Shown here: positions 1 to 64,000 of the stretch, piece after piece
How positions within the stretch are numbered: position 1 is the stretch's first letter
Layout: each line of letters opens with the position of its first letter
Virus record (IMG/VR): IMGVR_UViG_3300046048_000227
Location: 1-64,000 of that record
Direction: 5' to 3' (one strand)
DNA from: a virus
Length of the DNA stretch: 64,000 bases
The notes under the pieces: generated by a model
Told to the model about the DNA's origin: nothing
Seen by the model: the letters and a program-made list of their open reading frames with translations, nothing else
The model's database searches: none
Position numbers and translations under genes: made by a program

Positions 1-88
1 CGCCAAAATTCCCCAACTACCCCCTTCATTGTGGCGCACGCGCGACCTGACGACACCTGACGATCTTCATTGGCACGCGCGCGTGCAT

Positions 89-319
89 ATGCGCCCGCAC
101 GTTAAATCGAATCACGCGTGAATCTTACTCGCGCCCGCGCACGTTAAATCGTATCACGCGTGAATCTTATCCGCGCCCGCGCACGTTAAATCGAAACAAT
201 TATGCCGAAATTTTTGTCCTTCCCAGACAAGACTCACGCGCGCGCGCTAATATCGAAAACACGCCACGCCACGATTCTACCCTACGCCAGACACCTTCAC
301 GCGCGCGCTAATATCGAAA
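89..319. repeat. Tandem direct repeats (3 copies of an ~41-bp unit, the last partial, plus 2 copies of TCACGCGCGCGCTAATATCGAAA-like unit)
   Basis: gcgcccgc(gc)acgttaaatcg at ~91, ~131, ~173; cacgcgcgcgc(gc)taatatcgaaa at ~235 and ~298. Confidence 0.85.
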
Positions 320-346
320 CGTGGATACTGGACACGATCAGTCCTA

Positions 347-608
347 TTGGGTCAATCTACCCAACAAATATTGGGTAAATGACCCTACAAACATTTGTTC
401 TATTGGGTAAAATACCCCAATTTTTAGCTTTCAACATTGGTCTCTATAACCCAATCTGTCAACATATTGTCAACCTTTTGTACTGGGAAAATACCCCAAT
501 CGGACAATGTTTACCCAATTTGCCTTGACACCAATTTTCTGCGACTTCTTTATATGAAGGGAAACGGCAAATTTGAGAGTAAAATCAAAAATTGGGTAAA
601 ATGCCCTA
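347..608. repeat. Array of ~6 imperfect inverted repeats TTGGGT-N6-ACCCAA
   Basis: Copies start at 347, 371, 403, 437, 484, 592. Confidence 0.75.
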
Positions 609-692
609 TTGACTTTGTTCGAAAAATTTGGGACAATTGTGGCATCAAGTTTTTTCACCCAATTCAGCGGCATTGCCGCAAGGAGATATAAC

Positions 693-1127
693 ATGTCCCA
701 GCACGAGATCGCAATGCAAATCCGTAACACGCTCGAAGGCATCGGTATTACCGATGACGCGACCATCGCCAACGCTATCGCGTTAGCATTCGTACAGGCG
801 GTCACAGCATCCCCCGCCTCCGCATACACGACGCCAAAGGCGTCAACCCGTGAAGAAGCTGTGAAGAAGGATGCTCTAAGCATCGCGGCGGAGAAGCAAC
901 GGGCACGCAAGCAAGCGCAAAAAGAATCCGCACCCGTGCTCGTGGAAGGCACGGTAGCACGCAAGGGACTCTCGTACAAGCTTGTTGACAAGGTCGCTAA
1001 CGTCAAGAAACAGTGCGTTATGCCCACATGCCGAAAACTGCGAAAAGGTCGCTCGCGGTTCTGCCCCGTGCACACGAAAGCAAACTTTGCACACAAGTGT
1101 GAGACTGGCAATAGCATTGACGACTAG
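693..1127 (+). CDS. Hypothetical protein with C-terminal Cys/His (Zn-finger-like) motif
   Basis: Strong RBS AAGGAG before ATG 693; CxxxxC...CxxH; GC hairpin follows. Confidence 0.7.
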   Translation: MSQHEIAMQIRNTLEGIGITDDATIANAIALAFVQAVTASPASAYTTPKASTREEAVKKDALSIAAEKQRARKQAQKESAPVLVEGTVARKGLSYKLVDKVANVKKQCVMPTCRKLRKGRSRFCPVHTKANFAHKCETGNSIDD

Positions 1128-1144
1128 ACACCACACGCACACAC

Positions 1145-1168
1145 AAGCCCCCGCTCATGCGGGGGCTT
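1145..1168 (+). terminator. GC-rich hairpin (terminator or processing stem)
   Basis: aagcccccgc-tcat-gcgggggctt after stop at 1127; U-tract weak. Confidence 0.5.
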
Positions 1169-1194
1169 AGTCGCGTGTATACCTATGCACATTT

Positions 1195-1210
1195 AGTCTA
1201 AATTTAGACT
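1195..1210. promoter_or_regulatory. 16-bp palindrome AGTCTAAA(T/C)TTAGACT, first of 6 dispersed copies
   Basis: Other copies at 5194, 11757, 26986, 50412, 56976. Confidence 0.75.
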
Positions 1211-1254
1211 GCATGTGCATGGTATCCACATCGACCTGATCTTTACAATCCGCA

Positions 1255-2005
1255 TAGTAGGTGCGCTCGAATCCCACCCCCTAACAGGTGGCGGCGAGTG
1301 TAGCAGGTGCGTGTATGTCGCTTAGCGTGACCGCGAGTACTGGGCGTGGCGGGCGGGCGAGATACGATAACAACTAAATAGCATGTGAGTAAGTTTCCTG
1401 ACCACGCGTTCCTTGCTCATATGTGCATATGCTTAGTAGGTGCGCTCGATATGCCGAGCGTGTGACAAGTACTTGCGCCCCTGGCGGGCGGGCGGGATGA
1501 GTGAGCGAATCGCATCCCACTACCTGCTGGCGGGGTGGCGGGGTACTTTCCAGAACTGGGTGGCGACGGGCACGCAGTAGTCACGACAAAACGTGTATGG
1601 CGAATTGAGCACGCATGATGAGCGTCCGCACTATGATTTCCCGCTATCCGTATCCGATCTTCTAGCAGGTCGAGCGACAAAACTTATGACAAGTGATAGT
1701 GGGTAGTGGGCACGAGATCATCAGAGACCCCTAACGGGCTTACGTGGTACGTCACGTTCGCGGTGCTGTAAACAAATTATTGACTAGCATGTGTTATTAG
1801 CGATACTAGCACGACGCCACGCCATAAAGACCATGTGGCTCACAGGAAAGCTACCAGATAACGCAAGGCAGTAAGGCGACAATGCCATAGCACGTGCTAC
1901 CAGTCACCTAGCAGGATGCGATTATGGCGTGTGTGCGACACAGTTATTCCAGAAAGTCATAACGCATATGTGACCTGTTAGGTGGGTGGAATAGTGCGCC
2001 CTACC
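1255..2005 (+). ncRNA. Candidate large structured non-coding leader RNA
   Basis: No + strand ORF of 60 aa or more; long-range complementarity 1257-1289/1973-2004, 1522-1528/1664-1670, 1819-1827/1922-1930. Confidence 0.45.
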
Positions 2006-2039
2006 CACACACAGAAAACATAACACACAGGAGAGTGAC

Positions 2040-2246
2040 ATGAACATAGCTAATAGCGGGTACGAGTATGATGATTCTTCGGCAATACATCGAGTGTTCA
2101 CGAATGAGTATGATGACTACTTGTTCGTAGACGACATTGACCTAGCAGTAGCCACGCAAGCGGGTGAGATCGTCGTTGATGACAATGGCGATTACGTGTT
2201 TACGAGTCGTGGTGCGTTTATTACCGCATCACACGCTTTAGACTAA
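2040..2246 (+). CDS. Small acidic hypothetical protein
   Basis: RBS AGGAGAG, 68 aa, flanked by a 26-bp inverted repeat. Confidence 0.7.
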   Translation: MNIANSGYEYDDSSAIHRVFTNEYDDYLFVDDIDLAVATQAGEIVVDDNGDYVFTSRGAFITASHALD

Positions 2247-5200
2247 CAACTAGTAGGGCGCACTCATCCACTCACCTAGTGAGTGAGATTATATAGCGAG
2301 GTGTAGAATGACTAAGATATTTACAGTAGCAGGCTTGATAGTTGTGTTGTTGGGGGCATTGAGCATGGCGGGGTATATTGCCGTGTTTAGTGGTGCGTTT
2401 ACGCAAGTAGGCGCGGTAGTAATCGGCGGTTCTTGCACATTAGCAGGAATCATGGCGCAGTAGTACCAGTTGGCAGAAATTTTCAGCGGGTACGTTGTCG
2501 GGGGGTCGCGGGGGCTTTTGCCCTGAAAGGAACTGCTCGATTTTCACCCCCCGATAGCGTATCCAACAAACCGCGCCCCCCTATGGGCTGGCGGGAGTAT
2601 AAACCGCTCCCCCGTACTGGGTGGCGGGAACATAGTGTGCTGTCCAGTAGTGTGCGGCACACAGTATACGGGAGAACAAGCATGAACAAGAGAATTTGGA
2701 AAGTAGTGCTCACAACTGAGCCGTATTTGGGTTCGGTTGTGCGAGTGTGGCGGAATGACGGTCTGCCACCGCGGGTGTATGTAGGTTATCGGCATTGGTA
2801 TCGCATGGAACGTGTAACACAGCGGTACGCATACAATCAAAGTAGGGTTATTACTCGTACTATGGGAGCATGACATGAAATCATATAGAGAGTTCTATAC
2901 ACGCAGAATACGAGAGGATAGCGTGTACATCGACAAATTGCACGACAGGATGGAGAATGCCACTGACGTTGAGCAGGCACGTGCAATATCCCGACAGATA
3001 GAGCGTGGCGAGAAGATGCTGGAGCGTTGGTGGAATGCCCTTGCTGATTGCATCTTATTAGGCATTGAGTAGGGAGTGAAAAACATGAGAACTTTTATTC
3101 GGTTGTACAGCCTATTCCGTACTGGGTATTTTAGTACTGTTCAGGTGATAGTGCGTGAAGAGATTATCGACAAGTCGTTGTTGGATGTGTTGTGCGACGA
3201 ATTTGATGGTTATGGGTGGGAGATTGCTGAGATGTATGCGGACACAGCGTTTGTCTCGTCAGAGAGTCATGGCGTTGACGGGCGCGAGTGTTATGGGCGT
3301 TTGTGGGCGTTTCCACCCCACACCATCCAGTACCAGAAGAACATAGTCAATAGCACGATAGCTAAGGGCGTGCTATGTGGTGAGTTGGAAAGTGAACCCT
3401 TACGTCAATGGTTAGTCAAGCAAGGTTATCTGTAAGGAGCGTGTAGTATGACCACCATAGCAGAGCACGGAGAAAACATACGTCGCTTGAGTACGAAGTT
3501 CGAGTTGATTCAGGCACGTATCGACAAGCTGGACGAGCGTTGGATTATATACACGCTTGAGATGGCACAAGGCGAGATCATGGTACAGCTATTCGATGAG
3601 TTGTATCAGGTGAATCAGCTATTATGTGCACGCTTAGACTTGGGAGTGTGAGATATGCCTATTACTGGAGAGTTGGTGCTTATACAGGCACGCATTGTAA
3701 AATGGGGGAGTCAGATCGACGTTATTGATGAGCGCATGAAGCGCACGCACACACTCAAAGCACGAAAGGCGTTGGATGAGCGCAAGTATTATCTCATGTG
3801 TGCGATAGCGGAGCAGGCATGGAAGATCAACAAGGTGCTAGAGAGCCTCCCCTGCGAGGGTGGCGGGTAGGATTGGTGGCGACGCCTTCCCGTCGAGCGT
3901 GGCGGGAAGGTATCTCTCTAGTAGGGAGCATTTATGCTCAAGCGGGTATAAACACCTGTTTGAACGGCAGTTATGGGAGCATGTAACATGAACACACTAG
4001 AAAGAGTAGCACATTTGAACAAGCTAATCGCGGCTAACGTCCAACGACTAAGCGAGTCTTTCGGTAACAAAAACATCCCGCAGTCAAGCGTGGCGGACTG
4101 CTATGCTGCGCTGGAAACTTACCGCAGTGAGCGGATGCACTTACTATACAGGGAGCATGAGTACGTGCTAATACTCATTGATCCTGACGGGGGTAAGAAG
4201 GTTATCGCAGAATTTAACAGCATGTACAATGCTTACGAGTACATGGATAACTTTGAAGAACTGCTCGATCCTAGTAAGTACGAGCGGACTAATGTACGTA
4301 CTATCATCACAGTCGATGGGTATGTGCGCCAGATTGAAGAACGGGAGGCAATATGAAGGGTGCAATTTGTATCTTAGCAGGGTTGGCGGCAGGCATTGTA
4401 GTCGCCTTTGCAATCAATGCAATCGTAAAGATCATGGCAGTTATATACATGGCTGTGGTCGCGGGAGGTATGTGATGGGAAAGTGGATTAGATTACGCAA
4501 CAAGACCGTGGCAAAGAAGATGTGGCGTGCTGGCAAGACAGTAGGGTTGCTGGCGTGCAACCTGCGCTTTGGGGGGATGATGGGGCAACCATGCCCTACT
4601 AAGCAAGCGGACTATGTTGAGCACTTGGAGTGCATGGATTGGCAATCTATCTATCCTGGGTGCACCATCGAAGAAGCAGCTTGGCGCAGTATGTATAATA
4701 ACTGGCAGTACTATAACGCCAACAGTGAGTGTGGTTACTACGCACACTATTACTTGGAGGTGAAGGATGAGTAGTGTAGCATTGACTTTCCTTGGGCTTG
4801 GGTGTATACTGGCGGGACTATTCGCCTGTGATTGGAGAGACACGCGGTACTCAATACTGCGCTTCCCATTAGCGGTGGCGGGAGCACTACTGGTGTGCGT
4901 CGCTATCATAACGTTACCTTGAAAGTATCTTACCCTAGGAGGGTACAATGAAAAAGTTTACCGTATTGACTAACAATGATCTTGAACGAGCACGCACTAC
5001 GAGCATAAATCGCAAGAGCGTGCGGATAGAGCACAAGGGCACGAAGTTATACGTGCCTGTGCTACCATTGCCTAGTGGTAGTAAGCCAGGACATGTAGGC
5101 TGGAGAACACGAGCCTTAGCAGAGCAAGTGTTTGATACCACTGCTAGTATCAATAAAACCCGCATACTACGAGTGGCGGGAATGCTTTAAGCGAGTCTAA

Positions 5201-5714
5201 ACTTAGACTAGGTAGGGTGCGTGTAACAACGCACCTTACCCATAGGAGATATAACATGTACTACACATTAGTATATTCATTTTGCAGGAAGGTTAGTACG
5301 TTGTACGTCATCGACGGAGAACTTACGTTTGATCAAGCCATAGACAAGTTAGATGAGATATTCTTAGCTTATACTAAGTGTGCTTGCTGTGGTGAGAGGT
5401 GGAAGTCTTGGCGAGTAAATAATCCTACCGAAGTAGTCAACATGACACATGTGCTACCCGCTAGCACTGTGGTCTATTACAGTGAGATAGGCAGGTTTGT
5501 TTTTGCGCGTCTTGTGCGCAAGGAGAGTGAAGAATGAACGAGTACATGATAGTACTACGACCCAACGGCAAACTAACACATATCCCAGGTGCACGAACAG
5601 CAACGTTTGTTGATCGTGTACTTGGGGGTGATTGGAAGGCTTGCCTATTAACACAAGCAGAGAGCGTAGAGCAAGCGAAGGTACGATTTGAGCAGGTGCA
5701 CAAGGAGCAAGATC

Positions 5715-6938
5715 ATGGATGAGATCATACTATGCCAAGTGAGTACGGAGTTGATACAGCCAATCAATACAACGCTGGAATACTATCAGCGCGCGTATGG
5801 CTATATGGACGGGTATCATATACCGTCCAAGCACTTCATGGAGATACCGCTATGGATTGCAGTGGTGGCAGGTAAGCTACATAAGTATACACCAAGATTA
5901 CACATCGTACAGAACGTAGAAGATACAGTGAAGTACCTGAACAAGCAAGACTCAGACGTACCAGTACTGTTTAGTGTGCTTGATGTGAACAAGCATATCA
6001 TTCGTAGCATAGTGGATGAGGTAGACAGTCGCAGAATAATCTTAGGCGGCTATGTAGACCCTGAGTACTTCTTGTTCTACGACAACGTAACGTGGTTAGA
6101 TAGTGTCGATGAACTGTCAGGTGAGTTCCAGTACTACGATCATGCCGCGGCACCAGATTACACACTATTCAAGTGGATGTGGACAGTGCCACGATTGACC
6201 TTGAGCAAAGGATGCCTGCATAGCTGTAAGTTTTGCAGTGTAGAGCGGGTGCTAACTAGCATGTCAACGCTGGAGATAAACCAGCAAGTGACAAACATGA
6301 GAGGACTCAACTTCAAGCTTATGTACATAGACGATAAGACGTTTGGGCAGTCGTCTAATTGGAGATTGCTACGTGCAATTTACGAGGAGATAATTGCCTA
6401 TAACCCTGAGTTTATGGGGTTCATTGTACAAACAACTGTACCCTACGCAGTGAAGTACATACGTGAGTGGGTGGAAGACTACCATGTACTGCACGTAGAA
6501 GTGGGCGTCGAAGTACCGAGCGACAAGTTTCTGGAAAAGATGAACAAGCCATACCGTATGAATAAGCTCAACAAATTGATAAATATAGTACGTGAGCTTG
6601 TACACATGGACGAGTACAAAGTAGGGTTCATTCCTAACCTGATCTTTGGTATGCCAGACGACGATTATGTATCCACGTACCGTTGGGTGCGTAGTTGTCA
6701 GGACATTATCAGCTTTGTTAATCCATACGTGCTAAGTTATTACTCAAATGCTAAAGGGGATATAATAGGCGATGAGCAAGAACGCGGTGCACAAGACAGC
6801 AACGAGAACACCACAGATAGAACGTGGCTGTCACCTATGGAGCAGAAATTAACCGAGGTGTTCATGTACAAAATACTCAACCACACATTACTCAATCTGT
6901 CATTACGAGCAGACGAGGTAGGCGTAAAAGTAGTGTAG
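5715..6938 (+). CDS. Radical SAM protein, probably with a degenerate B12-binding-like N-terminal domain
   Basis: CxxxCxxC (GCLHSCKFC), IILGG, YIDDKTF, GVE, LIFGMP motifs. Confidence 0.85.
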   Translation: MDEIILCQVSTELIQPINTTLEYYQRAYGYMDGYHIPSKHFMEIPLWIAVVAGKLHKYTPRLHIVQNVEDTVKYLNKQDSDVPVLFSVLDVNKHIIRSIVDEVDSRRIILGGYVDPEYFLFYDNVTWLDSVDELSGEFQYYDHAAAPDYTLFKWMWTVPRLTLSKGCLHSCKFCSVERVLTSMSTLEINQQVTNMRGLNFKLMYIDDKTFGQSSNWRLLRAIYEEIIAYNPEFMGFIVQTTVPYAVKYIREWVEDYHVLHVEVGVEVPSDKFLEKMNKPYRMNKLNKLINIVRELVHMDEYKVGFIPNLIFGMPDDDYVSTYRWVRSCQDIISFVNPYVLSYYSNAKGDIIGDEQERGAQDSNENTTDRTWLSPMEQKLTEVFMYKILNHTLLNLSLRADEVGVKVV

Positions 6939-9198
6939 TAACCTACCACCACAACATAACATAACCCTTAGTTACTGGAGGATAATATGGATGCTTACGT
7001 TAGGTGACATTATCGTAGAGCGTTTTGTCATAGAGAAAACAAAGCACATACGTCCAGCAGGAGAGTGAGACATGTTAGTATACAGATGGGAAGTAATCAC
7101 AGGAGAAGGGTGCTTTATGGCAGGAATTACCTCATGGTTTAGCAATAAATCACAGTACTTGTACCGTAAGTGGATGAGTACAGTCCACGACAAACTACCA
7201 TACCCGCACTATGTAAGTTGGCGAACACCACAAGGTAGGGATGTTCCGTCAGTAAACAGGTACTTCGATAAGGTGTGCCAGTACACGGCAGACTACACAT
7301 ACAGATATGCTTTTAGTTCTATGGAGCAACTACGTGAGTATATGCCTAAGAATTGGGATAAGTACCTGCTTGAGTTTGGTTGCCACCTAGTATCATACTG
7401 GGTGGATGCGGATGAGGAGGATGGGGGATTACTAGTATCCGACTCACAAGTGGTATTCCTAGAAGATTATGCAGAGTTTATCGAGGAGATAATATAATGA
7501 GTAGCGTATTCGATAGAATGGCAATGGAAGAACATGTAAGGGATGCTGGCACATGGTACGATGTGTACAGTGAGAGATATGCCAACGAACTTGTTGGCTT
7601 AGATGATGGTGAATACCCTGCTACCGTGGGTACTCCTGGCGCAGACGATGAATACTTCATGGAGGACTATGATGATGTGCACTGTGTGCACGGTGCATTC
7701 ATAGGATACCCTGGAGGGGCTGATTTTATGTGTGGTCTGTGTGAGAACGGACAGGTATTCCCAAAGCAGGATAGAAAGTGGGAGTTACACATATACGGTA
7801 GAATAGTATGGACAGTATACAAGCAGGAGGACACAGCAAAATGGGATAGTTTGATCGCCTTATGTAAGAAGGAGGACGTATCTTACAACATTATTCAGCA
7901 GGAATATACATGGTGGGACACGGAGGAATAGCATGACTAGTAAATTTCAGCCACTATTAGATGCAGTAAATGAGGGGCAGGCAGTGTTAGTTTCTAGCGC
8001 AGAATATGGACTGCCAACTATCCACGATGTAGGGCATAGCTTACAGACTAGCGGAGAAGTAGAGCACTGTGGGTTTGGTTGGTTTATTGCCCCAGTACTA
8101 GGGAGTTCTGTAACTTTCGATGGTGGTGGAGCTATGCTACGATCAAGTAATATTAGTTGGACACCACTACGAGTAGCTAACCAAGATCAGCTAGATTTCA
8201 TGGGCTATGATATTGATGAGGTTAAAACAACCTTAGAAAAATTAATAGCGGAGGATATATGAACAGCTATACAGTACTACTAACAGGAGATGATTATGAT
8301 GAAGTAACAGTCCTGCACATCACTACTGAATACTTTGTAGGTGTTGAAGATGTACCATACGATTGCAAAATACTCATTGGAGACACGACAATCGAAAGTG
8401 ATTGTGCGTCAATAGAGCTTATTAGGAACTACTAGGAGGCATAGCATGACTATATACATAGTGATAGTGTTCGTTGTACTAGTACTGGCATGGTGCATAT
8501 CGCGTCGAGTAACAAGGATTGACAAGCACCAACAACACATACGAAGTGAGAGGTTCTATCGCATGGTCGATAGAAGGGAGCAATAACATGTTTTACATAT
8601 TCGCTTACCACTTAACCAAGGAATATCCAAGCGTTATAGTAGAGGCAGGTAACAAAGAAAAAGCAGTTGAAGTTGCCTTGAATGCGGGTTGGTTAGATTT
8701 CAGTAGATGCTCTGGTTGTGGAGATGATCTCTGGGATTGTTATGATATTGGATACCCTGACCTAGAAACTGCCGCAAGGGTGGATAGTCGTCGTAACATG
8801 ATGCAAAGTCACGTTAGTATACTAGCAACTGATCGTGTCAATGCCACACAAGAGGAACTTGACAGGATGCGTGATACTGTTATGCAGTTAGGATACAGAA
8901 AGCATGTGCCTAGTGATGAAGACATTATAAACATGCTAGCGTCCATATTAGTGTACACCGAGAGTAAGGAGGTGCACGATGAATAGATGGAACACGCTTG
9001 CTGGTTTGGCAAACTATTGGGCGTCATCCTACGGTGAGATCGAGTGCCCAGGATGCGGATGTAAGCACGAGGTAGACTGGAATACAGAGTATGGTGAGCC
9101 TTATGACGGTAAGTATCTAGTCGAGTGCAAAAAGTGTAACAAAAAATTTGATGTGGTTGTAGAGACAATCACTACCTATACAGTAGAGGAGATAAAAC

Positions 9199-9855
9199 AT
9201 GAGCGATTACAGTGGTAAGTGGCTAAAGCTAGGGAGTGTGCAAAACTTGCTAGATGTGTACTCCTTAGCATTTCCTGAAGAGATTGAAGCTGGCACTGAC
9301 TGGTACGGTAAAGCTAATGAGTGGGCACGTACCTTAGCTAAGCAGGTAGGCATTAACGTTAACACTATTATCGACATAGTAGCTAGCCTATCACCTAACA
9401 ACGCATGGGAGCGCAACAAGTCTGATACCCTGCTACTGATTAACTCATGGCAAGCAGGTATAACTGATCCCAAAGAGATTAAGTGTGCGACGTTTAACAA
9501 CCAAGTCCAGAAAGCACTAGATATACTGTCTGGAAAATACACAAAACTCATCGGCGGGAAAGTAGAGAACTTTGCACACAACATACGACGACCAGAAACA
9601 GTAGCTGATGAGGTAGTTACCGTAGATCGGTGGGCATTTCGTGCTTGGATATGGAACAGTAGGCAGTCAGCTACCCTTAGCCCTGCTATGATGAAGAGAA
9701 TAGCGAAGGATTACCAGATCGCGGCTAAGATGGTAGGTAAAACACCACGAGATTTCCAAGCAATAGTATGGCTAGTAGTGCGCCGAGCAGGGAACAACGG
9801 CAAAGCTAAAGTGTGCGGCTTAGATAGACTGAAGGCACAACTAAGATTATTTTAG
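9199..9855 (+). CDS. DUF7178-like phage protein (HhH-GPD/glycosylase-like helical fold)
   Basis: WY..A, LSPNNAW.RN, KV.NF, VTVDRWA, QAIVW motifs. Confidence 0.55.
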   Translation: MSDYSGKWLKLGSVQNLLDVYSLAFPEEIEAGTDWYGKANEWARTLAKQVGINVNTIIDIVASLSPNNAWERNKSDTLLLINSWQAGITDPKEIKCATFNNQVQKALDILSGKYTKLIGGKVENFAHNIRRPETVADEVVTVDRWAFRAWIWNSRQSATLSPAMMKRIAKDYQIAAKMVGKTPRDFQAIVWLVVRRAGNNGKAKVCGLDRLKAQLRLF

Positions 9856-10317
9856 GAGGCATGACATGGTGTACGAAGTAAATATCTCAATGGCGTATAA
9901 CGCAGACAGTCCAGAAGAAGCGGCTCAACTTTATCTGAACAACATTAGAATGCACACCGACTGGTACATTAAAGTCAGGTGTGTGGATACCGACAAAGAG
10001 TTCACAGTAGATTCTGCTGATTGGGAAGTAGAGGAGGAGTGATATGCTAACATTACAGAAACAGAAAATAACCATAGAGTATGGACGAGAAAGTAGGTCT
10101 AAGTACCGTAAACGCTCACCAACTAGGAGGAAGATAATAAGAACTGTCCAGCAAGCTGAACAAACAGGGCACGCTAGCTATGACTGGTACGGGGGTAAGT
10201 GGTTACAGTGGACAGGAGTAGCACAAGTAGGTGGCAAAGCTGTAAGAGTCTGGGGGTACAATAAAGGTGACTGTCCCCCCGAAGAGTGGGCAAACGACAC
10301 ATACTAGGAGGTATGTT

Positions 10318-10761
10318 ATGAAAACACGATGGACGATTACTAAGATAGAGCTTGACACGGACAAAGAACCCATATCAGCTACTATACTGGACAATCTTGG
10401 TTACTTCTGGAAGTGGGACAAATATGCACAATATAAACAGCTAAAAATAGTGTATGATGCTAACTTCCCAGATAAGCACCCAGTACCAGAAGAGACTGAT
10501 GGGTACACAGCAGGAACGTTAGAGCAAGCACTGGTAACTCTCAGTGTGAACCAATTTATTAATCTGCGAGTAAACCAAAAGAAACAATATAAAGATAGAC
10601 CGTGCCCATTTTGTGGAGGTATTGAGCTAGACATGATGGTAACTGAGGATGGGCTTAGATACTATGTAATGTGCTTAGATTGCAATGCTCAAGGCAGTCC
10701 TCAACCCACTGACAGAACAGCACTGTTGGCATGGAACAAAGCAGGAAGATGGGAGGCATAA
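10318..10761 (+). CDS. Protein with C-terminal Lar-family restriction-alleviation Zn ribbon
   Basis: PCPFCGG...VMCLDCNA.G...A...WN. Confidence 0.65.
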   Translation: MKTRWTITKIELDTDKEPISATILDNLGYFWKWDKYAQYKQLKIVYDANFPDKHPVPEETDGYTAGTLEQALVTLSVNQFINLRVNQKKQYKDRPCPFCGGIELDMMVTEDGLRYYVMCLDCNAQGSPQPTDRTALLAWNKAGRWEA

Positions 10762-11055
10762 CGTGAGCTACTACTTTTCTATCCACGCACAAGACAGGTT
10801 GGATACAGACTTGTGCTCTTTTGTAACCCCAGAGGAGGTGTTAAATGAGATCATAACAAAGAAAGAGCACAGTGCTAATGGCAGTCACTGGGTGCTGATC
10901 AAAGACCTGCCTATGATTTATAGACTGCCTAGAAGGAAGGGAAAGACTGCTGTTGGTGATCGCATAGTTGCTATCGTCAGAGAGCAGACTATTGTAACAG
11001 TAATGCTTAGAGAAAAGACCGAGGCATTACCTACAAACTGCCATTTCTTTTGGGA

Positions 11056-11084
11056 TTGACACCAAAAATTTTTTGTGGTAAGAT
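11056..11084 (+). promoter_or_regulatory. Sigma70-type promoter with extended -10
   Basis: TTGACA-17-TAAGAT with TGTGG upstream of -10. Confidence 0.75.
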
Positions 11085-11971
11085 GCCTTGAAGGAGTTCA
11101 ATATGATTAGATACTTGTCAAAAATGGTGTACACCCAAAAACGAATGTGTATCTGTGACAATTGCCGAGCTATCCAATACTTTGCTAGAGACAAGGAGAC
11201 TTGTTTTATGTGTGACGGTGAAGTACTTGAATACAAATTAGTTAGAACAGACAAAGGAGATGCTAATGAAAGTGAAAAATCTGGGCAACAAAGTGTCTGT
11301 GATCGTGACCAATAAGGAGTGGGCTGATACCATTGCTGACTTCGGCACTGAGAAGGCAGACGGAGCAACAGTTAGTGAAGGGAGTGGGCACTACAAGAGC
11401 TTATCAGCTAAGACCATTCAAGAAAATATCTGGGAAGTTACGATCTTCACTAAGAATGTACTACAATTCCAGATAGATGTACTCGAACTGTTGCAGGAAT
11501 ACTTGCAAGACACCAAAGAAGAGTCAGTACTAGTACATACTGGCGGACAAGCAAAGTTATACTACCTATAAGGAGCAACATATGGGCAAGCAACGATTTA
11601 TCTCAAAAGATTCAGCCATTGCATGGCTGGAAGACCATGGTTGTGTTGTAATTGACAAGGCTATTAGCGTACCGGAACAAGCAGGTTTAGCTACTTGGGG
11701 AGCGGTAGATTTCCTAGTGAACAAGCACAAGCACTACCTAAAACGTGCACGTATCTAGTCCAAACTTAGACTGGCAGGTAGGGTATGCCCCTGCCTGCCT
11801 TTTACATAAAGGAGTACACCATGAAGCAGGGAGATAAGATTAAGATTAAACTGGGCGATAAGATAAAAATTGCTACCTTCTTGTCTGAGCAAGAGGGTGT
11901 TATCTTTTGTACTGTCAACGGGTACGCACCATTGCAAGTTGCAAAAGAAAATGTTATCAAGGAGAAAACAA

Positions 11972-12580
11972 ATGTATGAGCCACACATAGCCGCACAGCT
12001 ACACTATAAGGGGTACAATATTAAAGCAGTACATACCTATGATCCTGAAAATCCACGTACTGCCTGTAATAACCTAAGTATTATGACTTGCTTTCACCCA
12101 CGATATAACCTAGGTGACTACCATGAAAACCCATATGTACACTCACAGTTTAGTGGGTGGGGCGACGTAGAAAGCACAATACGGAAAGATGGTGGTATCT
12201 GTATCATGCCCTTAACGCTATACGATCACAGCGGATTAACTATCTATCTAACAGAAGAACCACACCTAGTACAATACCCGCAGTGGGACAGTATGAGAGT
12301 AGGTTTTATCTACACCACTAAAGAGAAAGTAGAGGAGTGGTTAGGCTGGAAACGCATAACCAAAAGCAGGAAAGAAAAATTAATTAAGCGGTTGAAAGAT
12401 TCCCTAAGTATGTACGATGCTTACCTGCGTGGTGATGTGTACGACCTTGTTATAGAAGACCCTGACGGCGAGGAAGTAGAACATTTGGGGGAGTGGTACG
12501 GGCTTGACAACATAGAAAAGTATTTTGATGAGTGCAAAAGCTTAATAGATATGTATAGCGAGGAGGTGGTAAATGCCTAG
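11972..12580 (+). CDS. Conserved phage hypothetical protein
   Basis: LYDHSGL, WDS..VGFIY, YDAYL.GDVY motifs; RBS AAGGAG. Confidence 0.65.
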   Translation: MYEPHIAAQLHYKGYNIKAVHTYDPENPRTACNNLSIMTCFHPRYNLGDYHENPYVHSQFSGWGDVESTIRKDGGICIMPLTLYDHSGLTIYLTEEPHLVQYPQWDSMRVGFIYTTKEKVEEWLGWKRITKSRKEKLIKRLKDSLSMYDAYLRGDVYDLVIEDPDGEEVEHLGEWYGLDNIEKYFDECKSLIDMYSEEVVNA

Positions 12581-15500
12581 ACCTTTAGGAAAGGATGAAG
12601 TACCAAACTCTTTAGTTACTAGTGCACTAGACTGGATAATAAAGTATCTAACAACAACAGCGTATCCAGTTAACCACATAATAGGTCTCTCCCCTGAGTA
12701 TGACCTGCATTTGTATTGTAGAGATAACGTAGTAGGTGCAGACCTATTAGACGAGAAGTTCAACTGGTTCACTGTAATATTGTGGAACTTGGAGGTACAC
12801 GATGACGAATGAATTTGATCCTAAAGAATGTGCCGCCGCAGTAGTGCGGAGAGGGCATATGTGCGCTGGTTGTTACTCTTCTGGTGTGTGTGGGGTAAGC
12901 AAGCTGTGGAATGATTACCAAAACAGGTGCTACTTCTATGATATTTGTGGGTTACGAGGAGATAACCTAGTAGATAATAGAGCAGTATGTGATGCACACG
13001 CTGTTGGTGTATTGTTATCTAATATCCCAGGTCTTAAGACAGAAATAGACTCTGTTATACAAGAGGTAGAGTCATATGGGGAAGACGAAGAGATAGCACG
13101 GTATGAGCACATGCACGATCCTGCTTATATTAGGGAAGTTAGGTTTGGAACAGAGGGATACTAAAAGTGGAGGTAGTATGGGAGAAAGAGTACAACCTTG
13201 GCAATGGGCATTCATCTTGGAGATATGGATGACAAGCACAAACGAACTTCGCAAACGGTTAGAAGGGGAGCGGAAAGCTCCCCCTATCTGTTTGAGTGAT
13301 GAGCTTTTACAATGGCGATTAGATAACTTGGAGCATTTAATATTCGAGAGGGAAAAACATGGCTAGAGAAAATGTTATAGTAGACATACCTTTGAAGGGA
13401 GGCTGGAACATAATAGCCGTTGTAGAAAATGGTGAACTTGTAGTAAGAGTTTCTCACGAAAGCAACATCATAGTTAAGCAGGCAAGGTACTCTAAGTACA
13501 GCAATGAGCTTGAGTATATGTTCACAACAGAAGAACTAGAAAAGGATAAATTCTATGAATCACATTAAGATTGCGGCAGTAAAAAGACTAGAAGAAATTA
13601 AGAAGTCCATAGAGAGCGAGAACATAAGCTATGGAGAGATAATAGAACTACAAACATTAGAAAAATATATTGATGGTGATGTAGTTTTATTAGAGTGGGC
13701 TGGAGTGCCCGAAGGAGAAATTCTATGACGACTAAACGAACTTCCTCACCAGTACAAGGCAGGGTCTACTTGCTAGAGCCAGGAGATGGTACACGTTACA
13801 GCTTTACTCTACTTCCGTTGTCGCCCAACGCAGTTAAAACATACCAGTGGTCTCCTGTTAAGGCATTCTTCTTAGCAATCCACATTGCGTATGATATAGT
13901 AGGTTGTGGTATTGTGCCAATGTCTGTTTCAAGTGCAGAAGAATTGCCTAACCAGCTTAACTATCTACGTTCCCCAGGACATGGTTTTAAGAATGTGGAT
14001 AAGTACACATTAGCTATGTGTATCCTAATGTCACATGTCCTAGTTACTGCGGAGTACCACGTTGACAGCGCATGTTCTTACGCAATGGAACACATTAAAG
14101 AAGTCCTCAACAAAGTATAAGGAGATTACTATGGTATGGGAACACAGCTATGCACCAGAAGCATACGATGAGGCTTGGGAACAACTAAATTTATGGAGTG
14201 TTGAGAACCTAGCCAAAGCATATAGTGAGTTTTCGCAGACACAACACAAAGTACCATTTACTGTACCAGAATTACTAGAAACTTACAGTAAAGATGTGCT
14301 GGTTGACCTTTGTATGCAAGCTATACAAACTACCCGTTTGTGTGACAACGGGGGATGGGCTATGTGGGTTGACGAAGAAGGTTTCTGGAAAGTATATCTA
14401 CCACAACAAGGAGAATGAGGTGTACATACAACACATACGAGAATTTTTGAAAACAATAAGCTGGCTTAATGGCAAGGTAGAACGAGCATTAGTGCAGTTT
14501 TACCTGGAAAACCAGCGGCTAGACCCCGATATAAAGTATACCATAGATGACTGGTGGGTAGGTATAAGCCCTAGCCTAGACTTAAACTTATGGCTTGATG
14601 CTTCCACAGTACGAGGAACTTTGTACAACGTATATGGAGGGGCAACAGATACCTATAACTACCACGAAGTAGAACTACCTGAAGTGACAAGAAAATTTGT
14701 GTGTGCTGTTTACTTTGGCATTGATAGACATATTCTGGTAAAGAGGGTACAACTAGAGGGTGGAGAATTGATTGCTTCTTCCAGAGCGTATAAGTACACA
14801 GCTAACAGACAAATAAAACTTAACAACCTGATACCAACAGAGACTAAAATAGAGGGTATTACTTACTTGTATTCTGTATCACCTAGGAAAAACACAGATG
14901 ACAGGAGAGAATGATATGACTAAACTAAACGTACCAGTTGTTGTAATGTCAGAAGGTTCTATACTTGGGGTTTATGGAGCAATTGATCCCAGGTTTAGTG
15001 ACTATGCCCTGCTTGACTATGACCTATTAGAGTCAGGGGAATGTCCAGTGTGTGTCGAGTTATGTGAGTCTGTAAACAGCAAAGTAAACTTCTACCCAGT
15101 ATCTGTACAAAATACTTCCATGGGAGTTATTGAGGAAGGGGGCGAAGAAGTTGAGATAGCAGAGGGAACTTGGAGAACTGCTTGGTTAGGTGTTGAAGAG
15201 CAGGGTGAGTGGTACTGCCCTACCTGTGACATAAACTGGACACAAGCACAATTTGACCCTGACTTTCCTAACACCACAGAACTTAAGGCAATTAAGTTAG
15301 TGCAAGATAACCTAACAGAATATTTAGAGAAGCATGATGAAACAACAAAAAACCAGGAAGGAGGATAGGTACATGAAAGCTACCGTAATGTATGAGGCGT
15401 TTAAAAATTCTGAGGGGAATATAACAATAACTGGCACACCACTCTGCGGTGCTATGGGGAGTAGTGCAATAGCAGTGATCCATGAAATAGAGAATGTTAA

Positions 15501-17308
15501 TCCCATAGTAGAGCTTCTTGTCCCTATTGGGTTAAACGGAACAGAAGATATAGCTAAGCTTGTGCGCCATATAAAAACAGTAGGCATAGAGCAGCTACCA
15601 ACGTTTGACACAAACGATCCTACTTACTCTATTCCGTTCAGCAAAGAACCATTAGTTTGCCCAATAACTACGTGTGGCTCAGATATGATAGAAGTGGGTA
15701 CACCAAACTTTGGAGAAGAAATGTGGCGAATAGTAGAGTGCCACACCTGCGGATTTAAGTGGGACGAAGTTTACACTTTCTCTACTTGGGAGCCGAGGAG
15801 ACCATGAGCACGATAGCAGAACAACACTGGGAAAGCTTAGGTAATGTGCCTATTGATAACGATGGGCATATAGAGATTGACTGGCACATGTTTCCAGCAG
15901 GCACTCACAGAGAAGAAATATGGCACTGGTTTGAAGAACAGTTCAATGTACGTGTTCATGATCTAATGTTTCCAAACGAAAGGAGAATATAACATGACTG
16001 CACCTTTATGGATTGACATAGATGAGCTAGATTATCTTGAAGAGGAAGAACTGGCGTTTGCCGAGGAAGAGAAAGAAGAAATACTTAGGCAAATTAGCAA
16101 GCATATTGACGAAAAACCAGAAGTATGATATAAGGAGCATATGATGACAGCAACATACGAAGAGATAAGAACAGCGATAAAGAATATAAACAAGCCAGAA
16201 GATATGAAGCTGCTATTAGAAACACTAGGGAATAGGTTTGGCTTCACTCGATACAACTTGTACCAAGCAGGCAAACTATTTGATCAAACACACCCTGCTG
16301 TACAAGATGCAGTAGCTAAAGGATTAATAGCTTTCTTAGTTGGGTATGCCCTACGAGATAACGCGTATGTAGATGGCAGGAACAAGGATATAACTCTGTT
16401 CTGTCGTAACTTAACTAAAGCTATTGACAACGGAGAAATTGAACCTTATAACCTGGGTATGTTTGTACCCTACTCAGAGAAGGAGTAAAATAATGAGACC
16501 ACGATGCCCAAACTGCCTAAACCACCCGATTGAATTTGACAAAGAGATAAACATGTTCTCTTGCCCCACTTCATGGTGTACGTTCAAGTACCCAGTGCTT
16601 GAAGCTTTCCTGACTGTGCCATTCTTAGAGAAACGATATATAAGAGGCACAAGACCAGTGCGTACACCTGATGGTGATCTGATAGCACCAACCATGATCT
16701 TGTGCAATGCCCCAAGACCCTTGCAAGGTAGTTATAATCCAGGCACACGTAAGTACATGATCTGGCAAGGTGACTTCATAAGTGGTATATTCTACGCACT
16801 AGTAAGTGAATATGATATTGGTATACTTGACTTCAACCACTCACAAAAAGCAGTGCAGTTAATATACGTGAGTGAAGAAGAACTAAAAGACTTTGCAATA
16901 CAGCACCTTAAAGAGTACGGGTTAGAGTTTGACCCTGAAGAGCACAGTCTAGATGACTGTTGGTTATCTTTCTTAGACAATAAGGAAAAGGAAAACAAAT
17001 GTGTATAGTTGACTTAATAGCACCCGCAGATTTAGGAGATTTGATAACGCTTGAGTACTCAGCAGAAATGCCTTGGCTATGCAATAACTGTGGTGGAGAT
17101 ATTATAGACCCTTCTAATCCACACAAGCTAAATGCTTATTTTGAGGGACATAGACGAGGAGGAGGTAAAGTAATTGACGTATTCAGACTAGAAACTCCAA
17201 TAAATTGTCCTGGCTGTGGTATACTGGTAAAAGAAACAGGTTATATTTGCCATACTGAGGGCACAGGGCTAGCAGAACAGTTGTTTAGCCTACCACAAGG
17301 AGAATAAA

Positions 17309-18190
17309 ATGGCTAAAGACAAGAAAACCACGATTGAAATTGTAACTGACGCGATCCTAAAGGCACTGGAAGAGGGAACAGTGCCTTGGAACAAACCTTG
17401 GATAAGTACTGGTGGCAAGGCATTAAGCATGTCCACCAAGAAACCTTATAGAGGCTTTAATTCCCTAGCTCTTTATGTAAGCTCACTAGATGGAGGCTTT
17501 ACTTCTCCATGGTGGGGTACTTACAAAAAGATAAATAAGTTGGGAGGTAAAGTAATACAAGGTCAACACCCAACCCCTGTTAGCTTCTACAAGTTCTTCA
17601 AGAAAGTAAATGACGAAGGTGAAGAAGAGACCAGAGTAATGCACAGATACTACAACGTCTTCAACCAACAACAAGCAGAAGGACTTGACGAAGTATTCCC
17701 AATAGCAGAGGCAGAAGAGTTTGAGTTTACTCCAATAGAGCGTGCCGAAGCACTAGTAGAAGGCTATACAAACAAGCCAGAGGTAGACTACGGTGGCGAC
17801 AGAGCATTTTACATGCCAACTAGAGATAGAATTGGTATGCCAGAACAAAAACAATTCACAAGCCCTGAAGAATTTTACAGCGTACTCTTCCACGAGTTTA
17901 CTCACAGTACTGGGCACAAAGACAGACTAAACCGTGATCTTTCTGGTATGCAAAGTAGCCATAAGTATTCTTACGAAGAACTAGTAGCTGAGATGGGTGC
18001 TGCTTTCATGTGCTATGAAGCAGGCATAGAAAATACACTTGATAACTCAGCTAGCTACCTAGCCTCCTGGTCAAGAGCACTGAAAGATAAACCTGTTTGG
18101 ATAGTACGAGCAGGAAACAAAGCACAGCAAGCTTTTGATTACATGCTAGGCAAAAGCTATGATGATGAGGAGGATAAAGATGCAAACTAA
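17309..18190 (+). CDS. ardC: ArdC-family antirestriction protein (ssDNA-binding plus zincin-like domain)
   Basis: PWxKPW, YRGxN, W.TYK, HEFTHSTGH..RL.R, Y..EELVAEMGA, SASYL.SW. Confidence 0.9.
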   Translation: MAKDKKTTIEIVTDAILKALEEGTVPWNKPWISTGGKALSMSTKKPYRGFNSLALYVSSLDGGFTSPWWGTYKKINKLGGKVIQGQHPTPVSFYKFFKKVNDEGEEETRVMHRYYNVFNQQQAEGLDEVFPIAEAEEFEFTPIERAEALVEGYTNKPEVDYGGDRAFYMPTRDRIGMPEQKQFTSPEEFYSVLFHEFTHSTGHKDRLNRDLSGMQSSHKYSYEELVAEMGAAFMCYEAGIENTLDNSASYLASWSRALKDKPVWIVRAGNKAQQAFDYMLGKSYDDEEDKDAN

Positions 18191-19912
18191 AGTAGGCGTA
18201 TCCATAGAAGATAAGATATACAACCACAGGTACTCTTTGCTAGTTGATAGGTTAGCAGAATATGTACCAAAGGAAATTCTAAAAGTACCAGAGGGGTTCA
18301 TTGACGGTTTGTTTGAGCACGCCACTAAAGAAGATTTTAGGTGGGATCAAGATGAGGCGTTTGACAGCGTACCTTGGCGTTGCGACAATGAAGAGTGCCC
18401 TGGTAGATGGCACGCAGGAAATTACTACCTCAACATGGGCAGGAAAAAAGGTAAGATATACGTTGAAATCCTGTGGGATTCTCACGGTGATGGAGATGCC
18501 CAACCATATATTTACTGGAAAGAGGGTGAAGACCCCCTAGAACTATGTGAGCATTTAGTAAACTCCAACGATGGCTACTTTGCTGGTTGGGCAGAGTACT
18601 ATCTTGATTGCTATGTCACTGGGAATGATCCACTACATGATAGTACAAAACCTTTCTCCAAAGAAGGTTTCCTAGCCGCCGCAGGAAGTATGCTACGCTA
18701 CTTATTCATGAACAAAAAGAAAGGAGCATAGCTATGAATAAAGATATGGACAACAGATATAACTTGATACACGAAAAGCTTAACAGCTATATGCCTACTG
18801 ATCCAATTAACTTAACAGAGGATGAGTTGGAGTGCATGGCTTTTGCTTATTACTGGCTTGACTGCTATGCCAACAAAGAAAGGGAGGATATGCCGAGCAT
18901 ATCTAAGCTAGACGTAGCAGGTTTCTATGTAAGACTCTTGTTTAATCTTCAAGAGTTGGAGACTAACGATGCACAAAGATAACTTACTGCCTGAACCATA
19001 CAAAGAGATAAACCGAGAAGAGTTCATGTTACACACGCTTCTATACCACACAGCGTGCAAAGATGAGGAGTTTAGACAAGTCTATCTGTCAGCAATACAT
19101 TCTGGAGGAATGTGGTCTACTAGAATATTTTGGTACGATAAAAGAACTGTCGGCTATGCCATAACGTACATGTATGTAAGCCTTCACACTACTAAGCTTA
19201 CAGGAGAAGCATACGGTAAGAAAAAAGATTATGGGTACATAGTTAAATACTTTAAGATTGGCTGTACACATTCTTATAAGGAACTTAACTACCCTACTTG
19301 TAAAGCAAGAGGTATACCACACTTTGGTGCATTATGGCACGTTGAAGAATGCCAAAACTGCGGTTTTATCAATGCCTATGACAGTTCAGGATAGCTTATG
19401 AGGATAAACCCAGATAACAAAGGGCAAACACACGAAGGGAAGTACGTTTGGAGACCGCTGATCCAGCACGAACCAGACGACTTCCCTCCCAACAGCAAAT
19501 TCTGGTTGCTTAGAGCAAGAAAAGAATTAGATGTGTTGCAGGGTATTGACAACTCGTGGGAAGAATGGTATAATAATGAGATACCAGATGAGGCAACCTG
19601 CAAAGACATAGCAACCATGATCCTTAACAGGATACAGGAGATGAGTACTTAATGGAATACGGAGAAGCGATAGTACGGTTGATATTTTTACCATTTGAGC
19701 TTGCCTTTACAGCTTTCATGCTTGTACTAAACTCTGGTCTAGCTTTAATAACTTGTTCGATTGTGCTAGTACCAGTATTGTTAGTAGCATTTCTAGGATT
19801 CTTGTGTGTAGTATCAAGTTTCTGACAAAACGCTAGCATAATATATTGTAGATTATTAGACATAGACAGTTCTGCCTGTTCCCCTCATCTATCATGGTGG
19901 GGGGAACATCGA

Positions 19913-19984
19913 GGGCACGTAGTGACAACGGGAACACACCTCTTTTGCACGGAGGAAATTCGGGTTCGAGTCCCGACGAGTCCA
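19913..19984 (+). tRNA. trnA: tRNA-Ala(TGC)
   Basis: Cloverleaf, G3:U70, loop TT-TGC-AC, GTTCGAG. Confidence 0.9.
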
Positions 19985-20082
19985 CCTCATTAAATTTTTT
20001 TATATTTTTTTTTACATGTGTATACGCACATAGTAAGTACGCATTAACGTTAGTAGGTCGCGATTTTTCCAAGGCCTGACTT

Positions 20083-20154
20083 AGCGGGATAGTTTAACAG
20101 GCAAAACGCTTGGCTCTGACCCATGAATCACAGGTTCAAATCCTGTTCCCGCTT
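20083..20154 (+). tRNA. trnQ: tRNA-Gln(CTG)
   Basis: AGCGGGA/TCCCGCT, loop CT-CTG-AC. Confidence 0.88.
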
Positions 20155-20159
20155 TATTT

Positions 20160-20232
20160 TGGCTTCTAGTTCAATTGGCAGAACGTTGGTCTTTGACACC
20201 AAAGGTTTGTGGTTCGATCCCACAGGAGCCAG
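20160..20232 (+). tRNA. trnQ: tRNA-Gln(TTG)
   Basis: TGGCTTC/GGAGCCA, loop CT-TTG-AC, G73. Confidence 0.92.
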
Positions 20233-20260
20233 CTACATTAATACTAAATAGGAGATACGT

Positions 20261-20608
20261 ATGTCTATTACTTCACCAAGGAAGGCTGCAACAATAGAGA
20301 TTGTTAAGTTTAATCCTATTGAGTTGCGTATCGACACGGCAGCTACTAAAAAAGTCAAGACTAACCAGTATGTACAGGTTTTTTTACCTAGAATAGAAAG
20401 CAAAAGGTACCCTGACAGGAGAATACCAAGGCTTGGGATACAAATAAATGTCAAGAAACCGGAAGACGAAAGATTAGTAGAAGACTTTGCTTATTTGATA
20501 GTGTCTAGTGAGAGTGATTTGTACAAACACTGGAAAAACAGAGAAAAAGAAATAAACACAGGCATTTATATAGGAGATGTACTCATAGGAGCACCCTTGA
20601 CAATGTAA
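20261..20608 (+). CDS. Hypothetical protein
   Basis: RBS AGGAG, 115 aa. Confidence 0.7.
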   Translation: MSITSPRKAATIEIVKFNPIELRIDTAATKKVKTNQYVQVFLPRIESKRYPDRRIPRLGIQINVKKPEDERLVEDFAYLIVSSESDLYKHWKNREKEINTGIYIGDVLIGAPLTM

Positions 20609-20625
20609 ATAACTTGTGATATACT
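20597..20625 (+). promoter_or_regulatory. Sigma70-type promoter upstream of ncRNA/tRNA cluster
   Basis: TTGACA-17-TATACT, TGTG extension. Confidence 0.8.
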
Positions 20626-20636
20626 TAGTAATAACA

Positions 20637-20806
20637 GTGCCTTAAAAGTAATCACAGACTTGCGAGGCATTTTTGAACAGAAGATGTAGTACCTTAACAA
20701 CTGAAACATCGAGTACTAACGGTGTATGTGCACATCTGGGGAGACGCTGGTTGCCAAGCAACAAAGCACCGCGGAGAGAAGCAAGCGGAGGACTTGCATT
20801 AGTACT
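20637..20806 (+). ncRNA. Candidate structured RNA A
   Basis: Stems tgcct/aggca, gatgt/acatc enclosing AGTA..GAA, agtactaa/ttagtact multiloop. Confidence 0.5.
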
Positions 20807-20811
20807 ATCGA

Positions 20812-20886
20812 GGTGTCTATGGCGGAACTGGTAGACGCACCTAGCTGTGACCTAGGTTATTGTGGGTTCAAATCCCACTAGGCACC
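20812..20886 (+). tRNA. trnH: tRNA-His(GTG)
   Basis: G-1:C73, loop CT-GTG-AC. Confidence 0.93.
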
Positions 20887-20891
20887 CTTGT

Positions 20892-21044
20892 GTATTGCGA
20901 AGGACTAGAAGCCTTGGTACCTAGATAAAAAACAACAGTGGCTTCCTGATGAGTAAGCGTGGTGCACTTACCAAGTGTGTCCTGACAAGTGAGACACTAG
21001 ATTAAAACCTGTGCACTAGGTTTTAGTCCAACGTCACGCAATAC
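20892..21044 (+). ncRNA. Candidate structured RNA B (multibranch, possible kissing loop)
   Basis: gtattgcg/cgcaatac and ggacta/tagtcc close four hairpins. Confidence 0.6.
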
Positions 21045-21046
21045 TT

Positions 21047-21118
21047 TGAGGACTGCACTATGGCATTATCCTAGGAGGTAATAGACTGGGAGCGGGTGCA
21101 ACAGTTAGGCAGTCCTCA
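21047..21118 (+). ncRNA. Candidate small RNA closed by a 10-bp stem
   Basis: tgaggactgc/gcagtcctca. Confidence 0.45.
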
Positions 21119-21122
21119 CCCC

Positions 21123-21196
21123 GCCGTTCTGGTGTAAGTGGTCGGTCACATCTGTTTGAAAAACAGAAGGTTCTGGTTCGACTCCAGGGGGCGGCA
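21123..21196 (+). tRNA. trnF: tRNA-Phe(GAA)
   Basis: loop TT-GAA-AA, GTTCGAC. Confidence 0.9.
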
Positions 21197-21226
21197 CAAA
21201 AATATTAAAAAATTTTGGAGGCTGTT

Positions 21227-21547
21227 ATGTTTGACAAACAAGAATTATTTGAACAGTATCATCAAGCTTTACATCTTGGCAACTTAGATGCCAAAGAAGA
21301 AATCTTTAAGAAAGTACCAACGATCTTAGCCTACGTAAGGAAGCTTGAAAGAGACGTTGAAAGAGAAACAGAAAGAGCAGACACAGCCGAAGCAAAACTA
21401 ACGGTAGCTACGCCAAAGAAAAAAAGAACCCCTAAGCTAAAGGCTAAGGCTGAAGTAGTAGAGAAGGTTGAAGAGGTTGAAGTTCCTGATGAACTAGAAG
21501 ACGAAGAAGTATCAGCGGTTAGTCAGGACGAAGACTATCCGTTTTAA
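21227..21547 (+). CDS. Hypothetical coiled-coil protein with acidic tail ending DYPF
   Basis: RBS GGAGG; C-terminus resembles acidic-aromatic SSB-like tails. Confidence 0.7.
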   Translation: MFDKQELFEQYHQALHLGNLDAKEEIFKKVPTILAYVRKLERDVERETERADTAEAKLTVATPKKKRTPKLKAKAEVVEKVEEVEVPDELEDEEVSAVSQDEDYPF

Positions 21548-21557
21548 CATGTAACAT

Positions 21558-21631
21558 CTGGGTGTAGCTCAGACAGGAAGAGCACTGCGTTTGGGGCGCA
21601 GGGGCCAGTGGTTCAAATCCACTCTCCCAGA
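21558..21631 (+). tRNA. trnP: tRNA-Pro(TGG)
   Basis: loop TT-TGG-GG, C1:G72, A73. Confidence 0.92.
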
Positions 21632-21635
21632 CTAT

Positions 21636-21711
21636 GGTTTCGTGGTGTAGTTAGGGCTAACACACTTCCCTGTCAAGGAAGAGACCGCGGGTTCAAATCC
21701 CGTCGAAACCG
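21636..21711 (+). tRNA. trnD: tRNA-Asp(GTC)
   Basis: loop CT-GTC-AA, G73. Confidence 0.93.
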
Positions 21712-21716
21712 CTAGA

Positions 21717-21799
21717 GGCAATGTCGGTGCATGGGACACCAACCAGGCTGTAACCCTGGCGTCTTTATGGCTATGTAGGTTCGATTCCTATCGTTGCCA
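21717..21799 (+). tRNA. trnY: tRNA-Tyr(GTA)
   Basis: loop CT-GTA-AC, long variable arm. Confidence 0.88.
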
Positions 21800-21882
21800 C
21801 CTTGCTTGTGAGGACTCTCCTGTCCTGTTTGGGAGCGCAAGCACCCCCCACAGGTGATATCAGTGGGGGGAGAATATATACC

Positions 21883-21960
21883 GAGGCGGAGACCATGACA
21901 TGGTGTTCTTACAAATACCGAATTTGTACTTGGACACCATTACAAGTAGGTCTCCGCCTC
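21883..21960 (+). ncRNA. Candidate rod-like small RNA
   Basis: 12-bp gaggcggagacc/ggtctccgcctc plus nested atggtgttc/ggacaccat and tacaaat/atttgta. Confidence 0.5.
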
Positions 21961-21966
21961 AATCTC

Positions 21967-22037
21967 AGGCTATTCGGTTAATGGTAAACCAGCGGCTTCC
22001 AATCCCGCGACTGGAGGTTCGATCCCTTCATAGCCTG
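21967..22037 (+). tRNA. trnW: tRNA-Trp(CCA)
   Basis: AGGCTAT/ATAGCCT, G73, loop TT-CCA-AT with C31:C39 mismatch. Confidence 0.8.
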
Positions 22038-22044
22038 CCTGTAC

Positions 22045-22124
22045 TGCGGTGATAAAGTCTTGGTAGACTTGCCAGTTTCATATGCTGGTTCTTAAAAGGT
22101 GCAGTTCGATTCTGCTCACCGCTA
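22045..22124 (+). tRNA. Atypical tRNA with CAT anticodon (Met-like; 4-bp T stem, enlarged variable region)
   Basis: GCGGTGA/TCACCGC, ccagt-TTCATAT-gctgg, gcag-TTCGATT-ctgc. Confidence 0.7.
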
Positions 22125-22211
22125 CCTAGCTAAACAACTGTTCGACAACCCCCCTCATTTGGCTAGCCTGCTCTGAGCTAGCGACGATCCTTTACTGATA
22201 ATCAGAGCATC

Positions 22212-22499
22212 GGGGATGCAAGGCTTCGACAATGGTAATGATAGATGTACTGCGGGAAGAGCGGTGCCGATCTCTTTAACTCAGCACAACAACCATAACT
22301 GGCAAAAATTTTGCTAACCTTCTCATGATCAATGATCCTGAGCGTCACCTAGTTCCTCAACAGGCGGAGTTAGTACTGGCGTCATAATCCTGTGTAACAA
22401 AGTAATGCCCTGCTTTAGGCTGATCACCAACGATCTACTCCCGTAGATGTACTACCTTGATTGCAATTGGACTCCAGTTCGATTCTGGACATCTCCACC
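22212..22499 (+). ncRNA. ssrA: tmRNA; predicted tag (A)GKNFANLLMINDPERHLVPQQAELVLAS*
   Basis: 5' GGGGATG..GGCTTCGAC, 3' GGAC.CCAGTTCGATTCTGG.CATCTCCACC, G3:U pair; resume codon after ATAACT at 22301, stop 22385-22387. Confidence 0.92.
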
Positions 22500-22553
22500 T
22501 TTAAGGTGAGTAAGGGAAACTCTGGAGCGAGTCACTCCACCCTCTCACCTCCA

Positions 22554-22628
22554 GCTATTGTGAAGGGAATTGGCATACCTACGATACTAAGAATATCGTG
22601 ATTAGTGGTTCGAGTCCACTCAATAGCA
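22554..22628 (+). tRNA. trnL: tRNA-Leu(AAG), short variable loop
   Basis: cgata-CTAAGAA-tatcg, A73, variable region TGATT. Confidence 0.88.
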
Positions 22629-22632
22629 CTAT

Positions 22633-22715
22633 GTCGAAGTGGTGGAACTAGGTATACACGCAGCCTTTAGACCGCTGTGCCTTCGGGATTGCAGGTTCGA
22701 CTCCTGTCTTCGACA
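22633..22715 (+). tRNA. trnL: tRNA-Leu(TAG), long variable arm
   Basis: loop TT-TAG-AC, V-arm cc-ttcg-gg. Confidence 0.88.
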
Positions 22716-22903
22716 CAGCAGGTATTTGCGAAGCAACGGTAGACGCTTTATCCTTTGAGCTACGAGGGAAGAGCAGGGGCACAAGAAGCCCTTGCTCTTT
22801 TCCGTGTAGCATGGTATAATAATTGTAGCTTAGTGGGAACTTGCTTAAGGGGGAAGGGCAGGGACAAACCCCTGCCCTTTACTCTCAATTGAAAGGAAAT
22901 AAT

Positions 22904-23539
22904 ATGCCGATCATACAAGTAAAAGGTGAACTACCAAAACGGGTTGAACTGGATGTGTACCCAACCCCGATAGAATATACAAGAGCCGTTTTAAAATTTC
23001 TCCAGCTTTCTCATTACCCAATAGAAAGTTACGAGTACACACTAAGGATACTAGACCCAGGTGCTGGTTCAGGTATATGGGGTCAAGCTGTAAAAGAACT
23101 ATACCCACACGCAGAACTTCATGGTACTGAATTAAGAGATGTACCGCCTCCACCACACTACGATCATTGGCACATAGGAAAGTATGAGCTACTTCCTGAC
23201 ACAGTTGGTAAGTTCGATCTTATTGTAGGCAATCCCCCTTACTATGTACTAGAAGATTTCATGGACAAAAGCTTTGAGCTTTTACATGATTATGGAATGT
23301 TAAGTTTCCTTTTACCTGCCTCTTTTTCTGAGAGCAAGAAAAGGTACTTAAAATATTTTAGTAAGCAGGATTATTACAAACCTACAATGATCATTAACTC
23401 TGTCCGCAGGATAAGTTTCACTGGTGATGGCAAGTCTAATGCTACAGCCTACGCACAGTACACATGGGTTAAGCACGAAAAAATTAATGGAGACCCAGTA
23501 CCTACTTACTGGTTGGATTGGGAATATGACAAAGACTAG
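22904..23539 (+). CDS. DNA N6-adenine methyltransferase
   Basis: YPTP, LDPGAGSG (motif I), GNPPY (motif IV). Confidence 0.85.
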   Translation: MPIIQVKGELPKRVELDVYPTPIEYTRAVLKFLQLSHYPIESYEYTLRILDPGAGSGIWGQAVKELYPHAELHGTELRDVPPPPHYDHWHIGKYELLPDTVGKFDLIVGNPPYYVLEDFMDKSFELLHDYGMLSFLLPASFSESKKRYLKYFSKQDYYKPTMIINSVRRISFTGDGKSNATAYAQYTWVKHEKINGDPVPTYWLDWEYDKD

Positions 23540-24380
23540 TTCATTCGGTGTAAGCAAGAGAGAAAACCACGACGCTACAAGATTCTATGCTCGTAACGTA
23601 TATGATGAGTACTCCAGCTACGAACCTAGGCTACCGGAGGTGCCCGATCCTGAAGACTGGGCAAACGCTCTTATGTGCTCAGATGCTGCACACATAGATA
23701 TTCCTAGAGAAAGCATAGCTCTAACCTTCACATCTCCACCCTACAATGTCGGTAAAGAGTACGAAGAAGACATGACAAAGGATGAGTACGCTGAATTTTT
23801 ATATAACATAGGACTAGAGCTTTACGATGTTACTATTCCAGGGGGTAGGTTTGTTTTCAACACAGCAAACATAGGGCGTAAGCCTTACATTCCTTTAACT
23901 AAGCTTGCCTATGAAATCTTTGCTGATACCATAGGGTTTTTGCCTGCTGGAGAAATTATCTGGGTAAAAGGAAAAGGCGCAAGCGGTAGCTGTGCTTGGG
24001 GTAGCTGGAACAGTGCTAAAGCACCAAGATTACGTGATTTGCATGAGTACTTACTAGTTTTCTGTAAAGAGAACTACTCCAGGTATGACAAAGGCACCTC
24101 AACCATGGAAAAAGAAGAGTTCATGGAGAGTACCCTGTCTACGTGGTACATAGCACCAGAATCTGCTAAAAAAGTAGGGCACCCTGCTCCGTTCCCATTA
24201 GAGCTAGCTAAAAAAGTAATTAACTTGTTCTCTTACAAGGGAGATGTGATCCTTGATCCTTTTGTAGGCTCAGGCACAACATGTATAGCTGCTAAACAGC
24301 TAGAAAGGTACTATGTAGGCGTTGATTATACACAAGAGTACATAGACTTAGCACAAAAACGTATAGATACGCTGGCGTGA
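23526..24380 (+). CDS. Beta-class DNA amino-methyltransferase (likely N4-cytosine)
   Basis: TSPPYN precedes HPAPFP and LDPFVGSGTT. Confidence 0.9.
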   Translation: MTKTSSFGVSKRENHDATRFYARNVYDEYSSYEPRLPEVPDPEDWANALMCSDAAHIDIPRESIALTFTSPPYNVGKEYEEDMTKDEYAEFLYNIGLELYDVTIPGGRFVFNTANIGRKPYIPLTKLAYEIFADTIGFLPAGEIIWVKGKGASGSCAWGSWNSAKAPRLRDLHEYLLVFCKENYSRYDKGTSTMEKEEFMESTLSTWYIAPESAKKVGHPAPFPLELAKKVINLFSYKGDVILDPFVGSGTTCIAAKQLERYYVGVDYTQEYIDLAQKRIDTLA

Positions 24381-24445
24381 AGGGAAAAGGCATACCTACC
24401 TCACTTAAAATGAGGTGATTGGTGGTTCGAGTCCACCCGTCAGCA
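24371..24445 (+). tRNA. trnL: tRNA-Leu(TAA), short variable loop; contains stop codon of upstream MTase
   Basis: cctca-CTTAAAA-tgagg, A73. Confidence 0.9.
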
Positions 24446-24449
24446 CTAT

Positions 24450-24560
24450 GCTGTGAGAGTGATGGGTTAAGGGTTCGAGTCCCTCTCAAAGGTCGCTCCT
24501 TTGTAGCCTATCTAGTGAGTATACGCACGATGGTAAGTAGGTACAGCCCACTCTCACAGC
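24450..24560 (+). ncRNA. T-loop-containing tRNA-like small RNA (Y RNA-like candidate)
   Basis: 12-bp gctgtgagagtg/cactctcacagc enclosing aggg-TTCGAGT-ccct. Confidence 0.6.
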
Positions 24561-24589
24561 AGACAAACGAATTGAATAAGGAGTCTAAG

Positions 24590-24838
24590 ATGATTAGTGT
24601 GAAGCTAGCAGAAACTATTAAGGAAATGAAATTCCAATTAAAAGACCTTACTTATGAGAATTATACAAGTAGTCGTAACGCATTCATTGGCACAGTTAAT
24701 AATGGCGATGTGAGCTTATACCTTGTGTCATTCTCTAGAATAATAAAGGCAAATAACTTTAACAATACTTGGGCACACCCAGAGACTGAAGTGACTGTAA
24801 AAGAATGGGTTGATGTAACTATCACGGTAGACCAATGA
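24590..24838 (+). CDS. Hypothetical protein
   Basis: RBS AAGGAG before ATG 24590. Confidence 0.65.
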   Translation: MISVKLAETIKEMKFQLKDLTYENYTSSRNAFIGTVNNGDVSLYLVSFSRIIKANNFNNTWAHPETEVTVKEWVDVTITVDQ

Positions 24839-25512
24839 GTAACATACTAATCTACCAGATGGGTAGGGTAGGCAGTGTCGCAATTCGCAACTCATTGAAG
24901 GCTGAAGGAGTTAAAGCTACTCATCTACATTACATAATGACAGAAGGTGAGCATCCAGCTAGGCACTTACCAGAACTAAAGGAACAAATACTTGGACGTA
25001 AGGTGCCCTTCAAAATTATTGTTTTAGTACGCGACCCAATAGCTAGGAACATATCGGCTTTCTTCAGAACTCTTGACAATAGAGAATGGACAGGGTATAA
25101 TAGGAAATTGCTGAAGAAGTTTATGACAGAGTATAACCATGTCTGGGCATTAGCTTGGTTCGATCTAGAATTTAACCCTGCTTTCTTTGATATATATGCA
25201 ACATACTATAGTCCAGAACACAGTACTTATAAATTTCCTCCAGCAGATTTTATTATCCTTCGCACAGAAGACTTAAGTAAAAAAAGAACTGCTGACCAGC
25301 TTACTAGTTTCCTAGGAATAGAAAAAATACAAATTATTAAAGCTAACGCAACAGAGTACGCTCCTAAAAGAGCACCTTTGTATAAAGACTTCTTGGATAA
25401 TGTCAAGCTACCACTACACTACGTAGAGTACATGTACAACACCCCGTACACAACACAATTCTATACAGAAAAAGAGATAGAGAGAATGACTAAGCGTTGG
25501 ACAGGAGAATAA
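24835..25512 (+). CDS. Sulfotransferase-fold protein (NKWYS-like family), paralog 1
   Basis: IYQMGRVGS (5'-PSB-like loop), VRDPIARNISAFF (3'-PB-like), LRTEDL, Y...FYT..EI. Confidence 0.8.
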   Translation: MSNILIYQMGRVGSVAIRNSLKAEGVKATHLHYIMTEGEHPARHLPELKEQILGRKVPFKIIVLVRDPIARNISAFFRTLDNREWTGYNRKLLKKFMTEYNHVWALAWFDLEFNPAFFDIYATYYSPEHSTYKFPPADFIILRTEDLSKKRTADQLTSFLGIEKIQIIKANATEYAPKRAPLYKDFLDNVKLPLHYVEYMYNTPYTTQFYTEKEIERMTKRWTGE

Positions 25513-25716
25513 TATGAATCAAGACGTACTAAACACTTTATATTTTGAGCAGGCAGAAGCGCGCACAGTTGACCTACTTAACCAGTATTCAGGAAAGTTA
25601 ACACCACTAATAGAGAAGACGATAAAGAACGAGGTGTCTAGTAGGTACCCTACACTGACAGCAGGGGAGATCAACAGAGTGTATGGCAGAGCAGTAAGAA
25701 AATTTGGAGAGACAGT

Positions 25717-26409
25717 ATGCCAACATTGATTTACCAAATGGGAAAAGTAGGGTCGATATCCTTACTTAAAGGGCTAGCTGCTAACAAAGTAATATCAACA
25801 CATGCCCATAACCTAGTGAATGTTGAAGGAGAATTTTATGTATCACGGAACAAGGCTATAAAGGAAACTATTGAACTACGACTAGACCACTGGAAAGTAA
25901 TCTCACTAGTCAGAGACCCGATAGCTAGGAACATCTCAGCCTTTGTTCATAAACTATCTAAAAAAAACTACAAAGCATTTCCTAAGTATGATCCATACGT
26001 GCTGCATAGCTTATTTGTAAATAAGTATGACCACCATACTCCGCTTAGATGGTTTGATGAAGAGTTTAACTTATTGTTTGACAATGTATACTCTCGCAAG
26101 TTTAGACATAGAGGAAAGTATTTAAAAATCACCAACGCTGAAAAAAACTATGAAGCTTTAGTACTGCGAACAGAAGATTTAAACTGGTACCATAATGTAA
26201 TAAGAAGTTTTGTTGATATACCACACATTACTATGCCCCACTCTAACTCTATGGCAGAAAAGTTCTGGTTTTATAAAGAGTTCGTTGATTTTATGCGAGG
26301 GAAGATACCACATAGTATAGTTAATGCGCTATACAGCAGTAAGTATACCGAGCACTTTTACTCAAAAGAGGAGATACGGGAATTTGTAAGGTATTGGACG
26401 CTCATATGA
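25717..26409 (+). CDS. Sulfotransferase-fold protein (NKWYS-like family), paralog 2
   Basis: IYQMGKVGS, VRDPIARNISAF, WFDEE, YTEHFYS. Confidence 0.8.
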   Translation: MPTLIYQMGKVGSISLLKGLAANKVISTHAHNLVNVEGEFYVSRNKAIKETIELRLDHWKVISLVRDPIARNISAFVHKLSKKNYKAFPKYDPYVLHSLFVNKYDHHTPLRWFDEEFNLLFDNVYSRKFRHRGKYLKITNAEKNYEALVLRTEDLNWYHNVIRSFVDIPHITMPHSNSMAEKFWFYKEFVDFMRGKIPHSIVNALYSSKYTEHFYSKEEIREFVRYWTLI

Positions 26410-26474
26410 AGGGAATTGGCATACCTAGCATACTCAAAATATGCTGTTTCCTGGTTCGACTCCAGGTATGAGCA
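26400..26474 (+). tRNA. trnL: tRNA-Leu(CAA), short variable loop; contains upstream stop codon
   Basis: gcata-CTCAAAA-tatgc, A73. Confidence 0.9.
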
Positions 26475-26475
26475 C

Positions 26476-26504
26476 TTGACAAACGTAACATACTGTGGTA
26501 GTAT
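26476..26504 (+). promoter_or_regulatory. Sigma70-type promoter
   Basis: TTGACA-17-TAGTAT, TGTGG extension. Confidence 0.7.
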
Positions 26505-26590
26505 GGATATATTGTGGCTTATATACTAGTACTCCTGTTGCTTGCGCTTTGTCTAATCTTTGAGATTTTTGATCATCTCAGAGGCAAGTA

Positions 26591-26675
26591 GGAAGGTTGG
26601 CAGAGAGGAAATGCGTCTACTTGCTAAGTAGTAGCCGTCCTAACGGGTGCAGAGGTTCGATCCCTCTACCTTCCG
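26591..26675 (+). tRNA. trnS: tRNA-Ser(GCT)
   Basis: GGAAGGT/ACCTTCC, long V-arm, G73. Confidence 0.92.
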
Positions 26676-27287
26676 CCTAGATTTAGAGGAGTTATTATAT
26701 GGCAAAGAAAATGATATTAAGAAGAATGAACAACTCCCTACCTGAGTTAGTAAGCATGGTAAGAGAGAGCAAGCTAGAGAATAGAGTGTTCTTATGTAGG
26801 AAAGGGCCAGCTATCTTCACTAGTATGTTGTACTTTGCTAAGGCTGAAGACTTACTGAAAGGGGAAGAACCAAACATTCCTGGAATTGGTATGCTATTTT
26901 TTGTAACAGAAAAAGTCAGGCTCCCAGTAGGAGATGCAGATGAAGTAAACCTTATTTTATTAAAAGATTAGTGTAGTCTTGCGCTGGTCTAAGTTTAGAC
27001 TAGAGGAAGCTCAGGACTGCTCCGCTTAATGTAGGAGGATATATGACAGGTGAGTGTACCCACGAACACACAGCAACCTTTACTTATAATGACTGGGTAC
27101 ACCCAGAAACTAGAGAGGAAGTATGTCTAGACTGTCAGAAATCTGTTAGCACTACAGAGGCAGCGACACCAATAGACTCAGTGGGTGAGCGGCACGACAA
27201 GTCTGGTAGGTGGCACCCGCAAGGGACGGCACAGCCGTAGATAGATGCAAGACCACGACAGAATCCTGGCTATCGCACTAATCTTTA

Positions 27288-27316
27288 TTGACTTATCTTA
27301 CCATGTGTGGTATAAT
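27288..27316 (+). promoter_or_regulatory. Sigma70-type promoter
   Basis: TTGACT-17-TATAAT, TGTGG extension, just upstream of tRNA-Cys. Confidence 0.8.
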
Positions 27317-27324
27317 TACTTACT

Positions 27325-27396
27325 GACCTCGTAGCCAAGTGGGAAGGCGGGTGGTTGCAACCCATCTAAGCGCAGGTTCGATTCCAGCCGAGGTCT
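27325..27396 (+). tRNA. trnC: tRNA-Cys(GCA)
   Basis: loop TT-GCA-AC, U73. Confidence 0.92.
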
Positions 27397-27399
27397 CTA

Positions 27400-27471
27400 G
27401 CACCTATCGCCTAAAGGACGGGCACTTGCCTTCGAAGCTTGTCTGTGCAGGTTCGATCCCTGCTAGGTGCT
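27400..27471 (+). tRNA. trnR: tRNA-Arg(TCG), weak anticodon stem
   Basis: loop CT-TCG-AA; two U:U mismatches in stem. Confidence 0.78.
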
Positions 27472-27476
27472 CTTAC

Positions 27477-27550
27477 GCTCCCGTAGCTCAGAGGACTAGA
27501 GCAGTTCTCTTCTAAAGAAAAGGTCACAGGTTCGAGTCCTGTCGGGAGTG
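27477..27550 (+). tRNA. trnR: tRNA-Arg(TCT)
   Basis: loop CT-TCT-AA. Confidence 0.92.
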
Positions 27551-27689
27551 CCTATGAATGATGAATATAGAATAGTTTTTGACTACGAAATTGGTATGGA
27601 AGTCATAGAAATAGTGCCTCCTGCTGATCCTAATATATTAGAGGTATCAGAAGAGGCATTCAATGACTCCTTAGCAGAGTATATAGACA

Positions 27690-27762
27690 GTCCCTGTGGT
27701 TGAGCAGGACACAACACTACCCTGCGAAGGTAGAGACACAGGTTCGATCCCTGTCAGGGACT
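27690..27762 (+). tRNA. trnR: tRNA-Arg(GCG)
   Basis: ctacc-CTGCGAA-ggtag. Confidence 0.88.
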
Positions 27763-27768
27763 CTCTCA

Positions 27769-27842
27769 GGCTGTGTCGTCTACTTAGGTTAGGACAGGAG
27801 GCTTTCAACCTCCAGAACAGGGTTCGAATCCCTGCATAGCTA
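27769..27842 (+). tRNA. trnE: tRNA-Glu(TTC)
   Basis: ggagg-CTTTCAA-cctcc. Confidence 0.92.
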
Positions 27843-28121
27843 CTATAATGAAAATACAAAAGGAAGATGCGATGACAAACAGAACAATGTGCGACGTACT
27901 GCAAGAGATGCGTAAGCTAAACAAAACTCGTAACTACAGTGCACTGGCAGGTCTTATTGAAGAAGCACAGATACTTGGCAATCGCATGGAAGCAGCAGTG
28001 TACGATAAACATGATGTAGAACATTACAACAAAGAAAGAAGAAGATTAAAAGCAGAGCTAAAAAAACTTAAAGATACAAAAGATGCGCTAGAACTTGAGA
28101 TCAGTGAACTAGGAGGAGACG

Positions 28122-28550
28122 ATGGTTAGTAGAGCTACAGTATACTTAGCTGGCGGTATGCACAGTGACTGGCGAGAACAAGTTAAGATGGGAGTACAGC
28201 ACACAGTAAACTTTTTTGACCCCTGCACACATGGATTTAAATCAGAGGATGCTTATACCTTTTGGGACATACAAGCTATAAGAAAGTCTGACATAGTGTT
28301 TGCTTACATGGAACCAGATAACCCGTCCGGTGTAGGTTTGGCATTTGAAATAGGGTATGCTGTAGCTTTAGGACGTAGTGTTATTTTTGTGGATCAATCT
28401 TCTGAAGAAACTAGAAAATACTGGGGTATGTGTAGGGCAGCTAGCACTGTTACCACTACTAGTATAACTGAAGGTATTCACCTACTAAACTACACGATTG
28501 ACTTGATAACAGTAGACCCAAGTGTTGGAATATTACATCCTCCTGGGTAA
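28122..28550 (+). CDS. Nucleoside 2-deoxyribosyltransferase-like protein
   Basis: VYLAG, D..AI..SD, G...EIGYA.ALG. Confidence 0.82.
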   Translation: MVSRATVYLAGGMHSDWREQVKMGVQHTVNFFDPCTHGFKSEDAYTFWDIQAIRKSDIVFAYMEPDNPSGVGLAFEIGYAVALGRSVIFVDQSSEETRKYWGMCRAASTVTTTSITEGIHLLNYTIDLITVDPSVGILHPPG

Positions 28551-28615
28551 GGTGTTGCAGGATACATACCCGATTTGGATTCGGGAGTGCGTAGGTTCGA
28601 TCCCTACTGCCCAGA
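28543..28615 (+). tRNA. trnP: tRNA-Pro(TGG), second divergent copy; contains upstream stop codon
   Basis: cccga-TTTGGAT-tcggg; A37 instead of G37. Confidence 0.82.
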
Positions 28616-28677
28616 CTATATTTACTTATGTTTTAATTATATATGATTACGTGAAGTAATAACTGGAGAAGAAACTT

Positions 28678-29637
28678 ATGGGAAATAAGATGACTAAGTA
28701 CCAATACTTTATTACCTACGAGATACCAGACGCCGACATAAGTAGTTGGCAAGTAATAACCACAGAGCGACCCATTAAAACAACAAAGGATGTGTCTGCT
28801 ATCTTATCTCAAATTTTAATAATGGCAGAAGCTGATCCACCAATCAAGCCACTGAGCATATCATACTTGAGTGAGTACAACATAGAGCTACCCGATAGTG
28901 TCATACTATACCAGATGGGTAGAGTTGGTTCAGTATCTTTGAGATCAGCGTTAGAAAGTTTAGAGATACCAACAAGGCATGTACATTACCTAGCAGACTA
29001 CGGGGAGTACGAATCCAAGCACGATCCTGCTTTCATGAAAAGGATTAAGACAGAAGAAAGAGTATGGACAGTAATAAGTGTTGTAAGAAATCCTATAGCT
29101 AGAAACTTATCTGCTTTCTTCTGGAATATTAATAAGTATTACCCAGACATTGATAAGTACCCAGACTATAGCCCACCATTACTCGACGCTTTCTTATATA
29201 AGTATCCACACTTTACTACTTCTGATTGGTTTGATAACGAGCTTAACAAAGTATTTGACTACGATATATACTCTAAACCTTTCGAGCACAGTATAGGATA
29301 CACCTTATACGAGCGTCTAGTAGAGAAGCCTAAGTTTATTCTGGCTGTAATAAGAACAGAAGATATATCACGTTCTGCAAACAGCATGTTTAGCGATCTA
29401 CTAGGAGTGAAGCCAAAAGACCCAATAGGTAATGTTAACCTAACACATAAAAGAAAAGCAGTGTCTAGAGCTTTCTTAGATTTTCATAAAGAAGCAGTAC
29501 TACCTAAATATTACTTAGACAATATGTTAAACACTAAGTACTGCCAACATTTCTATACTGATGAGGAGAGGGGTAAACTATATGATTACTGGACTAGCAA
29601 TCCTGCTAGCAGAGAGGGATATTCGTCTAATGGATAG
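28678..29637 (+). CDS. Sulfotransferase-fold protein (NKWYS-like family), paralog 3, with ~70-aa N-terminal extension
   Basis: LYQMGRVGS, VRNPIARNLSAFF, WFDNE, IRTEDI, YCQHFYT. Confidence 0.8.
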   Translation: MGNKMTKYQYFITYEIPDADISSWQVITTERPIKTTKDVSAILSQILIMAEADPPIKPLSISYLSEYNIELPDSVILYQMGRVGSVSLRSALESLEIPTRHVHYLADYGEYESKHDPAFMKRIKTEERVWTVISVVRNPIARNLSAFFWNINKYYPDIDKYPDYSPPLLDAFLYKYPHFTTSDWFDNELNKVFDYDIYSKPFEHSIGYTLYERLVEKPKFILAVIRTEDISRSANSMFSDLLGVKPKDPIGNVNLTHKRKAVSRAFLDFHKEAVLPKYYLDNMLNTKYCQHFYTDEERGKLYDYWTSNPASREGYSSNG

Positions 29638-29687
29638 GACAGTTGGTTCTCAACCAGCAGATAGGGGTTCAATCCCCCTATATCCTA
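29616..29687 (+). tRNA. trnE: tRNA-Glu(CTC); contains upstream stop codon
   Basis: gttgg-TTCTCAA-ccagc. Confidence 0.9.
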
Positions 29688-30189
29688 CTTGGAGGTGTCT
29701 ATGGCAACTTTGCACTATGAAAAAATGAGCAACTTCTTAGACAGGTCTAGGAAAGACATTACTGAAGGTGAGTTTAAAGACAGGCTTATGGCTGTGTACA
29801 AAGATATCAACGAAGAGACCAGAGATAGAATGTACGCAGCTTCTAAAAAACTAGGAGGAACAGGCAGTTTCTACCAAGTGCTATTTGTATTTGATACCCT
29901 ATATATGTTAGGACTAGAGGAGTGTAATGGCGAAAGCTAAACAACCATATGAACGTCCAGTAAAAAAAGATTCTCCAGAACTACCAGAGTACAAGAAAGA
30001 GTACAACCAGTTACACTCAATAGTTAAAATAGGAAATATTGTACAAGTTGATATTCGTAAGATGGACGGCTGCTGGAAACTAGCAACTGTCGAAGGTGTT
30101 GTAGAAAAGATAAACATTAACTCAATGAAACTGTCTGGTAGAGACTTTGCCATCCCTTGGTACACTATACATGACTGGGAGATATTAGA

Positions 30190-30615
30190 ATGACTAAAGC
30201 AGCTAAGCTAAGTAAAACACAAGAGTATCAAGACTGGACAGTGCGAACAGCTATATATAGAGACAGCATAGAAGAATACTTAGAAGATCAGCACGCTAAA
30301 AACTCTAACAGAAATTACCCAAAAATACCAGGGGCTAATTACGAAGCTCTCATGCTTGAGATACTATATTTATCTAGCGGTCTTGGTGGAGAAACAGGAG
30401 AAGTTCAAAACCAAATTAAAAAATTAATTAGAGATGGGTACACAGATAGCATTAAAGATAAAATACATGACGAACTGGGTGATGTATTGTGGTATGTAGC
30501 TAGGTTATGTGCTACTCTAGGTCTTGACATGGAAGAAGTTATGCAGTATAATAGGGAAAAGCTTGAGAAGAGACAAGCTGAAGGTAAGTTAAAAGGATCA
30601 GGAGATAACCGATAA
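30190..30615 (+). CDS. MazG-like nucleoside triphosphate pyrophosphohydrolase
   Basis: GL.GETGEV...IKK..RD, ELGDVLWY, N.EKL..R, GSGDNR. Confidence 0.88.
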   Translation: MTKAAKLSKTQEYQDWTVRTAIYRDSIEEYLEDQHAKNSNRNYPKIPGANYEALMLEILYLSSGLGGETGEVQNQIKKLIRDGYTDSIKDKIHDELGDVLWYVARLCATLGLDMEEVMQYNREKLEKRQAEGKLKGSGDNR

Positions 30616-30688
30616 GCGTTTATAGTTCAGTAGGTAGAACGTCTGCTTGCCAAGTAGAAGGTCGTGGGTTCGACCCCCACTAAACGCT
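30616..30688 (+). tRNA. trnG: tRNA-Gly(GCC)
   Basis: loop TT-GCC-AA, U73. Confidence 0.93.
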
Positions 30689-30987
30689 CACAATAACTAT
30701 GACTATACTAGACACATTCCCATTCACAAGACTTGAGTACATGCAGAGCGTAAGTCCTGTTGTCAACCATATATATGAAACAACAGCACCAACAAGCACA
30801 ATTGTATCTCTCTTAGTAGACCCCGTTGGGAAAGACTACTTAGTTAGAAAGTTTAAAGACATAGTTGGAGCTAAAGAAGTACCGCTACTTCGAGATAAAA
30901 ATACTGGTGGGTTGTATCCAGTAACGGCTGTTAGACAATTAAAAGACGGTAGGGTACAGGCTTTTATCCTACTAACCCAAAAATAGC

Positions 30988-31016
30988 TTGACAATAAAGG
31001 TAAAGTACTTTACAAT
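30988..31016 (+). promoter_or_regulatory. Sigma70-type promoter for tRNA-Ser / large ncRNA / tRNA-Ser / rtcB unit
   Basis: TTGACA-17-TACAAT. Confidence 0.8.
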
Positions 31017-31035
31017 AATAGTTGATAATAAATTC

Positions 31036-31125
31036 GGAAGGTTGACAGAATCTGGTATTGTGACGGCTTTGAATACCGATGCCTACCGCAAGATAGTGGG
31101 AGTTCGAATCTCTCACCTTCCGCCA
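31036..31125 (+). tRNA. trnS: tRNA-Ser(TGA) with encoded CCA
   Basis: GGAAGGT/ACCTTCC-GCCA, long V-arm. Confidence 0.88.
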
Positions 31126-31643
31126 GATGCGATCAGGATATAGCCTCGCCTGATAAATGGTGCATGAATCACGGCTCCCGCTAACCAACGAGCGGAAAAA
31201 ATTTGTGCAGCACCACACCTGCTACTGTGCCTAATGGTAGTTTTCCTCAGAGCACTAGGGGTGCAGCCAGCGTAAGCTGGAAGGCTTGTTCGAGACAAGC
31301 TGAGGAAACTGCAACTCATGTGGGGCGTCTCTCCCCAGAGAACCATGAGAAAAAGGTGTGACCCTGAGACCACACTTGGCAAAGGGAGACTGTCAGGAGA
31401 GACTGACACCCAAAGGTTCCTCCCTGTTGAAAGAGTCCCTGATGACTCTGACTGTTTGGGGCACAAGACTAAGACCCCTGCGAAAGCTGAACTTTCTAAA
31501 TAGGGAGGTCTACGCGGAAGTGTACAATGATGTACCATCTAGACTTAGCGGTTGACGATGAGGGAGCGAAACCCTACTTCTGCTCTAGCCTTACCTACCA
31601 TGTGTAGGAAAAGATCGTGGATCGTAGTAATGCGATCCATGCA
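31126..31643 (+). ncRNA. Large (~515 nt) ornate ncRNA, GOLLD/ROOL-like candidate
   Basis: More than 15 stems, nested multiloops, GNRA and T-loop-like loops; bounded by two tRNAs. Confidence 0.75.
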
Positions 31644-31731
31644 GGAAGGTTGGCAGAGAGGAAATGTGACCGCCTGGAAAGCGGTAGCCTACGGTAATAC
31701 CGTAGCGAAGGTTCGATCCCTTCACCTTCCG
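31644..31731 (+). tRNA. trnS: tRNA-Ser(GGA)
   Basis: accgc-CTGGAAA-gcggt, long V-arm. Confidence 0.92.
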
Positions 31732-31749
31732 CCTAATAAGGAGTAGAGA

Positions 31750-32916
31750 ATGACTTTAGTATTCGGCAAGCACGATGAGAGCACATTAGAGCAGATGGAA
31801 CTAGCAACTTCAGATGAGTCAGTAGTAGCGTCTGTGCTATGTGCTGATGGGCACCTAGGGTACTCAGTACCTATCGGCGGAGTAATAGCCTACGATGGTA
31901 TGATCAATCCTGCTGGCGTTGGTTACGACATAGCTTGTGGCAACATGGCTGTGCGCCTACAAAATCAGGACGGTTTATCTGATCTTGTCGTGCACAATAT
32001 AGCAGAAATTATGGACACCATTGTTGATGAGATTGCCTTTGGGGTAGGGAAAGAAAATAAATACCCAGTAGACCATGACTTATTCAACTCTTCTGCTTGG
32101 CATATTGACGCAGTAAGCCCACTAAAAGAAACAGCCCATAAACAGCTAGGTACTGTAGGTTCAGGCAATCACTTTGTAGATATATTTATTGATGACGATG
32201 GAAGTATCTGGATAGGTGTTCACTTTGGTTCACGAGGGCTAGGGCATAAAATAGCTACCCACTATGTAAAAGAAGCTGGAGGTAAGCAGGGAGCACTAGC
32301 AGTACCAGCCCTACTTGATGAAAATTCTTACGCAGGAGAAGAGTATATAGCTGCTATGAACTTAGCTGGTAACTATGCTTATGCTGGTCGTGAATGGGTA
32401 GTCAACAAAGTTCTCGATATCATAGGTGCTGAAGCTGCCCACACAGTACACAATAACCACAACTTTGCGTGGAAAGAAAAACACTTCGGAGAACATTTAT
32501 GGGTAGTGCGTAAAGGCTCCACTCCAGCATTTCCAGGTCAGTACAGTTTTATTGGTGGCTCCATGGGTGATGTGTCTGTAATTGTAAAAGGCAGAGAAAC
32601 ACCCCTGAGCGAAAGAGCTATGTACTCTACAGTACACGGTGCTGGCAGAGTAATGTCCCGAACTGAGGCGGCTGGTAAAACTAAATATAACAAAACAACT
32701 AAGCAAAGAGAGCGAGTATCAGACGGTGCTATTTCTAAAGAAGACATGCTAAGTAGATTAAAAAACTTTGGTGTTGAGCTACGAGGAGGAGGACTAGATG
32801 AAGCACCTCAAGCATACCGCGATTTAGCTACAGTACTTCAGCACCAAAAAAATACAATAGACATAGTAACTGTACTGAACCCTATAGGCGTAGCTATGGC
32901 AGGGCAAGGTGTGTAA
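31750..32916 (+). CDS. rtcB: RtcB RNA ligase
   Basis: D.HLGY..PIG, GVGYDIACG, LGT.G.GNHF, H.GSRG.G, HN, RKG.TPA, HGAGR.MSR, DEAP.AY. Confidence 0.97.
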   Translation: MTLVFGKHDESTLEQMELATSDESVVASVLCADGHLGYSVPIGGVIAYDGMINPAGVGYDIACGNMAVRLQNQDGLSDLVVHNIAEIMDTIVDEIAFGVGKENKYPVDHDLFNSSAWHIDAVSPLKETAHKQLGTVGSGNHFVDIFIDDDGSIWIGVHFGSRGLGHKIATHYVKEAGGKQGALAVPALLDENSYAGEEYIAAMNLAGNYAYAGREWVVNKVLDIIGAEAAHTVHNNHNFAWKEKHFGEHLWVVRKGSTPAFPGQYSFIGGSMGDVSVIVKGRETPLSERAMYSTVHGAGRVMSRTEAAGKTKYNKTTKQRERVSDGAISKEDMLSRLKNFGVELRGGGLDEAPQAYRDLATVLQHQKNTIDIVTVLNPIGVAMAGQGV

Positions 32917-33169
32917 TGCCCAAAGCAGTGATGTGCACAGGGGCACTAGACTTAACAGTAGACGAAAAGCCCATTGACTATAACGAAGTTGATGGAATTT
33001 GGGGAGAGCGACCCACTGGGCGCAAACGTATACGGTTAAGATGCCCTAAGTGTAAACGAAAACTATGGTCATCCATAAGTGTGCACGACACTACAGTATT
33101 CCACGCACTGCCCCCCCACAAACCCAAAGGTTGGTGGAAGAAGAAAAAGAAAGTAGGCAGAAAAAGAAA

Positions 33170-33385
33170 ATGAAATACGAGACCGTCAACCACCCTGAGC
33201 ACTATAATAAGCATCCTTCTGGTGTAGAAGCTATAGATATTATAGAGCACTTTAACTTTAATATTGGTAACGCTATTAAATATCTATGGCGATCTGGTCT
33301 TAAGCCTGGACATGGTACAACAGAGGATTTAAAAAAAGCTTTATGGTACATTAACAGAGAAATAGAAAGAGTAGAGCCTCTATAG
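33170..33385 (+). CDS. DUF3310-family protein
   Basis: VNHP.HY...G.EAID, GNAIKYLWR...K, EDLKKA.WY. Confidence 0.88.
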   Translation: MKYETVNHPEHYNKHPSGVEAIDIIEHFNFNIGNAIKYLWRSGLKPGHGTTEDLKKALWYINREIERVEPL

Positions 33386-33448
33386 ATCAATGGATAGATC
33401 ACCAGCCTTTTAAGCTGTGAGATTCTGGTTCGAGTCCAGATGGGGGTA
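33376..33448 (+). tRNA. trnK: tRNA-Lys(TTT); contains upstream stop codon
   Basis: loop CT-TTT-AA. Confidence 0.9.
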
Positions 33449-33452
33449 CTAT

Positions 33453-33531
33453 GCGGGTGTAGTCGGCGCGGTTTCCTAAACCGTTACCCGTAGAGGAACT
33501 GAGAAGGTGGGTTCGACCCCCACCACCCGCT
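33453..33531 (+). tRNA. D-armless tRNA-like RNA, anticodon CCT (Arg), extended variable region
   Basis: GCGGGTG/CACCCGC; only 8 nt before gcggt-TTCCTAA-accgt; gtggg-TTCGACC-cccac. Confidence 0.75.
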
Positions 33532-33890
33532 CTTGAGAGGAGGTACTATGACAAGCTATACACAAAAACAGTTAGACCGTCTACCATTATGGGCACAATA
33601 CGAGATTGCGCGATTGAAGAGTAATGAAGAGTACTATAAAAAACACTTTAACAAGACCGTTACTGGCACTTCTGGCATAGCAGTGTACACTATTGCAGAC
33701 GACTATGCTGAACCTGCTGGCTATCTACCTGGATTTAGTTATGTAAAAATGAACGGTATTAGGATAAAATTATCAGAAAAGATAGGAGCACATAAGGGTT
33801 TAATTGAGGTTAGTTGTTCAGATCAGCTAGTATTTCTTACAGGATCAGCTAACCAAGCGTATATAACGCACGAAAAATTTTAGTTAGCCT

Positions 33891-33964
33891 GCCTTCATAG
33901 CACAACTGGATAGTGCAAGCGACTCTTAATCGCGAGGTTGATGGTTCAAGTCCATCTGAGGGCA
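33891..33964 (+). tRNA. trnK: tRNA-Lys(CTT)
   Basis: loop CT-CTT-AA. Confidence 0.92.
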
Positions 33965-34038
33965 CTGTAATCTTTGGGACACTATAAGACTTGCTGGTTG
34001 GGTGGAGTCCCTTATGTGACGACTGAAACCAGCACCAA

Positions 34039-34111
34039 TCCTGGGTAGCTCAATTGGCGGAGCGACTAGCTGTTAACTAGAGGGTTGTGGGTTCGAGTCC
34101 TACCCCAGGAG
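34039..34111 (+). tRNA. trnN: tRNA-Asn(GTT)
   Basis: TCCTGGG/CCCAGGA, G73, loop CT-GTT-AA. Confidence 0.93.
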
Positions 34112-34116
34112 CCTTT

Positions 34117-34188
34117 GCCTTCTAAGCATTTACGGTGATGCAGTGGCTTTGTAACCCACAGAAATCAGTTCAGGTCTGATAGAAGGCT
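34117..34188 (+). tRNA. trnT: tRNA-Thr(TGT), atypical T loop TTCAGGT
   Basis: GCCTTCT/AGAAGGC, loop TT-TGT-AA. Confidence 0.82.
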
Positions 34189-34194
34189 CTTTAT

Positions 34195-34269
34195 ACCCCT
34201 TTAGCTCGGTTCGGTTAGAGCACTCCTCTGATAAGGGAAAGGTCGTTGGTTCGAATCCAACAAGGGGTA
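34195..34269 (+). tRNA. trnI: tRNA-Ile(GAT)
   Basis: loop CT-GAT-AA. Confidence 0.92.
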
Positions 34270-34313
34270 CTGATGATGAGTCTGAATGAAAACTATAGTA
34301 AAAGGAGATTAAG

Positions 34314-34700
34314 ATGAAGAAGATTTTGCTTGTACTATTCCTCCTGATTATTTTATTGACAAGCTGCAACTCGGAGGCAAATGTCGCATCAAATAATGTG
34401 TCAAGAGCCGCAGACCAGTTTGAGATCATGCGACGCATTGTGTTTTATAACGGGATAAACGGCGACTATGTACTTGTCATAGAGGGGCTTTGTTCACTTG
34501 GCAACTTTGACGAGATGGGGGAGTTGTCTGTAACCTGCAAGACAGGTTCCTCAGAATATAAGAAACACTATCTAGGGCTATCTGATAACGTTACATACTT
34601 TGCAGAACAACTTGAACCTGCTAAGGCTAATGCTTATCATTATAGGGTCATCTTTCGACCCACTACCATTATTCCTGACGTTGAGATTGACTTGCCCTAG
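34314..34700 (+). CDS. Conserved phage lipoprotein
   Basis: MKK plus hydrophobic stretch plus lipobox LTSC; AD.FE..RR..F.NGI, KHYLGLSDNVTY. Confidence 0.8.
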   Translation: MKKILLVLFLLIILLTSCNSEANVASNNVSRAADQFEIMRRIVFYNGINGDYVLVIEGLCSLGNFDEMGELSVTCKTGSSEYKKHYLGLSDNVTYFAEQLEPAKANAYHYRVIFRPTTIIPDVEIDLP

Positions 34701-35115
34701 AGCACTTATATGAAAAAATATATTACTTTGCGAATAGACATTGATATGACTGTGAATGAAGCTGACTTATTCCTTTTCTTTCCAGAAACAATAAGTAAAG
34801 TAGCTGACCCAACATTAAGTGGCTATGACTTAGGCGAAGTCGAAGACTTAATTGGGTACGATCTATTTTGTATTGTTGAAGATGCAGCAGAACCTGCTTT
34901 TTGGCAAGGAATATTTAAACGCAGAGAAGGATATAATAGTAGAGCTTTATCAATAACAGCAAACCTATTAGTTAGAGCTAGTCAATTCAGGGATCAAATA
35001 CGAATGGAGATAAGTTTAGAAGGAAGAGGAGGTACTTTGTTTTCCTTTCCTACAAGATATATAAACTCAGGAGATTCAGTAACTATACACAATGCTACAC
35101 TAGGCTTAACATTCG

Positions 35116-35496
35116 ATGAGTAAAATCCCTGTAATGGAAGCAAGGGTAGCGGTAGTGGGCGGCAGAAATTTTGATAACTACTACTTGCTTAAGGATGTGC
35201 TCAACGCTTATAGAAAAAAACACGGTATATCTAAGATCATATCTGGTGGTGCGAAAGGTGCAGACACACTAGCAGAGAAGTACGCTAAAGAATTTGAGAT
35301 CGACTACGTAGTGTACGTAGCGAAGTGGGAGAAGCACGGTAAGAGTGCTGGCTATAAGAGAAACAAAAAGATAGTAGATGCTTGTGACATAGTGATGGCA
35401 TTCCCAGATAAAATGAGCAAGGGAACGTACCACACAATAGAATTAGCAGAGAACGCACTCAAACCTGTATGGATATTTAGATCATGGGAGGCATAG
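35116..35496 (+). CDS. SLOG-superfamily protein (DUF2493/YspA-like)
   Basis: V.GGR.F..Y, ISGGAKGAD.LA, W..HGK.AG..RN, GT. Confidence 0.88.
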   Translation: MSKIPVMEARVAVVGGRNFDNYYLLKDVLNAYRKKHGISKIISGGAKGADTLAEKYAKEFEIDYVVYVAKWEKHGKSAGYKRNKKIVDACDIVMAFPDKMSKGTYHTIELAENALKPVWIFRSWEA

Positions 35497-35559
35497 CTCA
35501 ACGGCTAGAGCACCATTCTCATAAAATGTAGGGTGTGGGTTCGACTCCCTCTGCCTCCA
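35487..35559 (+). tRNA. tRNA with CAT anticodon (Met or Ile2); contains upstream stop codon
   Basis: GGAGGCA/TGCCTCC, loop CT-CAT-AA. Confidence 0.88.
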
Positions 35560-35567
35560 CAAATACG

Positions 35568-35590
35568 CCCCCCTTTGACGGGGGGTTTTT
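35568..35590 (+). terminator. Rho-independent terminator ending the tRNA island
   Basis: C-run/G-run hairpin followed by T-tract. Confidence 0.75.
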
Positions 35591-35594
35591 ACTT

Positions 35595-35607
35595 TCGATT
35601 GTAGATA
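35595..35607 (+). promoter_or_regulatory. Putative phage late-promoter motif TCGATTGTAGATA
   Basis: Identical copies at 37299-37311 (+) and 59295-59307 (-), each intergenic and upstream of late-type genes. Confidence 0.65.
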
Positions 35608-35767
35608 ATGCGTACAAAAAAGAATGACTACCTATAGTTGGAGGTTGAGATGTCGGATTATCAAGGATTACGAGATCATATTGATTCAGAGATACAACTA
35701 GCCGACTTCATAAGGAGGGCTTCATGGCTTCTCCTGTCAAGTTAGCTGAGTATGTAGGTATAAGCTC

Positions 35768-37270
35768 ATGAGCAATCATGCCGCTATAATTCGTGCCGCC
35801 AATGCGGGAAAACCCGTATTACGGCGAGGTAAGCATTTCATAGAATTTGACAATGGCGACAATACTAAAAGATGGGTATCAACCATTGAGCCGCTGCACT
35901 ATGGAATAGCCGAAGACCAAGAAATAGATACTGGATGGATTGCAGACACGGGCGCATGGCAATGGCAGAACATACTCAATAGCCATCTTATTCATGCACG
36001 TGATGTTTTCAATGTCGGCAACCTGTTCGAGTGGCGCATCGGTGACGAGTGGGTAATCATTGACCCGCAATCTATCAACTGGATTAATCAGGACACCAGT
36101 CGCCAACAGATAGCGATAAAGCAAGCTGCTAGTGGTGCTGTTGATGATGACCTGATGACCTTCACGGATGCTTACGGCTCTGGCATTCATTATGAATTAT
36201 TCGCACATCCTAAGCGACTGATAAAACACATTACGATTGACAGCTTCAGCGACCTTGCACCTGTTGAACCGTGGCTTACAGGGACAATCTGGTTTGAGGC
36301 TGAATTTACTATCTCAACTTCTGCTGGTGTTGAGATGTATCTTGATGATGTATTGTGGGAGAAAACAAACGGAGTTAGAGTACAGACTTCTAATCGGATT
36401 GAGTTTAGGGAAACAGCGACAGGAATAGTCGTATGGTATGCGGATGCGCCAAGTGCCACGGATGCCAACGGAGACACAATCTCGGCACAATACGAAGTTC
36501 GTAATCAAAGTGGAACATATTTTATTACTGTGCGTGTTCCTTATGGCTGGATGGAAACGGCAGTATATCCAGTCAAGATAGACCCGACCTTCACGGATGG
36601 TTATGGCGGGGATGTAAGCACTTATATTGATGCTTTTTTTGAATCTGGTCAGCCAGATACAAACTGGGATGAAACTTATCTACTGTATAACGTATTTAAC
36701 AGCCACAAAGTACTTTACTTTTTCGATGTTTCATCTTTGAGCGGTTATACAGTAAATAGCGCAACACTTTCTTTATATTTCCTTACTGATCCGCAAACCT
36801 GGACTGCCAATTATATTAATTTTTATTCTATATTATCCGCTAATGACGGATGGCTTGAAACTTGTACTTGGAACTATGCTGATGGTGCAGGTGCTTCCCA
36901 GAGATGGGCAGGTGATACTGGTAATGATGGTGGAGCGGATGCTGGTTGTAGTGTTAGTGGGACTGACTATAATGCAACTCCAATATTTACCTCTCCAGAC
37001 CTAGTAACATACGTAGCAGACGATGAATTGGCTTGTACACTTGTTACATCACAAGTTCAAGATTGGGTAGACGGAGACAATTACGGTATTGTATCTTTTA
37101 TAGACGCAGTTTTTGTGGATTTTTATTCATCTGACCACGCTACTACTGGATACCGTCCATTGCTAACGATTGATTACGATGCTGGTGGAGATTTTCCTTT
37201 CTCAGACAACTTTACAGGTACCCCTGGTGATCCTTGGGCTGCTGCTAACTGGACAACTAGTGTAGGCTAA
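35768..37270 (+). CDS. Virion-surface protein with DNRLRE-like beta-sandwich C-terminal half
   Basis: YPV.IDPT linker, D......PD.N, FFDVS, V.SATL.LY, VQ.W, RP.L.I.Y. Confidence 0.65.
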   Translation: MSNHAAIIRAANAGKPVLRRGKHFIEFDNGDNTKRWVSTIEPLHYGIAEDQEIDTGWIADTGAWQWQNILNSHLIHARDVFNVGNLFEWRIGDEWVIIDPQSINWINQDTSRQQIAIKQAASGAVDDDLMTFTDAYGSGIHYELFAHPKRLIKHITIDSFSDLAPVEPWLTGTIWFEAEFTISTSAGVEMYLDDVLWEKTNGVRVQTSNRIEFRETATGIVVWYADAPSATDANGDTISAQYEVRNQSGTYFITVRVPYGWMETAVYPVKIDPTFTDGYGGDVSTYIDAFFESGQPDTNWDETYLLYNVFNSHKVLYFFDVSSLSGYTVNSATLSLYFLTDPQTWTANYINFYSILSANDGWLETCTWNYADGAGASQRWAGDTGNDGGADAGCSVSGTDYNATPIFTSPDLVTYVADDELACTLVTSQVQDWVDGDNYGIVSFIDAVFVDFYSSDHATTGYRPLLTIDYDAGGDFPFSDNFTGTPGDPWAAANWTTSVG

Positions 37271-37345
37271 GCACGTTTTTAATACTATTCTTTACCTTTC
37301 GATTGTAGATATAGAAGACATGTACAATTACTTGGAGGTAAAGAC

Positions 37346-37720
37346 ATGAGTATAAGCAACTTTTTAGAAAATGAACTTCTCGATGCTGCTCTAGCTTTGG
37401 GCACTTACGTTTCCACAAACGTTTACGTAAGTTTGCACACAGCAGACCCTGGAGAAACAGGAACATCCGAAGTAACTGGTGGTAGCTACGGACGACAAGG
37501 GCCAGAGACTTTCGACGTTGCGGCTGCTGGTGCCTCTGCTAACAGCACCCAAATAGACTTCACTAGTATGCCTGCTGTCACAGTTTCCCACGTTGGTCTC
37601 TGGGACGCTTCTACTGGTGGTAACTTCCTGTGGGGCGGTGCTCTTGATACGTCAAGAACACTGAATGGTGGAGACACTTTCCGTATCGCCGTTGGCGACC
37701 TAGACGTAACTCTAGACTAA
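37346..37720 (+). CDS. Conserved small virion structural protein (tail fibre/head decoration-like)
   Basis: S..LE..LLD, SLHTADPGE.G..EV.GGSY.R, H.GLWDA.TGGNFL. Confidence 0.75.
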   Translation: MSISNFLENELLDAALALGTYVSTNVYVSLHTADPGETGTSEVTGGSYGRQGPETFDVAAAGASANSTQIDFTSMPAVTVSHVGLWDASTGGNFLWGGALDTSRTLNGGDTFRIAVGDLDVTLD

Positions 37721-38096
37721 TTATATAAGGTGGTCTACGCATGGAAAAGCTCCTGCTGTTTGCATTACAGTCGGAGCATTCTTTGCTTTAGGAGGAGATT
37801 GCTATGGCTGTACAGATTATAGAATTTTGGACAGATTTACTTGAAGATGCTGGTGTTACTTGGAACATAGAATTTCACATGCTAGTTAGACAAGCTAATG
37901 ATGATCTTGAGTGGCACTATTACGGCACTGATCCAGTAGCTGTACCACCTACTGGTATATATGCTGGAGAAACAATAATAGAATACGCAAGAGTGCAGTT
38001 TCCTTCTGGTTTTAATGACTTACCACAAGGTGAATCAGCACACCACTTGTACCAGCTTGGTAGATTAGCAGGAATGAATAGAGAAGGGCACTACTA

Positions 38097-39521
38097 ATGA
38101 CAGTTCGTTACGTTGGTAAGGGTGGAAGTGACTCCGCAGATGGGCTATCTTGGGCTAACAGGAAGTTAACACTAAACGGCGCAGAAGACTCCCCTGTAGT
38201 AGCTGGAGATATTATTTACGTTGGGCCTGGAGTTTATAGGGAAATGTTAACTTGTGACGTTAGTGGTACCGCTGGTAACTGGATAACTTATGTAGGAGAT
38301 GTTACAGGAGTCTACACAGATGGTATAGGAGAAGCTGTAACTATTACAGCTTCTGATGACGATATATCTGCTACAAGGTCAAGGGCTGTATATTTAAATG
38401 CCACGGACTACAGACGTTTTGAAGGTTTTACTATGTTTGCTGGTGTAAATGACTGTCTTAATGGCTATGATATAGTACACGCTCACTTAGAAAACTGTAC
38501 TTTTATGGGTAACGAATCAGCAACCGTAGAGCTAGTAAATATTAGAGGCCCCCTTGATGAAAATTTTTATGTTGGTGTCAAGAATTGTATATTTATTGGA
38601 GCAACAACACAACTAAAACTTTATTCAGACGCCCTTAACCAATTTATTTCTTATGAGGACGTAGAGAGTTGTCTTTTTATTGGTGGGAGAGGAGGAGGAA
38701 CAACTACTTATGGTATTTGGTTCCAGCATTATGACGACTTTACAGCAAAAAACTGTACCTTTATTGGACTTGACCGCGCTGTGAGTTTCCAAAATTTAGA
38801 CGTAAGTATTGGCGGCGGAAGGGTATATAATTGTTTGTTTGATAATAACGGCACTGCTTTGTACTCTGACGGTACTGGAGCAGGTACAAAAGTAATTGAA
38901 AATTTCAATAATGTATCAGACACTAACGAAATAGCTAGAACAAATATTAATACTGGCTCAGATTCAGTAGCGTATGCTACCTTATATAGCTCTCCAATAC
39001 TACACGAGGCATTAGCAAGATTTCCTTGGCTGTATGGAGAGCTACTAAGCAGGTCTTCTTTTACAAGAAGAACGGGGACTGCAGCGGATTATGCAGCCAA
39101 CGATCTCTACGATATAGTAAGACCAACTACTAATGCAAAAAGGTCTTGGGGTGCCTTTCAGTTTCAAGAAATTGAAAGAGAAACAACTACAGTACACGAT
39201 AGTTCAGTAGCTTCTATTAAACTACCAGATGCTGCTAGACACCAGATATTTTTACCAGTAAAAAATAGCAGTACAACAATTTCTGTTTACTGCTACCGTG
39301 AAACTAATTATGCTGGCACTCTTCCTCAGTTAGTGGTCAAAGAACCAGGACAATCAAGTAGAACAGACACAGATACTGGAAGTTCTGGCGTTTGGAACCA
39401 GTTATCAATTAATTTTACTCCAGCCGTTAACACTAACTTCGTAGTAGTAGAGTTGGTAAGCAACAACACAGCTATAAGCGGCAGCTATGCTGCATTTTTT
39501 GACACATTGGGAGTATCTTAA
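38097..39521 (+). CDS. Right-handed beta-helix protein, paralog 1
   Basis: YV...G.D...G.SW, GD..YVGPGVYRE, repeated xNCxF. Confidence 0.8.
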   Translation: MTVRYVGKGGSDSADGLSWANRKLTLNGAEDSPVVAGDIIYVGPGVYREMLTCDVSGTAGNWITYVGDVTGVYTDGIGEAVTITASDDDISATRSRAVYLNATDYRRFEGFTMFAGVNDCLNGYDIVHAHLENCTFMGNESATVELVNIRGPLDENFYVGVKNCIFIGATTQLKLYSDALNQFISYEDVESCLFIGGRGGGTTTYGIWFQHYDDFTAKNCTFIGLDRAVSFQNLDVSIGGGRVYNCLFDNNGTALYSDGTGAGTKVIENFNNVSDTNEIARTNINTGSDSVAYATLYSSPILHEALARFPWLYGELLSRSSFTRRTGTAADYAANDLYDIVRPTTNAKRSWGAFQFQEIERETTTVHDSSVASIKLPDAARHQIFLPVKNSSTTISVYCYRETNYAGTLPQLVVKEPGQSSRTDTDTGSSGVWNQLSINFTPAVNTNFVVVELVSNNTAISGSYAAFFDTLGVS

Positions 39522-40912
39522 TGACTACTTATTACGTAGGTAAAGGCGGAGATAACGCCAACAATGGAACAACTTGGGCACTTAGAAAACTTACTTTAAA
39601 TGGTGCTGAGGACATACCAGTAACTTCAGGTGACGTTGTTTATGTAGGCCCTGGTGTATATAGAGAGCAGTTAACACTAGATGTTTCTGGAACAAGTACA
39701 ATAGAGTACATAGGGGATGTTACTGGAGCAAACACAGATGGTATAGGAGGGGAAGTAGTAATATCTGGATCAGATAATGATCAAACAACAACTAGAAACT
39801 ACGGAATATGGGGCATTTCTAAAAATAATAGATCATTTACTAATTTTTGTTTCGAAATGCACGGAAGTATATCTATTACTTCAGATGATTCAGATGATTT
39901 TGTTATAAAAAACTGTGTATTTCGTGGTTATGACGACTATGCTACGGGTGGTGCTATATTCTCTGGTGTTGGTTCTGGTTATACAATTCTTGTATCTAGC
40001 TGCGCTTTTATTGGGGTAGGTGCAGCAGTTGTATTTTCTTCAATAAGCTCTGTTGATCTTACTTCTCCTAGCGGAGTTAATAATTGCGTGTTCATTAATA
40101 CTTCAACAAACACTACAAGAAGCTCAATAAAATTTACTAATGTAGGTGGTGCCACAGTAAAAGGTTGTACTTTTTTTGGTGCTCTTCGAGGAGTAGAAAC
40201 TTCTGCAAGTATAAACTCATCTATAACTGTTATTGATTCTGTGTTCTTAGGCGTTGGATATGCTATGATAGCTGGAACTTCTGGAGACCTGACAGAAGAT
40301 TATAACAGTATTTTTGATTGCGAAGTACCAAGAACTTTAGTATTTACTGGATCAAATTCAGACGAAAAGCCTTTATATCCAAAAGAACCAATTCTTTCAG
40401 GCGGTTATAAGTTTCCTAATAATATATTGTTTCTGTCCCAACTAAGTACTATAAAAGACGTAGGTGTTAACTCCTCTTCTCTACCTATAGATTTATTTAG
40501 TTTAACAAGACCAGTAACAGATTCTAAAAAATCAAGAGGAGCAGTACAATTCAATAATTCTCCTACAAGAGAAACGACTACTACTCACGGAAGCTCTGCT
40601 GCTTCCATAAAACTTACCGACGCTCACAGGCACCAAATATTTGTGCCTGTTTCAGCAGAAAGCACTACAATTACAGTGTATTGCTACCGTGAGACTAACT
40701 ATGCTGGTACACTACCTCAAATGGTGATTAGAGAGCCTGGACAAACAGCAAGAACAACCACAGACACAGGCAGTTCAGGTGCTTGGAACCAATTAAGCGA
40801 TACTTTCACTCCTTCTGGAGATACAGATTATGTAATTGTAGAATTAGTAAGTAACAACACAGCAACAAGCGGAGATTACGATGTGTTCTTTGATACTATG
40901 GGAGACTTGTAA
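39521..40912 (+). CDS. Right-handed beta-helix protein, paralog 2
   Basis: Same N- and C-terminal blocks as paralog 1; repeated xxCxF. Confidence 0.8.
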   Translation: MTTYYVGKGGDNANNGTTWALRKLTLNGAEDIPVTSGDVVYVGPGVYREQLTLDVSGTSTIEYIGDVTGANTDGIGGEVVISGSDNDQTTTRNYGIWGISKNNRSFTNFCFEMHGSISITSDDSDDFVIKNCVFRGYDDYATGGAIFSGVGSGYTILVSSCAFIGVGAAVVFSSISSVDLTSPSGVNNCVFINTSTNTTRSSIKFTNVGGATVKGCTFFGALRGVETSASINSSITVIDSVFLGVGYAMIAGTSGDLTEDYNSIFDCEVPRTLVFTGSNSDEKPLYPKEPILSGGYKFPNNILFLSQLSTIKDVGVNSSSLPIDLFSLTRPVTDSKKSRGAVQFNNSPTRETTTTHGSSAASIKLTDAHRHQIFVPVSAESTTITVYCYRETNYAGTLPQMVIREPGQTARTTTDTGSSGAWNQLSDTFTPSGDTDYVIVELVSNNTATSGDYDVFFDTMGDL

Positions 40913-41133
40913 TGAATTTTGATAAGTGGGTTAATGGAGTGCCCTTCTTTACAGCATACCCTAACGATCCAGCAATAAGTCCTGTTACCTTTGATGTGCC
41001 TATCTTAGGGAATATGACTTTTCTTGATATCCCACTACAATCTATTATAAGAACATATCCATTCACAGACGCCTACACAGGTACAACAGGAGACCCATGG
41101 AATGTGGAAAAATGGGATATAACTTCGGGATAA
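40912..41133 (+). CDS. Small protein ending in the shared PF.D..TG..GDPW....W motif
   Basis: TAATG coupling; C-terminus matches those of the 35768 and 42032 proteins. Confidence 0.75.
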   Translation: MNFDKWVNGVPFFTAYPNDPAISPVTFDVPILGNMTFLDIPLQSIIRTYPFTDAYTGTTGDPWNVEKWDITSG

Positions 41134-41138
41134 TATAA

Positions 41139-42035
41139 ATGGCAACCAGATTCTATTTACCTTTAAGCGGAACAGCGGCAGTATCTCCATCTTATAGCAA
41201 TCAAGCTTGGGGAGATACAACTATTGCTGCGCGACATGCGGCGGTAACTACTAGAATTAACTCTACTATGACCGACGTAGAGTTTCCAGATGATGGGGAC
41301 GATACCGATAAGGATATTCTGGTTAGACAACACGTATCTGACCCAATAGCCGCTCAAACTATTTCTGCACAAACTATAAAATTCCAAATACGGGGAGCGG
41401 AACCGTTTTCTGTAAATAATTTGTACACCTCTATTGCCATATATGTTGTTTCAAATGATGGCTCTACTGTTCGTGGTGTTATTTTATCTCTATCTAGAGA
41501 CACCAGTGAGCTTGCTTTATACTTAGAAAACAGGCAATTCTCAGCAACATCCTCTCAAGTAGTAGCACAATCTGGTGATCGCATAATAATTGAAACAGGT
41601 TTTGGTGGTAATCCCAATAATAACCAAGACCATGCTGGTACTCTCAGCTACGGTGATGATAGCACTACTGACCTAGGAGAAAACAATACTGATACTGCCG
41701 CTTACAATCCTTGGGTTGAGTTTGCTAACACTCTGGACTTTGTTGGTACTGCTACATTTGCCTTTCCTGAAGTGGATGGATTTGTGACGATAAACTGGAA
41801 TAAGACTTCTCTTCTGCTAAATAGCATTAACTGGGACGTGAACAGTACTGGGTCTCTCAAGATATTGATGGAAAATGCTGGCACTCCAATTATCGACCTG
41901 GACATTACGTGCCCTAATACCGACAGCGAGGCTATACCTGGAACTTATAATCTAGAAAACTATAACGACCCCGATAAAGGGGAACGGTTGAGATGGCCTA
42001 CTGACCTTGTCTTCCTCGTGAGTATGCAATCATGA
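41139..42035 (+). CDS. Putative virion structural protein
   Basis: T/S/D-rich, beta-type composition, within structural module. Confidence 0.65.
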   Translation: MATRFYLPLSGTAAVSPSYSNQAWGDTTIAARHAAVTTRINSTMTDVEFPDDGDDTDKDILVRQHVSDPIAAQTISAQTIKFQIRGAEPFSVNNLYTSIAIYVVSNDGSTVRGVILSLSRDTSELALYLENRQFSATSSQVVAQSGDRIIIETGFGGNPNNNQDHAGTLSYGDDSTTDLGENNTDTAAYNPWVEFANTLDFVGTATFAFPEVDGFVTINWNKTSLLLNSINWDVNSTGSLKILMENAGTPIIDLDITCPNTDSEAIPGTYNLENYNDPDKGERLRWPTDLVFLVSMQS

Positions 42036-44347
42036 CAATAGAGAACGGATACTTTATATACAGTGAGAACGACACTACTCACGATTTAACTGTCACAGTC
42101 TCAAGTAATAGCGACAGGATATTGGATATTCAGATCATTGTATACGGTGGGGATTATTTATCTAGTGTTGTGCTAGACCCAGGTGGAAATGACGAGGTTG
42201 CACTAGAGTTGCAATCTGGTAATGATGGTGTGGCTTTCTACGGGTCTACCTACTATATAATTAATGCAACTCCTGGAGCAGGTCAAACGCTTAGAGTAAT
42301 AACATCTTCTTCCTGTGATGTGCTTATCTCTGTGCTAGATTTGTCCAACATGGACACAACCGCTATTGAAAATGGCTATGCTGTTGGAACTGGCACTACC
42401 AATGCTCCAACAGTATCATTTTCTACTACCGAAGATGGCGGTCATGTTCATAGTGCGTTTATATCTCAAGCAAATTCCGGTGCAGGAGTAGGAACGTGGA
42501 GCGGGGTAACTGGGCAAACAACCTTAGATGCAACCGACCAAGGACTCGACCAAACAGGTAGTGCCTATGCTACGCAAACCAGTGCGGGTACTATCACTAT
42601 GAACTACTCAACAACACAAACTGATAACTGGTTGTGTATCGGCACAGCATGGGCAGTTTCATCTGGGCCGGCAGTAGTAACAGGAACAGCTACTTTATCT
42701 GGTACAGGTACATTAACTGCTGCTGGAGATCGAGTACCTATTGTATCTACTGGTTCCGCTACACTAACAGGAACAGGTACGTTAACTGCTTCTGGCGATA
42801 GAGTAATAGTTATTTACACTGGCTCTGTTACAATGAGTGGTATTGGAGCATTAAACGCCACAGCAATAGCCATAAACACAGGATCAGCTACTTTAGCTGG
42901 TACTGGCACATTAGCTGGTATAGGTATAGCATTAAGCTTTGGTACAGCTACGCTTACTGGAACAGGTACATTAACAGCGGCTGGTGAAGCAATATCTGCT
43001 GTAATTACTGGCTCCGTAACCATGGCTGGAACTGGCACTCTAGCTAGCGCAGGCGTGCAGCTAACTACCGAAGTAGTCATTGGCGAAAACAATAATGGTT
43101 ATATCTCTGCTTTGCCTGGAGAGTATGGTAGAGCTATAAGTAGTATGGCAGACACACAAGATGTAATGCTAACCTACTCTCTACAATTCTCAGATACTGG
43201 TGGTTCTTTCTTGCATAGAACGTTCTTAAGGGCTTCTGGAGACTGGGCAGCGGCAACATTGCCTACTACTGGTGTAGAATTTGAGATCGACAACGTTAAC
43301 GGTACCGTAGATATCTATAATATAACTACTGGTTCTAGATCAGCGTCACAAGCCAACGGTACCTACACAAATGATACTGTTCTTAAACAAGTTAAGATAG
43401 AAGTAGCTGGTACTACTGCTAGAATAAAAATTTGGAATGACGGTAGCGCAGAACCTGGAACTTGGGCTGCTACATGGTCTTCAGCACCACAAAACTCTGG
43501 TACTTTACAGCTTGGGCTATGGTCTACCACAGACTGGCACAAAATAACTATAGACGATGTACTAGCCACGTATCCAGCAGTTACTGGTTCAGTAACCATG
43601 GCCGGTACTGGTGCCTTGACTGCCTCAGCTATAGGAATTTCAAGCAGCACAGCTACGTTAGCTGGACAAGGAACATTGACAGCAACAGCGATAGCTGTAA
43701 GTAATGGTACTGTCACTTTATCTGGTACAGGCACGATTATAGCCGCTGGTTCTGTAATTGGTATCTTGCTAGGAACTGCTACACTGTCAGGAACTGGCAC
43801 GCTAACTGGTACTGGTATTGCTTTAAGCTCTGGAACCGTAACATTAACAGGTACTGGTACTCTTACAGCAGCAGGAGATATAGCTACTGCCATAGAAACA
43901 GGTTCAGCTACATTGTCTGGTACTGGTGTATTAACTGGTATTGGTATAGCCATAAGCAATGGTACAATTACTATGTCTGGAGCGGGTACTTTAACAGCTT
44001 CAGGAATAGGTATTGCTAATGGCACAGCTACGCTAACAGGTACAGGTACTTTAACTGCTTACGGAACTGTTCCTGCTGGAATAGAGACTGGTAGTGCTAC
44101 TCTTGTAGGTACTGGGGCACTAACAGGAATAGGTATTGCTATCTCCTTTGGTACAGCTACCTTAACTGGTGCAGGTACTTTAACAACAAGCAGCTTGGCT
44201 ATAACTACAGGAGCAAGCACATTAACAGGAGTAGGCACACTTACAGCAACAGGGCAGGGAGCTTATCCGTTCCCATTCTTTGATGATTTTACTGGCGTAA
44301 CAGGCGATCCACTAGACAGCACTAAGTGGACACAGGCGGTAACATAA
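42032..44347 (+). CDS. Thr/Gly/Ala-repeat fibre-like protein with one ConA/LamG-like domain
   Basis: ~21-24-aa GTATLSGTGTLTA repeats; domain at ~43060-43575. Confidence 0.8.
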   Translation: MTIENGYFIYSENDTTHDLTVTVSSNSDRILDIQIIVYGGDYLSSVVLDPGGNDEVALELQSGNDGVAFYGSTYYIINATPGAGQTLRVITSSSCDVLISVLDLSNMDTTAIENGYAVGTGTTNAPTVSFSTTEDGGHVHSAFISQANSGAGVGTWSGVTGQTTLDATDQGLDQTGSAYATQTSAGTITMNYSTTQTDNWLCIGTAWAVSSGPAVVTGTATLSGTGTLTAAGDRVPIVSTGSATLTGTGTLTASGDRVIVIYTGSVTMSGIGALNATAIAINTGSATLAGTGTLAGIGIALSFGTATLTGTGTLTAAGEAISAVITGSVTMAGTGTLASAGVQLTTEVVIGENNNGYISALPGEYGRAISSMADTQDVMLTYSLQFSDTGGSFLHRTFLRASGDWAAATLPTTGVEFEIDNVNGTVDIYNITTGSRSASQANGTYTNDTVLKQVKIEVAGTTARIKIWNDGSAEPGTWAATWSSAPQNSGTLQLGLWSTTDWHKITIDDVLATYPAVTGSVTMAGTGALTASAIGISSSTATLAGQGTLTATAIAVSNGTVTLSGTGTIIAAGSVIGILLGTATLSGTGTLTGTGIALSSGTVTLTGTGTLTAAGDIATAIETGSATLSGTGVLTGIGIAISNGTITMSGAGTLTASGIGIANGTATLTGTGTLTAYGTVPAGIETGSATLVGTGALTGIGIAISFGTATLTGAGTLTTSSLAITTGASTLTGVGTLTATGQGAYPFPFFDDFTGVTGDPLDSTKWTQAVT

Positions 44348-47300
44348 TGGCACAATTTGGTCGTCCAGATGCAGACATTACCACAACTAACTGGGGAATA
44401 ACTCCTTTATTTTCAAAAATAAATGAAGTAAGTCCTTCAGAGCTTGATTACATCACTGCGGTAGCTAACGCAACAGCAACCGCAGAAGTTGGCTTACCTG
44501 ATCTGGACGACCCTACTTCTTCTAGCTTACATACAATTAGATTTAGAGCAAGAGCAGAGAAAACTAATAAGGCGGCACTGTTAACAACATCTTTGGTGCA
44601 AGGTACTACCATAATAGGATCGTTAGTACTGGACGCAGAAGTAGACATGACAACAAGCTTTGCGTCGTACTCCTTTACACTAACTAGCGGAGAAGCTGAC
44701 AACATAACAGACTATACAGACTTGCGCTTACGTTTTGAACAAACAACTGCTACAGCAGGTAACTTTGTGGAAGTTTCTTGGGCTGAGTTTGAGATACCAG
44801 ATGCCATTGTTATTCATACAGGCACAGTAACTATGTCTGGTACTGGTGCGTTATCTTCAGGCAGCACAGTAATACCAGGAACTACAAAGTCTGGATCAAC
44901 TACGTTAGTGGGTACTGGTGCACTGTCTGCTGCTGGCATACGAATAGGCACAGAAGCAGCAATTAATGCAAATGCGGGAAGGTTATTTGTCCTTACTGAT
45001 AGCAATTATGTACGTGCTAGAGCCTACGTAGAGACTACCCACAGTGACTACGAAGTAAACCACACTCTACAATTCTCTGATATTACTGGTGCTTACATAT
45101 ATAGGGTTTACGTGCGTGCTTCAGACGATTGGGCAGACAGTGATAAACCAACTACTGCTGTTGAGTTTGCTATAGACCCTGTAAACGGCACTATTAATAT
45201 ATATAACATTACAAGTGGTTCTCGTGGAGCATCACAAGACAGTGATACTTTTACAGCAAACACTAACTTAAAGAATTTACGCATCCAATGTGACGGTACT
45301 ACAGTACGGGCTAAAATTTGGGAAGGCTCAGAACCTGCAACTTGGAATGTATCTTGGTCTTCAGCACCAACTAACAACGGTGTTGTACAAATAGGTCTTT
45401 GGTCTACTACAGGACAGCACTATGTAGACTTAGATGATTTTGACGTTGACGATGTACAAGGAGCAGTGTCTGGTTCTGTCACAATGTCTGGCACAGGAAC
45501 ATTATCTGCTTCAGGAATAGCTATAAGTAGGGGAACTGCTACATTAACAGGCACTGGTGCGCTAACTACTGTTGGTTTGGCTATAAGCAATGGCACAGCT
45601 ACACTCTCTGGCACAGGCACATTAACTGCCGCAGGAGATAAGGTTGCAGTTATCTATACTGGCACAGTTACCATGTCTGGTTCTGGCGTGCTAACTAGTG
45701 TTGGTATAGCAATTAGTTCAGGCACTGTAACATTCTCAGGAACAGGCGCATTAACTGGTATAGGTATAGGAATTGCCTCATCAACAGCTACTTTGGCTGG
45801 TATAGGAACGCTGGCTAGCACAAGTCTGGCGATCTCAAACGGTACCGCAACTCTTAGTGGAGTAGGTACACTGTCTGCTGCTGGAGATGTAGCGTCTGTC
45901 ACTTCCTACGGCACTGTAACTATGTCAGGCACTGGTGCATTAAGTGCTTCAGCTATAGCTACCTCTTTTGGAACAGCCACACTAAGCGGGGCAGGAACGC
46001 TAGCTGCAATTGGTTTGGCTATTTCCTTGGGCACAGCTACACTTTCAGGCGTAGGTACATTGTCTGCACAAGGCACAGTAGGCGGAGTAGTAGAAGGCAC
46101 TGTAACTATGACAGGGACAGGAGCACTTTCTGCTTCAGCAATTGCTATCAGCAACGGAACTGCTACATTAGCTGGTATTGGCGCATTAGACGCCATAGGC
46201 ATAGCTATAGCTAACGGCACAGCTACGCTATCAGGTGCTGGTGCTTTAACTGCCTTTGCTACAACGTTTGCAGTAGGAAAAGCAACGCTATCAGGTACTG
46301 GAGCGTTATCTGCTACAGCTATAGCGATCTCCACAGGCACAGCTACACTAGTAGGAACTGGAACTCTATCCGCTAGTGGTACAGTAGGTGGAGTAATCTC
46401 TGGTACTGTTACCTTAGCTGGCACTGGAACTATAACAGCTTCAGCTATAGCTATAAGTTCAGGAACTGCTACCCTAAGTGGTACAGGTACGCTAACTGCT
46501 ACTGGAGATAGGGTAGCTGCTATACATACAGGCACTGTTACTATGTCGGGCACTGGTGCTCTGTCTACATTTGGACTCCAGCTAACTAACGAGATTATAA
46601 TTGACGGGAACAGGGCAAAGATCGCCGCTCTTGCTGGTCACTACGGAACACTGATCACTAAGATGGATGATCAAGAACAGGACTACGTAACTACGTATTT
46701 CCTACAATTCTCCGATACTGACGGTGCCTACGTTCACAGGCTATTTGTACGTGCCTCTGCTGATTGGGCAGCAAGTGACCGACCAACAACAGGTATTGAG
46801 TTTGAATTTGACAACACAGACGGTTCAATCACTATATATAATATTGTAGCTGGTGTTCGCTCTGCTTCTCAAGACACAGGCACATTCACAAATAACACTA
46901 ACCTGAAACGTGTTAAGATAGAGAATGACGGCACAACAGTTAGGGCTAAGATATGGGATGATGGCTCCGGCGAACCTGGAACATGGGATGTATCATGGTC
47001 TTCCGCTCCACAGAACGCAGGAGTAACACAAGCTGGTCTATGGTGCACAACTGGTTGGCACTCTATCCACCTAGACGACTTTAACGTATCTTACTTAGCA
47101 ATTACTGGCTCTGTTACTATGTCAGGGACTGGTACATTAACTGCCTCTGCTAGCACAGACGCTTACGCAACAGCTACATTAGCTGGAGTAGGTACACTAA
47201 ACGCAATAGGAATAGCTATTAGTAGTGGAACTGCTACACTAAGTGGCACTGGTACAATTACTGCTTCTTCTATAGCGATCTCTAACGGCACAGCCGCACT

Positions 47301-48579
47301 AACAGGTCTTGGTACCATAACAGCTTACGGTACTGTTGGTGGTATAGTTACTGGTTCAGCTACTTTAGCTGGTACGGGCGCACTAACAGCTACAGCAATT
47401 TCTATAACTAATGGAACCGCTACCATAACTGGTCAAGGAACTTTAACAGCCACAGGTGATGTAGTAGAAGTAGTTGTATACGGCACAGTAACAATGTCTG
47501 GGGCTGGAACACTAACTGCTACAAGCATAGCTATTTCCTTGGGCACAGCTACACTAAGCGGTGTAGGTATCCTTACAGCATATGGTACTGTTGGTGGGAT
47601 TGTTTCTGGTACCGTAACATTATCAGGAAATGGTGCGCTAACAGCTATAGCTATAGCTATCTCCACAGGTACAGCTACTATAGCAGGTACTGGCACATTA
47701 ACTGCACACGCCAACATAGATGCAGTAGCTAGTGCTACCCTAACAGGTGCTGGTAGTCTAACAGCACATGCCAACATAGATGCCCTAGGAAAAGCAACTT
47801 TGTCTGGTATTGGTGCTATATCTTGTTACGGAGAGATAGCTGGACAAGCGTGGGGTAGGGCCATACTGTCTGGAACAGGAAATATCACTGCTTCTGCTAA
47901 CATAGACGCAGTAGCTAGTGCCACACTTTCAGGTACTGGTACTTTGTCTGCCTCTGCTATAGCTATAAGCAGCGGAACAACCACACTAACTGGTAACGGT
48001 GCTTTAACGGCGACTGCAATAGCTATTTCCAGCAGCACAGCCACGTTATCAGGTGTTGGTACACTTACTGCTAGTGGTACAAACTTCTCCATACTGTACG
48101 GTACTACTACATTCATAGGAACTGGATTACTTACTGCTGTTGGCATAGCAATAAGCAGTAGTTCAGCAATATTAACTGGTACTGGTACACTTACTGCCTC
48201 TGGTATAGCTCTGTCCTATGGTACTGCTACACTTGTTGGTGCTGGCGATCTAACAACTTCTAGCATAGCTATATCCTACGGCACTGCTGTACTAACAGGA
48301 TTAGGGACTATTACAGCACACGCCACACTAAAAATGTGGGGTACTGCTACACTTTACGGTATTGGTAATCTGTATGTAACCATTACAGAATTTATGTCAA
48401 TACCTATCTACGCAGACGCCATAGTAAGCAACTTAATTAATAGATCAGCTAGGTTAAATTCCTTTATTGATGCTGACGCTGAAATGTCTGATGTAATTAA
48501 CGTAGATAACGTTAAGGTTAACGATACGATTGTAGTAGATGCAGAGATCATGGAAGAAGACAAAGACATTTACTTCTAA
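44347..48579 (+). CDS. Very long (~1410 aa) Thr/Gly/Ala-repeat fibre-like protein with two ConA/LamG-like domains
   Basis: Dozens of repeats; domains at ~44950-45455 and ~46580-47097; TAATG coupling. Confidence 0.8.
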   Translation: MAQFGRPDADITTTNWGITPLFSKINEVSPSELDYITAVANATATAEVGLPDLDDPTSSSLHTIRFRARAEKTNKAALLTTSLVQGTTIIGSLVLDAEVDMTTSFASYSFTLTSGEADNITDYTDLRLRFEQTTATAGNFVEVSWAEFEIPDAIVIHTGTVTMSGTGALSSGSTVIPGTTKSGSTTLVGTGALSAAGIRIGTEAAINANAGRLFVLTDSNYVRARAYVETTHSDYEVNHTLQFSDITGAYIYRVYVRASDDWADSDKPTTAVEFAIDPVNGTINIYNITSGSRGASQDSDTFTANTNLKNLRIQCDGTTVRAKIWEGSEPATWNVSWSSAPTNNGVVQIGLWSTTGQHYVDLDDFDVDDVQGAVSGSVTMSGTGTLSASGIAISRGTATLTGTGALTTVGLAISNGTATLSGTGTLTAAGDKVAVIYTGTVTMSGSGVLTSVGIAISSGTVTFSGTGALTGIGIGIASSTATLAGIGTLASTSLAISNGTATLSGVGTLSAAGDVASVTSYGTVTMSGTGALSASAIATSFGTATLSGAGTLAAIGLAISLGTATLSGVGTLSAQGTVGGVVEGTVTMTGTGALSASAIAISNGTATLAGIGALDAIGIAIANGTATLSGAGALTAFATTFAVGKATLSGTGALSATAIAISTGTATLVGTGTLSASGTVGGVISGTVTLAGTGTITASAIAISSGTATLSGTGTLTATGDRVAAIHTGTVTMSGTGALSTFGLQLTNEIIIDGNRAKIAALAGHYGTLITKMDDQEQDYVTTYFLQFSDTDGAYVHRLFVRASADWAASDRPTTGIEFEFDNTDGSITIYNIVAGVRSASQDTGTFTNNTNLKRVKIENDGTTVRAKIWDDGSGEPGTWDVSWSSAPQNAGVTQAGLWCTTGWHSIHLDDFNVSYLAITGSVTMSGTGTLTASASTDAYATATLAGVGTLNAIGIAISSGTATLSGTGTITASSIAISNGTAALTGLGTITAYGTVGGIVTGSATLAGTGALTATAISITNGTATITGQGTLTATGDVVEVVVYGTVTMSGAGTLTATSIAISLGTATLSGVGILTAYGTVGGIVSGTVTLSGNGALTAIAIAISTGTATIAGTGTLTAHANIDAVASATLTGAGSLTAHANIDALGKATLSGIGAISCYGEIAGQAWGRAILSGTGNITASANIDAVASATLSGTGTLSASAIAISSGTTTLTGNGALTATAIAISSSTATLSGVGTLTASGTNFSILYGTTTFIGTGLLTAVGIAISSSSAILTGTGTLTASGIALSYGTATLVGAGDLTTSSIAISYGTAVLTGLGTITAHATLKMWGTATLYGIGNLYVTITEFMSIPIYADAIVSNLINRSARLNSFIDADAEMSDVINVDNVKVNDTIVVDAEIMEEDKDIYF

Positions 48580-48588
48580 AGGTGACAT

Positions 48589-48915
48589 ATGGTAGATAAA
48601 AGATCACAAGTACATGTAGGGGATGTAGGAAATGTTATATACCTTACAGTAAGGAATAGAGAAACTAAAGCAGCAATTGATATTTCTCAAGCTACACTTA
48701 TGGAAATTAATTTCTGGCTGCCTGGAGAAACATCTGCTATTAAGAAAACTGGTTCGTTTTATACAGACGGTTCTGACGGAGTAGTACAATATGCCATTGA
48801 AGCAGACATAACTCCTACTGCTGGTGTAATAGACTATGAACTTGAATTAACGCTTCCTAATAGGTTCTGGACTAGTGACCCTATACAATTATACGTAAAA
48901 GAAAATTTGTCATAA
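48589..48915 (+). CDS. BppU-like Ig-fold adaptor protein
   Basis: GD....L.V, IDIS.AT, DG.DG.VQY, G...YE. Confidence 0.6.
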   Translation: MVDKRSQVHVGDVGNVIYLTVRNRETKAAIDISQATLMEINFWLPGETSAIKKTGSFYTDGSDGVVQYAIEADITPTAGVIDYELELTLPNRFWTSDPIQLYVKENLS

Positions 48916-48945
48916 TTTAAAAAATGTGGTATAATAAGTAATCAA

Positions 48946-49018
48946 GCGTTTATAGTGTTTAACGGTAGCATAACTGGCTTCCAACCAGCAGGTGAGAGTT
49001 CGACTCTCTCTAGACGCT
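48946..49018 (+). tRNA. trnG: tRNA-Gly(TCC)
   Basis: loop CT-TCC-AA, U73; TGTGGTATAAT upstream. Confidence 0.9.
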
Positions 49019-49030
49019 CAGGAGAAAAGT

Positions 49031-49249
49031 ATGGCATTATACGAATATGAGTGTGAAACATGTGGGAACATAGATACTTTGTTTGTTCTATCAGAAGATC
49101 GTGATAACCCGCCACAAAAATGTCCTGTTTGTGGAGAAAGGGAGTATAGAAGGTTCTTTGCTACACCAAGTATAAAAATAAAAAACCCTGTTGTCCAAAC
49201 AGGCAACTCTTCTGACGCTGTTATAAAAGAAAGAAGGAATGTTGAGTAA
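49031..49249 (+). CDS. FmdB-family zinc-ribbon protein
   Basis: M.LYEYEC..CG...CPVCG. Confidence 0.8.
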   Translation: MALYEYECETCGNIDTLFVLSEDRDNPPQKCPVCGEREYRRFFATPSIKIKNPVVQTGNSSDAVIKERRNVE

Positions 49250-49323
49250 GGAGGCGTAGTTTAACTGGTCAAAATATTTGGCTTACATCCAAGAGATGGG
49301 GTTCGAGTCCTCCGCCTCTACCA
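49250..49323 (+). tRNA. trnV: tRNA-Val(TAC) with encoded CCA; T stem apparently 4 bp
   Basis: loop CT-TAC-AT, A73. Confidence 0.85.
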
Positions 49324-50669
49324 GAATACCCCTCCAGTCCACGGACATTAACCAGGAGGGGTTTATTTCAAAAATAGGGCATCTATACACCCTAGAAAAA
49401 TAATTCAACCACGAGGCTAAAAATGGCTGCTACGATGAAGTCCGCAATTAGGCTGCTAACCACAAACCATAACGAGTTGGGATCATGGAAAGCAGTATCA
49501 GAAGAAATATACAATGGAAAGATACCACCAGGAACACTCTCTTCAATAGCTAAAGGAAGGGAGCCAAAGAATGAGCTACATAGAGAATTACTTGGTTTAC
49601 CTGCTGCCTGTATAGCCTGCGGTAAAAAGAAAAAGAAGCTTACATTTAACAAATGGAGAGACCTACCAACTGCCTTGCTAAAGAAGGCTATAGAGAACAG
49701 GGGCTAGTCAAACAGAACCTAATGTGGTATAATGGTTTTACAGCCGTTGTACCACTTTTTATTTATGAGGTAGCTATGACCAATATGTACGCTTTGACAT
49801 ATACACATTCTATAAGTAAAGATAGGGAAAGACTTAAAGTGTTTACTGTAGTTAAGATATCCCCAAATCAGAGGGAAGGAAATACTGTTTGGGATTTCTT
49901 CCCTCCAACATTTGAAGGGCATACTTTGTACAACGTAATGTCAGGTAGCATGGGATACACCTTAATTTTAGACGGTACAGCTTTAAGGGAGCCTACTATG
50001 GAGGAAAGAGCCAATGCCACCAGCGTCCAATCCCTTTAATTCCCGCTACTACCTAGTCTTAGAGCTTCCGTTTGATAAGCTACTAGTATTTAAAAAGATT
50101 TTCTCCAGCCTAGATGACGCTGAAGAAGTTCTTGACGAGCTACCCTGGTTCTCTTTATGGGATCAACAAAAGTATGAAAACTGTAGTAGCCAAAAAATAC
50201 TAATACCACTTAAAAATATGGACAGTAAGGCAAATGAGTATAAAATTGCAGTAAACTTTACTGTAGCAGTACAAGCTAGAGACCCTTATACAGCACACAG
50301 AACAGTACGTAACACACTAAAGAAACAACTAGACGCTAAAGACGTAACAACCTATATAGAAAAAACAGAGGAGTTACTATAATGCCAGCCGTTGGATTTG
50401 TTTTGGTGTCAAGTCTAAACTTAGACAAAAGGATTACTGAACAAGTAAAGAGATGCGAAAGCTACTACGGGTTCACACCAAAATTTATGCTTTACTCACC
50501 AAATCTACAAAATCAATTGCCAACAGTAGTGGGGATCAGGAGATATGTAGACAGTGACCTATCACCTTCTATGATAGTCTTATCAGATTCTAAAAATTTC
50601 TAAATTGCCCTAGCCAAACGCCTAAAAGTGTGGTAAAATAGGGGTACCTTAGTTACGGAGAAAACCTCT

Positions 50670-51146
50670 ATGAAGTGCCCACACTGCGGAAAAGATATAT
50701 GTAAACTCAATTACAAAGAGTGTATTGAGTGTGGTAAAACTATTGTTGAGTTTGAAGGTTACTACTTCAAATCCTCTCCAATAATTGCAATCCTTGAACA
50801 CTTTGAAAAATTAGTATCTAGGCACTTAAGTAAAGAAACCAACGAAAAAATAATCTTTAGAGTTAAAAGAAAAGGTCTCATGTGGCGGTATGAATGTGCT
50901 AGGGCTAAGCAACTGTTAGCAGAAGCAGACTACGATCTTGACCTACTACTTGAAACACTAACTTATTTGTCTGAAAGCAATAAATATTCCTGGAGATTTA
51001 AAGATACCCTTGGTGCCGTCCTGCCTATGATAAATGCAGGCATATCTATTATCAAATCCAAACGGGATAGAGAGGCACTGAAAGAAGAGAAGGCTAAAGT
51101 ATTTGACAGCTACCTAGATGAGAGAGGCGATATATTAAATGTTTGA
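50670..51146 (+). CDS. Hypothetical protein with N-terminal Cys motifs, coupled to the polymerase gene
   Basis: CPHC...CIEC; overlaps polA start; TGTGGTAAAAT upstream. Confidence 0.7.
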   Translation: MKCPHCGKDICKLNYKECIECGKTIVEFEGYYFKSSPIIAILEHFEKLVSRHLSKETNEKIIFRVKRKGLMWRYECARAKQLLAEADYDLDLLLETLTYLSESNKYSWRFKDTLGAVLPMINAGISIIKSKRDREALKEEKAKVFDSYLDERGDILNV

Positions 51147-52965
51147 TGATTTCTCTATACCAGACTTTCCGCATACTATAATCACAGACCCAGACAAAGT
51201 TAGTGAACAGTTCATCCAAAAGGTAGGAAGGCAACCACTCCTATCTTTTGACTTTGAAACTACTGGACTACACTTTAAAAAACATAAAGCTGCGGGAATA
51301 GCTATAGCTAATCAAGAGCACGCTTGGTACATACACGATAAGGCTATGCACCAGCTAACGCCGTGGTTGAAAGATAATTTTGTTGACTCAAACATAACAT
51401 GGGCGGCACACAATTCAATCTTTGATATGCACTTTCTTAAAAATGATTTTAATGTACTGCCTGCTTCGCTAGTAGATACACAGCTTGCCCAGTGGATGTT
51501 AAACGAAGAAGACTCACTTGCCTTGAAAGAAGTTTCCAAGTTCAAACTTGGGATCACTGAAAACTTACCTTCCTTTAGAGACCTACAAAAACATGCTAAA
51601 GAACTACGGGATATTAAAAAAATTGATGATGTATCTATTTTTGATATTCCAGTAGAAATGCTAGGAATATACGCCGCATTTGACGGAAGACTAACCTTTG
51701 ACTTATGGAATAAATTAGAAGGCGAGTTAGAAGCTGAAGGACTAAGAGAAGTCTATGATGAAAACATTATACCGTTTACCTATGTTCTCCTAGACATGGA
51801 AGATCGTGGTGCTTACATAGATCGTGATAGAGTAATAGAACTTAAGGATCAGTACGAGGAAATAGCCGATGATCTTTTAACAAAATGGAAAAAGAAAGTA
51901 GGCGACGTTAATCCAAACTCTCCCCAACAGCTAAGGGAACTCCTGTACACTCAAATGAACTTGAGAACAAGCAGGAAAACCAAGAAAACAAAGCTTCCCT
52001 CAACAGACTCTCTCGCCTTACTGCGCCTTAAAAGAAATGATAAAACAGGTATTGTATCTTTGCTAATAGAGTACAAAGAATATAACAAACTAATAAGTAC
52101 GTACCTAACACCACTGCTAAACAAAACTATTGACAACTATATATATACTAACTTCAAACAAACTGGCACTGTAACAGGGCGACTTAGTTCTAGTGGTGAT
52201 ATCAATCTACAAAACATTCCTAGCCGTACAGAAATAGGAAAAGAAATCAGATCATGTTTTATCGCTCCGCCAGGAAGATCATTATTGGTTACAGACTATT
52301 CGCAAATTGAACTACGAATTTTAGCACACTATACTAGAGATGAAAATCTAGTAAGAGTATTCTACTGGGGAGAAGACCCGCACCAATTAACAGCTAACAA
52401 AATGGGAGTACCTAGATACGTTGGCAAAACTCTTAACTTTGGTATTATCTATGGAGCACAAGCACGGACAATAGCTGATCAGATTGAGAAAATTCCTAAG
52501 CCAAGACCTAAAGAATCTGTAGCAAGGAAATGGTTATTAGACTTTGAAAAAATTATCTACCCTTCAATCCCTAAATGGAAAAAGACTGTTATAAATACCG
52601 CTATTCAGCAAGGGTACATAACTACGATTGGGGACAGGCACAGACACGTAACTAACCTGGATCATTATGATGAGTACACTAGAGGACGGGCAGAAAGACA
52701 GACTATTAACAGCTTAATTCAGGGCAGTGCAGGAGATTTTATTAACCAGTCAATGTTATCATCTAGCAACACTGCTAAAGAACTGGATATTTGGTACCAC
52801 ATTCAGGTACACGATGAACTGGTTACAACCTGCCCAACAGAATTGCTAGATGAAGCTAGCAGATTTATGCAAACCAGCATGGAGTCTATGAGAGAAGTAT
52901 TCAACCTATCAGTTCCTATTTTAGCACAGCCTGCTACAGGCGCAAACTGGATGGAGTGCAAATGA
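51139..52965 (+). CDS. polA: Family A DNA polymerase (3'-5' exonuclease plus polymerase, no 5' nuclease)
   Basis: DFETTGL, HN..FD, YAA.D, TGRLSS, DYSQIELR, K.LNFGIIYG, QVHDEL. Confidence 0.97.
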   Translation: MFDDFSIPDFPHTIITDPDKVSEQFIQKVGRQPLLSFDFETTGLHFKKHKAAGIAIANQEHAWYIHDKAMHQLTPWLKDNFVDSNITWAAHNSIFDMHFLKNDFNVLPASLVDTQLAQWMLNEEDSLALKEVSKFKLGITENLPSFRDLQKHAKELRDIKKIDDVSIFDIPVEMLGIYAAFDGRLTFDLWNKLEGELEAEGLREVYDENIIPFTYVLLDMEDRGAYIDRDRVIELKDQYEEIADDLLTKWKKKVGDVNPNSPQQLRELLYTQMNLRTSRKTKKTKLPSTDSLALLRLKRNDKTGIVSLLIEYKEYNKLISTYLTPLLNKTIDNYIYTNFKQTGTVTGRLSSSGDINLQNIPSRTEIGKEIRSCFIAPPGRSLLVTDYSQIELRILAHYTRDENLVRVFYWGEDPHQLTANKMGVPRYVGKTLNFGIIYGAQARTIADQIEKIPKPRPKESVARKWLLDFEKIIYPSIPKWKKTVINTAIQQGYITTIGDRHRHVTNLDHYDEYTRGRAERQTINSLIQGSAGDFINQSMLSSSNTAKELDIWYHIQVHDELVTTCPTELLDEASRFMQTSMESMREVFNLSVPILAQPATGANWMECK

Positions 52966-53951
52966 CAGAGTACGATCCAACAATTAGTTCCCTTCTTGAT
53001 TTAGCTCAAGTACGATGGGAAAACAGGGAAGAGAACAGAGACCTTTTAGTTAGGTGGGGTATCCCATTCTTAGATAAAAGACTGTTCGGTATAAACACTG
53101 TTGACGGTGAATTAATATTAATAATTGGAGAAGAAAAACAACGCAAAACTACTCTAGTGATTAACACAATAGTAAACATAATGACAGCAGAGAAACCAGA
53201 AGTAAAACCGCACACAGTTATAGACACACTAGAAAGCGGTATGCCTCCAGGCAGATACACAGATCAGCTTGTTAGCAACCTAGCTTCCAGGTACCTAATG
53301 GAGATTGACCACATACCAGCATCCATGGGCAAGTGCCAAGTTTGCGGGGATTTCTGTAAAGAATTACGGTTATCACCAGAACATTTAAACTACCTACCAC
53401 TGTCCTCGCAACAAAGAGTAGCAGTAACCAAAGCTGTAGCTCACATGAAAGAGTGGCCCGTAGATATATGGGGTGCTGGAATGAACCAAGGCGACACTAG
53501 AAACCTAAAGAATACTGTTGGCGATCTTGATCAGGAGTCTAGGTGGATATGGTCAGCAGAAAACAAAGGCAGTAAGATTTTTGTGATAGACCACGTTCAA
53601 CAATACAGGTTTGATGACATTGTTAACTCAGACTACGAAAAACTTATCAGAGCGGTAAACTCTATTGGCTCTTTCGTAGCCGCATACAAGACAGCAGTGT
53701 TCTTAGTGTCACAAATTTCTATGTGGTCTATGAGAGAGGCTAAAGCTGGAGGAAAAGCTAAAGCGTCTGGAGGAAAAAAACCACACGAGGAAGCTAACGT
53801 TATCATTAAGTCGTCTTATGAGGACAACTCTGGTCAGCTTGGCGTATCTCTAGAGGACAGCAGGAAAAGTGGTTCAGGGTTCCAGCATTTAATTATTGAT
53901 GATATCTCTGGAGCAATAGTACCTAATAAGGATAACAACCCATATGAGTAA
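52962..53951 (+). CDS. DnaB/RecA-fold helicase-like protein with non-canonical Walker A
   Basis: FLD..L.G....ELILIIGEEKQRKTT, TLE, FVIDHVQ, LVSQ. Confidence 0.7.
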   Translation: MTEYDPTISSLLDLAQVRWENREENRDLLVRWGIPFLDKRLFGINTVDGELILIIGEEKQRKTTLVINTIVNIMTAEKPEVKPHTVIDTLESGMPPGRYTDQLVSNLASRYLMEIDHIPASMGKCQVCGDFCKELRLSPEHLNYLPLSSQQRVAVTKAVAHMKEWPVDIWGAGMNQGDTRNLKNTVGDLDQESRWIWSAENKGSKIFVIDHVQQYRFDDIVNSDYEKLIRAVNSIGSFVAAYKTAVFLVSQISMWSMREAKAGGKAKASGGKKPHEEANVIIKSSYEDNSGQLGVSLEDSRKSGSGFQHLIIDDISGAIVPNKDNNPYE

Positions 53952-54358
53952 CAAAAAAACAACCAACGAACTACTAATATCTATTAACGATAACCTTGGT
54001 CTACTGTCTGAGGCACAAGAAGACTTCACTAAAAAGTATCAAGTTAGCCCTATCAGTCATGATGAAAGTATAGCCGCTTTTAGGCGCAGACTTAAAATTA
54101 AACAGATCACGGAGGGCAAGAAACTAGCTGCGTATAACAGAGTACTCTCTAACTGCACGCAAGATACTGTAGAACAGTGCAGGTGTGGGGAAAAGCACAT
54201 GGGAATAAAGTTTACTGACGAGTATGGAACAGTGCTTGAAGAAAATATGTGCCCCAGAACATGGTACATAAAACTTGTGAGAATGGCACTTGAGGAAGGG
54301 CACGGCACAAAATTTACAAAAACTAACCCGATCAAAGGGTTCATGAGGTACTATAAAA

Positions 54359-55438
54359 ATGGAAAATAAACTAGTAAACGAACTAAGCATAACCTTTACT
54401 GAAAACCCAGAGCAAGAAGTCCTTCGCTTAGGCAACGAACTTAAACTTAAGAACATAGTAGAGCAACTGAACTCCGGTAAAGCTCTCTCCGAAACGTTTA
54501 AGGAAGACATTAAAGACTTGTTATGGATAATTACTGATCTATTTACTACGTCACTGCCTATCCTTGATAGTTCTCCAGAAGAAACTTTAAGGAAAGCAAG
54601 CAGAGACGTTAACCTATCAAGACTTCTTAGGGAGAGGGGCATGGCTAGGCTGTACCTATTATCCCAAAGCAAGAAAACGATAGAAGTTTATGATGAACAA
54701 AACCAACTTGTGCAAAACATTAAAGTAAACGTGTTCCAAACTATTAAAGACCCTTACTCTGGCGATCCATTTAAGACACAGCAAGACTTTCTAGCTTGGT
54801 TCTGTAAGGACGCCAAGGTATCTAGAGCACTGGTGTTTATCAGATTTGGCACCTACCTAAAACTAACTACTGCTCTTGGCTATACACTAGAAGAGGCATT
54901 CAACATAATTATAACTAAACCAACAGTAATTAAAGACGCCCTTGAAGGTATTGGACAGTGGGAGAAAGGCAGACTTCTTGGGATTAACCCAGACATAGCA
55001 AAGAACTTGGTGCACAATATCCTACCTGTTGGTGATGAGCTACGAGAACAGATAGAATGCCTAGCTGACGATGTAATAGATGCCCACAACAGGGGAGATG
55101 AAGAGGAGGAGTATAGACTAGCTGACGAACTAGCCAACATGTCTGTTCCAGCAATTAGAAAACTTATTGAAGAGCTTGCTACGCACGAAAGCGTAAGGGA
55201 TGCAACTAAGTTGGTAAAGAATGACATACTTAAATCACCAGAGATTGGCTATTGGTGGGATGACTACTTAGTAGGGATCAAAGTAGAACTTATAGTTAAA
55301 GGTGTTGATGAGAATGGTACAGAAAGGATCAACGATATCTATACTGTAACATTACTACCAGACAGTAAAGAAAAACTACCAGAAGAAATAGTTAAAGACC
55401 TTAGCAAAAGACTTTCTATTAGAAACTCCCTTGACTAA
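54359..55438 (+). CDS. Hypothetical protein (359 aa)
   Basis: Long ORF in replication block. Confidence 0.75.
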   Translation: MENKLVNELSITFTENPEQEVLRLGNELKLKNIVEQLNSGKALSETFKEDIKDLLWIITDLFTTSLPILDSSPEETLRKASRDVNLSRLLRERGMARLYLLSQSKKTIEVYDEQNQLVQNIKVNVFQTIKDPYSGDPFKTQQDFLAWFCKDAKVSRALVFIRFGTYLKLTTALGYTLEEAFNIIITKPTVIKDALEGIGQWEKGRLLGINPDIAKNLVHNILPVGDELREQIECLADDVIDAHNRGDEEEEYRLADELANMSVPAIRKLIEELATHESVRDATKLVKNDILKSPEIGYWWDDYLVGIKVELIVKGVDENGTERINDIYTVTLLPDSKEKLPEEIVKDLSKRLSIRNSLD

Positions 55439-55459
55439 GGCACAAGTTTGTAGTATAAT
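55431..55459 (+). promoter_or_regulatory. Sigma70-type promoter
   Basis: TTGACT-17-TATAAT. Confidence 0.8.
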
Positions 55460-55486
55460 TAACTAATAAAGAACAGGAGGATTTAA

Positions 55487-56272
55487 ATGGCAACTGCTAA
55501 ACCTAAAAGTGTGCAAGAAGCTATCCTACGAGTGATGAATGATGTAGGTTACGTAAAGAAAACAGGTACTATGGAATTTGGTAGAACTTCGTACACCTTT
55601 GCTCAAGAACGTGAGTTGATCGCCGCTCTACGTCCTAGTATGGTAGCTAATGGTCTTATAATGGTTCCTAAAGGAGTTACTCCTGGAACAGAAACATACG
55701 ATACCTTTACTAAAAACAGCAAGCTTTGGAGAATTTATAGAGCAGAGTTTCGTTTTGAAATTAGCCACCCAGACTCTGATACATCTATCCTAGTATCTGT
55801 TCCTGGAGAAGGTGCGGATAATGGTGACAAAGCTTCAAATAAAGCGGCTACTGGTGCAGTGAAATATGCTTTACGGCAAACTTTCTTAATTGAAACTGGT
55901 GACGATCCAGACAATACTAGCTCAGATGAAATATCTGGTGATGAGCATAACACTGTTACCAAGGCAGAAGACAGCAAAGAAAAAGCTACTACACCAAAAA
56001 CAGATGACACAGCTATGCAGAAAGCACTAGCGTACAAAGTACCTGCGGGGCTTCCTCACAAAGGGGACACCATTGCTAAAGCAATGACACAGAAACCAAC
56101 AGGCGTTATGGTAATCAGCTTCTTGGCTGGTATGGAGCCTTCTGGTAATGGCACAATGTATGAGCCAAAAGATGAGGAAGGACAGAAGGTGCAAGCTGCC
56201 GCAAAGTTTGTCTACGGGAACCACGCTGAATTTAAAAAGCTGTTAGCAGAATACAAAAAAACAGTTAACTAG
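55487..56272 (+). CDS. ERF-family single-strand annealing protein
   Basis: V.K.G....Y.F, GEG.D.GDKA..KA.TGA.KYAL..TF.I.TGDDPD. Confidence 0.88.
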   Translation: MATAKPKSVQEAILRVMNDVGYVKKTGTMEFGRTSYTFAQERELIAALRPSMVANGLIMVPKGVTPGTETYDTFTKNSKLWRIYRAEFRFEISHPDSDTSILVSVPGEGADNGDKASNKAATGAVKYALRQTFLIETGDDPDNTSSDEISGDEHNTVTKAEDSKEKATTPKTDDTAMQKALAYKVPAGLPHKGDTIAKAMTQKPTGVMVISFLAGMEPSGNGTMYEPKDEEGQKVQAAAKFVYGNHAEFKKLLAEYKKTVN

Positions 56273-56296
56273 TAATACAGAAACAGGAATAAGAGA

Positions 56297-56326
56297 AACC
56301 CCCCTAAACTAGGGGGGTTATTTTTT
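56297..56326. terminator. Terminator between convergent blocks, probably bidirectional
   Basis: aaccccccta-aac-taggggggtt with T-tract after and A-rich run before. Confidence 0.8.
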
Positions 56327-56356
56327 CCTCAAATAGATACAAAAGATACAGCTTAT

Positions 56357-57802
56357 TTAAAATTCCCACTGCTCTCCAACGTCCTCTACCAACTCAGCTA
56401 CAATATCTACCTCTTCCCTGCTGCGGACAGTGCCATCGTATAAGTACCCAACACCTTCAGTTACTGGGATTTGGAACGGTACACTATCAAAGATATCATA
56501 CCTAACAAGAGCTAACCCCTGTTGCCAGACACTTTTAAGTGTACTACCTGGAACTGTTCCATCTATCTTACAAGCTGTGCCAGGGGAAAAGGCGTATACA
56601 TGGTCTGTGCCTTCTGCGTATCTAAGGTTATTTGTTGCAAACTCTCGTCTATGTATATGACCAAAAATAGTATTAACATGGCTTTCTCTAGCTATCTTAG
56701 AGGCTGTCATACCAGCACCAGCAGACACAGTGTTACCGTGGATAACTCTAGTATGCCCATTACCTAACCATACCTCATTATTAGGATAGCCCCCGTACCA
56801 ATCTATATCTAAGTTGTCAAAACCTAACAAGTTCGGTATGCTCCAAGCATCAAAACTTTCTACAGCATCAGCAGATCGTAAACCATATGCCCAAGGTACG
56901 TGCTTAGCTATAGCATCTCTTAGTCGTTTGTCATGGTTCCCTTCTATAACATCTATGTCTGCATCTTGTGCCTCTTGTCTAAACTTAGACAACCACCAGC
57001 TAGCCTCAATAATAGCAGGCTGTGTGTGGCGCACAAACTCAGGTGATCTTAAGAATTTATCAGACCAGTCAGGAAGATCAAGCATATCTCCTAAGAAGAT
57101 AACCTTACTTACCTTTATTTCCTGAAGTATCTGTAAAGCTATGTCTAGTACTCTCCTGTCATGGAAAGGCACCAACTTTCTATACTTACTATATGGATCA
57201 GAAGTAAACCCAAACTGTGTGTCTGGAATTATCAAAGCACTATGGTCATAAAATGTCTTTTTACTTGTAGGGGTCTGGTAATCAAACGAAAAAGATACGC
57301 TCTGTATTGTTGGGTTTATCGGTACTGGGTTTCTGCGTACTAACCAAACCTTAACTTGGGTTAGCCCTTCTTTATGTATCTTACCGGAGTCTTCTAACTC
57401 CCCTTCTACTACAACACCGTCTATCCACCGCATACTAACTTGTTTATCTTTCCTGCCCATATGCCAGTTATTAACTATGTACCTGTCAATCTTCCACTCT
57501 TCTAAATCAACGTTGCAGTATTCTAATAACTGATCTAAGGTAGTAATCTCACTACCTTTAAGGCTAGATAAAACTTTATGGTTAAGGTCTTCATTGTTTT
57601 CTTTAATGCCTACACTAGCATCTTCTCCTAGCATTTCTTTAGCAAATCTTCTAAGATACCTTCTTAGACTGTTATCTTTTATGCCGTCTAGATGAACATC
57701 TTCACCTGCTTGGTACCTCTCATATAAATCAAGCTTCTCATCCCACGGCATACTAGACCAGCTACTACGTCCTGGTCTTCCTCTTCTGCGTTTAGAAGTC
57801 AC
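56357..57802 (-). CDS. Calcineurin-like metallophosphoesterase with N-terminal extension
   Basis: IPDTQ, LGD.LD, GNHD, HG, GHIHR, WQQG. Confidence 0.88.
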   Translation of the reverse strand: MTSKRRRGRPGRSSWSSMPWDEKLDLYERYQAGEDVHLDGIKDNSLRRYLRRFAKEMLGEDASVGIKENNEDLNHKVLSSLKGSEITTLDQLLEYCNVDLEEWKIDRYIVNNWHMGRKDKQVSMRWIDGVVVEGELEDSGKIHKEGLTQVKVWLVRRNPVPINPTIQSVSFSFDYQTPTSKKTFYDHSALIIPDTQFGFTSDPYSKYRKLVPFHDRRVLDIALQILQEIKVSKVIFLGDMLDLPDWSDKFLRSPEFVRHTQPAIIEASWWLSKFRQEAQDADIDVIEGNHDKRLRDAIAKHVPWAYGLRSADAVESFDAWSIPNLLGFDNLDIDWYGGYPNNEVWLGNGHTRVIHGNTVSAGAGMTASKIARESHVNTIFGHIHRREFATNNLRYAEGTDHVYAFSPGTACKIDGTVPGSTLKSVWQQGLALVRYDIFDSVPFQIPVTEGVGYLYDGTVRSREEVDIVAELVEDVGEQWEF

Positions 57803-57806
57803 TATT

Positions 57807-58139
57807 CTACTGCTCCTTGTTCTTTAGGGCTTTGAAAAGTCTCCTGAAATCTCCAACTGTAATTATCTTTGAGTTAATTTCTACTAGCGTTGAAGAGTCT
57901 GGATAATCATTTTTCCAGGCTTTAGCAAATTCTTTTGCCACTGGTTTAAATGGGTCTAACGCTACGTCCAGTGGATCACGTACAGCTTCTATGATACTTG
58001 GAATAGCCGTTCTTCGTATACCAGCTACAGCTAAAAGCTCTGTCCTAGAGGCAGCTAATACTTTTTCTGGGGTGTCATACTCAGCTTCTATAAGAGCGTC
58101 AGCTATATCTTCAGGTAAAAGTTCTTTAAGATCACGCAT
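57807..58139 (-). CDS. Helix-hairpin-helix-like protein
   Basis: A.AL.EA.Y.T...V..A...ELLAV.GI. Confidence 0.6.
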   Translation of the reverse strand: MRDLKELLPEDIADALIEAEYDTPEKVLAASRTELLAVAGIRRTAIPSIIEAVRDPLDVALDPFKPVAKEFAKAWKNDYPDSSTLVEINSKIITVGDFRRLFKALKNKEQ

Positions 58140-58197
58140 AAAACATACCTCCTACTATAGGTATATTATACCACACTTATCTAATTTATACAAGTTA

Positions 58198-58560
58198 TTA
58201 GGCTCTAGGAAGTTTCAAAGCAGCAACTGTTACTGAAGCAGTTGACTCATAAGTAACTATAAAAGCTTGTTCAATTGCATTATCAGCGTCATACTGTTCG
58301 TACATACTTGGGAAGGGGCCAATCATCCGTTCTTCTCCAGCGGTTACTGTTACAACACGATCAGCAATTACTAAGCCATCTGCTGTATTAGGTGTTGCTA
58401 TTGTAACATCAACATCCCCGCCGCTGCCATTAATAACATGAAGAAACGTCCTTCTTCCCGCGTTATCTACAGCGTGCCCGTCTCCAGATACAGCAGCTAC
58501 ATAAACTGCCTCTAGCCCTGTTCTTACAATATCTTGTACTACTAATTGAGTGGTAGCCAT
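58198..58560 (-). CDS. Small beta-rich virion protein
   Basis: L.V.NG.G....VTI, V.V.AGE...IGPF. Confidence 0.65.
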   Translation of the reverse strand: MATTQLVVQDIVRTGLEAVYVAAVSGDGHAVDNAGRRTFLHVINGSGGDVDVTIATPNTADGLVIADRVVTVTAGEERMIGPFPSMYEQYDADNAIEQAFIVTYESTASVTVAALKLPRA

Positions 58561-58871
58561 TATTTTGTCTCCTTAACTTTACTATTACCGTTCATATCGG
58601 CTAGCTTTCTACTTAAATTTAAAATTATCCTATCTTTCACCAAGCTTTCAGCCTGTGCTTCTATACATTTTTCTTTTAACCTTTCTAGCTCGATCCGTAA
58701 ATAAGCTATTGTCTCTGTTGATGCACCAGCAATTTCATCAACAGCTTCAGTAGTTTTAGTAAATTTATCTAATGGTTCTTTCCTTTTAGCTATAGCATAA
58801 TCAAACGCCTTAGTCAAAAGAACAGTAATAATACTAGCAGCTATTGGGAGTACAACATTTAATTCATCCAT
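58560..58871 (-). CDS. N-terminal TM plus coiled-coil protein (lysis accessory-like)
   Basis: Hydrophobic N-terminus, heptad C-terminus. Confidence 0.6.
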   Translation of the reverse strand: MDELNVVLPIAASIITVLLTKAFDYAIAKRKEPLDKFTKTTEAVDEIAGASTETIAYLRIELERLKEKCIEAQAESLVKDRIILNLSRKLADMNGNSKVKETK

Positions 58872-59271
58872 TTCCAAGTCTCCAGTAAGCCCAGGATGTA
58901 AGCAACGTAAGTAGAGCGTATGTGCCTGCTGGAAAGGAAAACGGTATACTCTTAAAAAGAAGTGCTGATACAAAAGCCCATATACCTACAGAAAACAGCA
59001 TAACTCCTCTCTGTAGTCTTACATTACCAAGCGATTTAGCTATAAGGTTCCCAAAACCGCATAAAGTAAAAACTGATATCCAAAAAACATTTGAAGCGTG
59101 CTGTGCCATAGGCACTGTTACACCACAAGCTGGCCCGTTGCAGCCAATAAGATAAATGATCACCCACCACAAAGCAGTGAAGGAAGTAAACAGCACAACT
59201 GGTGTAGGATCAGCCGTAACGAGGGGCACAAGCAGCGGCTTTACTATTCTTTCGTTTATAAAATTTTTCAT
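58864..59271 (-). CDS. Four-TM membrane protein
   Basis: Four hydrophobic segments. Confidence 0.7.
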   Translation of the reverse strand: MKNFINERIVKPLLVPLVTADPTPVVLFTSFTALWWVIIYLIGCNGPACGVTVPMAQHASNVFWISVFTLCGFGNLIAKSLGNVRLQRGVMLFSVGIWAFVSALLFKSIPFSFPAGTYALLTLLTSWAYWRLGNG

Positions 59272-59330
59272 ATTAATTCCTCAACCTCTCTCTATATCTA
59301 CAATCGAGTTACCGTTGAGGTTGTAGGATA

Positions 59331-59741
59331 TTAAGGCTCTAAGTCATCCTCTGTAGGTTGTTTAGCCACTTCTTCTGTTGGTTCCTCAAAGAAAAATGAT
59401 AGTGTTCTATATGTTGACCCCTTAAGCTTAACATCACCCAACAAATCTTCGGTCATTAAAGGAATAGATATCTCTACTTCTTCGTTTTCTAAGAAATCAT
59501 TAAAGGCATCGTCAACTTCTTTCTTTCGACTATCCTTAAGTTTGGCATAGTCAACAGAGACGTTTAATGAAGCAAATAAACTCTTACGTCCTTCTTCAAT
59601 AATTTTTAGTTGCTCTACCAATTGCTTAGATAATACACTAATTCTTCTACCAGCCCTTATGTTCCATTCTTTACTTTCAAGTTCTTGTAAAGCTGGTTGT
59701 GTTGCAAATACTTCTCTTAATGTTAGTGTTACTTTTTCCAT
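59331..59741 (-). CDS. Hypothetical tail-associated chaperone-like protein
   Basis: Helical, L.NE.VE motif, downstream of lysis genes. Confidence 0.55.
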   Translation of the reverse strand: MEKVTLTLREVFATQPALQELESKEWNIRAGRRISVLSKQLVEQLKIIEEGRKSLFASLNVSVDYAKLKDSRKKEVDDAFNDFLENEEVEISIPLMTEDLLGDVKLKGSTYRTLSFFFEEPTEEVAKQPTEDDLEP

Positions 59742-59807
59742 AATTCCCTCTCAACTCAAATAGGGAGGATATTGCTATCCTCCCTTTAATTCATCTCTTA
59801 TAAAATA

Positions 59808-60212
59808 CTAACCCTGCCCGTCTGGTAGTTCTGGTTCAGTCGGTTGGATTCCAATTTTACCCAACACTCCTGTAAGAACTCCAAAGGATGCAAAGTGACC
59901 AAACAAAGAGGCTAGTATTTTAGCAGACACGGTAGCATATATAGTCCACCCAATACCACTAGACACGGTTTGGTACGCTTCAGGAACAAGTTCAGCGGGT
60001 GCCAAGAGTACAAACTCCGCAACTAACCAACCCAAGATTGGGAGACCGTTGCTTGATAAGTAGTCAGTAATCTTGTCCCATGTAAACCTTTTTTGAGCTA
60101 CGGCTGTAAGAACTCCGAAGCCTAAATCTAGCAGTGCAAAAATCACTAGCCAGATCAAAGGTGTCGCCACAGTATTAACATAGGCTAGAAAATCAGGAAG
60201 TATAATATCCAT
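59808..60212 (-). CDS. Probable holin
   Basis: Three TMs, LD..FG...A.....F.W.K; directly downstream of endolysin. Confidence 0.7.
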   Translation of the reverse strand: MDIILPDFLAYVNTVATPLIWLVIFALLDLGFGVLTAVAQKRFTWDKITDYLSSNGLPILGWLVAEFVLLAPAELVPEAYQTVSSGIGWTIYATVSAKILASLFGHFASFGVLTGVLGKIGIQPTEPELPDGQG

Positions 60213-60224
60213 GTTGCTCTCCTC

Positions 60225-61328
60225 TTACTCTACAACGTCCACCCACTTCATGAGAGGTGTACCGTTATAGTCTACGAAGCAGACGTACATTTTGTCTGCA
60301 CCAATCTTAGCCCATATACGCCCATCTGCCTCTTTAAATAGAGTGCCGTGTACAAAAGGCTTCTGTCCTTTACTTAAGTAACCAGCGTATGTAGCACTAG
60401 ATACAATAGGAGCAGTTCTTTGGTTTAACCTATTAATTACTACCTCTGCTGCTCTTGGAGATGTTCCAGCAGGAGGCGGAGGAGGAGGTGTCTCACTCAT
60501 CTTAGGCTTACCAGTTAAAGCTTCCATCCAGTCAGCACCAGAAGTATAAGTAGTGGCGTTATAGTGCTGCCATACTTTATCTAAACTGTATACTCCATAT
60601 CCAGGCAGGCTTAACTCATTCACCCTTACCTTAAAAGCTTTAAGGTCTGCTACTGTTGGCCCCCAAGAGCCTTCTACTCCTGGCTTACCTCTCCAGTAAG
60701 CGGGGGCAATAGGAACAAAATCATTAAATGGTGTGTTATCTAGAGCTTTATACTCTACGTAACACCTGTTTAACTGGGCTGTAGGGTTATGGGAAAACTC
60801 CCAATAAACTTGCGGAGAGTTAAAACCATTAACCTTATCGTGCCTTAACGCAGGTTTAAAAGGAAACTGCGGGAAGTTGGTAGGGAACCTATAAGAGTCT
60901 AGGTAAATAGGGATTCTTTTTGGTACAAAAGTAGAATCTAATAGTGTTTCCATTTTACTCTTGCTTCCGTACTGGTTCCAAACTCCTGACTCAGCATCTA
61001 AATCAACAAAACAAAGACCATACTTTTCAAACTTTTCTATAACTTCAGAAATCATAGAACCATCTGGCCCTGGCTTGTACCCGCTGGTATAAATCCAAAA
61101 CCCAACCTTTTTACCGCCGTCAGTCAGCGTTTTGATAAAGTGCGTAACCGCAGCAACATCACCATTTCTCCAGTTATAAGGGAAAGGGCCATCGACTCCT
61201 GCTGAGTCAATCATCTTAAGGCTAATCCAGTTAGCTCCATAATAATTCATAAACTCAAGGACTTCTTCCGGTGTAGGAAGACTCCTTAGCTGCCATGCCA
61301 TAAAACCAAGACCTTTCTTTACAGTCAT
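60225..61328 (-). CDS. Probable endolysin (GH25-like TIM barrel, Pro linker, SH3b-like domain)
   Basis: VGFW.Y, DLDAE, PQVYW; PPPPPP; LN.R..P...W.KI. Confidence 0.7.
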   Translation of the reverse strand: MTVKKGLGFMAWQLRSLPTPEEVLEFMNYYGANWISLKMIDSAGVDGPFPYNWRNGDVAAVTHFIKTLTDGGKKVGFWIYTSGYKPGPDGSMISEVIEKFEKYGLCFVDLDAESGVWNQYGSKSKMETLLDSTFVPKRIPIYLDSYRFPTNFPQFPFKPALRHDKVNGFNSPQVYWEFSHNPTAQLNRCYVEYKALDNTPFNDFVPIAPAYWRGKPGVEGSWGPTVADLKAFKVRVNELSLPGYGVYSLDKVWQHYNATTYTSGADWMEALTGKPKMSETPPPPPPAGTSPRAAEVVINRLNQRTAPIVSSATYAGYLSKGQKPFVHGTLFKEADGRIWAKIGADKMYVCFVDYNGTPLMKWVDVVE

Positions 61329-61408
61329 ATGTACCTCCACCTTTATATAGTACTTCATTGTACCACACTAGTATCTCTATGTCAAGCTACATACTACAAT
61401 CACGCAGC

Positions 61409-61810
61409 TTATGTGTCTGTTCTGAATTTATTCATAGTCACACGATAGACAGTATCGACTAACGTATCATCACCCTCGACGAACTTTTCGTAGTTCTGCA
61501 TCAGGGTGGCAATACTTGCTACGTCGGCGGCAGTTAGCCCAATTGCTTCTAAATCTGCATCAACTATTGGGTCGTCTCCGGCAGCATTATAGCCGCGGTC
61601 AAAATACACCTGTACCATGTCGGGTATTGTGTCACTAACTTTGGCTAGGTCAGTAACCAAGCCTTTCAATGTATTTACAAAAGTAATTTTATTGCTCATG
61701 TTCCACGCCTCCTCGGCCGTGTCAAAACGAATTATTGTGCTAGCATCTAATTGAAGATACCATTGTTCTAAAAGGGGGTCATAGCCAATTTCCATTTTAT
61801 ACTCCTTCAT
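61409..61810 (-). CDS. Hypothetical protein downstream of tail gene
   Basis: ORF overlapping tail gene end. Confidence 0.65.
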   Translation of the reverse strand: MKEYKMEIGYDPLLEQWYLQLDASTIIRFDTAEEAWNMSNKITFVNTLKGLVTDLAKVSDTIPDMVQVYFDRGYNAAGDDPIVDADLEAIGLTAADVASIATLMQNYEKFVEGDDTLVDTVYRVTMNKFRTDT

Positions 61811-63998
61811 ACCAGAATGAAGCCTTGATATGTTTGTTAGCTCCGCCAGTAGACCAATTACCGCCAGTTACTGCTGGGAAAAATGCCGCAACTGTATAGC
61901 TTGCATTTATTTGAATTAGCCCCACAGCAGTAGTGCCACTATTAAGTATCCTGCAGAATTGGTATGAGTCAACATTGCTACTATTACGTTGGACAGGTAA
62001 AGATACTTGACATGCGGTATTGTCACTTAGACCTTCAATATCTATTAGTACGAAAACCATCTTACCAACACGCTTGTAGTAACAGGCTGTTCTTGACCTA
62101 GACGACCATCCAAGAAATGTTGATGGTGTGTACGAAGTCCATGCGTTTCGGTAAACATCGCTGGTCATTGTAATACAATCGTTTGTTGGCGCGCTGTTAT
62201 CTCCAACGTGTAATCCACCAGATATTATCGCCATGTTGCTTGCTGGATTGGTGCCAATCGTAGGCCCAACATAAAGACCACCCGTGCCTTTAATGTCACC
62301 ACCAATGGCAAGGACTTGGCCCGCAGTTGGATTGTATGTTCCAGGCGCGATACTGCCGGAGACTATTCCACCACCGACATGAAGGTCATTGTCTATACCA
62401 AGATAGCCTGAGGCTCCTGATTGCCAAGAAGTCGTGTTATTCCCAATAAAGACACTCCCGTTATTAAGTTCAATATAGCCAGTTGGCGAAGTGGTCAGCC
62501 CTCTAACGGAAATATAAGCGGCTAAGGTATTATCAGGATAAGTCCATATTCCAACCTGAGCATAGGTTGATGTGGCAGACGATTCGGCTATAAGGTCAAG
62601 GTAAGCATCTTCACCAGAGTAATTTCTCGCAAATCCTACGACGGTTGTATAGGATTCAACACCTTGCAACCAGTGACTATTCAAATATCCAACAGAGTCG
62701 CCATAAATATTAACAAGTCTATAAGAATGAACATCTGCATAATGGTCTCCGACAGTCATACTTATTCCACCAGCATCAATTTTGACTGAACCAGAACCAG
62801 CAGTAATCACGCCTGGACTTGTAACATCCAATGTCCCTATTATCTGAGCATTTCCAGATGATGGCAAAGTAATAATATTAGTTGTACCCCTTCTCAGGTA
62901 CAGAGTTGATGCGCTGTAATCGTACCAAAGATTGCCAATCGTACCCGTACTTAGGCCAATATGCACATCACCACTACTTAACAGTTGCATCGTGTTATAA
63001 GTACCACCGTACATATAAATACCAGCACTTGAAACGGTTACATATTCGCCACCAGCCACTCTACCAACGGTTACTGTTGAATCTTTGACAGTAAACCACG
63101 CATTGCCGTCAGATATAAATTCCATCCCAGTTCCGCTTGCCTTCAAGTAATCACCAGAATCACCATAGATTCGAACATCTACTCCTGTGTAGTAGAAAAC
63201 ACCACTTGCAGAGTTGCCTATTCGCATCTTATAAGTTCCGCTATCGACACCCATCCAAATGCCGTTTCCACTAGCATAAGTATCTGTGGAAGCTCCATCA
63301 CCCATGACAAACTTCGGCGTAGCAGGGTCTAGCCAAACTGTATTTGTTGTTCCTTCGTACAGCTTGAGGTCAAGACCATGTGCCTCAAATGATGTATCGG
63401 TCAATAGTAAATAGGTGTAGTTGGTATCCTGCCCCGCATAAAGCCCATACTCGCCCGTGAATCCAAGACCTGTCAGTTCACCCAAACGAGTATGAGTAGT
63501 GAAATTGGCAGGAGTCCACGGATTGGTTGTCCATGTGGTCACTTGACTGTAAGGCGCACCTGCCGCGTCGAGTACAGTTGCTTCCCAAACTCCATTACCA
63601 GATGCGCCGTAGTCAAGAGCAATCGAGCCTGTAAAGACTGTGGCTAATGGAACGCCTCCATCGTCCATAGCATCCCACATCCATCGTTGTTCGCCGCCTG
63701 TCAGGTCTGTATAAGTATAAACTTGACCCCATACATCTGTAACTATTAGACCTCCGCCGCTAGTATCAATTACTCTCAGCTTTACATAGTCTCCAGAAGC
63801 AAAGATAGAAACATCTTCCCACCCTTCTAAGTCCTCTACATACAGGTCTTGCGCCATGTGCAGAGTACCATCAGCGACAGCACTTGGAATTTCTGTTGTC
63901 ACGTAAATATCAGTTTCATCGTTTCCACTATCGTAGCTTGTGCTTGAAATGGTATACCAACCATTATTTCCTGTTGAGTTTTTAACACGACAATTTTG
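61797..63998 (-). CDS. Tail/tail-fibre protein, 5' end outside the window
   Basis: Frame stays open from 63902 to the window end; Gly-rich beta repeats; C-terminal W..YTP...Y.RVGK.V fibre-tip motif. Confidence 0.8.
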   Translation of the reverse strand, partial: QNCRVKNSTGNNGWYTISSTSYDSGNDETDIYVTTEIPSAVADGTLHMAQDLYVEDLEGWEDVSIFASGDYVKLRVIDTSGGGLIVTDVWGQVYTYTDLTGGEQRWMWDAMDDGGVPLATVFTGSIALDYGASGNGVWEATVLDAAGAPYSQVTTWTTNPWTPANFTTHTRLGELTGLGFTGEYGLYAGQDTNYTYLLLTDTSFEAHGLDLKLYEGTTNTVWLDPATPKFVMGDGASTDTYASGNGIWMGVDSGTYKMRIGNSASGVFYYTGVDVRIYGDSGDYLKASGTGMEFISDGNAWFTVKDSTVTVGRVAGGEYVTVSSAGIYMYGGTYNTMQLLSSGDVHIGLSTGTIGNLWYDYSASTLYLRRGTTNIITLPSSGNAQIIGTLDVTSPGVITAGSGSVKIDAGGISMTVGDHYADVHSYRLVNIYGDSVGYLNSHWLQGVESYTTVVGFARNYSGEDAYLDLIAESSATSTYAQVGIWTYPDNTLAAYISVRGLTTSPTGYIELNNGSVFIGNNTTSWQSGASGYLGIDNDLHVGGGIVSGSIAPGTYNPTAGQVLAIGGDIKGTGGLYVGPTIGTNPASNMAIISGGLHVGDNSAPTNDCITMTSDVYRNAWTSYTPSTFLGWSSRSRTACYYKRVGKMVFVLIDIEGLSDNTACQVSLPVQRNSSNVDSYQFCRILNSGTTAVGLIQINASYTVAAFFPAVTGGNWSTGGANKHIKASFWYEGV

Positions 63999-64000
63999 TC

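Follow-up and report, generated by a model that had tools for sequence, protein, structure and literature searches.

Genes terminating within or against tRNAs

In the window, the whole stretch of 64,000 nucleotides analysed from an uncultured sediment phage, six genes with Pfam support and an ORF of 49 aa were found to end inside the tRNA that follows them, four with the stop codon exactly at tRNA nucleotides (nt) 8-10, and two further genes end at the base preceding a tRNA (Table 1). This pattern looks like extreme genome packing and not like a dedicated switch tied to the phage tmRNA, and it appears to be special neither to this phage nor to tmRNA.

Stop positions were counted from the tRNA start given by ARAGORN, and agreed base for base with the sequence-only reading, which had listed the seven ORFs with stops inside tRNAs, four of them at nt 8-10, and the two stops directly before a tRNA at 30615 (MazG-like) and 49249 (zinc-ribbon). 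All the tRNAs involved have acceptor stems of 7 bp, and their 5' boundaries are therefore firm; tRNA-Leu(caa) falls under the Rfam gathering score and tRNA-Leu(taa) is barely over it. Pfam matches were obtained for every named gene, and the overlapped genes are all of accessory, nucleotide- or modification-type. DUF3310 probably starts at ATG 33170, which overlaps the preceding stop. The 49-aa ORF, the reality of which is doubtful, carries its ATG 1 nt past the tRNA(CUA) at 27477-27552, with GGGAG within the 3' end of that tRNA, and no homolog was found in the loci fetched. Among the small ORFs with stops in tRNAs there is none that resembles a small basic rescue factor.

Table 1. Genes ending in or near tRNAs, and landmarks of the tRNA/tmRNA island
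Feature	Position	Strand	Remarks
tRNA/tmRNA island	19913..35595	+	31 tRNAs, 1 tmRNA, ~25 interleaved genes, single strand; intrinsic terminator at end
Near-abutting gene	21227..21547	+	own stop ends 10 nt 5' of tRNA-Pro 21558
Phage tmRNA, one-piece	22212..22499	+	ARAGORN; Rfam RF00023; G3:U70 acceptor; predicted 28-codon tag
N6/N4 DNA methyltransferase (MTase)	23424..24380	+	TGA 24378-24380 = nt 8-10 of tRNA-Leu(taa) 24371-24446; Pfam
Sulfotransferase-like 2 (NKWYS)	25717..26409	+	TGA 26407-26409 = nt 8-10 of tRNA-Leu(caa) 26400-26475; Pfam
49-aa acidic ORF (doubtful)	27554..27703	+	TGA 27701-27703 = nt 12-14 of tRNA-Arg(gcg) 27690-27763
Nucleoside 2-deoxyribosyltransferase-like (NDT)	28122..28550	+	TAA 28548-28550 = nt 6-8 of tRNA-Pro 28543-28616; Pfam
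Sulfotransferase-like 3	28678..29637	+	TAG 29635-29637 = nt 20-22 of tRNA-Glu(ctc) 29616-29688; Pfam
MazG-like	30190..30615	+	TAA ends at base before tRNA-Gly(gcc) 30616-30689; Pfam
DUF3310	33065..33385	+	TAG 33383-33385 = nt 8-10 of tRNA-Lys(ttt) 33376-33449; Pfam
Near-abutting gene	33548..33883	+	own stop ends 7 nt 5' of tRNA-Lys(ctt) 33891
SLOG/YspA-like	35116..35496	+	TAG 35494-35496 = nt 8-10 of tRNA-Met 35487-35560; Pfam
Terminator, GC-rich hairpin + T-run	35567..35595	+	7 nt 3' of tRNA-Met
Zinc-ribbon, 72 aa	49031..49249	+	11 nt after tRNA-Gly(tcc) 48946-49019; ends at base before tRNA-Val 49250-49323

The tRNA/tmRNA island

A total of 33 tRNAs and one tmRNA were predicted by ARAGORN, all on the + strand, and 29 of these tRNAs as well as the tmRNA were supported by Rfam. 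Within the island, neighbouring genes as a rule overlap by 1-14 nt. The sole strong terminator is the one following tRNA-Met, which marks the SLOG-tRNA-Met pair as the 3' end of a transcription unit, and none fits between the overlapped genes and their tRNAs.

The phage tmRNA that the sequence-only reading had placed beside these tRNAs is indeed located in the same island, and matches RF00023 with 106 bits (gathering score, 47) over model positions 1-374 without truncation. Its 5' sequence GGGGAUG pairs with the 3' sequence CAUCUCC to give the tRNA-Ala-like G3:U, a T-arm of GGUUCGAUUC type is seen in the Rfam alignment, and the tag frame given by ARAGORN, with a predicted resume codon, consists of 28 codons and a stop. 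The tag is unusual, and a related core is present in the tag of a relative, G001. No SmpB gene was found in the phage genome.

Gene packing and tRNA spacers

Overlaps were identified at 6 of the 11 gene-to-tRNA junctions; among 125 same-strand gene pairs, the share estimated with a crude gene caller was about 50% (Fisher p=1.0), indicating that genes overlap tRNAs no less often than they overlap each other. Spacers of 30-85 nt on the 5' side of tRNAs coincide with promoter-like sequences (27288-27316, 30988-31016 and TGTGGTATAAT, the last of which stands ahead of tRNA-Cys and tRNA-Gly(tcc)), while all other such spacers are of 10 nt or less. Most SD-supported genes that follow a tRNA begin 11-30 nt downstream of it, leaving little beyond the room for a Shine-Dalgarno sequence. 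Many island units carry sigma-70-like promoters of their own, and one consensus promoter (30524-30552) lies inside the 3' end of the MazG-like gene.

In the MTase, 6 residues follow the Pfam domain, and gene 3 ends at about the point where distant sulfotransferase-like homologs do, indicating that the tRNA contributes only 2-7 residues to the proteins. A stop at nt 8-10 is present in 19 of the 33 tRNAs, and the use of this position by 4 of the 9 boundary-reaching genes is not a significant excess within this genome alone (p=0.075).

Relatives and other tRNA-rich phages

The sole relative found, G001, allowed two orthologs to be compared, and here the conservation of the overlaps, which the sequence-only reading had named as a check, held in part: one overlap is kept in G001, while the ortholog of sulfotransferase-like 3 (one of the two testable) has an ordinary stop of its own away from any tRNA, as do 21 of 21 distant homologs. 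A sulfotransferase-like gene with a short junction to tRNA-Leu is present in both G000 and G001.

In a survey of 19 tRNA-rich phage genomes, all 30 of the overlaps ended by tRNA nt 22, against 42% predicted by random frames (p=4e-12; p=3e-5 with one observation per genome). Genes of tRNA-rich phages thus commonly and non-randomly take their stop codon from within the first 22 nt of a tRNA, and annotation pipelines that forbid overlap between CDS and tRNA will mis-end such genes. A stop at nt 8-10 (frame 1) is present in 60% of 420 tRNAs, and frame 1 was enriched among the junctions even when near-abutting ones were counted in our own tally; this enrichment fits free stops, but also positive selection for overlap.

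The overlaps were not associated with phage tmRNA in this sample, at variance with the tie to phage ssrA put forward by the sequence-only reading: 16 of 40 junctions overlapped in genomes with tmRNA and 10 of 37 in those without (p=0.33), and a second tally gave 22/65 and 10/37 (p=0.51). Overlaps recur in unrelated tRNA-rich phages, and are present in the tmRNA-less complete genomes G004 (3/4) and G005 (3/6), in tmRNA-negative KIL2 and in two cultured phages without tmRNA. In the depositors' annotation of the latter two, gp25 of Gordonia phage Aphelion reaches nt 10 of tRNA-Asn, and an HNH gene of Tenacibaculum phage Gundel_1 reaches nt 15 of tRNA-Pro. Francob and Calle, both tmRNA-positive, have none. 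Overlap rates range from 0/8 in Streptomyces phage Francob to 5/6 in G006, where abutting junctions are counted as well. All six IMG/VR genomes with high overlap were found via one unusual tRNA-Leu motif and are possibly not independent. These rates do not simply follow the crude estimate of gene-to-gene overlap.

Probable compaction and alternative explanations

Compaction of the island up to a functional limit is, in our judgement, the probable explanation of this arrangement. We infer that the island consists of co-transcribed mRNA/tRNA units, in which spacer DNA on the 5' side of tRNAs would have been lost until a gene ends at the preceding base or reads a few codons into the tRNA, where a stop triplet is to be had free from conserved positions, mostly U8-R9-R10 and less often nt 6-8, 12-15 or 20-22. 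During translation of the unprocessed transcript the borrowed triplets would serve as real stops. Once the tRNA has folded, RNase P would cut at +1 and leave the upstream message without stop codon and 3' structure; ribosomes left on it would be rescued by trans-translation, with host or phage tmRNA and host SmpB, and the mRNA would decay. The central argument of the sequence-only reading stands: from the established enzymology of RNase P, cleavage at tRNA +1 should remove the stop of the last cistron, because no terminator and mostly no spacer separates gene and tRNA. Loss of the stop would then be a tolerated side effect of packing, exerting at most a mild and unspecific limit on expression.

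That all stops are shallow suggests that ribosomes on unprocessed RNA do terminate at the borrowed codons, and the 30 shallow overlaps fit selection on the product of the uncut RNA. The same bias suggests that ribosomes enter unprocessed tRNA precursors, so that a single RNA may be contested between translation and tRNA maturation. The sequence-only reading had itself noted that compaction, together with stops supplied free by U8-R9-R10, might suffice, and this caveat turned out to be the better explanation: the overlap rate equals that between genes, and the pattern occurs also without tmRNA. Its main proposal, a built-in off-switch or programmed tagging, found no support in its specific claims, given the same overlap rate, the shallow stops and the lack of association with tmRNA. 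Packing alone may nevertheless not explain which lineages overlap, since overlap rates vary greatly between genomes without tracking the gene-to-gene estimate, and compaction does not explain why loss of the stop on processing is tolerated.

Alternatively, the overlaps could have been selected as a programmed negative control or timer, in which the upstream mRNA ceases to be productive once RNase P has matured the tRNA and the accessory genes of the island are expressed briefly or weakly, whichever tmRNA cleans up. Such coupling is unavoidable in the absence of terminators and, mostly, of spacers between gene and tRNA, the overlaps are at least not selected against, all the overlapped genes are accessory, and control of a similar kind has been put forward for segB of T4 and for homing endonucleases encoded within the tRNA clusters of T5 (PMC2330249). 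Nevertheless we regard selection for a timer as unlikely. If the cut came first, the position of the stop inside the tRNA would be irrelevant, yet all stops are shallow; the overlap rate is no higher than the general rate of the genome; the G001 ortholog of sulfotransferase-like 3 and the distant homologs have ordinary stops; and the predicted folding of leaders was the same for overlapped tRNAs and other tRNAs. A wider version, quite unlikely in our estimate, holds that tRNA maturation is a built-in timer for accessory mRNAs lying among the tRNAs, every RNase P cut yielding a message without stop, and that the resulting load of stalled ribosomes is the reason why tRNA-rich phages often carry tmRNA. 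If it were true that tRNA processing limits the expression of island genes, phages would have a regulatory principle both cheap and general, and also a reason to carry tmRNAs.

Tagging by the phage's own tmRNA, in which the 28-residue tag would destroy the stop-less products or add a functional tail to them, is very unlikely, even though a real tmRNA lies in the island and its unusual tag shares a core with that of G001. The overlaps and tmRNA are unassociated, with Francob and Calle on the one side and G004, G005, Aphelion, Gundel_1 and KIL2 on the other; the phage lacks SmpB, and host tmRNA would compete; and the shallow-stop bias also argues against it. Six of 18 genomes in the tRNA-rich sample carry tmRNA, compared with 2.3% of phages overall (PMC9004378), an excess that favours tagging and counts against the compaction reading.

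Movement of gene and tRNA as a single mobile cassette, like homing-endonuclease/tRNA pairs, is highly improbable: the cultured phages with annotated cases have HNH endonucleases at these junctions, and the sulfotransferase-like gene/tRNA-Leu junction recurs in G000 and G001, but no endonuclease was detected by Pfam among the overlapped genes here, the three tRNA-Leu paralogs resemble one another only from tRNA nt 7-8 onward and not in the genes upstream, and in G001 different genes precede the same tRNAs.

Comparison with known systems

For T4 segB/tRNA-Arg and the T5 endonuclease ORFs, the mRNA was proposed to be cut ahead of its stop when the tRNA matures, resulting in lowered expression and a defective product (Brok-Volchanskaya et al. 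2008; PMC2330249). As in T4, the ORFs described here are embedded in a phage tRNA cluster, probably transcribed within the tRNA precursor, and have no terminator of their own before the tRNA. The TAA of segB, however, ends 5 nt before tRNA-Arg +1 and thus outside the tRNA (RefSeq, ARAGORN), whereas the stops here lie inside. T4 has one homing endonuclease so placed and no tmRNA; this phage has a tmRNA, and its six to seven overlapping genes plus two abutting ones are not endonucleases (MTase, NKWYS/sulfotransferase, NDT, DUF3310, SLOG, MazG).

The arrangement also resembles mitochondrial tRNA punctuation, in that tRNAs directly flank or overlap the coding regions of polycistronic units with minimal spacers (six to seven overlaps, two abutting genes and two spacers of 7-10 nt) and their excision would set the mRNA ends. 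Animal mitochondrial mRNAs often have incomplete T or TA stops that are finished by polyadenylation, whereas every ORF here has a complete TAA, TAG or TGA in the DNA, and many units have sigma-70-like promoters of their own, unlike in mitochondrial punctuation.

In the case of E. coli arfA, endonucleolytic processing gives a stop-less mRNA, the product of which is subject to tmRNA: a programmed non-stop message under the control of trans-translation (PMC10107115). The truncated ArfA product is functional and the loop senses tmRNA activity, whereas here the shallow-stop bias points, if indirectly, to the full-length product, ending at the stop within the tRNA, as the form under selection, and the overlaps have no association with phage tmRNA. 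Phage tmRNAs have been proposed to serve in upkeep of the hijacked translation machinery or in tagging of host proteins, and no link was drawn to tRNA-overlapping genes (PMC9004378). The tmRNA described here is like other phage tmRNAs in being one-piece, in having all the Rfam hallmarks and in lying among phage tRNAs. Canonical tmRNA tags are of about 10 residues and end in AA, whereas the tag predicted here is long, with 28 residues, and ends in LAS.

Stop codons inside and next to the tRNA genes

The sequence-only reading had listed protein genes that stop inside the next tRNA gene and two that stop on the base before one (30615 and 49249), and comparison of the ORF list with the tRNA starts proved all of these stop coordinates correct (see Table). 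The named genes that overlap or abut a tRNA are real, as judged by Pfam, and the tRNAs at the junctions carry clean 7-bp acceptor stems. Whether the 49-aa ORF is a real gene is uncertain, because it is acidic, has no homolog in the fetched loci and has its sole Shine-Dalgarno-like sequence inside the preceding tRNA. Two more ORFs stopping inside tRNAs, both with TTG starts, were left uncounted because, with Cys/Leu/Arg-rich translations and no Shine-Dalgarno sequence, they look non-coding. Since the small tRNA-ending ORFs are either acidic or non-coding in appearance, a small basic ArfA-like protein ending in a tRNA was ruled out.

Table. Features of the tRNA island and of the second tRNA locus (positions in the window)
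Feature	Position	Relation to tRNA, or remark
DNA methyltransferase	ends 24380	stop at nt 8-10 of tRNA-Leu(taa)
Sulfotransferase-like (NKWYS) gene 1	24835-25512	
Sulfotransferase-like (NKWYS) gene 2	25717-26409	stop at nt 8-10 of tRNA-Leu(caa)
Sulfotransferase-like (NKWYS) gene 3	28678-29637	stop at nt 20-22 of tRNA-Glu(ctc)
DUF3310	ends 33385	stop at nt 8-10 of tRNA-Lys(ttt)
SLOG gene	ends 35496	stop at nt 8-10 of tRNA-Met
NDT	ends 28550	stop at nt 6-8 of tRNA-Pro
49-aa ORF	ends 27703	stop at nt 12-14 of tRNA-Arg(gcg)
MazG		ends on base before tRNA-Gly (abutting)
Zinc-ribbon gene		ends on base before tRNA-Val (abutting)
Additional gene	ends 33883	7 nt before tRNA (near-abutting)
Additional gene	ends 21547	10 nt before tRNA (near-abutting)
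53-aa ORF, uncounted	20673-20834	stop at nt 20-22 of tRNA-His
59-aa ORF, uncounted	21802-21981	stop at nt 13-15 of tRNA-Trp
Promoter-like sequence	27288-27316	before tRNA-Cys
Promoter-like sequence	30988-31016	before tRNA-Ser
Promoter-like sequence	TGTGGTATAAT	before tRNA-Gly(tcc)
Predicted extended -10	27305-27316	before tRNA-Cys
Predicted extended -10	48926-48937	before tRNA-Gly(tcc)
tmRNA	22212-22499	
76-nt tRNA-Leu (AAG)	22554-22629	
76-nt tRNA-Leu (UAA)	24371-24446	
76-nt tRNA-Leu (CAA)	26400-26475	
tRNA with CUA anticodon	27477-27552	62.8 bits in Rfam
RtcB RNA ligase gene	31750-32916	Pfam 224 bits; starts 16 nt past tRNA-Ser(gga)

Packing of genes and tRNAs

Compaction with free stops is probably the best explanation of the overlaps. 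The 5′ end of a tRNA simply happens to be capable of supplying a stop: TAG, TAA or TGA stands at nt 8-10 in 19 of the 33 tRNAs, and endings at nt 8-10 in four of nine boundary-reaching genes are not significant in this genome alone (p=0.075). By a crude ORF-based gene caller, overlaps occur in about half of the 125 neighbouring gene pairs that share a strand, as against 6 of 11 gene-to-tRNA junctions (Fisher p=1.0), and the gene-to-gene overlaps in the island measure 1, 4, 8 and 13 nt in the ORF list. Spacers of 30-85 nt before tRNAs coincide with promoter-like sequences, while on the 3′ side most of the Shine-Dalgarno-bearing next genes begin 11-30 nt on, which gives the Shine-Dalgarno sequence hardly more space than it needs. 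The overlap rates, the spacers and the 3′ starts together indicate that all kinds of junction in the island are packed to the limit. The predicted extended -10 promoters (TGTGGTATAAT) reach to within 8-10 nt of tRNA-Cys and of tRNA-Gly(tcc), and transcription of these two tRNAs would therefore be nearly without a 5′ leader.

Overlaps in relatives and in other tRNA-rich phages

The window covers the initial 64 kb of an IMG/VR virus record of 101,694 bp with direct terminal repeats, and carries 31 tRNAs and one tmRNA between 19.9 and 35.6 kb plus two further tRNAs at 48.9-49.3 kb; all lie on the + strand, with small genes among them. Of the 33 tRNAs, Rfam supports 29, and it scores the tmRNA at 106 bits, where the gathering score is 47. 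Among public runs, this phage was found in sediment metagenomes only (two DNA runs, one being the likely source, and no RNA run), and their contigs gave no informative variation at the gene-tRNA junctions. Megablast against cultured phages gave zero matches, the DNA polymerase shares no more than 31-32% identity with that of any cultured phage, and the large ORFs were largely without matches in a PHROGs scan. A search for relatives with RtcB yielded four distant loci and one with the SLOG protein yielded none; the sole relative found, G001 (75 kb), is distant (about 42% amino-acid identity), but the tRNA order around its tmRNA (134.7 bits) matches that of the window.

Conservation of the overlaps in orthologs, a check set by the sequence-only reading, was found in part: in G001 too, one sulfotransferase-like gene takes its stop from nt 8-10 of a short tRNA-Leu, whereas sulfotransferase-like gene 3 has an ortholog there that ends on a stop of its own, with no adjoining tRNA. 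NDT is absent from G001, and its tRNA-Glu(ctc) is overlapped by a different gene, likewise to nt 20-22. A metagenome scan with the sulfotransferase-like alignment gave only homologs of at most 36% identity; 21 distant metagenome homologs lack a neighbouring tRNA, and their ends fall at roughly the same residue. The overlap is thus a property of the place, the tRNA island, and not of the gene.

The sample was widened by 18 more whole phage genomes or contigs, eight of them cultured phages; a DNA motif of the unusual short tRNA-Leu genes had led to 12 IMG/VR contigs including G001. A junction was scored for each tRNA with a preceding ORF of at least 80 codons, and tmRNA presence by RF00023. Overlaps were detected in 12 of the 19 genomes, and among the nine junctions of G001 four are overlapping and two abutting.

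Position of the stops and processing of the transcripts

None of the 30 overlaps in the 19 genomes reaches beyond tRNA nt 22, and 21 of them end at nt 10, while a stop that early is expected for only 41.7% of random-frame entries into a tRNA (p=4e-12; with one observation per genome, p=3e-5). Overlaps of 24, 53 and 54 nt were seen in extra loci, and the same script thus detects deeper ones. The position of an in-tRNA stop would be hidden from selection if RNase P always cut first; the bias therefore suggests, indirectly, that ribosomes translate into the uncut precursor and terminate at the in-tRNA stops. Long read-in appears to be selected against, through a junk tail or disturbed tRNA folding.

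The layout is that of one strand with predicted promoters and one strong terminator, which follows tRNA-Met immediately; the spaces between genes and tRNAs are too small for terminators, and the genes and tRNAs would share common primary transcripts. From established enzymology we infer that RNase P cuts at tRNA +1. Such a cut would leave an upstream fragment without a stop and without protective 3′ structure, on which ribosomes would become trans-translation substrates and which would decay. Lead ribosomes may reach the tRNA-borne stop and terminate there as usual, as long as the tRNA is unfolded or occupied, and the message would die upon later tRNA folding and excision. Such message loss would be inherent to the layout. 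That the cut acts as a general timer of the upstream mRNA's productive life is unlikely; the shallow-stop bias speaks, again indirectly, for real stops used before the RNA is processed rather than for non-stop messages by design. An anti-tRNA leader structure was rejected, the predicted acceptor-stem pairing probability (60-nt leader) being 0.52 for overlapped and 0.53 for other tRNAs, and the predicted leader structures gave no hint of a processing-delay device.

For T4 segB, maturation of tRNA-Arg has been proposed to cut the mRNA between the last sense codon and the stop, lowering expression, and endonuclease ORFs in the T5 tRNA cluster were cited as similar (Brok-Volchanskaya et al. 2008, PMC2330249); in the RefSeq record, the segB stop codon closes 5 nt short of the tRNA. 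On phage tRNA punctuation and on CDS stops within phage tRNAs, that paper was the only one our literature search turned up, and none was found on such stops as a class.

Lack of association with tmRNA

Programmed tagging by the phage tmRNA, also proposed from the sequence alone, is not supported, as the overlaps show no association with tmRNA. Overlapping junctions amount to 16/40 in tmRNA-positive and 10/37 in tmRNA-negative genomes (p=0.33; the incomplete contig G002, with no tmRNA found, was excluded and the incomplete G001 and G003 retained), in a sample of non-independent genomes, several picked through one tRNA motif. Addition of 15 extra tRNA-rich loci, collected via a tmRNA 5′ motif, gave 22/65 against 10/37 (p=0.51), and the tmRNA-positive phages Francob (0/8) and Calle (0/2) have zero overlaps; the correlation with ssrA, another check set by the sequence-only reading, is therefore absent within the power of the sample. 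Overlaps occur in the complete tmRNA-less metagenomic phages G004 (3/4) and G005 (3/6) and, by depositor annotation, in two cultured tmRNA-less phages, Gordonia phage Aphelion (gp25, HNH, ending at nt 10 of tRNA-Asn) and Tenacibaculum phage Gundel_1 (HNH, ending at nt 15 of tRNA-Pro). Pseudomonas phage KIL2, cultured and likewise tmRNA-negative, also has such junctions. No SmpB gene was found in the phage. Of phage genomes, 2.3% carry a tmRNA, and the roles suggested for it are only general ones (PMC9004378).

Other features of the island

At 28 residues, with LAS at its end, the tag of the tmRNA is unusually long, and its core N-F-x-N ... P-x-R-H-L ... Q recurs in the 23-residue tag of G001 (L029 7063-7342); the usual Ala-Ala end is missing from both. 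The three paralogous 76-nt tRNA-Leu combine a short variable arm with A73 and an odd D-arm, and lie alongside one normal long-arm tRNA-Leu(UAG); two of the three miss the Rfam tRNA gathering score, and their D-arm motif was found in 12 other IMG/VR contigs. The sulfotransferase-like paralogs are diverged, and G001 likewise has three.

The amber-reading tRNA (CUA) is well-formed. Recoding of TAG through it was rejected: of 134 called genes, 38 end in TAG, and the longest ORFs hardly lengthen with TAG as sense. If the TAG stops of DUF3310 and SLOG were read through, 4 codons only would be gained. RtcB, encoded inside the island, also has homologs in other sampled tRNA-rich phages (G003, G006, Aphelion, Weasels2 and Calle).

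Follow-up and report, generated by a model that had tools for sequence, protein, structure and literature searches.

A phage tRNA-Ser spacer as a probable chain of folded RNA modules, with a 3′ hairpin unit of a widespread phage motif

Introduction

Small RNAs can be derived from tRNA precursors, as is the case for the 3′ external spacer of the E. coli glyW-cysT-leuZ transcript, and the C4 antisense RNA of phages P1 and P7 is matured by RNase P. On a larger scale, ROOL and GOLLD, described by Weinberg et al. (2017; PMC5737381), are large non-coding RNAs of phages and prophages that often lie beside tRNA genes and whose function is not known; cryo-EM structures are given in 10.1101/2024.12.08.627333. 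A further class, the YrlA-type Y RNAs of bacteria and phages (RF02553), was described by Chen et al. (2014; PMC4201824).

The locus analysed here belongs to a 64-kb stretch (64,000 nucleotides; hereafter the window), the first part of a 101.7-kb virus record with terminal repeats, in which a spacer of 518 nt (31126-31643) separates two tRNA-Ser genes. Unlike ROOL and GOLLD, this spacer shows no conservation as a whole, divides into cloverleaves and hairpins that are independent of one another, and matches neither model at E<=10. It is best read as a chain of separately folding RNA modules, including three cloverleaves, and not as one ornate RNA, a reading to which we give a probability of roughly 0.6; that the anatomy is modular and includes a conserved 3′ RNA is held with reasonably good confidence.

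Genomic setting of the spacer

Contigs identical to the virus record were found in sediment and wetland metagenomes, and the contigs of three DNA runs contained no sequence variants. Between 19.9 and 35.5 kb there are 31 tRNA genes and a tmRNA in the window, accompanied by numerous small ORFs, with every one of these on the + strand; two further tRNA genes lie near 49 kb. As stated in a preliminary description of this DNA, the spacer is bracketed by two tRNA-Ser genes and followed by rtcB: tRNA-Ser(TGA), which has an encoded CCA end, occupies 31036-31125 (+ strand; ARAGORN; Rfam tRNA 42.3 bits), tRNA-Ser(GGA) occupies 31644-31733 (+ strand; ARAGORN; Rfam tRNA 53.7 bits), and rtcB, with AAGGAG upstream, occupies 31750-32916 (+ strand; Pfam RtcB 7.1e-66). 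The consensus promoter reported there at 30988 was also recovered, as a sigma-70-like TTGACA-17-TACAAT before tRNA-Ser(TGA) (30988-31016, + strand) that fits the consensus at 11/12 positions; it is a pattern match only, and promoter-like sites are not enriched in 30000-34000 (7 found vs 7.1 expected). No terminator-like site was found on the + strand between this promoter and rtcB, and by position rtcB is part of the same transcription unit as the promoter, the tRNA-Ser and the spacer.

Several minor features surround this unit. A perfect (12/12) sigma-70 consensus, TTGACA-17-TATAAT, lies at 30524-30552 within a MazG-like gene, 64 nt before tRNA-Gly(GCC), and suggests that each tRNA block may have a strong promoter of its own. 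An additional tRNA-Arg(CCT)-like gene is called at 33441-33530 (ARAGORN, 95% stringency), and a T-loop motif at 24473-24481 stands outside every called tRNA. Two overlapping + strand ORFs follow rtcB, 32916-33173 (85 aa) and 33065-33385 (106 aa), of which the 106-aa ORF is probably the real gene, because the 85-aa ORF scores like non-coding sequence (0.002 bits per codon).

A folded non-coding RNA outside known families

The 518 nt between the tRNA-Ser genes are ORF-poor, and their + strand folds at -184.2 kcal/mol with a z of -4.2, which 0/100 shuffles equal; for the minus strand z is only -2.4. Their G+C content (0.51-0.52) is at the level of tRNA genes, compared with 0.36-0.42 in the flanking genes. 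Codon scores of the ORFs within the spacer lie between -0.19 and +0.08 bits per codon and do not rise above the 5th percentile of real in-frame windows; eleven neighbouring real ORFs score 0.17-0.46, and orf85 (32916-33173) scores 0.002. These scores bear on the alternative that the spacer encodes a small protein, in a 141-aa ORF of the minus strand or in one of the plus-strand ORFs of 52-65 aa, which we regard as extremely improbable. It is true that 141 open codons within 518 nt are uncommon; however, the translation of this ORF is low-complexity, belongs to no Pfam family and had no true homologue among 1.84 billion proteins, where only two repetitive low-complexity matches were obtained, and the ORF lies on the opposite strand to all neighbouring genes and runs into a tRNA. 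Used as a six-pattern degenerate query, it also gave no match in IMG/VR and metagenomes.

A cmscan of 30950-31800 against all 4227 families of Rfam 15 at E<=10 returned the two flanking tRNAs and otherwise chance-level matches only; GOLLD, RNase P RNA, group I/II introns, tmRNA, self-cleaving ribozymes and YrlA did not match in this search. ROOL (RF03087; 574-position model, cut-off 99.1 bits) gave no match at E<=10 in the window or in the 101.7-kb record, in a search that scored two candidates, left 14 control genomes equally without a match and was thus run without a positive control. The segment 31126-31643 is a non-coding, folded + strand RNA outside known families. The preliminary description, which had called a structured non-coding RNA here and had named GOLLD, ROOL, RNase P and intron models as the families to compare, was on this point largely right: no known family matches, the + strand folds well beyond its shuffles, the ORFs score as non-coding and no protein family was found.

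The 518 nt also contain three terminator-like sites on the minus strand, each a hairpin with a T-run behind it, at 31207-31225, 31356-31375 and 31618-31639; seen on the + strand, they are A-runs ahead of hairpins. They may block antisense transcription, or they may merely reflect A-rich linkers.

Spacer modules and their relatives

Along the + strand, the spacer can be divided into six segments. Its first part (31126-31241) holds 5′ hairpins at 31132-31154, 31158-31215 and 31221-31241, with weak support (z -1.0; 37/200 shuffles equal it), and is followed by M1, a tRNA-shaped cloverleaf at 31242-31308 (z -3.9; 0/200 shuffles equal it). Three local hairpins (31315-31349, 31354-31377 and 31384-31411) make up the middle segment at 31310-31412 (z -0.9). 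C2, at 31419-31508 (z -2.3), is a 90-nt four-way junction closed by a 10-bp stem and bearing three hairpins; C3, at 31514-31585 (z -2.7), is a 72-nt cloverleaf closed by a stem of 7-8 bp, with AGCGAAA as the loop of its T-like arm; and a two-hairpin unit at 31586-31643 (z -4.5) forms the 3′ end. The modules take the same structure when folded alone as within the whole spacer. The nearly continuous pairing noted in the preliminary description agrees with the z of the whole stretch (-4.2), but the pairing is uneven, in that the 5′ 116 nt (z -1.0) and the middle 103 nt (z -0.9) fold at chance level. Most of the helices listed there occur in the minimum-energy fold, except that the loop closed by aggtgtg/cacactt is 10 nt long and not CTGAGA. 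No relatives of M1, C2, the 5′ hairpins or the middle hairpins were found, and the folds of these segments have a single-sequence basis.

Searches with the 518 nt gave no match in phage and plasmid collections (blastn) or in 198 loci of 1.5 Mb (nhmmer, blastn), and the spacer RNA was not found in the RtcB neighbourhoods of 4 IMG/VR and 73 metagenome loci (all <=56% identity). A single DNA polymerase protein as query found no relatives; an alignment of 20 members of the DNA polymerase clade retrieved two, among them the complete 92-kb phage G006, which has 34 tRNAs and lacks RtcB. By nhmmer, 31557-31633 aligns with the end of the tRNA-Glu(CTC) of G006 and the sequence behind it, and a 26-mer of G006 is identical to the window 26-mer at 24/26 positions. 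A scan with the core of this motif gave a third phage, G007, in which the motif stands after a sequence read as a tRNA by eye and before tRNA-Lys. G006 and G007 are the only tRNA-array relatives with any part of the spacer, and both keep just its last ~58 nt; the motif follows immediately on an ordinary tRNA or a tRNA-like sequence, and neither phage has a counterpart of M1 or C2. In all three phages a second hairpin follows the motif, with its sequence different and its pairing kept, and each genome has one copy. This comparison covers 31586-31643 and the placement of C3 only.

The preliminary description had regarded the spacer as one ornate RNA of ~515 nt, related at a distance to GOLLD or ROOL or else of a new class. 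Such an RNA would be closed by the pairing of its ends and would act as a unit, perhaps with RtcB. ROOL and GOLLD do occur in phage tRNA regions (PMC5737381), the whole stretch has a z of -4.2 and an even G+C plateau, and the minimum-energy fold closes it by pairing 31129-34 with 31613-18. However, this closing helix and a second one (31413-18/31587-92) use bases of the comparison-supported hairpins of the 3′ unit (hairpin A and hairpin 2, described below), and the centroid fold loses most of the long-range pairs. Furthermore, G006 and G007 share the 3′ unit without the other 460 nt, two of the six segments fold at chance level, and Rfam gave no match at E<=10, the ROOL model having scored two candidates without a match. 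A single large RNA is thus improbable, and the claim of kinship with GOLLD or ROOL could not be upheld; the spacer also shows that a long gap that folds well does not by itself testify to a giant RNA. As a control, two long ORF-free stretches upstream of other rtcB genes gave z values of +2.7 and -0.3, no better than chance.

In the modular reading, the three cloverleaves are probably tRNA-derived. For M1, the minimum-energy fold and the centroid fold are the same cloverleaf, with a closing stem of 8 bp, GG in the loop of the D-like arm and a T-like arm G-UUCGAGA-C. It displays a cloverleaf with a 7-bp acceptor stem, a UUCRANN-type T loop closed by G-C and the D-loop GG; the 5-bp anticodon stem is sealed by the 4-nt loop GUAA in place of a 7-nt anticodon loop. 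M1 appears to keep the outline of a tRNA and to be unable to decode. The Rfam tRNA model (RF00005; 29 bits required), run on 31232-31318 alone, did not match it at E<=10, ARAGORN recognises it at 85% stringency only, where ~7 further calls fall inside coding regions of the window, and a stem-free pattern for M1 gave no match in IMG/VR. With the tRNA-Lys genes of the same phage it aligns weakly end to end, with a score in the shuffle range. ARAGORN returns C3, as 'tRNA-Val(gac)', only when the stringency is lowered to 60%, where calls are at noise level; by nhmmer, its T arm and 3′ strand align with tRNA-Glu(CTC) of G006 and also with the G007 sequence, so that C3 seems to stand where each of these two phages has a true tRNA (the one of G007 being read by eye). 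Run on the 1.5 Mb of phage loci, model R1, a covariance model of 31413-31592, picked out tRNA genes in adjacent pairs and almost nothing else, which suggests that 31413-31592 has the outline of two tandem tRNAs.

These observations can also be taken to mean that the spacer is a graveyard of decayed tRNA genes, in which M1, C2 and C3 are roleless relics and only the 3′ hairpin unit is functional. The position of C3 at the relatives' tRNA, the tandem tRNAs as the nearest look-alikes of model R1, the weak alignment of M1 with the tRNA-Lys genes of its own phage (within the shuffle range) and the lack of module relatives for M1, C2 and C3 are all in keeping with such decay. On the other hand, the helices of M1 are free of mismatches in the fold while its decoding positions are gone, whereas neutral decay should damage both, and its anticodon loop is now exactly a GNRA tetraloop. 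Decay of the upstream modules is considered rather unlikely; that M1 is a tRNA mimic which does not decode but has its own function is conceivable but doubtful.

Structure of the conserved 3′ unit

The first element of the 3′ unit, hairpin A (31590-31613, + strand), consists of a lower stem (31590-92/31611-13), the pair 31594/31608 and a stem CUAC/GUAG that carries the loop CAUGU; an A.A mismatch and a bulged A, both conserved, lie between the lower stem and the apex. The 26-mer of this hairpin is unique in the window. Hairpin 2 (31616-31641, + strand) has 11 bp and a GUAA loop, and in the relatives its sequence is free and its structure kept. The apex AUCUACCAUGUGUAGAA, the 17-nt core, is invariant in 31 distinct phage sequences; since the rows of this alignment were chosen by the exact core pattern, the invariance is partly built in, and only the flanks and the covariation are free observations. 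In these flanks, the column pair 10-33 is CG in 26 sequences, AU in three, GC in one and UA in one, and the pair 11-32 is UA in 16 and CG in 15; neither ever fails, and the pair 12-31 fails in 1/31 sequences. G.U pairs are present at columns 9-34 in 13 sequences and also in the apex of the phi3T copy, which fits an RNA read from this strand.

Among the three phages (the window phage, G006 and G007), 6/13 pairs change on both sides and 94.9% of the cells pair, and the covariation score of this alignment was reached by 0/500 shuffles; for hairpin 2 alone, 5/8 pairs change on both sides. Covariation, which the preliminary description had named as the sign of a new class, is thus present in the lower stem and hairpin 2 of the 3′ unit, but the long-range closing stems clash with these hairpins. 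Across 33 family members, the 50 nt downstream of the motif fold at -12.6 kcal/mol, compared with -6.7 kcal/mol in same-locus controls (p 1e-13), and a U-run stands behind hairpin 2 in only ~4/33 members. A -10-like hexamer before the motif was not enriched (5/33 vs 0-8 at shifted positions), so the 5′ end is undefined where no tRNA precedes the motif; there, the motif may be part of a longer transcript.

We define the CUACCAUGUGUAG hairpin motif by an invariant apex, a covarying 3-bp lower stem, the A.A mismatch, the bulged A and a stable second hairpin within ~10 nt. The segment 31590-31641 fits it in every column; its score with model R2, for which it was part of the input, is 77 bits, and E-values of our self-built models are rough. 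Judging from sequence comparison, the unit at 31586-31643 belongs to a widespread, uncatalogued phage motif.

Distribution of the hairpin motif among phages

A 19-nt pattern of the motif occurs in 40 IMG/VR loci, compared with ~3 estimated by chance. Two 21-mer matches, L287 and L288, lie within apparent coding sequence and were treated as chance. A GTDB scan with the 21-mer returned one metagenome-assembled contig only. In P1 (NC_005856, about 52,880-52,985, minus strand) and P7, the copies are intergenic, between pmgF and rlfB, and hairpin 2 is terminator-like; the copies in Vibrio phage 1.084.O, phi3T (a one-base variant) and Geobacillus phage PK3.6 are, like those of P1 and P7, intergenic and without annotated features. 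BLAST matches suggest further copies in a Twort-like Staphylococcus phage, SPbeta-like Bacillus phages and Lak phages of Prevotella. The P1 form is found in 121/5426 complete E. coli genomes, and 6/8 of the E. coli matches listed carry no annotated feature. Rfam matches neither the window copy nor the P1 copy, a literature search with four motif sequence strings returned unrelated primers only, and the motif string is absent from the HK022 put RNA structure paper. The genes downstream of the motif are mutually unrelated.

The motif might alternatively work as DNA, for instance as a protein-binding, attachment or packaging site or as part of a promoter. Its single copy per genome and the invariant 17-nt core would suit such a site, and in several temperate-size contigs it stands after the apparent 3′ end of a tRNA, CCA included, a position typical of attachment sites. 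Yet what is kept in the flanks is the pairing, one position showing four pair types, whereas the sequence varies, and the G.U pairs are A-C mismatches on the other strand. Moreover, a stable hairpin of unrelated sequence always follows the motif, and in tRNA arrays the orientation of the motif is always that of the tRNAs. A DNA site is accordingly very improbable, and an RNA element is the preferred reading.

In three loci (L294, L296 and L298), the T arm, 3′ acceptor strand and CCA of an apparent tRNA lie ~30 nt before the motif and no full tRNA is called; this layout would be the picture expected at an attachment site in a tRNA gene. In 5/12 motif loci near a tRNA (L328, L309, L299, L322 and L329), the nearest tRNA is tRNA-Met(CAT), which in three of the five is the sole tRNA of the locus. 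This proximity may be due to chance, as phages often carry tRNA-Met. A second conserved 26-mer, TTATAGTTTGTNGNNTGCAAAGGTTT, adjoins the motif in phi3T (L334, 1573-1598), where it is downstream, and in Geobacillus phage PK3.6 (L335, 1450-1475), where it is upstream; it is absent from the window and all other loci.

Proposed processing and possible function

The order of the elements suggests a tRNA-punctuated transcript, which would run from the promoter near 30988 through tRNA-Ser, the spacer and the second tRNA-Ser into rtcB, and in which the cloverleaves could serve mainly as handles for the tRNA-processing enzymes of the host. Judging from position, 3′ maturation behind C3 would produce the 5′ end of a small RNA and an RNase P cut at the 5′ end of tRNA-Ser(GGA) its 3′ end, and both cuts together would release a two-hairpin RNA of ~58 nt. 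The earlier suggestion that tRNA processing could set free the spacer RNA is compatible with its place between tRNAs and behind a consensus-like promoter. Hairpin 2 may protect the 3′ end, and it may double as an intrinsic terminator in P1 and phi3T. As with the glyW-cysT-leuZ spacer and C4, the ends of the small RNA would be made by tRNA-processing machinery and not by a promoter and terminator of its own. However, the sequences are unrelated to these two RNAs, and the P1 copy of the motif lies elsewhere (pmgF-rlfB), with its own terminator-like hairpin.

The invariant loop of the ~58-nt RNA would be its working surface, read by a conserved factor. Since phages of Proteobacteria and of Firmicutes have an identical loop, its most likely partner is a factor that has been conserved among bacteria. 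That the 3′ unit acts as a released, trans-acting RNA is possible, with somewhat less than an even chance. The loop displays AUG and GUG. A more far-reaching version, which we consider unlikely, holds that 31586-31643 is a pan-phage small RNA that docks on a universal part of the translation or transcription machinery of the host, such as the anticodon of the initiator or methionine tRNA, the ribosome or RNA polymerase, and that the upstream modules are selected non-decoding tRNA mimics instead of relics.

If the proposed processing holds, phage tRNA arrays would also launch other small RNAs by means of the tRNA-cutting enzymes of the host. The conserved hairpin is the more useful result: E. 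coli, Vibrio and Geobacillus phages have the same 17-base RNA surface, which speaks for a target common to these hosts. Its function can be tested directly, because P1 and, with one base changed, phi3T carry the motif and can be grown in any laboratory.

Relation to RtcB, Ro60 and YrlA RNAs

The adjacency of rtcB, which the preliminary description had taken as a hint of a role in ligation or repair, is not a constant feature of carriers of the 3′ unit. Six other motif carriers, five of which are 96-100% complete, lack RtcB, and five carriers lack Ro60. The motif is not tied to RtcB, and the RtcB link is not general.

The spacer resembles YrlA RNAs in having non-decoding tRNA-like domains near RNA repair genes, and one copy of the motif, that of L306, precedes a Ro60 gene. 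It differs from them in that the phage has no Ro60 gene, no YrlA match was obtained and the motif occurs mostly without Ro60 or RtcB. In addition, the tRNA-like domain of YrlA is permuted, whereas M1 has the normal tRNA order. A Y-RNA-like partner, in which the tRNA-like modules and the hairpin would scaffold Ro60 or RtcB as in bacterial rsr-yrlA-rtcB loci, has to be weighed against these differences. In its favour, rtcB lies directly downstream of the spacer, in L306 the motif and three odd tRNA-like genes lie 261 nt upstream of a Ro60/TROVE gene, and YrlA RNAs do carry a tRNA-like domain, RNase P being able to cleave one whose acceptor stem has 7 bp (PMC4201824). Nevertheless, no TROVE domain was found in the whole record, in a search where control genomes gave matches, and the YrlA model (RF02553) has no match over the spacer. 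The six carriers without RtcB and the five without Ro60 point the same way, and neither gene was seen in the inspected stretches of P1 and phi3T. Such a scaffold is quite improbable, and the modular reading with its conserved 3′ unit remains preferred.

L306 itself, a 211-kb phage, shows an unusual arrangement, in which three tRNA-like genes at 3963-4245 are followed by the motif and then by a Ro60/TROVE plus vWA gene at 4475-6070. One of these tRNA-like genes is only 60 nt long and has no anticodon arm, yet scores 49.5 bits on the tRNA model.

Follow-up and report, generated by a model that had tools for sequence, protein, structure and literature searches.

What connects three proteins that end in the same short peptide with three domains that lack their own beginning, when both are encoded in one fibre locus of a phage? 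We addressed this question for a 64,000-nucleotide stretch of viral DNA (hereafter the window; positions 1 to 64,000 of IMG/VR record IMGVR_UViG_3300046048_000227), part of a phage genome of 101,694 bases. An earlier note on this DNA had described the peptide, of ~25 residues, and three homologous ConA/LamG-type domains embedded in repeat fibres, and had suggested that the peptide supplies a missing strand of the domains in trans. The peptides are called tails (T1–T3) and the domains sockets (D1–D3) in the following. Tails and sockets complement each other in sequence and fold, this complementarity is conserved, and the two occur together elsewhere. From these observations we infer the physical docking of tails on sockets, their assignment to each other and the resulting architecture.

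Three tails and three headless domains in a fibre module

Three ORFs on the plus strand carried the shared C-terminal peptide, all three with TAA as stop codon (Table 1). A six-frame motif scan over the whole 101,694-base genome recovered exactly three tails and three headless domains of ~174 residues. The peptide was thus confirmed as the end of exactly three proteins, and the 3:3 count of tails and domains holds genome-wide. The tail consensus, C-terminal in the three proteins of the 101.7-kb genome, was [FY]PFxDx[FY]TGxxGDP[WL]-x4-W-x5-stop. A tail comprises ~24 residues, corresponding to the first two strands and the loop between them, with two conserved tryptophans. The mutual identity of the three tails was only 36–42% over 50 residues, and sequence similarity gave no signal for pairing the three tails with the three sockets. 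The TAA of T3 overlaps the ATG of the next gene (TAATG). Stop-codon read-through or a frameshift into a downstream domain was considered and rejected: the stop is TAA in 3/3 cases, and there is no downstream continuation in any frame.

Table 1 Features of the fibre module, with positions in the window.
Feature	Position	Strand	Description
500-aa cargo protein	35768–37270	+	CBM96-like C-terminal half, ends in T1
Tail T1	37193–37270 incl. TAA (peptide 37193–37267)	+	FPFSDNFTGTPGDPW-x4-W-x5; in 500-aa protein
124-aa Gp80-like "bead" protein of chain-like fibres	37346–37720	+	Pfam PF23140, E 1.3e-34
Two paralogous genes, 474 and 463 aa	38097–40912	+	Translationally coupled to the 73-aa gene
73-aa protein	40912–41133	+	45-aa unique N-terminal part, then T2
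Tail T2	41056–41130 (peptide); gene end 41133	+	In 73-aa protein
298-aa protein	41139–42035	+	N-terminal ~200 aa are the head domain fused to a socket-and-tail fibre in P0002
771-aa fibre	42032–44347	+	N-domain, 20–23-aa GTG repeats, socket D1, further repeats, T3
Socket D1	43055–43576	+	In 771-aa fibre; headless ConA-like domain (predicted), 13 strands
Tail T3	44270–44347 incl. TAA (peptide 44270–44344)	+	FPFFDDFTGVTGDPL-x4-W-x5; in 771-aa protein
1410-aa fibre	44347–48579	+	N-domain, GTG repeats, D2, repeats, D3, repeats; without tail
Socket D2	44938–45459	+	In 1410-aa fibre; 47% identical to D1
Socket D3	46576–47097	+	In 1410-aa fibre; 59% identical to D1

All motifs previously listed for the three domains, namely LQFSD, RAS.DWA, PTT..EF, R.KIW, EP.TW, GLW.TT and DD, plus the abrupt E..I...N start, were invariant in D1–D3. 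D1 and T3 were both located in the 771-aa protein, as had been stated before. At the gathering threshold, neither the 771-aa and 1410-aa proteins nor ten homologues had a Pfam match, including Laminin_G_3 (PF13385) and other lectin and CBM families, and no sequence match was found in the PDB.

The 500-aa protein had CBM96 (PF24517) clusters as neighbours in the ESM Atlas (score 0.93, TM 0.62–0.73). Its homologue at locus L002, 57% identical over residues 1–480, lacks the tail and is fused in cis to a fibre of 23-aa repeats. For the two paralogues, which are 45% identical and have TAATG overlaps at 39521 and 40912, a weak DUF5123 match was the sole family signal. The 73-aa ORF has a GGGAGA Shine-Dalgarno sequence in addition to the TAATG overlap with the upstream gene; no homologue of 40–128 aa was found for its product. 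The 298-aa protein resembles P0002, from a close relative, with 65% identity over 274 residues, the first 200 being nearly identical. The N-domain of the 771-aa fibre is 53% identical to P0152, a protein of 330 aa with a tail but no socket. The phage also encodes a tape measure of 1401 aa, indicating that it is not a podophage. In a Megablast search with the module, phage records gave no match.

Complementarity of tails and sockets

A profile derived from 41 intact homologues only was searched against 3148 six-frame ORFs (this genome and loci L002 and L023) and three added database proteins. Only the tails, the sockets and the three added proteins scored, the next ORF having an E-value of 0.73. 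The tails matched states 3–24 (T1, E 9e-5), 3–23 (T2, E 2e-4) and 3–24 (T3, domain E 8e-3), and the sockets states 29–197 (D1), 30–200 (D2, domain E 1.8e-34) and 28–199 (D3, domain E 4.5e-32), with socket E-values from 1e-32 to 1e-35. Taken together, tails occupy states 3–24 and sockets states 27–200, with neither overlap nor gap between them. The tail peptide is precisely the pair of initial strands that the sockets lack, and therefore the parts probably snap together in a plug-and-socket manner. The idea that the tail stands in for a missing first strand thus survives in its main part, the sockets being without exactly the N-terminal segment which the tails match; its extent has to be revised from one strand to two strands and a loop.

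The models of the domains agreed with the profile. AF2 with an alignment produced a confident 13-strand model for D1 alone (pLDDT 94.4), which is silent on stability without the tail, and the model of the intact homologue P0041 had 15 strands (pLDDT 94.5), two of them in the head (pLDDT 95–98). D1 was modelled as a two-sheet jelly-roll superposing on solved lectins and CBMs, with 13 strands vs the 15 of the complete set that includes the N-terminal ones. Its closest superpositions, on CBM66 4azz_A (VIA Z 17.5, rmsd 2.6, 149 aligned, residues 16–165) and on ERGIC-53 (Z 17.3), bear out the ConA/LamG-type assignment of the earlier note. The alignment of D1 begins at residue 16 of CBM66, residues 20–22 of legume lectins and residue 71 of ERGIC-53, and that of P0041 at residues 7, 2 and 44, respectively; residues 1–207 of P0041 align with residues 44–268 of ERGIC-53. 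The intact homologue also superposed on CBM66 4azz_A (Z 20.4) and on two mycobacteriophage fibre domains, the C-terminal domain of TM4 gp23 (9n6a) and the central fibre gp20 of phage Douge (Z 19.3–19.5). According to the models, the socket domain is a lectin sandwich of the ConA-like type, with CBM66 and ERGIC-53 as its nearest structural neighbours.

Homologues with cis heads, detached tails and headless sockets

A profile search detected 532 homologues, most of them with F.DDFTG..G..W...KW directly before the domain. The strong domain copies (n = 134) comprised 97 intact ones, with the tail motif in cis directly before the domain, and 37 headless ones. The search proposed in the earlier note, for homologues in which the peptide is fused to the N-terminus of an intact domain, was therefore positive, with 97 copies. 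The second tryptophan of the head was invariant in 45 intact homologues and kept in all tails. The [FY]PF start was present in 8/8 detached tails vs 0/41 cis heads, and DP[WL] in 7/8 vs 6/41; all detached tails terminate 5–6 residues past the second tryptophan. By these features, detached tails are a distinct, selected subclass. Between this phage and L023, a 3-kb metagenome contig, identity was 71% for the tail, 53% for the N-domain and 37% for the socket.

Among the 37 headless sockets, 33 fell in one group, and the tree had five label changes, where 500 shuffles gave 32 on average (0/500 as low), in a FastTree phylogeny (support 92) of a homologue set seeded with headless sockets. The phylogeny suggests that headless sockets form essentially one clade. 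About a dozen of them belong to a family of ~450-aa proteins (A4) with no known partner tail; these sockets may need no completion, or a segment upstream of them may provide it.

Tails and sockets were found together in other genomes as well. Two database searches using the tail alone yielded two further real tails, L023 and L028. In L023 there was one tail and one socket: a 330-aa tail protein is encoded two genes away from a repeat fibre in which a headless socket is embedded (E 3.5e-44). L028 belongs to a complete viral genome of 92 kb, where exactly one tail and one headless socket are encoded, by neighbouring genes that overlap. Furthermore, P0019, P0015 and P0002 each had one headless socket and one terminal tail, in three different, unrelated repeat families. 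The counts of tails and sockets, expected earlier to be correlated in relatives, were hence 1:1 in the 92-kb genome, in the 3-kb contig and within each of these three proteins. All co-occurring examples are of one headless clade with shared ancestry, and thus show conservation, not independent origin.

L023 was the one real match among four to the strict terminal-tail pattern in metagenomes, the other three being due to chance. The same pattern gave nothing in IMG/VR and one match, by chance, in GTDB genomes, and a pattern for heads in cis or in trans retrieved only cis heads and chance matches from IMG/VR. Matches to the pattern FPFxE[DN]FTG were discarded, as they belong to a protein family that is unrelated and does not match the profile. 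Phage records gave no match by tblastn with D1 or P0022, and IMG/VR gave none in scans with A3, P0019 and P0022. With P0015, tblastn against phage records had a match via the repeats only, leading to Microcystis phage Mwe-JY26.

The cargo carried by tails is diverse; P0154, for example, has two Laminin_G_3 domains followed by a tail. P0155, in which a fibre of GTG-type repeats carries three intact domains, and the fusion of the 500-aa homologue in L002 are covalent equivalents of the proposed tail–socket joint. A tail-like cis head in a DSQ-repeat fibre (L017/L018) was dropped as an argument for fusion, its body matching profile states 3–75 only.

A putative joint, its alternatives and related systems

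We propose that, in this long-tailed phage, a split ConA-like lectin domain joins the parts of an accessory fibre system in the manner of plug and socket. Two long repeat fibres contain the last 13 of the 15 strands as sockets, and three other polypeptides terminate in the first two strands with their loop, the tails. Most likely, each tail would insert into a socket and restore the full sandwich, so that the CBM96-like protein, the 73-aa adaptor and the 771-aa fibre would be held on sockets by non-covalent contacts. The stop five residues past the second tryptophan lies where the intact chain runs on into strand 3; in a complex, the chain of the fibre itself would come in here. It is probable that tails complete sockets in trans and hang cargo (the CBM96-like protein, the 73-aa adaptor and another fibre) on rope-like fibres. 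A bolder extension, which we put forward only tentatively, is that the FPF...DPW tail forms, with the headless lectin socket, a natural, widespread tag-and-catcher pair for interchangeable fibre cargo (so far CBM96, Laminin_G_3 and several N-domains), and that socket-and-tail proteins polymerise head-to-tail as pilins do.

Proteins with both parts (the 771-aa fibre, P0002, P0019 and P0015) raise the question of whether the tail completes the socket of the same protein, by fold-back (in effect a circularly permuted domain into which the repeats are inserted), by a reciprocal swap in an antiparallel dimer or in a head-to-tail daisy chain. Action between proteins would then be limited to T1 and T2, on D2 and D3 of the 1410-aa fibre. 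The recurrence of one socket and one tail per chain in three repeat families speaks for such completion, as does the balance left by T3 on D1, with two socket-free tails and two tail-free sockets. We nevertheless regard it as rather unlikely: 230–360 residues of repeats separate socket and tail, which would be far apart on an extended, rope-like chain, and P0152, the orthologue of the 771-aa N-domain, has its tail without a socket, the socket being on another protein. The 92-kb genome likewise has tail and socket on separate proteins.

Completion in trans was also weighed against readings in which the tails have no part in the sockets. The confident AF2 model of D1 alone leaves room for a self-sufficient 13-strand domain, whose edge strands from the preceding repeats may fill; the tails would then bind another partner, such as the Gp80-like bead or the N-domain encoded by the following gene, or be leftovers of truncated domains. 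That many headless sockets are without a known tail partner, and that each tail gene is directly followed by a gene opening with a globular domain, would fit this. It is improbable all the same, as the residues most conserved in cis heads are exactly those kept in tails, the stop position is fixed in nine tails from at least six lineages, and tails co-occur with headless sockets even when the search started from the tail only. Leftover fragments, in particular, would not keep 71% tail identity while their flanks were replaced. Module shuffling is clear among the relatives (the 298-aa N-domain on the P0002 fibre, the fusion of the 500-aa module with a fibre in L002), and the shared peptide might accordingly be a DNA-level recombination joint without a role in protein assembly. 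This is very improbable, given tails only 36–42% identical over 50 residues with conservation at the protein level, and it would leave the headless domains inside fibres and the fixed stop unexplained.

If docking of tails in sockets is true, a compact tag of 24 residues would attach any protein to a fibre, swaps of binding modules without rebuilding the fibre gene would be explained, and strand complementation, mainly known from pili, would gain a lectin-fold example. Headless sockets, present in dozens of protein clusters, would then guide the annotation of many "hypothetical" fibre genes, and a natural split-domain pair could be used to engineer proteins and to redirect the host range of phages in laboratory strains. 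The tag-and-catcher reading, if true, would add a principle of phage-fibre assembly new to print and a ready-made split-protein tool.

We found no published description of a split-lectin plug-and-socket for hanging modules on phage fibres. The branched fibres of T5-like DT57C (LtfA/LtfB) and the hyperbranched fibres of phiKp24 reportedly carry several receptor-binding modules on one scaffold, as the present fibres would, by means however of folded N-terminal anchor domains and not of a split domain. The ConA-like domains of CBM66, ERGIC-53 and legume lectins, including phage receptor-binding domains, have the fold predicted for the sockets; however, identity to the sockets or their homologue is only 10–18%, the sockets have no Pfam family, and the solved examples are single-chain, complete domains, unlike the headless sockets.

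In chaperone-usher pili, Ig-like pilins without their C-terminal strand are completed by the N-terminal extension of another subunit, and a chaperone and an usher are required. The analogy drawn in the earlier note applies to the principle, an incomplete beta-sandwich completed by a strand of another polypeptide, with head-to-tail chains possible. It does not extend to the components: here a lectin fold lacks its first two strands, a C-terminal tail would supply these N-terminal strands, and Pfam and PHROGs scans of all ten module proteins detected no chaperone or usher domain or gene.

A close parallel is found in the podophages A1002 and GP4 (PMC13730344; PDB 8JOU), whose structures were solved, whereas ours is a case from sequence and models. 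In A1002 the strands missing from the nozzle protein gp42 come from gp39, and the fibre beads beta-augment a rope protein, with ~20 aa of rope per bead dimer (PMC13730344). As there, separately encoded structural proteins of the present phage would complete each other's beta-sheets. A Gp80-type bead protein (PF23140), as in rope-and-bead fibres, is encoded at the locus, the 124-aa protein also matching chain a of 8JOU (E 4e-13), and the 20–23-aa repeats of the 771-aa and 1410-aa fibres are near the dock spacing of the rope. The phage described here differs in not being a podophage, in that the split fold would be a ConA-like lectin sandwich instead of a beta-propeller or platform, and in that the donor would be a detachable C-terminal tag on varied cargo.

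Composition of the fibre module

The window comprises the first 64 kb of one 101,694-base virus record. Past 64 kb, on its minus strand, the record has portal, head protease, major head and 1401-aa tape-measure genes; it is therefore that of a long-tailed phage. The plus-strand genes at 35.7–48.6 kb form an accessory fibre module, separate from these structural genes. Gene coupling in the module is tight: TAATG overlaps occur at 39521, 40912 and 44347, and at 42032 two genes overlap by ATGA. The 474-aa and 463-aa paralogues gave no family match except a weak one to DUF5123. TAATG overlaps couple the two genes to one another and to that of the 73-aa protein, which could be an adaptor linking them to a socket, that is, to one of the headless domains described below.

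Features of the window
Feature	Position	Remarks
500-aa protein	35768–37270	ends in tail T1
Gp80-like bead gene	37346–37720	same module as the 20–23-aa-repeat fibres (42032–48579)
Paralogous gene pair, 474 and 463 aa	38097–40912	45% identical
73-aa protein	40912–41133	ends in tail T2
771-aa fibre	42032–44347	socket D1, ends in tail T3
1410-aa fibre	44347–48579	sockets D2 and D3
Genes outside the module	5688–32916 and 51139–52965	radical SAM protein, ArdC-like metallopeptidase, DNA methylase, NKWYS-like protein, RtcB, family A DNA polymerase

The earlier note had reported three proteins with a shared C-terminal tail and three homologous, headless domains. This observation was confirmed. The same peptide closes three ORFs, each with a TAA stop, and three domains of ~174 aa are embedded in two fibres of 20–23-aa GTG-type repeats, the other two sockets being 47% and 59% identical to D1. 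When the whole genome was scanned in all six frames, exactly three tails and three sockets were counted.

Tails and sockets as parts of one lectin domain

The socket domain had no sequence match in Pfam, PHROG or PDB. Searching 1.84 billion representative proteins with a profile recovered 532 homologues. As the note had anticipated for intact homologues, most top matches carry the peptide fused N-terminally: F.DDFTG..G..W...KW, the tail motif, directly precedes the domain in the same chain. The second tryptophan of this head was invariant among 45 intact homologues and is kept in every tail. We searched a profile of 41 intact copies against all six-frame ORFs of this genome and of loci L002 and L023. 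The three tails mapped to states 3–24, with matches ending 1–2 residues short of the stop, and the three sockets to states 27/30–200; beyond tails and sockets, no six-frame ORF scored.

The AlphaFold2 model of D1 (51-row alignment, pLDDT 94.4, 13 strands) is a ConA-like lectin sandwich, with a Z score of 17.5 to CBM66 and ~17 to ERGIC-53 and legume lectins. The intact homologue P0041 was modelled with 15 strands (pLDDT 94.5), of which strands 1 and 2 lie in the head (pLDDT 95–98). Its alignment starts at the first strand of the solved lectins (residue 44 of ERGIC-53, 2 of legume lectins and 7 of CBM66), and that of D1 begins only at residues 71, 20–22 and 16, respectively. Profile states, strand numbers and lectin start points thus indicate a clean cut: the phage domain is split after strand 2, its two pieces being separately encoded.

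Covalent counterparts were also found. The GTG-type repeat fibre P0155 bears three intact domains. In the IMG/VR contig L002 (IMGVR_UViG_3300025313_000198, 4258–7845), the counterpart of the 500-aa protein, 57% identical to it over 480 aa, lacks the tail and runs directly into ~25 copies of a 23-aa repeat, a fusion that is the covalent form of the proposed joint.

Detached tails and headless sockets in other phages

The terminal-tail DNA pattern had one real match in the metagenome collection, locus L023. The tail protein there (P0152 in its 330-aa full form) has no socket; two genes downstream of it comes a repeat fibre in which a headless socket is embedded (E 3.5e-44). The tail-start pattern had one real match in IMG/VR. 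There, the tail terminates a 319-aa protein, and the gene that follows and overlaps it encodes a 1219-aa protein with a headless socket. The full record (92 kb, rated 100% complete) contains exactly one tail and one socket. Three proteins of unrelated repeat types (P0002, P0019 and P0015) each combine a single headless socket with a single terminal tail. In the 92-kb viral genome matched by the tail-start pattern, G001 (G001:C1:16500–19565), the gene order is nearly that of the window: a small MATRF... protein, a tailed cargo protein and an N-domain/repeat/socket fibre. The G001 fibre repeats are of the GIxTAExFG type, known from actinophage minor tail proteins.

Nine terminal tails were found: T1, T2, T3, those of P0002, P0019, P0015, P0154 and P0152 (the latter the same protein as gene A of L023), and the G001 tail. 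Among the eight with protein records, all start with FPF or YPF, versus 0 of 41 cis heads, and seven have DP[WL], versus 6 of 41. The G001 tail, found afterwards, also starts with FPF. In all nine the stop comes 5 or 6 residues past the second tryptophan. This is mechanically sensible, because the intact chain there continues directly into strand 3; in a tail–socket complex, the fibre's own chain would enter where the tail stops. Comparison of this phage with the L023 phage gives identities of 71% for the tail, 53% for the adjacent N-domain and 37% for the socket; the repeats between these parts are wholly replaced. Detached tails are a selected class rather than debris. Their cargo is varied, including a CBM96-like protein (this phage), two Laminin_G_3 domains (P0154) and several N-domains. 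Modules are shuffled in relatives, P0002 combining the N-domain of this phage's 298-aa protein with a socket-and-tail fibre.

The headless sockets are one lineage. In a FastTree phylogeny of 134 domain bodies, from a homologue set seeded with headless sockets, 33 of 37 headless copies formed one group (support 92), and the four outliers were N-terminally cut records or second copies. Headless and intact labels changed five times, versus a mean of 32 in shuffles (0 of 500 as low). Proteins of the A4 family (P0008, P0009, P0012, P0020, P0022 and others; ~450 aa) carry a headless socket of this lineage at their C-terminal end and have no known tail partner. Their conserved YPR[IL]MGxR, ~25 residues upstream of the socket, might be a diverged cis head.

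Proposed joint and comparison with known fibres

Comparative evidence gives good support to the split-domain reading, with the docking itself putative. Most likely, the tail completes the socket in trans, joining cargo and fibres. It would insert as strands 1 and 2, restoring the 15-strand sandwich, and cargo and fibres would thereby be linked non-covalently. In this phage three tails, carried by the 500-aa protein, the 73-aa adaptor and the 771-aa fibre, would be received by three sockets, of which two belong to the 1410-aa fibre and one to the 771-aa fibre. Having both parts, the 771-aa protein may instead complete its own socket, or that of another copy of itself. The socket may also be a self-sufficient domain, as D1 alone folds confidently in AlphaFold2.

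Full-text searches of the literature on phage-fibre strand complementation gave no description of such an arrangement, and completion in trans would represent a new form of strand complementation in the assembly of phage fibres. In phage A1002, cryo-EM revealed beta-augmentation as well as a nozzle domain that is split and completed in trans (PMC13730344). The Gp80-type bead in the module and the repeat length of 20–23 aa suggest that the fibres here may be ropes with bead dimers, a lead rather than a finding. This proposed rope-and-bead type resembles GP4 and A1002; unlike in that comparison case, the candidate here belongs to a tape-measure phage.
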